Shown piece after piece: positions 1 to 20,000 of a stretch of 20,000 nucleotides of DNA. Both the position numbers and the translations under genes were made by a program. Where the stretch lies: the NCBI GenBank assembly GCA_040437565.1, contig JBDOQK010000031.1:369046-389045 (forward strand), written 5' to 3'. The notes under the pieces were generated by a model. It ran no database searches. It was not told the origin of the DNA and worked only from the letters and a program-made list of their open reading frames with translations. Position 1 is the first letter of the stretch, and the number at the start of each line of letters is the position of its first letter. The stretch is from Albugo candida. Lineage: Eukaryota.

Positions 1-1
1 A

Positions 2-1429
2 TACGAAAATGTGCGACAAATATTGGAAAAAGCTCGAATTGATAAAGAAACTTTGCGTCGCGAAATGGAAAAGAAACAAAGAATTAAAGAAGAAATCGCT
101 TTGAAAGAAACAAAACAGGCTTTGAATCAGCTTGGACGCAATGATCTCGATACGATGGACCTGGAAAACATCGATCGAGAGAAAATCGATGAATTGATGA
201 AAAAAGCCAAAATGAAAGCACAACGAGCAAAGGAAGAAGCACAACGAAAAATTCGAGAGAATGCTCGTCGATTAGACTATATCATACGTGCTACTCGCGA
301 AGTGGAGCAGCCTGTTCTCCAGCAACAATTCATCAAAGCTAAACAGGACGCGAAAATCAATTACGAAAAGTCGAAAGAGGAGCGCATCAAAAATGCGCGT
401 GAAGAGCATGAGAATGGCCTGAAAGAAAAAGAAAGACTTCTGCCCGCTCAAGAGATCATTTTAGAATTCGAAACAGCTCATTTCCGTCGTCGACTTGAAG
501 AATTCAAGCTGATCTCTGAAGAGCAAAGAAAAGCAGCTTTACTCGCAAAACTTCAGAAACGTGTTGCGAACGCAAAGGCTCGTTTCGAAGATGAGAAAGC
601 AAAGGCCCAGGAACTCCTTGAACAACAGCAAGCCGAAGAACTCGCTCGCCAGAAAGAGCTTGAGCTAGAAAATGAAGAGAAAGCCAGAGAAGAAGCAAAA
701 CGTGCTGAGATGCAGCGGTTAGAAGACCAAAGAAAACGGGCAGAAGAGCTAAGGATAGAAGAGCAACAAAAACGAGAGGAGGAGCAGAGAATGCAAGAAC
801 AGAGCAAGCGTGACGCAGAGATGAAACAGGAGCGACAGCCGACTCGATCGTATGGCGCTGGAGCAGATGAGGGTCAAGGTCGCTGGAGTCGGACAGGATA
901 CAAGTCATCACGTGACCCGCCCTCCGAGAAACCCTGGGAACGTCAGGGTGCTCCAGCTAGCACGGCTTGGTCTGGAATCCGTAGAGGTGATCGTGACCGA
1001 GATTCGCAACGCCCAGATCGATTACAGGACGATCAGGGTCGGGATAGAGGCTCATATCGACGGCCCGGTGACCGAGATAGCTCTCGACCTGACCGAGGGA
1101 TCGATGATCAAGATCGTGAGAGATTCTTTCATCGTCCGAATGATCGCTCTGAACGCAAACAAGATGTACCTAATCGTGAACAAGGTTGGCGGAGTAATGA
1201 TCGGGATTCTGGTGGATACAGAAAACCAATCCGCGATACCGATCGCACGATCGAGAAGGGTGTGTGGCGGAAGGATCGATCAGACTCGGGAAGTGTGCAA
1301 CGCGAAGGTTCCAATATTGATGAAACGAATTCCGCACGGGAAGATAAAGGCGCGTATCAAGCTCCTCGTAAACGGGATCAACCACCTCCGCGGGACCGTG
1401 TATCGGCACCGAACTCAAGATGGAGATGA
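2..1429 (+). CDS. eIF3a: Eukaryotic translation initiation factor 3 subunit A, C-terminal part (5'-partial, gene starts upstream of the window)
   Basis: Frame is open from nt 2 to TGA at 1427-1429. Long E/K/R-rich coiled coil containing RLDYIIRATREVEQPVL, which resembles the eIF3a 'DYxxRAxRxEExPLL' segment, followed by a low-complexity R/D/G/W-rich tail ending ..SRWR, typical of eIF3a C-termini. Confidence 0.88.
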   Translation, partial: YENVRQILEKARIDKETLRREMEKKQRIKEEIALKETKQALNQLGRNDLDTMDLENIDREKIDELMKKAKMKAQRAKEEAQRKIRENARRLDYIIRATREVEQPVLQQQFIKAKQDAKINYEKSKEERIKNAREEHENGLKEKERLLPAQEIILEFETAHFRRRLEEFKLISEEQRKAALLAKLQKRVANAKARFEDEKAKAQELLEQQQAEELARQKELELENEEKAREEAKRAEMQRLEDQRKRAEELRIEEQQKREEEQRMQEQSKRDAEMKQERQPTRSYGAGADEGQGRWSRTGYKSSRDPPSEKPWERQGAPASTAWSGIRRGDRDRDSQRPDRLQDDQGRDRGSYRRPGDRDSSRPDRGIDDQDRERFFHRPNDRSERKQDVPNREQGWRSNDRDSGGYRKPIRDTDRTIEKGVWRKDRSDSGSVQREGSNIDETNSAREDKGAYQAPRKRDQPPPRDRVSAPNSRWR

Positions 1430-1680
1430 TGTTGAGGTGATCCAGTCGTTTAAAATATCTCATTCTTTTGACATTTTGTTTCTCATACGGGGCTTCTTCC
1501 CATACGCCCGTGTGTCTCACATTCCTTTTACTTTGTTTCCATGAGGGAGCTCATCGCACGGGAGATACATCGAGAGCTGTTGCGTCCGAACTGTTCATCA
1601 CGAGCGTCGAAAATCACAGCCACCTGACTTTTCCATACAGCCATAATTGAACAAAATGTATCAATCACAAGCTGAACTGA

Positions 1681-4600
1681 TCATTCCACCAGTTCAGCTT
1701 TTGATTTAGGACTATCCGATAAAACGTCACGAGGTGCATCAGCTTGGTCGGAATCGATTACCAGCTCTAAAAAGCTCAAAATGATCGGTTGGGTCTGAAG
1801 ATTGAGGCAGCTCCGGCAGATTTGATTCAGATATCCGTGCAATCGAACGACTTTATCTTTGAGATAATTTGGTTCGAGTTTATTCCATACTCTAGAATCC
1901 GGTAAAGGAGGCAGTTGCCCGTTGGGCAAGAGTTTTCGTAGTGATTGATGTAGCTTTTTGAATTCTGAATGGCGACGGTGAACCACTTTGATCGCGGAAG
2001 TCGATACTGCCACTTGGATGACGAAGACGGCGTATTGCATCCCATTAATGTCAAGCGATAATTGATACCCATCTATCCTGGTTTGGATACGCGAGACATC
2101 CCCAAATTCACTTCCATTGTGCTCTGTATCTTCCGTTAATGAAAATTGAGCGGAAAGAGATCGCTCTAAACGATCTTTGTGCCGAAATATCACACAACTG
2201 TGTACCTGTGCAAAAGCATCTAACCAGCGATTGAATGCAGCCTGGCCGCGAACTCGCATTTCTAACAATGTTCCATTTTTCGATAGAATTCGGAATAAAT
2301 GACCTGTTTCGTAGCTGAACATTCGAGTTTTTCTCAGGTCACATTGCGAGTTGGTAATATCTTTAGGAGCTTCATCATACGCCGTGATGGAAGTATCTTT
2401 TAGTACGATCCAACGATTCGTCCATCCTTCATACCAGCCTTTCGGAGCCTTTTCTTGCAGGCTTCCCACTTTCATTGCACCAAAATAATCCACACATTTG
2501 TCGGATGGTAAAGTTATCAAAGATTCATGCTTCCTACAAAGCCAACGAATCAGTTAAAAGCATGATCGACATTGAGCAGAGAAGTCTGTACCGTGTACGA
2601 TGATCCGCCCTTGCATCTTTGTGAGTCTCCGTGACACCATTGATAGCAGCAATCCATTCGTCCCGAGTCGTGGAAGAAGAAGCTCTCAGAGTCAAGGTCT
2701 CGGAACTATCCATCGAGGTGCAAAAACTTGTCTCCATCTGACCTGTTGGTGATTTCGATGTATCTGATACGGCTACTTGACTTCCATGCGTGTTCCTTTT
2801 ACAAAATCGGATTTTGAGCGTAAACGGATCATCCCCAATCACAGCCTCTTCAATCGAAGTGAAGTGATGCCGCCAACGGCGACGGCAAACTACATTTGAT
2901 AGATGTTGAAGCAGGAATAAGCGATCGTGAGTCATCATGACAACACGCTCGTACGAAAATCCTGTGCATTGGTCTCGAATAAGAGCAGTTCCAGACAGAT
3001 ACACATTTGCGTGTGGTGTAAGTTCTATGTGGTTTCGGAATAATTCTGGAAGCGGCATCTGAGCACTCAAATAGCGTCGAAGCTTGTCAATGACCGGACG
3101 ACACATTTGCATGATTGTAAACATCACAACATCCTCACTGAACCAGTACGAAGAATGTGATGCTGTTGCAAATGCATACTCCATCATCAGATTTTCTCGT
3201 ACTCGTCTTCGCATCACAAAATCAATTCTCGGAAACGGAAAGCCATGAGCTGGTGCAGTGATCAATTCCCACATTTCCTGAAGCTTGACGAAACCAATCT
3301 TCCGAACTGCAGCGGCCTAAAGTCCAAATCAGCCAAAATGTCCACTAAAACCATTCAATAACTCACATTAAGCAACTGCACTGGTGGCTTCTTATGCATC
3401 TCTTTCTTAATCAGTGGCTCGACACGATACGCAATCGGATCAATAGGGTGAAATATGTTGAAATATCGATTACAACGAGGCATATTGATACCAGCTGTGA
3501 AGCGTCCTTGTTCGATATCTAATTCTCCTCGTGAAAGTATCATCACAGGGACAGGAGACCTACACATGAATATGTCTGTCACACTGCGCGTTGCATCGCA
3601 AGTGGACACGTACCCAGCTGCAAAGAAATTCTCTACTATAAAGTTGAGAGGGGGAAAGTTCAGTCCCTTCTTGGAGTCACCCCCGCTTTGGTGACTCAAT
3701 ATATCATACGCAATCACTGAACCCAAAGAGTGTGCAAAAATTGATACGTGCCCTTCCCAGCCTAAATGGAGCGTATGAGATGCGCCAATGTATTACGAGA
3801 TGGTCTGTACCAGGATGTTCGTCAAGAAATATTTGATACTTTCTGTTCAATTGTTTTGTGACAGAATTGATAATTAGTTGCCCGTATCGTGGTGACAGAT
3901 AATATAGCACATCCATCAGTGTATCTTTGTTGAATTCACGAATGCTGGGTCAGAAAAGAAATAATCAGCGTCTATATCGTATAGTAGATAACAGTNNNNN
4001 NNNNNNNNNNNNNNNNNNNNNNNNNNNNNNNNNNNNNNNNNNNNNNNNNNNNNNNNNNNNNNNNNNNNNNNNNNNNNNNNNNNNNNNNNNNNNNNAGAAT
4101 TGATAATTAGTTGCCCGTATCGTGGTGACAGATAATATAGCACATCCATCAGTGTATCTTTATTGAATTCACGAATGCTGGGTCAGAAAAGAAATAATCA
4201 GCGTCTATATCGTATAGTAGATAACAGTAATCCCACCTTGAAGATCCTTCTGGGCAAATGAGATCAAATACATTATCGACACCAGTGGGTCCATGGAGAT
4301 CTTCGTGCCATTCGATAGATTGCATTTCCAATGCGAGAGGAATCTCACGAAATGTAGAATCAAGTGTACCCTGAAATAACTCTCTGAATGTGTGGCTTCC
4401 TCCGTCTAAACCTGACTGCCCATTCCACGACTTGAACTCCCCTTCTTGGAAATCAACGTGCTGACCAATTCCATGAATAATAAACATAAGATGGTTGATC
4501 GTTGAAAGTCGCAACTAGAACATACGCTGGATGAGTAATTCCGTATTTCTTTGATTGTTAGCGTTGCTTACGTACCGTTGATGGAAATTCATCGATGTTA

Positions 4601-5608
4601 TCATCCTCGCTATCACTTTCTTCAGAATCTGAATTGGTGAGTGTGAAAGCAACCAAATAAGAGAAAACAGCGAATTTATTGACTACTCACCGACTGACAT
4701 GGATCGAGTACTACGTGACAAATGTGCTGTACTGCACCTTCGAGTGAAATATCTGGTGTCATCTTGGTTTCTCCCGCGTTGTCTGGTCAGAAATGAAAAG
4801 TGTGTTGTCAAAAGCGGTAATCGCTGCTCATCATTCGGTAGCAATCTTGCAAAATCGAGTATAATTGGGCCGAGTTCTTCGATAGGAAGAACGTTCGAAA
4901 GGTAAGAGTGGAATTGAGGCGCTTCTTCATTGCCTGATCCAAATCGTAATGCATGATCCTTGAACCTTTCGAATTCAGAATCATCATTCAGCACAAACTG
5001 AAGTAGCCCAAGTTTAGTAAGTCATCGAAATTCGTCAGAATAACCCACCAAGATTCTTTTTGTGACTTCATCATTGAGAGCTTTTGCTGCCTGTTTGCCC
5101 TTCACCGGTACAACATCTTGGAAGTCTGACCTATCTGCGGCTCTCGTATCGTCTAGACGTGCAACGACAAATTCTTCGACATCATCTTCTTCCATTCTTT
5201 TAGTAACCCCATCGACATCAATGTCTCCAGAATCATGCGTGCCAACCTATTCAAAGCTAATCAGACAGAATTAGTGAAAAATAACTCGCAAGAAAAGCTC
5301 ACGTCAACTCGCTGCTGTAATTGAGATACTAATTGATTTAGCAGATGTCCAGATTTCTTCAGCTTTGTGATATTACTCAAGACTATATCGGTATGTACAG
5401 CAATAGACGATGTTAAATCGCTACTTTCGGTTGGAAACATCTCAAACTGCTGCTTTGACATATTGATGATTTCCATCATACTTGCTTGAAACTTCTTCGC
5501 ATATTTGGCCGGAAATACAATCTCAGGTGACACATCACTACTTTTGGCATGACATAGTGCATCACCACAGTCCATAGATAATATTGGCTTGGACGCTAGC
5601 GCAGTCAT
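1681..5608 (-). CDS. DDHD-domain (PA-preferring PLA1 family) phospholipase with N-terminal PAH-like module and C-terminal PH-PH-PX domains; 10 exons, ~1064 aa
   Basis: Minus-strand exons: 5608-5303, 5246-5049, 4997-4691, 4628-4576, 4514-4237, 4177-[gap/duplicate copy]-3811, 3761-3614, 3559-3367, 3316-2592, 2533-1681. All nine introns are GT..AG, 49-62 nt, and phases join in frame (3195 nt once the duplicated 133 bp is collapsed). Family motifs appear in order: HLMFIIHGIG, IEWH, IREFNKDTLMDVLYYLSP, VSIFAHSLGSVIAYDIL (nucleophile elbow, 3721-3735), FFAAGSPV, FNIFHPIDPIAYRVEPLI, RIDFV, HSSYWFSEDV. These are followed by two PH-like units (..LRASSSTTRDEWIAAI; WTNRWIVLKD..FNRWLDAF) and a PX-like unit (VHRRHSEFKKLHQSL..LPPLP..LHGYL). 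Confidence 0.85.
3863..4228 (+). repeat. 133-bp direct repeat flanking the N gap (3863-3995 and 4096-4228); probable unmerged contig overlap
   Basis: The two copies are offset by 233 nt and identical except G3929 vs A4162. Both copies abut the N run. Confidence 0.93.
3996..4095. other. Scaffold gap (100 N)
   Basis: Exactly 100 N, a common placeholder length for gaps of unknown size. Confidence 0.99.
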
Positions 5609-6224
5609 GATGGAAAAAATACACTGAGAACATTGAGCAGCTCATAATCGATATGATATGTGGTACACTTTATATACAAATACGAAGATTATTTATTATA
5701 GTCACTTCATTTTTTTGTATGCATCGTTAGAGGGTAGTCAATACGTGAGGAATATTCTGCGCGATTTTATTGATACTTGGTAGCGTATCGTAATACTTTG
5801 AATGAACGCGATATAGAGTTCATTTGTAGTGTCAAAAAGAGTACGAACTCGAAATACGACTGGTTGTTGATTTTAGAAATTGATAGCGTATGTATCAACC
5901 TATTTTCGAGTAGTGAAATCAAGGAAACCGCAATAAATACCCAGGGTAAACGCAATAGGATCACTGATTATGCCAATGAGTGGACACAAGTATATGCTGC
6001 CTTCTGCCGCGAGCTCCCCACGTAAACTTGACTGGCTCTGCAGTCGGTTAAAGAAACCACCAAAGCAGTCAAATCGACACAATCAGTTAGGCCGTTAATT
6101 CGCATTCTCTTTCGAATAAGTGTCGACATTAGTATCTTCTGTCGCGATGAGATCCGCAATACACTAGTTTAATGTGCTATAAGTACGCTGCATTTGCATT
6201 GTCCATTCTGGAACGATAAAACCA

Positions 6225-7279
6225 ATGGCTGGATGGGATTCGCTCGACAGTAGCAGCCCCACATTAATTATCTGTAGTATCATCGCATTAGCTATCTCCT
6301 CGCTACTCGTCTACAAATCAGAAATCTTTCGACATAAACATGCCCATGCATTACAGGTCACAAAAGGCGGGGAACCGATTACAGTTCATTTACCTCTCGT
6401 CGAAAAAGAGCGCTTATCACACGATACGAGACGCTTCCGATTTGCACTACCGAGTAAAAATCACGTGCTGGGCTTGCCAGTGGGTCAACATATTACTTTA
6501 CGATACAAGCAACCGGATGGAAAGGTTGTCATGCGCTCTTACACTCCCGTCACATCGGATGACACACTTGGCTATGTGGACCTTGTTGTCAAAGTTTATT
6601 TCAAAGACGTTCATCCGAAATTCCCTTTAGGCGGTAAAATGTCTCAGGTAATCAGATCTATTCTCATGTTGCATTAACTGTCTCAAACGAATGCTATGAA
6701 AGTACCTGGAATCACTTAATTTTGGAGACACGATCGAGGTGTCGGGACCAAAAGGAAAATTGACGTACCTTGGAAAGGGGAAATTGAAGATCAAGCGCCG
6801 AGTCACTGATGCGAATGCAGAAATTCGTTCAGCAAAGAAAATCGGAATGATTGCAGGAGGCACTGGAATCACCCCAATGCTGCAGATATTACGTCGGGCA
6901 TTGACAGATCCAAAGTATGTTCGTTTAAAATCTGGACAATCTTTCTTTACAACCTCTTCTCGTGAATAGGGATCAAACAGAATTTTTTCTCTTATTTGCA
7001 AATCAAACAGAACAAGACATCTTGCTCGTGGACGAGATCAATGCCATGGAAAGAGAACATGCGAAATTACACGTCTGGTTCACAATTGATCGTGACGCCA
7101 GTCCAACTTGGAATTACTCTGTCGGATTTGTGTCCGAAGATATGATTCGCGAGCATTTACCCCCACCAGCTTCCGATGTACAAATTTTTATGTGTGGACC
7201 TCCGCCAATGCTAACATACGCTGTGCAACCGGCTTTGGAGCATCTCGGTTATGAAAAAAGTATGCTGTTTGCATTTTAA
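6225..7279 (+). CDS. CYB5R: NADH-cytochrome b5 reductase, membrane-anchored; 3 exons, 314 aa
   Basis: Exons 6225-6647, 6703-6914, 6970-7279, with two 55-nt GT..AG introns. N-terminal hydrophobic anchor ([16 protein letters not shown]). Motifs: [27 protein letters not shown] (FAD), [25 protein letters not shown] (NADH), [21 protein letters not shown]-terminal FAF. Confidence 0.96.
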
Positions 7280-7309
7280 CATTTTCCGAAAAAATACAAT
7301 TGCACAGAG

Positions 7310-9152
7310 CTATACGATTTGACGTGTCAGACTGTTTGTTTTGCGATTCAATAGAGACGTATATGTGTTTTGTGGATCGACTTGTATTCTTTCCTTGGTC
7401 TTCCTCTGTGCGAGAATCAATTGATTGGAAGAAGATTTGATGTGATCACGACTCATGGCCTCCTCACACTCAATCTCCGAGGCCAAGGAGCGACCGATGC
7501 GATTACTGATCGCGATGTTGTCGCGTTGTTCACTGTGTTGACCATCGAATGCGGGATGATTCCACGAACTATGATGTATATCAACACCTTGTGTGAGGAA
7601 TGCGGACGTAACATCATCAACCTTCAGATCATGTGCAAACTGTGCAATGTCACCACTGAAAGACTCCTCATTCTCAGCGTCAATATTCAGCTGCTCGTTA
7701 GCTCTCGCATTTTGAATAATGCTCAGCATATGGGTGAGCACATTCTGAGTCCATTCAATAGCATCACACACAGATTCATCCGTGACACGAGCTCCGACAT
7801 TATCGCCTTGCACTCGCCTAATCTGATCAACCAAGTGCCCAACACCCGCTTTAATTCCGGTCAAAAGTATGTCATAGTGTCCATACTCTGCTTTCACTCG
7901 CTCCAACATTGCAAGAGTTGGAGTATATATTTGGTTGTGCTCTCCATTTACGTTGCGTCTAGCTTTATGATTAAGTTCTTTGTCTCGAATCCTCTCCTCA
8001 CTGTCGGTGTTTGACTGTTGCAAGGTAAGCAGGCGATGTTCGTTTTCATGAAGTAACTTCAAAAGCTTTTTCATCGTCGCTTCTTGATCAACAAGTTTTT
8101 CTATTGCCTCATCCACGTTGTTACTGCCAATAGTTTCCATCATTGCGCGGAAAGCAGACAAGAATTCTTGCGCACTATTCTGACCCCAATGAGCGTTTAC
8201 ACAATTAGGAACCTCTGGTGAGATCTGTTCGTGAACAGAGTTCTTTTCGGATGGAATGTCATTGTCAACGCCTTCAAGGGACGATTCTAGTTTGAATTCC
8301 CTAAAACCATCTAGCTCTTTGTCCGTTGAATTCACAAGATGAAGCTTTAAGATATGCTGTTTACCCTTCAGCTCTTGGTCGCGATTTCGCTTCTCCTCTT
8401 CATATTTCACTTTAAGCTTCTCGAGTTCTTGAAATGTATGTTCCTTCGATTGTGTTGCGTCCGAATGGAGCAATACCAATTCTTCATGATCCTGGTCTCT
8501 ACAAGCCATACTTTTCTCTATAGCGCTAATTTGTGTGTCAAATGCTATACGCTCTTCTTTAAGTCGTTTGACAATCTGTCGGTAGGTCCTACAGATATTT
8601 TGGGCTTCGTTATACTTCATCATTGCTTTGTCGAGCCTACATTCGAAAATGCGGATCTTTTTGACCTCAGGTGTGTCCTCGATACTTGGCTTCTTCGAGT
8701 CCAGCTCCAGATCTCTAAATTCGTCTTTCAAGTCTTCGTAGAGTGCTGTTTGAGCTTGAACGCGGTGACGCATATCATCGTACTGTTTACGTGACCGATC
8801 GAGAGCTTTGAGCAATTCTTCCATGCCTTCAGCCTTTCGACACCCGATAGTATTTGCTGTGGTGTAGCTGATCGTGTCAGAAGTATTCTGCTTCAATTCA
8901 GCAAGCTGTTTGCGCAGCTCCATATTTTCGTCTTTCAATTCTCGAATGTATTCTTTGTTTGTATGTTTATTTGATTCCAAGGAACTGATGTTGGACTTTC
9001 GATCGATTTCTACGTGATATAACGCGCAGATTCATCATGTCTCGAGTTGTGACTACCATCTAGAACTTACGTAAAAGCCGAATCTTTTCTCGAACATCTC
9101 CCATCTGTTCTCCTTTTCGCCTCTCATAGTCCTGCTCCAATTTCCTCAACAT
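7310..9152 (-). CDS. CCDC151: Outer dynein arm docking complex coiled-coil protein, CCDC151/ODAD3-like; 2 exons, ~593 aa
   Basis: Exon 1 is 9152-9071 (ATG..KIRLL), then a 61-nt GTAAGT..TAG intron (9070-9010), then exon 2 at 9009-7310. The spliced KIRLLQIDRKS..NKEYIRELKDEN and IRIFECRLDKAMMKYNEAQNICRTYRQIVKRLKEE resemble conserved segments of the CCDC151/ODA-DC family. The protein is coiled-coil throughout. The exact paralogue (CCDC151 vs CCDC114/63 class) needs a tree. Confidence 0.75.
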
Positions 9153-9303
9153 ATTGCGATGACCCGTTTGCATCGGAAATTGAGACCGTTCAAAGGCCGA
9201 AAATAGCGAGTCTATGAGGTCATTAAATGGAGTCAAGCGAAACGAAGAAACAACAAGCCCGTGTTATCTTGCTAATGATATCATAGTTTCTACCCGATGA
9301 CAA

Positions 9304-12219
9304 CTACGGTGGTGACAATTCAACTTCTTGTCCGATCTTGCGACTTCGACTTGCCAGAGCTATCGAGCATAAAGATTTATCATAGCATCAACATCCAAAA
9401 TTGTAAACAGCATCTTTACGTACATCGCAATAAAAGCATAGCGTCAGTTGATCTTTCCAAATAGTACGTTGCCTATCGGAATAGAGTTTGTAACATTACA
9501 AGAACTCGTGAATGGTGATCAATACCTTAGTTTTCGAACAGGAACCAATGTGGCAAGTAAATATAGAAGCTCGAGCGGAAAATGCACCAACATGATGATG
9601 CTCTTGTGGTGGTATAGAGTCTTGCTCATATTTCTCTTTGGAATTTTGCTGATTCTGCGAGGCTGGCATCTTTACAATCGAACATGATGTACTTGAAGCG
9701 GAACGCTGGTCTATTCCCATCATACTGTTTGAGAGGATCATCGTACCAGACGCGGTGCGAGAGAGTCGTTCAGGAACAATCACGTTGGTCGAAAAAGTTG
9801 GAGTCAATAAACTGCTTCGACCATTGTCGTCCTTTTTTGACACTACGTCATAAAACTTTCGAAAGTAGGAAAAAACGTCCTCGTCATCGGCTCCAGTTCC
9901 AATACATAGCATGAAATCGAATCGATCGGTTTGCGGTGTATTATTTTCGACTGAAAGTCCCGCCTGTTCCATGCAGCCATCGAGCAAGACACGCTTGGAG
10001 ACCTCTGGCAATCGCACTTCAACACAGTCCCTCCGTTGCAAGACTTCGAGAGGCAGATTACACAACAAGTCTTCCAAATTGAGTTGCAGATCTCGGGCTT
10101 GCATTGGTCCAAAAATTGAATCTGTTCGACCATAATGCCAAGTCAAGGAGCTGTCGGTAGTCTCAACTAAACTACCGGGAGTTCTCTCTGTGAAATACTG
10201 CATGATCGGCTGAACGACTCTTTTCCAAGATGCATCCTCAGTTTCCCCTATCTTTTGCCACTCTTTTTCTTGTGGCAGTCTGTAATAATACCCAGACTCT
10301 GCTGCCATTCCAACTCGTGTATCTCCGAGCCAACTCGTCAAGAAATCTCGACGGTGTGAAGTCATCAATAGAATAGTATTCTTTGGATCTTCATAAAGCG
10401 TTTGTAGAAAGCGTTTCACAGAAGGTTTTGGTGGAGTGTTCATTCTATTTTCTTGTTGTCCGTCACTCGATAATGAGCTATCATAATTGAGAATCAATAA
10501 ACGCCGTGAGCTTGTGTCGTAAGCGTGCACCACGTCCATAAATGGCAGCTTTTTAAGCTTCTTATCTGGTTTTGACAGAGATTGCATACTTTCCAAATCG
10601 CTTAAAAACGTTTTGCCCCATGAACTTGCTGAATGAGTTCTCACATACCGCAAGAGGTTCATTTGGCGATATTCACGTTCCTTTGCCGGCAACTTTAGCG
10701 CTTGATCTAACGCTGTCGCGATATCATGCGTGTTCCATGGATTGACACGGATAGCGCCCGACAGAGATTGCGCACTACCAGCAAATTCACTCAAGACAAG
10801 CACACCTGGGCCCTCTCGGCGTTTCTCGCATTCGCGGACTTGACACATGACGTACTCGTGACTCACAAGATTCATTCCGTCACGAAGAGAGGTCACCAAA
10901 CAGACATCTGCAATGTTGTATAAAGCCACAAGCTCATGTGGTTGCACTGAATGATGAATATAATGAATTGGAGTGTAATCGAGAGTTCCGAACCGTCCAT
11001 TGATACGACCGACCATCTCGTTCACATTTGCCGCAAGGTTTTGATACTCCAAAACGCCAGTTCGTGAAGGTACAGCAACTTGAATCAAAATTACTTTCTC
11101 TCTATGCTCTGGGTACATGCTCAAGAAGCGCTCCATTGAAAGCATACGATGGGGAATTCCTTTTATGTAATCCATACGATCGACCCCAATGATGATTCGT
11201 TTTCCAGCAAACGTCGTACAAAGCTCCTGTATGCGATTTTGCGTACGATCAGCGTTTAGAATGCGCACAAAGTGATCCGGATCGATTCCGATAGGATAGA
11301 CACCGATGGCTGAAAAATGATCGTCGTACTCTATACCCTTGGGTGAGGAATTGGTCTCGGGGATACGCGAACAAGCAGATAAAAAATGACGGGCGTAATC
11401 ATACGTGTGAAAACCTAATAAATCTGCACCCAATAATCCTTCGAGTATTTGTTTCCCCACGGGGAGCATCCGATAAACATCTGACGAGGGAAATGGAGTA
11501 TGTAAGAACCAAGCTATGGTGGCGCTTGGATTGCGCTTGCGTAAGAGGGTTGGAAGCATCATCAAATGATAATCATGAATCCAGATAAAGTCACCTTTAC
11601 GATAAACTTGATTGACAGTTTGAGCAAAACGATTATTGGCATACTTGTATGTTTCCCAAGGCCGAAAATCAAACTTTTTTTCTGCATTTGGTCGAAACAT
11701 GGGTAAAGGAACATAGTGGAATATCGGCCACAATATGTCGTTGCTAAAGTCATTGTAGTAGAGTTCCGCAACTTCTTTCGTCAAAAAGACTGGGATGCAA
11801 TTGAATTCTTTGGCCAATTGATCTCTTACCCGAGCCTGATCTTCTTGCCGTATCTCTTCACCAAGCCATCCGATCCATATAAATGGAACCTCATCACGAA
11901 TTCCATTCAGTGCGGTGACTAATCCACCCGAGCTCATTGAAAATGCATACTCATTTGTTGCTTCGTCACGTTTCACAGATATCGGTAGTCGATTAGATAT
12001 CATGATCAAACGTCGACGCGCGTCTTTTTTCGAAGAGGACGTTGTTTCTTGAGATCCTTCACTTTGACCTCGATTCATTGAAAGCTGGAGTTGGAGCTCC
12101 TGAATGCTTACCATGAGATCTTTCTCATTTTCGGCCGCGCTAAATTCACCATTACTGTCTGTATTTTGATCAGATGAAGTCCGATACTGCGTACTTAGCA
12201 CGTTATGATCGGGAATCAT
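9304..12219 (-). CDS. TPS1: Trehalose-6-phosphate synthase (GT20) fused to a trehalose-phosphatase-like HAD domain; 3 exons, ~932 aa
   Basis: GT20 motifs: ISNRLP, SSGGLV, YYNDFSNDILWPIFHY, WIHDYHLM, FLHTPFPSS, GVDRMDYIKG, SLRDGMNLV, LSEFAG, VNPW. Predicted 3' introns 9525-9473 (53 nt) and 9423-9360 (64 nt) restore the conserved TKATYYL..LLLRSLA end, with stop at 9304-9306. If the last intron is retained, the protein instead stops at ~9416. Confidence 0.93.
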
Positions 12220-13314
12220 TTTTAGATATGGTTGCGTTCCGTTAGTACCACTCGTTTAAAAAGCAAAATTCGAAACCCTTTAAAACCAAGATCCAGTTAC
12301 ATGTCTCATCGGAAAAGACGTCGAGTCAATCCGATTGAACTTGGCGACAAATTCCAAGCTACTTATTTTTGACTGACTGGATATGTACGTTTTGATCTCA
12401 GTGGATCGCGATTGATATGACAAGCATGAACTACAACAGCAAACGCTCACGAGTGTGAGAACACAACGTCTGGGTTCAGCATTTGACGATTGAAGCTCAA
12501 AATTGCATTTAATTGTATGCATGCAAAGCCAGGAGATCAACGATCTCCGTCTTACTTTCACTTTGAGCATTCTAATTTATGCCGCGCCTAGAAAGACCCG
12601 TAGATTAGGTGGTGAAATGAATGAATGGAAAGTGACAGAGCAGTGACTTTACGTATGGCATCATGCTGACCAGAAAAGGTAAATGATATCTAATGATAAC
12701 GGCACTGCTATACTATATTCATGCCCCGAGATTCTTTTGTCATGAAAAACTGGACAGTGAAGGTGGTCAAGTTGAGTTTTGATTGGTGACGTCGTTGTTG
12801 CAAAGTCTTTTCATCTAGCTTTGCTGTGAATTCATGTAATTATTAAACAGCAAGAATTCTACTCTTTCGTATTAGCTTCCAGTCTTAAGAGCTTTTATAA
12901 CTTGCATCACATGAGACTCTTCGTTGATAGCAAAGCTTGTTATCAATTAATGTCGCGTTTCAGCTCGAGCTTACAATGGGTGATGACAAGACCTAAAAAT
13001 TAAAATGGAGACTTTTCGATCTGGATGGAATATCAATGTCTAAGCCATTGAGATCACTTTGACGCTCTTGTTTCTGGTATGCGCAAGAATCACTATTCCA
13101 AAATCAACAAAGATCATGGTCTAGATTCGGTATACATGTAAGCATGTCCATGTAGTAGTCCGTCGCGAACTATAAGAATCCATATTGATGATTTGCATTC
13201 ATAAAAAAACTGGTAAACAAGTGAGCTTACCTTTTTGTAATCAGTAAGTATTCTCATTGTAAGCTACTTGGGACACGTCTGTGATTCTCCCTCAATTTTG
13301 AGAATGGAGCTTTG

Positions 13315-16300
13315 CTAACTCGCGTGAGGACATATAATAGAGGTGCTAAAGGCTGCATACATGAATGGAGCGAGACATAAATAAGACTGGGGTGTTTGGG
13401 GAGGTGGTTGATGATGACCGTGTAGCGGGATGTTTTGACTGGCAGATTGCTCTGTATCGATGTAGTCTGCACAAAGCCGTGAAAGCCGCGTGTTTAGTGC
13501 ATCGATATGTCCAAGGCATTGAACATGGGCTTTAATTTGATAAGTCGCTTGGCGAGTGACTGTAATTCCAATGTTGTTGTCGTCGTGAGAGCTTGTGACC
13601 GAGTCGGTCCGAAAGATGGTGTTGCTCCGTTCCATCCAAAGGATCTTGAGTACCACCCATTGAGCCACGTTGAATACCCGGAGAATGTTGTATATGCCGA
13701 ACTTCTGGCAAGCTTCGGTGCCTAGATCCAAAGAGATCCAATGAACCACTGTAGACCACTGTATCAGTGTCTGCACTGCCGGGCAATGATAGACGCAATT
13801 GATATCCAGCGTACGATAGCGATGTTTGTGATGAAGTCGTAAACCGTTGTGCTGTATTCGGAACTTGAGGTCAGAATAAATGGGTAATATATCATGGTCA
13901 AGATGGCGTTCCCGTTTCCACATCTGCATCCACCTGGTAGGCGCTGTAGCTCCGAGTACTTTGTCTGCAGGAACTGAGATTTTTTGGCAGAACATGCAAA
14001 AGCCGATAGATGTCTGCATTTTGGAGTATGGTGAACCGCTTATCCTTGAAGATCCAGGGTTGAGAGGCAGGCGGCAAGATAATTCCGAAGAAAGGGTCAA
14101 TACGAAAAGGGTTCATGAACAGATCGAGATCGTCAAAGTCTTTTGCGATGACATTTGCGGTCGCCGAGTGATCTCGGTTCCGATGGAAGGCGGTTGAGGG
14201 GAGGATTTTCTTTAGCAATGGATGAGTTCAGTTTTGAACCATGTAAAGCAATGAATTCGGAGAGATGTTGATAACCATGCTGATATAACCATTGGCAGTA
14301 CTGTGGGCTTACTCCAACGGACGTTTGAAAGGACCGAGAAAACTTTTGTAGTGGCGCCAAAGTGTTGCCTGCAAGTCATCGTTGTTGTGCGCGGTAGTGT
14401 TGCTTGGTCCATGCCGTAAGCGATACTACTACTGTAGTGTCAACTATCAAAAGGGTCCCAGCGATTGCCATCGCGGTTGAGGAACGTGTGAAAGGTGGAT
14501 TGGCGAGAAAAGGATTTCCAGTCCAATATCCTTGTCGTGTAGTGATGTAGTAATTGACTGTAGTACTGGAAGAAACCATCCTGGCGGAAAAAGTGTCGCG
14601 CACTCCCGAATTCCATCACATAAGGTGCCGAGATGCGTTGCACGTGAGAAGCTGTTGATACAGAGAAGTCCTAATCCACCTTTTGATGTTGGCCTCGTCA
14701 ACTAATCTTCTGCCATTGGGCCGCGTAAGGCTGTTGTGGATTCGAGAAGTCGCTGAAAAAGGAAGGCTTTGCACAGATTCCAAACCGAGGTCACTATTGC
14801 TGGGGGTTATTGGGGTGACCGCTGCCGGATCCCATAACAGGGAAAGCATAATAGATCACAAACGTAATGCTCGTCCACGAAAAGTACGTGCTCGAAACTT
14901 CCATAGTAGCAGTCTTGAATGAAAGCCTGTAGTATGGACGCAACTCGAAGCGTGCTAGCGTTTTCGGCATGTTGCATGACGCCAAGAAACGAAACTGAAC
15001 TTAAAATTGGAAGAGATGGAAACTCGGTATTTGTGAGAAATCGGTGGACAGTGGAATGAAAACTGAAAACCTGAGTCTTGGCGGTATTGAGTTAAAGTCC
15101 AACAACTTGTGCGCAGTGCTGTAAATGCCGGAGAAGACCAGTGACATCTTCAGCAAAAGCTGAGAGATGATGCTTTTCGGAATCATGTTGATCTGGTATC
15201 CCAATATGACCCGTTGTAGCGCGAAGATATGCCAAGATTGGTTCTAGAAATAGAGCAAACAGGGACGGGGATAGAGGGTCGCCTTGGCGAATTCCACTGC
15301 ATATCTGAAAGAAAGAGCTCGCATGACCATTTACCTTGATCCTGATGATGTTCTCTTTATACACCGTGTCGATCCAAGCACGGAAAGTCGAGCCGAAGCC
15401 AAACTGCCGAACTACGAGATGTGATACTGACTATAGAACACTTGTTGAATCGTAGTGCGCCCGATATGGTAGGTATAAAACTAAGAGTTATATTAAACGA
15501 CGTTTTACTGTCTGCTCATAATCGTACGATCCCTACGACTCTCTTGCGCACGCAGCCAACAGTCGCCTCGCTTATGAGCACTCGTTCTCTCCAGCAGTCA
15601 ATGTAGTCCAACAATCACCGTGTTCCAAGAGTCGCGTCGTTTCAAGGACACTATCAAAAGTTTTCGCATAGTTCAATAGAGTGTTCGGAGGTCTTGGAAT
15701 CGAATGAGGGCGTGTCTGATAGATCGGCCATGGACGAAACCATTTTGATCGGGATGTAAAAGTCTTGGTGGGATGCATTTGAGTCGATGTGCCAGTATAT
15801 TCGGCCCAAGATTCGCGTCATGATTCAATAGTGTGATGGGTCGGTAATTACTTGGCTGGGATCGATCTCTTTCTTGTATAGATGGTTGATGTAAGCACGG
15901 AGTTGGAATTTATCATTCTACCCTTTGAGAGTTGGTGGGGTTGAACGATATTCAATACTTGCGCCCAGTCGAAGGGAAACAGCTGATAGACTACATCGGA
16001 AGTTCATCGTAACCAGGGGCTTTCGAGCGGTGATATGATCGGATTGCCCAGTAAAAATCGTTTGCTGTAAACGGAGAATCCATGTAAGAGCGGTCAATCT
16101 GGGAGAGGGATGTTGTTGTGTTGGAGGAAATCCTGCACCGCCCCAGCATCGTGATTCCGTTTGGTGTGATGATACTCTTTGGATGGGGATTTGAAAAATG
16201 TCCGCCCAATAAGTGTTGTGATCTTAAGCCATTTCCTTAGTGTCCGTTGTAAGTGTTCCCTCCGCACGTAGCGTATACGCCGGAGTATCGGGGTTGGGAG

Positions 16301-17440
16301 ACGAAAGAAGTACTTCGAGGGACGCTCACTATGAGTGATGTCCCTATCAAAGTGATCGCGCGCACTTGATTTGCTTCGGGTTTCTTCCAATTCGTAAGGT
16401 GATCGGAAAGTGTGGTAATCTCCCTAACACGAACTGGGGACGGAGTGTGGAGTCGATTCCTCGCCTCCTCGATTTCCTCGGTACGCTTGGTCGTGATGCG
16501 GCGAAACATGTAACGCAGATAACGTAAGTCATCGCGTTTATGCTCGTCATATATCGCGCCAGGATTATCGAAAGGTCCATTGCGGTGGCGAGACTTGAAC
16601 GCGGAGAGAGAGATTTGGAGGGATTGTTCGATCTCCGTTATCTTGAATAGCCAAGTCGGACACTTCCGAGGAAGTTTGGACTGCTTGGGAAATTCTGGAT
16701 GCTGGAGGCGGAATATGACCGGAAGATGGTCGGCACGTTGATACTTGGTGGCATGATCGTGTCGAATGCTGATGAGGGAATCATGAAACAGCACGGACAA
16801 AGGGAAGCAGTAGTCGATACGATTCCTGCGACCAGGACCCGTGTATTCCTTGCTGGTAGGATGCGTTGTACGCCAAGCATCGATAAGTCCCAAGTGCAAT
16901 GTTCATTGGGGTAATGCCTCGGCATCATTTCCATTATGAGTCGGCTTGCTGGCATCGACGATAGGGTCTAATGGGACGTTAAAGTCCCCCATGATGATAT
17001 GTTGGATGTCGGTAGGAAAGTAGATTGGTAGGGACTTGTAAAACGAGGTACGAGCTAAGAGTTGGGCCGGGGCGTAGAGAACATGGATTCAAACTCGATG
17101 ATGCTGGAGAGAGGTTTCCATAAGCAAGTACCGATCATGGAATCGTTGTGGGATGTGTTTGTCGGTGATGTTGGCCATAAGGTCAAAATGGTGGGAAGAA
17201 GACAGAAGAAGTCCCACTCCATTGTAACCACAGCCGTTTGAGATAGACGTTGGGGACCAATAAGCGTGGGCATGAGTATCCACACTCGAGATAAAGTGAT
17301 CATTCTTGCGGCGGTTGTCGTCAGTACTGAAACGGGTTTCTTGAAGGGCGATTAACTGGTAGCATGAAAGGAGGGTACGATATAGTGTGGGGTGAGAGTT
17401 GTTGAGGCCATTGATATTGATGGAGATCCCATTAAGTGAC
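13315..17440 (-). pseudogene. LINE ORF2 remnant: APE endonuclease + reverse transcriptase + Cys/His-containing C-terminal region
   Basis: Endonuclease: SININGLN, IALQETR, VLYAP, HIIMGDFNVPLDP (~16965-17003), LIDAWR, NRIDY, DHLPV. RT: KAPGYDELP, NYRPITLLNHDAN, DQNGFVHGRSI, LNYAKTFDSV, FGFG, GIRQGDPLSPSLFALFLEP, SAFAED (degenerate F/YADD), GL*LNTAKT. Downstream: GGLGL and a CVYHC-containing segment. Many premature stops and frameshifts. Confidence 0.92.
15420..15650. mobile_element. ~230-bp non-RT insertion inside the LINE RT; TGT...ACA termini, possible solo or truncated LTR
   Basis: RT homology stops at LNYAKTFDS(V) (~15650) and resumes at LVVRQFGFG (15418 downward). The intervening DNA starts TGTGATAC (15420) and can end ..GGACA (15650). 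No TSD is visible. Confidence 0.5.
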
Positions 17441-17449
17441 CAAGGCTGA

Positions 17450-19573
17450 TTAACGGCACGGATCCTGAACAGAGTTCTTTGTTGAAGCGGAGTCGTAGGA
17501 AGAGGAACCCGCTTCTTCCATTGACTCGTTATTGGAAGCAAAACAAGCGAGCACCCCTATTGCTTCGCTGATATGCAGGGGAGCTTTTTCGATAAGAGTA
17601 CTACCAAAGGATGAACTCGCCAATGCCATAAGAGTGAGGTCATCCCAAAGTAAAAGTGGGAGCGCCATATCCTATTCGGATTGGGGCATCCGCTAATGTA
17701 GCGATCTGAAGTGGATTCATGTAAATGGACGCCGCGGAAGATCGAAGGTAAAGGTCGAATAATGCGAGAGCATGGGCCGCAGTTCGAGCATCTTGAGTCT
17801 AGAGAAGTGTTTCGAGTAACGTCGAATGAGGCGGAATATCCGCACCATAACGGGTTTGTAGGCGATCCATTAGAGTGTCGGAGTCCCCAAAAGTATGATC
17901 CGGTGCTGAGCAAATAGCGCGCATGATGGCGTGTTCGGTAATGAGTGCCGTAAGCCGTGGTGAAGGTTTGGTAAGAGCCGGAGAAATGGCGGAAGGTTGT
18001 GCCGCAATGATTGCAAGTCTCTTTTCGGGTTCCGCTTCGTCTACGAAGAGAACCTGATGTGCTTTGATATGCTTCCGAAACCCAGAGAGTCTAGCGACAA
18101 CTTAAGGGCTTTGTAGCATACAATGTTGCACCAACATGCGTGATATCGAATCGGAAGGATAAAGGGGGTTACCCCGAACTGATGTGTTGTCCACGATAAC
18201 GTCACACGTGATAGAGTCCCCTTCATTTTCATCATCCAGAGGATGAAACGCGAGCTGGTATTGGGTTGGGTATACTGGGAAGTTGAATGAGACGTGGTTG
18301 TCGTGGTGTTCTTCCACAATCTCGACAAATTGACTGGTAGTAGGAATGGGTGGTGTCTTACACGCCAGTTGATGGGAAACCGTGATCCAGTCTTCGAACG
18401 GTGCTGAAGTCGAGGGTTTGACGAAAGTCACTCGAGGTTCCTGTTGAGCTTGTTTCTGAGAAGATTCCAAAGACGCTACTTGAGTTGCAGAGGCAGTGTC
18501 CAAGTCGTAGTGCGTAGACTGGGGCTTTGAGGATGCTTGCTTGACCACAAGTGAGGGTGATGTGACTTTGTTGAGTGCACGGTGTTTGATGAACGAAAGC
18601 GGGGTGTTCATGACCGGGAAAGAAGATTTCGCGAAGAGGTTGATTGGTACTGTAAAAAAGGGCTTTGGGCGGTTGTTTGGAACGAAACCATATAGTACGG
18701 TAACGGGATTGAAGGGGTCCTTGGTGTACGTATGGTGCAATACCGAATTGCACGTTGAAAGTCTTGAAGTAGTCGAAAATGTCAAGGTCACCAACACCAA
18801 TGAAGACGTTGCGAAGGTCGACATAGTACCATTCACATATTGACGGTATGGTTGAATTTGAAGCTGCTTGCCCAAGCAGCGGATAGTGGAACCACCAAGT
18901 TTGATGGCAATGTCCCGATCATTGCAGTGAAACTTGATACCGCGACCCCGTACACATAAGAAGTCGCAAACGTGAGGAAGCGAAGCAGTCCAAATCTCGG
19001 CTTTGTTCTCCCGATGCTGTGAAGCTAGAACATCTTCTAAGCTGAATATTGTTGTGAGTTTTGGGACGGGGTAAAAAGCTCGACCTTTAGGCTGGGGTCA
19101 ACCCATGATTTGGCCACTTCGCGTAAGGCGAGGGCTTTAATGGTGTCTTCGGAAGCATTGGAGTCGTATGCTTCACTAAGTGCTTGGAAAAAGGATGAAT
19201 CGCTGGGAATATAACGCTCACATTGGGGGTTGTCCTCACGGTATTTGTCGCGGATCATACGATCCGATTGTTTGACCGGTAATGTCTTGGCCGTTTTTGG
19301 TGACATATTGGGCCCGAAGGTCGGCAGTAGGGACTTCTGATCCAAACAAGACGCTAAAGGTGCGAACTGAAAGGCTGGTAGAGTTGGTTTGTACTGTTCT
19401 TCCTGAGTAGGAAAGGACGGAAAAGGCTGATGTCGACTTCTACCGAAGAAGGAAAGACGGGTAAAGACGGACTTCGAATTCTTCGCTAGGAAGGAAAGGC
19501 TGAGTCGAGCTTCTACCGGAGAAGGAAAGGCCGGAAGTAATGTTCTTCGAAGCTGGTCCACGGAAAGATCCAA
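17450..19573 (-). pseudogene. LINE ORF1 (gag-like) remnant
   Basis: Frame-shifted fragments directly upstream of the endonuclease: ..GIKFHC..KLGGSTIRCLGKQLQIQPY, WYYVDL..DIFDYF, SRYRTIWF..PLREIFF, KHRALNKVTSPSL, LLLWDDLTL. Position and recalled motifs resemble oomycete L1 ORF1 proteins. The true start is uncertain. Confidence 0.65.
19405..19550 (+). repeat. Imperfect tandem duplication (~73-bp period) in the 5' part of LINE ORF1
   Basis: AAAGGCTGATGTCGACTTCTACCGAAGAAGGAAAGACGG (~19423-19460) vs AAAGGCTGAGTCGAGCTTCTACCGGAGAAGGAAAGGCCGG (~19495-19534). Confidence 0.6.
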
Positions 19574-20000
19574 GGAAAAAACCGACGATAAATACCAGTG
19601 TTGAGAACGTTGGTAACGGAAAGACGAAGTTGATATTGAGTTGGCAGGGAAGGGTTGGGTGAAGGTTGGAACTGGTAGCTGGAAAGCTGATAAGACACGC
19701 GAATTTTGCGTGAATGCTGGTTGCTGATTGGCTCTTGGATGTACGGTGTGAATGTCACTTGCGTACTAGAGAGCAAATAAAGAAGTGGAGGGCAAGTCTG
19801 GTTTGTTAAATCTCATTACACTGTTTAATCTAACTAAGGTGTAACAAATAAGGTTGGGAAGTGCATACCTCCAGCATACAAGTATGTTGGAGCTTTTACT
19901 GTCGCATATAGTTGTCTCTTATGACAAAAGGAAAACAGTAGAGTGGTCCACATAGTCAATCCAAGTTTGATGATCTCAAAGTTGATGAGACGAAGTGGTA

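Follow-up and report, generated by a model that had tools for sequence, protein, structure and literature searches.

A DDHD-family protein of Albugo candida with a PAH-like bundle and a PH-PH-PX tail, a predicted phosphoinositide-recruited phospholipase A1

The minus strand of the window, the whole stretch of 20,000 nucleotides of Albugo candida DNA that was analyzed, carries a series of open reading frame fragments between positions 1681 and 5641. Do these fragments belong to one gene, and what kind of enzyme would that gene encode? The signatures within them are those of DDHD lipases, which in animals, plants, and yeast influence the acyl chains of phosphoinositides as well as lipid droplets and membrane traffic, and are steered by WWE and SAM domains.

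The fragments thread exactly onto a database protein of A. candida (P0001, 1053 aa), from which the window differs at a single residue (R in the window, H at P0001 residue 483). The resulting gene model is given in Table 1; all nine introns are GT..AG, and those other than the fifth measure, in order, 56, 51, 62, 61, 49, 54, 50, and 58 nt. The ATG at 5608 is the same start as that annotated in the A. laibachii ortholog. Over the tail, identity is complete (100%) with an A. candida database protein and 88% with A. laibachii F0WGH3. A first-pass annotation, made from the DNA alone, had spliced the fragments into one protein of ~1064 aa through nine introns, and both the threading on P0001 and the assembled contigs bear this out. 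Nothing in the neighboring genes points to a function.

Two genes might have been wrongly merged here, a DDHD lipase gene at 5608-2592 and a PH-PX gene at 2533-1681: the last exon is a long open reading frame by itself, with PH and PX matches, and tail-only fragments exist in the database (P0018, P0029, P0065, and P0078). However, a single spliced contig in run X1 and another in run X2 carry all nine junctions, each exactly where the gene model places it, and 1681-2533 is therefore not a separate gene. The intron at 2591-2534, where the first-pass annotation had proposed looking for junction reads, is precisely skipped in both contigs, which read on through the two parts. Runs X1 and X2 come from the same study, and their RNA label is the software's guess, no record stating RNA; contigs of runs X8 and X4 are unspliced and keep the introns. 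The frame is also unbroken at this junction, intron 9 splitting a codon that leads into the exon-10 frame; the earliest ATG of that frame falls within the second PH domain; and both parts occur in one protein in 26 of 120 among the profile matches listed. We reject the two-gene reading, which the spliced contigs contradict and to which we allow next to no probability. That the locus is a single gene with ten exons and a PAH-like/DDHD/PH-PH/PX architecture is virtually certain.

Table 1. Features of the gene, in positions of the window (all on the minus strand; residues in P0001 numbering)
Feature	Position	Strand	Remarks
Whole coding region	1681..5608	-	ten exons, nine GT..AG introns; threading of P0001 and spliced contigs
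Start ATG	5608-5606	-	gives 1064 aa; in-frame, 11 residues more than P0001
Alternative start ATG	5575-5573	-	start of P0001; gives 1053 aa
Exon 1	5303..5608 (from 5575 in P0001)	-	threading and contigs; predicted N-terminal helices, residues 23-94
Exon 2	5049..5246	-	threading and contigs
Exon 3	4691..4997	-	threading and contigs
Exon 4 (53 nt)	4576..4628	-	threading and contigs
Exon 5	4237..4514	-	early part of lipase core (HGIGQH motif)
Intron 5 as assembled (292 nt)	3945..4236	-	real length 59 nt; remainder artifact
Exon 6	3811..3944	-	threading and contigs
Exon 7	3614..3761	-	contains AHSLG lipase motif
Exon 8	3367..3559	-	Pfam DDHD domain begins; contains HPIDP
Exon 9	2592..3316	-	end of DDHD domain, and PH domain 1
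Intron 9 (58 nt)	2534..2591	-	spliced out in X1/X2 contigs, kept in unspliced X4/X8 contigs
Exon 10	1684..2533	-	PH domain 2 and PX domain
Stop TGA	1683-1681	-	
Five-helix bundle	4758..5096	-	residues 142-237; intron 5048-4998 inside; Pfam PAH_ZNF598
Lipase and DDHD catalytic core (predicted)	3065..4578	-	residues 277-612; split up by introns 4-8 and by the gap; Pfam, AlphaFold2, fold search
Putative nucleophile Ser426 codon	3727..3729	-	AHSLG, residues 424-428
Asp504 codon	3441-3439	-	in HPIDP
Asp560 codon	3223-3221	-	
His582 codon	3157-3155	-	
PH domain 1	2615..3046	-	residues 619-762, disordered loop 703-732; seven strands and C-terminal helix (AlphaFold2)
PH domain 2	2209..2526	-	residues 773-878; Pfam, AlphaFold2
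PX domain	1771..2085	-	residues 920-1024; Pfam, fold search
Arg957 codon	1974-1972	-	in PX motif RRHSEF

The Pfam DDHD family (PF02862) matches P0001 with 109 bits against a cut-off of 28.3 (6e-31) in two stretches, the two halves of the domain each being matched on separate exons. The motifs AHSLG, HPIDP, RID, and HSSYW are all found. HSLG, a GxSxG-type lipase motif, is present in all 36 aligned relatives, and Ser426, Asp504, Asp560, and His582 are likewise kept in 36/36 aligned proteins; HGIGxH is invariant or nearly so among the 36 relatives, which span oomycetes, labyrinthulomycete-type proteins, and a haptophyte. A candidate for the fourth name-giving residue, Asp590, occurs in Albugo and in 30/36; the matching of columns to the canonical DDHD four is a tentative reading. 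The lipase core is intact, as had been claimed at first reading, with every named motif in place and the catalytic-type residues invariant throughout. On this sequence evidence the protein is probably a catalytically active lipase.

The limits of the domains were taken from an AlphaFold2 model of the whole protein (pLDDT 77.7, pTM 0.67). Pfam PH (PF00169) matches P0001 with 36 bits (cut-off 25.1; 1.1e-8), again in two stretches. At the first PH place the Albugo match is partial (711-756) and alone falls below the cut-off; five relatives have at this place a Pfam PH match covering most of the profile. The second place scores 44.4 bits in the relative P0003. Both places (619-762 and 773-878) show in the model the strand and helix pattern of a seven-strand sandwich with a C-terminal helix. 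The fold search returns the PH domain of PEPP1 with a Z of 12.9 over the range 625-882, which may be either PH domain, and Foldseek finds tandem-PH proteins and PX domains. A basic signature known from PH domains, K-Xn-K/R-X-R between strands beta1 and beta2, is clear in neither of the two.

The PX domain (Pfam PF00787, 48.4 bits against a cut-off of 21.6, 1.4e-12) is most like those of SGK3 by sequence (E 6e-6), SNX16 by profile (1.1e-12), and CISK by fold: residues 915-1029 align with the CISK/SGK3 PX domain over 110 of 111 residues (Z 16.0, rmsd 1.8 A). Other near PX domains by sequence or fold are those of SNX24 and Grd19/SNX3, and several of the structure entries are titled as PI3P complexes. 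The shared features are the RR-aromatic-SEF motif and the proline loop; the partner of the PX domain differs, being a lipase in Albugo rather than a kinase or a BAR domain. PX domains contact PI3P through the arginine of RR(Y/F), an aromatic residue, a basic residue past the PxxP loop, and an arginine in helix 2. Among 33 PX-bearing rows, Arg957 is kept in 33, the tyrosine in 26, Arg984 in 28, and Lys997 in 30. Albugo has both Arg957 and Arg984, with the arginines of RR[Y/H]SEF and the PxxPxxR loop kept; its ring-stacking tyrosine is replaced by histidine, and lysine occupies the helix-2 position aligned to SGK3 Arg90. The two PH domains and one PX domain proposed from the DNA are thus found by Pfam, AlphaFold2, and fold search in agreement, with coordinates that match the modeled limits within ~50 bases.

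Upstream of the core lies a five-helix bundle that is modeled with a pLDDT of 88.6. It passes the cut-off for PAH_ZNF598 (PF23202), with 39.3 bits against 25 on P0001 (8e-10) and 34.2 on P0002, and precomputed annotation places this family on at least 30 oomycete orthologs, among the matches listed, that also carry DDHD and PX (26 with PH and four without). The fold search ranks harmonin-homology domains (HHD) 1-7 with Z of 9.0-7.7, and Sin3 PAH domains at 7.5-5.8, values that chance can reach for helical bundles; identity to these fold matches is 7-15%. What the region may have in common with the harmonin-homology domains (CCM2, harmonin, whirlin, PDZD7, and RTEL1) and with Sin3 PAH is the bundle fold. 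Foldseek gave no match to the bundle at E <= 0.001, and in the literature we found nothing joining ZNF598 and a PAH domain.

How widespread is this arrangement? A direct search with the tail reached only two Albugo proteins, and a profile search was needed to find other oomycetes; an ESM Atlas search with P0024 returned nothing usable. All four Pfam families (DDHD, PH, PX, and PAH_ZNF598) occur together in those 26 of 120 listed matches, in 10 oomycete genera that include Albugo, Peronospora, Phytophthora, Pythium, Saprolegnia, and Aphanomyces, and the architecture is present in every sampled oomycete order. Outside the oomycetes, a thraustochytrid, Hondaea fermentalgiana (P0026), and a haptophyte, Prymnesium parvum, have the DDHD-PH-PX core without the bundle, and the core is therefore not oomycete-specific; P0027 is an MMETSP transcript. 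The suggestion in the first-pass annotation of a lineage-specific enzyme does not hold in a narrow sense, given these two species and the spread across oomycete orders, and the part in PA/lyso-PA signaling that it proposed for the enzyme is conjectural. Beyond the protist clade, the next-best matches among those listed are plant SGR2 and animal DDHD1-like proteins, at ~200 bits. In a tree of the catalytic core, the 12 rows of animal/plant type group together (SH-aLRT 100), and every row that bears PH or PX falls outside their clade.

Within the intracellular phospholipase A1 (PLA1) family (DDHD1, DDHD2/KIAA0725p, SEC23IP, SGR2, and Ddl1), the likeness of the Albugo protein consists of the Pfam DDHD domain, the GxSxG-type serine, and the Asp/Asp/His residues. 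The relatives that were scanned have WWE and/or SAM or nothing (6/35 representatives; SGR2 rows have PF23463), whereas the Albugo protein has the N-terminal PAH-like bundle and the C-terminal PH-PH-PX. The earlier statement that characterized DDHD proteins carry WWE/SAM or none holds for the modules, which we find in the closest relatives that bear other modules, some named SGR2 or DDHD1-like and some unnamed, none of which is known from the present analysis to be experimentally characterized. The Albugo protein is of the soluble type, with no signal peptide or membrane span predicted: in four proteins checked, no 19-residue Kyte-Doolittle window exceeds 1.6, and the N-terminus is not hydrophobic.

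PX and PH modules beside a phospholipid-hydrolyzing domain also recall phospholipase D (PLD1/2), in which the order is PX-PH-catalytic. In the Albugo protein the order is reversed (catalytic-PH-PH-PX), and there are two PH domains. Pfam finds no PLD (HKD) family on P0001 at E <= 1, and membership among the PX-PH PLDs was rejected for this reason; the two designs are alike in their logic but not by descent. An oomycete PXPH-PLD is named in PMC3056787.

We think it likely that the protein belongs to the intracellular PLA1 (DDHD) family as a soluble enzyme of several domains that is recruited to phosphoinositide membranes. Its order of domains is N-terminal helices, a PAH/harmonin-homology-like bundle, an acidic linker, the lipase and DDHD core, PH, PH, and PX. 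Like characterized DDHD enzymes, it would cleave one acyl chain, probably that at sn-1, off a glycerophospholipid: PMC6824679 describes DDHD1 as a PLA1 acting on PI, and PMC6056544 describes DDHD2 as a phospholipase/lipase whose membrane binding requires SAM and DDHD, and yeast Ddl1 as a PLA1. The C-terminal PX domain, aided by the two PH domains, would bring it to phosphoinositide-marked membranes, the likeliest targets being endosomal, vacuolar, or autophagic membranes with PI3P, and the N-terminal bundle may bind a protein partner. For PI3P as the targeting lipid we hold only a slight preference, drawn from the likeness of the PX domain to that of SGK3/CISK and from its kept residues.

Might the core have lost catalysis and act as a lipid sensor, for example of phosphatidic acid? 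Its best solved matches, in both sequence and fold, are the DDHD domains of Nir1/Nir2 (PITPNM; structures 9c38, 9c37, and 9jyx), with a profile E of 1.3e-25 and, for residues 280-603, a Z of 24.4-23.4 over 261-275 aligned residues. Nir proteins are lipid-transfer proteins with PITP and LNS2 domains either side of DDHD, whereas the Albugo protein has its lipase motifs intact; among families above the Pfam cut-offs, P0001 has only DDHD, PX, PAH_ZNF598, and PH, with none of the lipid-transfer type. Nir2 is described as sensing phosphatidic acid (PMC12582312), yet alpha/beta hydrolases and lipases are also among the fold matches of the Albugo core (Z 13-14), and the AHSLG serine, HGIGxH, two aspartates, and one histidine are the very positions that hardly vary among the relatives. 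No solved catalytic DDHD1/DDHD2 structure surfaced among the matches, so the Nir domains may simply be the sole relatives with solved structures. A non-catalytic core is in our view highly unlikely. An active core need not act on phospholipids; DDHD2, which has a catalytic core in common with the Albugo protein, is reported as the main neuronal TAG hydrolase (PMC10689277 and PMC10665947), and by analogy the Albugo enzyme could be a triacylglycerol/diacylglycerol lipase that its tail places at contacts of lipid droplets with endosomes or vacuoles. However, no feature of the sequence points to droplets, and the oomycete clade lies outside the WWE-bearing and SGR2/DDHD1-like clade on the core tree, so that substrate preference is not transferable from DDHD1 or from DDHD2. 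A neutral-lipid lipase seems to us unlikely, though less so than a non-catalytic core.

The least secure part of the proposal concerns what the tail reads. PX and PH could recognize another phosphoinositide or proteins, or could regulate the lipase intramolecularly, and we regard this as a real, though somewhat less probable, possibility. The histidine and lysine substitutions in the Albugo PX domain, together with PH domains that show no clear basic signature, would agree with it, and the whole-chain pTM of 0.67 hints at fixed inter-domain contacts. Against this, most PX-bearing relatives retain the tyrosine, neither the RR nor the PxxPxxR residues have been lost, and several entries of the nearest PX domains are titled as PI3P complexes.

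Recruitment of a DDHD phospholipase to phosphoinositide membranes, the reading we prefer, does not amount to a new kind of system; it is proposed from domain content. The same core joined to other modules (PH, PH, PX, and PAH-like) from Albugo to Saprolegnia makes an unstudied subfamily, and a candidate link, suggested by the domains, between PI3P membranes and the production of lysophospholipids in oomycetes, which include many crop and animal pathogens. According to the first-pass annotation, Phytophthora lacks phospholipase C. More speculatively, and with a probability that we consider low, these proteins could form a separate, old protist branch of PLA1 in which PX is not just an anchor, the enzyme deacylating or remodeling PI3P-type lipids or nearby phosphatidic acid on endosomal/autophagic membranes. 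If true, oomycetes would be able to turn over phosphoinositides or to signal by lyso-lipids through a phospholipase A, and their PAH/harmonin-homology-like bundle would couple lipid remodeling to a protein partner.

We found no description of this architecture in the literature on DDHD, the PX domain, and oomycetes; in the accessible parts of the sources on DDHD with Phytophthora there are passing mentions only, none of them relevant, and in those on DDHD with PX domains we found no fusion. The first reading knew of no functional description, and we likewise found none. Public databases already contain the proteins, with automatic annotation of their domains, and as far as we found the architecture has apparently never been studied.

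One irregularity of the gene belongs to the assembly. A gap of 100 N lies at 3996-4095 inside intron 5, and its flanks are duplicated: 3863-3995 equals 4096-4228 at 132 of 133 positions. The unspliced contigs of runs X8 and X4 jump exactly 233 bases, from 3929 to 4163. Intron 5 measures 292 nt because the gap and the duplicated flanks sit within a 59-nt intron; the gap and the 133-bp duplication are a scaffolding or assembly artifact. This gap and the N-terminal PAH-like domain are both absent from the first-pass annotation.

A series of open frames runs along the minus strand from 1681 to 5641 in the ORF scan of the window. Using the last fragment as a query to look for longer proteins, we found two in all: an Albugo candida "unnamed protein product" (P0001; 1053 aa), 100% identical across the tail, and the A. 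laibachii protein F0WGH3 (P0002; "Phospholipase putative," 1058 aa), 88% identical. These matches place the window in Albugo candida or a strain very near it rather than in Phytophthora. Threaded onto the window, P0001, whose residue numbers we use, defines ten exons (see table) and differs by a single residue, the window having Arg (codon 3502-3504) in place of His483. All nine introns start with GT and end with AG; from 1 to 9, their lengths in the window are 56, 51, 62, 61, 292, 49, 54, 50, and 58 nt. An in-frame ATG at 5608, 33 bases upstream of the P0001 start, yields an N-terminus that resembles the annotated A. laibachii one, and the model starting there has the 1064 aa proposed by the first-pass annotation. 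Farther upstream, where the 5' part is covered by a contig of run X1 only, an out-of-frame ATG at 5645 could open a short upstream ORF.

Contigs from four sequencing runs were aligned over 1500-5800; none of the runs is on record as RNA, and the RNA nature of X1 and X2, which come from one study, is a guess of the alignment software. A single contig in each of X1 and X2 skips exactly the nine predicted introns, extending from 5650 (X1) or 5619 (X2) to beyond 1500, and all skipped pieces have CT..AC ends on the plus strand. Introns 9, 8, and 4, those covered by the short contigs of run X4, are retained in them. Intron-free contigs beside an unspliced form in other runs are what cDNA-derived contigs look like, although the evidence for splicing consists of contigs, not reads. 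The intron at 2591-2534, singled out in the first-pass annotation for a junction check, is skipped in both X1 and X2; because these contigs lack exactly the GT..AG introns and join all exons, they do not present 1681-2533 as a separate gene. The X1 contig also lacks 3 bases at 5185 in exon 2, in frame; this and the Arg for His483 are strain differences. At 6812 nt, it continues 3397 nt past position 1500, bridging the 3' ends of the lipase gene and its convergent neighbor.

Intron 5 contains a run of 100 Ns (3996-4095) flanked by a duplicate, 3863-3995 matching 4096-4228 at 132 of 133 bases. A 29.6-kb contig of run X8 retains every intron and skips 233 bases (3929 to 4163), and one short X4 contig skips the identical 233 bases. 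Since unspliced contigs of two runs omit exactly this stretch, the scaffold holds an unmerged overlap: Neither gap nor duplicate is real, and the 292-nt intron 5 is an assembly artifact that measures 59 nt once the duplicate is collapsed.

Features of the window and of the encoded protein (P0001)
Feature	Position	Strand	Basis
K/E-rich ORF, convergent, 475 aa, open at window start	2-1429	+	no Pfam match
Stop TGA	1683-1681	-	P0001 threading
Exon 10	2533-1684	-	P0001 threading
Exon 9	3316-2592	-	P0001 threading
Exon 8	3559-3367	-	P0001 threading
Exon 7	3761-3614	-	P0001 threading
Exon 6	3944-3811	-	P0001 threading
Exon 5	4514-4237	-	P0001 threading
Exon 4	4628-4576	-	P0001 threading
Exon 3	4997-4691	-	P0001 threading
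Exon 2	5246-5049	-	P0001 threading
Exon 1	5575-5303	-	P0001 threading
FAD-binding oxidoreductase fragment (FAD_binding_6)	6186-6677	+	Pfam, 2.7e-27
ODAD1-like central coiled coil	7313-9031	-	Pfam, 4.6e-8
Trehalose-6-phosphate synthase (Glyco_transf_20) fused to trehalose-phosphatase, single 919-aa ORF	9499-12255	-	2.2e-179; 1.1e-40
Two long helices (a disordered stretch follows)	residues 23-94		AlphaFold2
Five-helix bundle	residues 142-237		AlphaFold2
Disordered acidic linker	residues 234-271		AlphaFold2
Alpha/beta domain	residues 277-612		AlphaFold2
Seven-strand-plus-helix unit (PH1), disordered loop 703-732	residues 619-762		AlphaFold2
Second seven-strand-plus-helix unit (PH2; a linker follows)	residues 773-878		AlphaFold2
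Three-strand-plus-helices unit (PX)	residues 920-1024		AlphaFold2
DDHD	P0001		Pfam, 109 bits (cut-off 28.3)
PX	P0001		Pfam, 48.4 bits (cut-off 21.6)
PAH_ZNF598	P0001		Pfam, 39.3 bits (cut-off 25)
PH	P0001, two stretches		Pfam, 36 bits (cut-off 25.1)

With the ORFs taken separately, Pfam reports PX (2.9e-13), DDHD in two halves (4.9e-18 and 8.4e-8), PAH_ZNF598 on fragment 4686-5021 (9.7e-10), and two weak PH matches, both under the cut-off (1.2e-3 and 8.6e-4). The AlphaFold2 model of P0001, built on a 36-sequence alignment, has a mean pLDDT of 77.7 and a pTM of 0.67. When the whole model is compared by fold, its residues 280-603 align with the Nir1/Nir2 DDHD domains at Z 24.4-23.4 and, at Z 13-14, with alpha/beta hydrolases and lipases; for residues 915-1029 the match is the PX domain of CISK/SGK3 (Z 16.0, rmsd 1.8 A, 110 residues aligned). 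The PH fold match (Z 12.9) is given for 625-882, a range spanning both PH domains in which the aligned one is unspecified; Foldseek matches include many PX domains, along with proteins bearing two PH domains (FARP1/2, centaurin alpha-1). PH1 is the weakest PH match in the Albugo protein itself. We take both PH domains as real by sequence comparison, since the family profile matches PLEKHA7 at the PH1 place and Pfam finds PH there in five relatives (for example, P0020, 9.8e-14, and P0027, 1.6e-10), profile positions 13-18 to 103-104 of 105 falling on P0001 residues 645-757. Pfam, the AlphaFold2 units, the fold matches, and these five relatives thus bear out the two PH domains and the PX domain of the first-pass annotation; its order of DDHD, PH, PH, PX stands, and it left PAH_ZNF598 unmentioned.

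Folded alone, the N-terminal bundle reaches a pLDDT of 88.6. Its best fold matches, ranks 1-7, are harmonin-homology domains (CCM2, harmonin, whirlin, PDZD7, RTEL1; Z 9.0-7.7), followed by Sin3 PAH domains (Z 7.5-5.8), values in the range that helical bundles can reach by chance; Foldseek with the bundle gives no significant match. In the predicted fold, the consistent top-match family agrees with the Pfam name, for which we found no literature joining ZNF598 with "PAH domain." Domains of the PAH and harmonin-homology kind are docking sites for helical peptides, and the fold suggests that the bundle may dock a protein partner.

By every sequence criterion tested, the protein is a predicted member of the DDHD or intracellular PLA1 family. 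DDHD1 is described as a PLA1 for PI (PMC6824679). Yeast Ddl1 is described as a PLA1, and DDHD2 as a phospholipase/lipase that requires SAM and DDHD to bind membranes (PMC6056544). Because DDHD1, DDHD2, and Ddl1 are such enzymes, the core would be expected to hydrolyze one acyl-ester bond in a glycerolipid, probably the sn-1 bond. Neutral-lipid lipase activity, as in DDHD2, would draw on the same kinship, and we give it less weight. The close fold match to Nir2 brings up a noncatalytic lipid sensor like its DDHD domain, again a reading of lesser weight: Ser426 (AHSLG), Asp504 (HPIDP), Asp560 (RID), and His582 (HSSYW) are invariant in the 36-row alignment, and HGIGxH occurs in 34 of the 35 rows covering the motif (HGVG in the other). 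Asp590 is shared by 30 of the 36 rows.

The PX type and its nearest PX relatives suggest recruitment of this putative acyl hydrolase to PI3P-bearing membranes, which the two PH domains may assist or tune. Among the 33 rows bearing PX, Arg957 is constant (33/33), an Arg follows the proline loop in 28, and the basic residue of helix 2 is Lys in 30; in pairwise alignment this Lys faces an SGK3 Arg required for PI3P binding. The aromatic position after Arg957 is Tyr in 26 of 33 and His in both Albugo species, and neither PH domain has an obvious instance of the basic beta1-beta2 signature. That the PX and PH domains read something other than PI3P is a less favored explanation. Mean Kyte-Doolittle values stay below 1.6 in every 19-residue window, and the N-terminus lacks hydrophobic character; the protein is probably cytosolic and peripheral.

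A HMMER search of 1.84 billion representatives returned 2009 relatives with E <= 1e-3, 170 of them with E <= 1e-30. We scored Pfam content on 35 of the best 150: DDHD and PX occur together in eight (six also with PH), DDHD with PAH only in one, DDHD with PH only in six, DDHD only in seven, and WWE, with or without SAM, plus DDHD in six; one is a DDHD-end-PH-PX fragment and six are tail fragments with PX, with or without PH. The architecture is conserved among oomycetes: In a profile search of a named collection, 26 among the 120 matches listed have all four families, and four more have PAH, DDHD, and PX. Genera among the matches listed are Albugo, Peronospora, Phytophthora (many species), Hyaloperonospora, Plasmopara, Bremia, Globisporangium, Pythium, Lagenidium, Saprolegnia, Achlya, and Aphanomyces, with truncated forms in Nothophytophthora, Thraustotheca, and others. 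The relatives are named merely "phospholipase," "DDHD domain-containing protein," or "hypothetical." Beyond the oomycetes, DDHD-PH-PX proteins occur in Prymnesium parvum and the thraustochytrid Hondaea fermentalgiana (P0026, "Phospholipase DDHD1"), and none of these has the PAH-like domain. After this protist group, the matches listed continue with plant SGR2 and animal DDHD1-like proteins (~200 bits over 15%-26% of the query).

A quick maximum-likelihood tree of the catalytic core (40 rows selected from 261 proteins, 338 columns, SH-aLRT only) separates four clades: 12 WWE/SGR2/DDHD1-like rows (support 100), 16 oomycete rows (99), five Hondaea-type rows (99), and the Prymnesium-type rows (99); being unrooted, it gives no age order of accessory sets. 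The extra Aphanomyces paralogs (P0006-P0008, P0015, and P0025) have DDHD and PH only or DDHD alone; since such paralogs branch inside the oomycete clade, the tail was lost secondarily in them. Pythium oligandrum has two neighboring paralogs, P0175 and P0180 (locus tags ending 000902 and 000903). In the gene models P0173 (Lagenidium) and P0186 (Phytophthora lilii), DCN1-type domains (PF03556, PF14555) are joined to the lipase, probably because neighboring genes were mis-merged and not as a real architecture.

Whereas the studied DDHD members have a WWE/SAM accessory set, the Albugo protein has PH-PH-PX and a PAH-like bundle, and its domain content suggests a subfamily with distinct accessory modules, to which the bundle belongs in oomycetes. 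The likeness to PX-PH phospholipase D is in logic only: The domain order is reversed, and Pfam finds no PLD domain in P0001. In a literature search thin on subscription journals, we found no paper on this architecture, for which the first-pass annotation likewise knew of no functional description, and none on any oomycete DDHD protein. Public databases already contain these proteins, Pfam content included. The gene itself is well supported; it would matter mainly as a testable tie of PLA1 activity to PI3P membranes in oomycetes.

The neighboring genes are unrelated and give no clue to lipase function. The convergent K/E-rich ORF ends in an Arg/Asp/Ser-rich tail, its stop 251 bases from that of the lipase. 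The ODAD1-like coiled coil (outer dynein arm docking) fits a flagellate life stage. From 13318 to 19765, the minus strand holds several ORFs of 177-331 aa without a Pfam match, in a region where GC skew is strongly positive, at 0.13-0.29 per 1-kb window.
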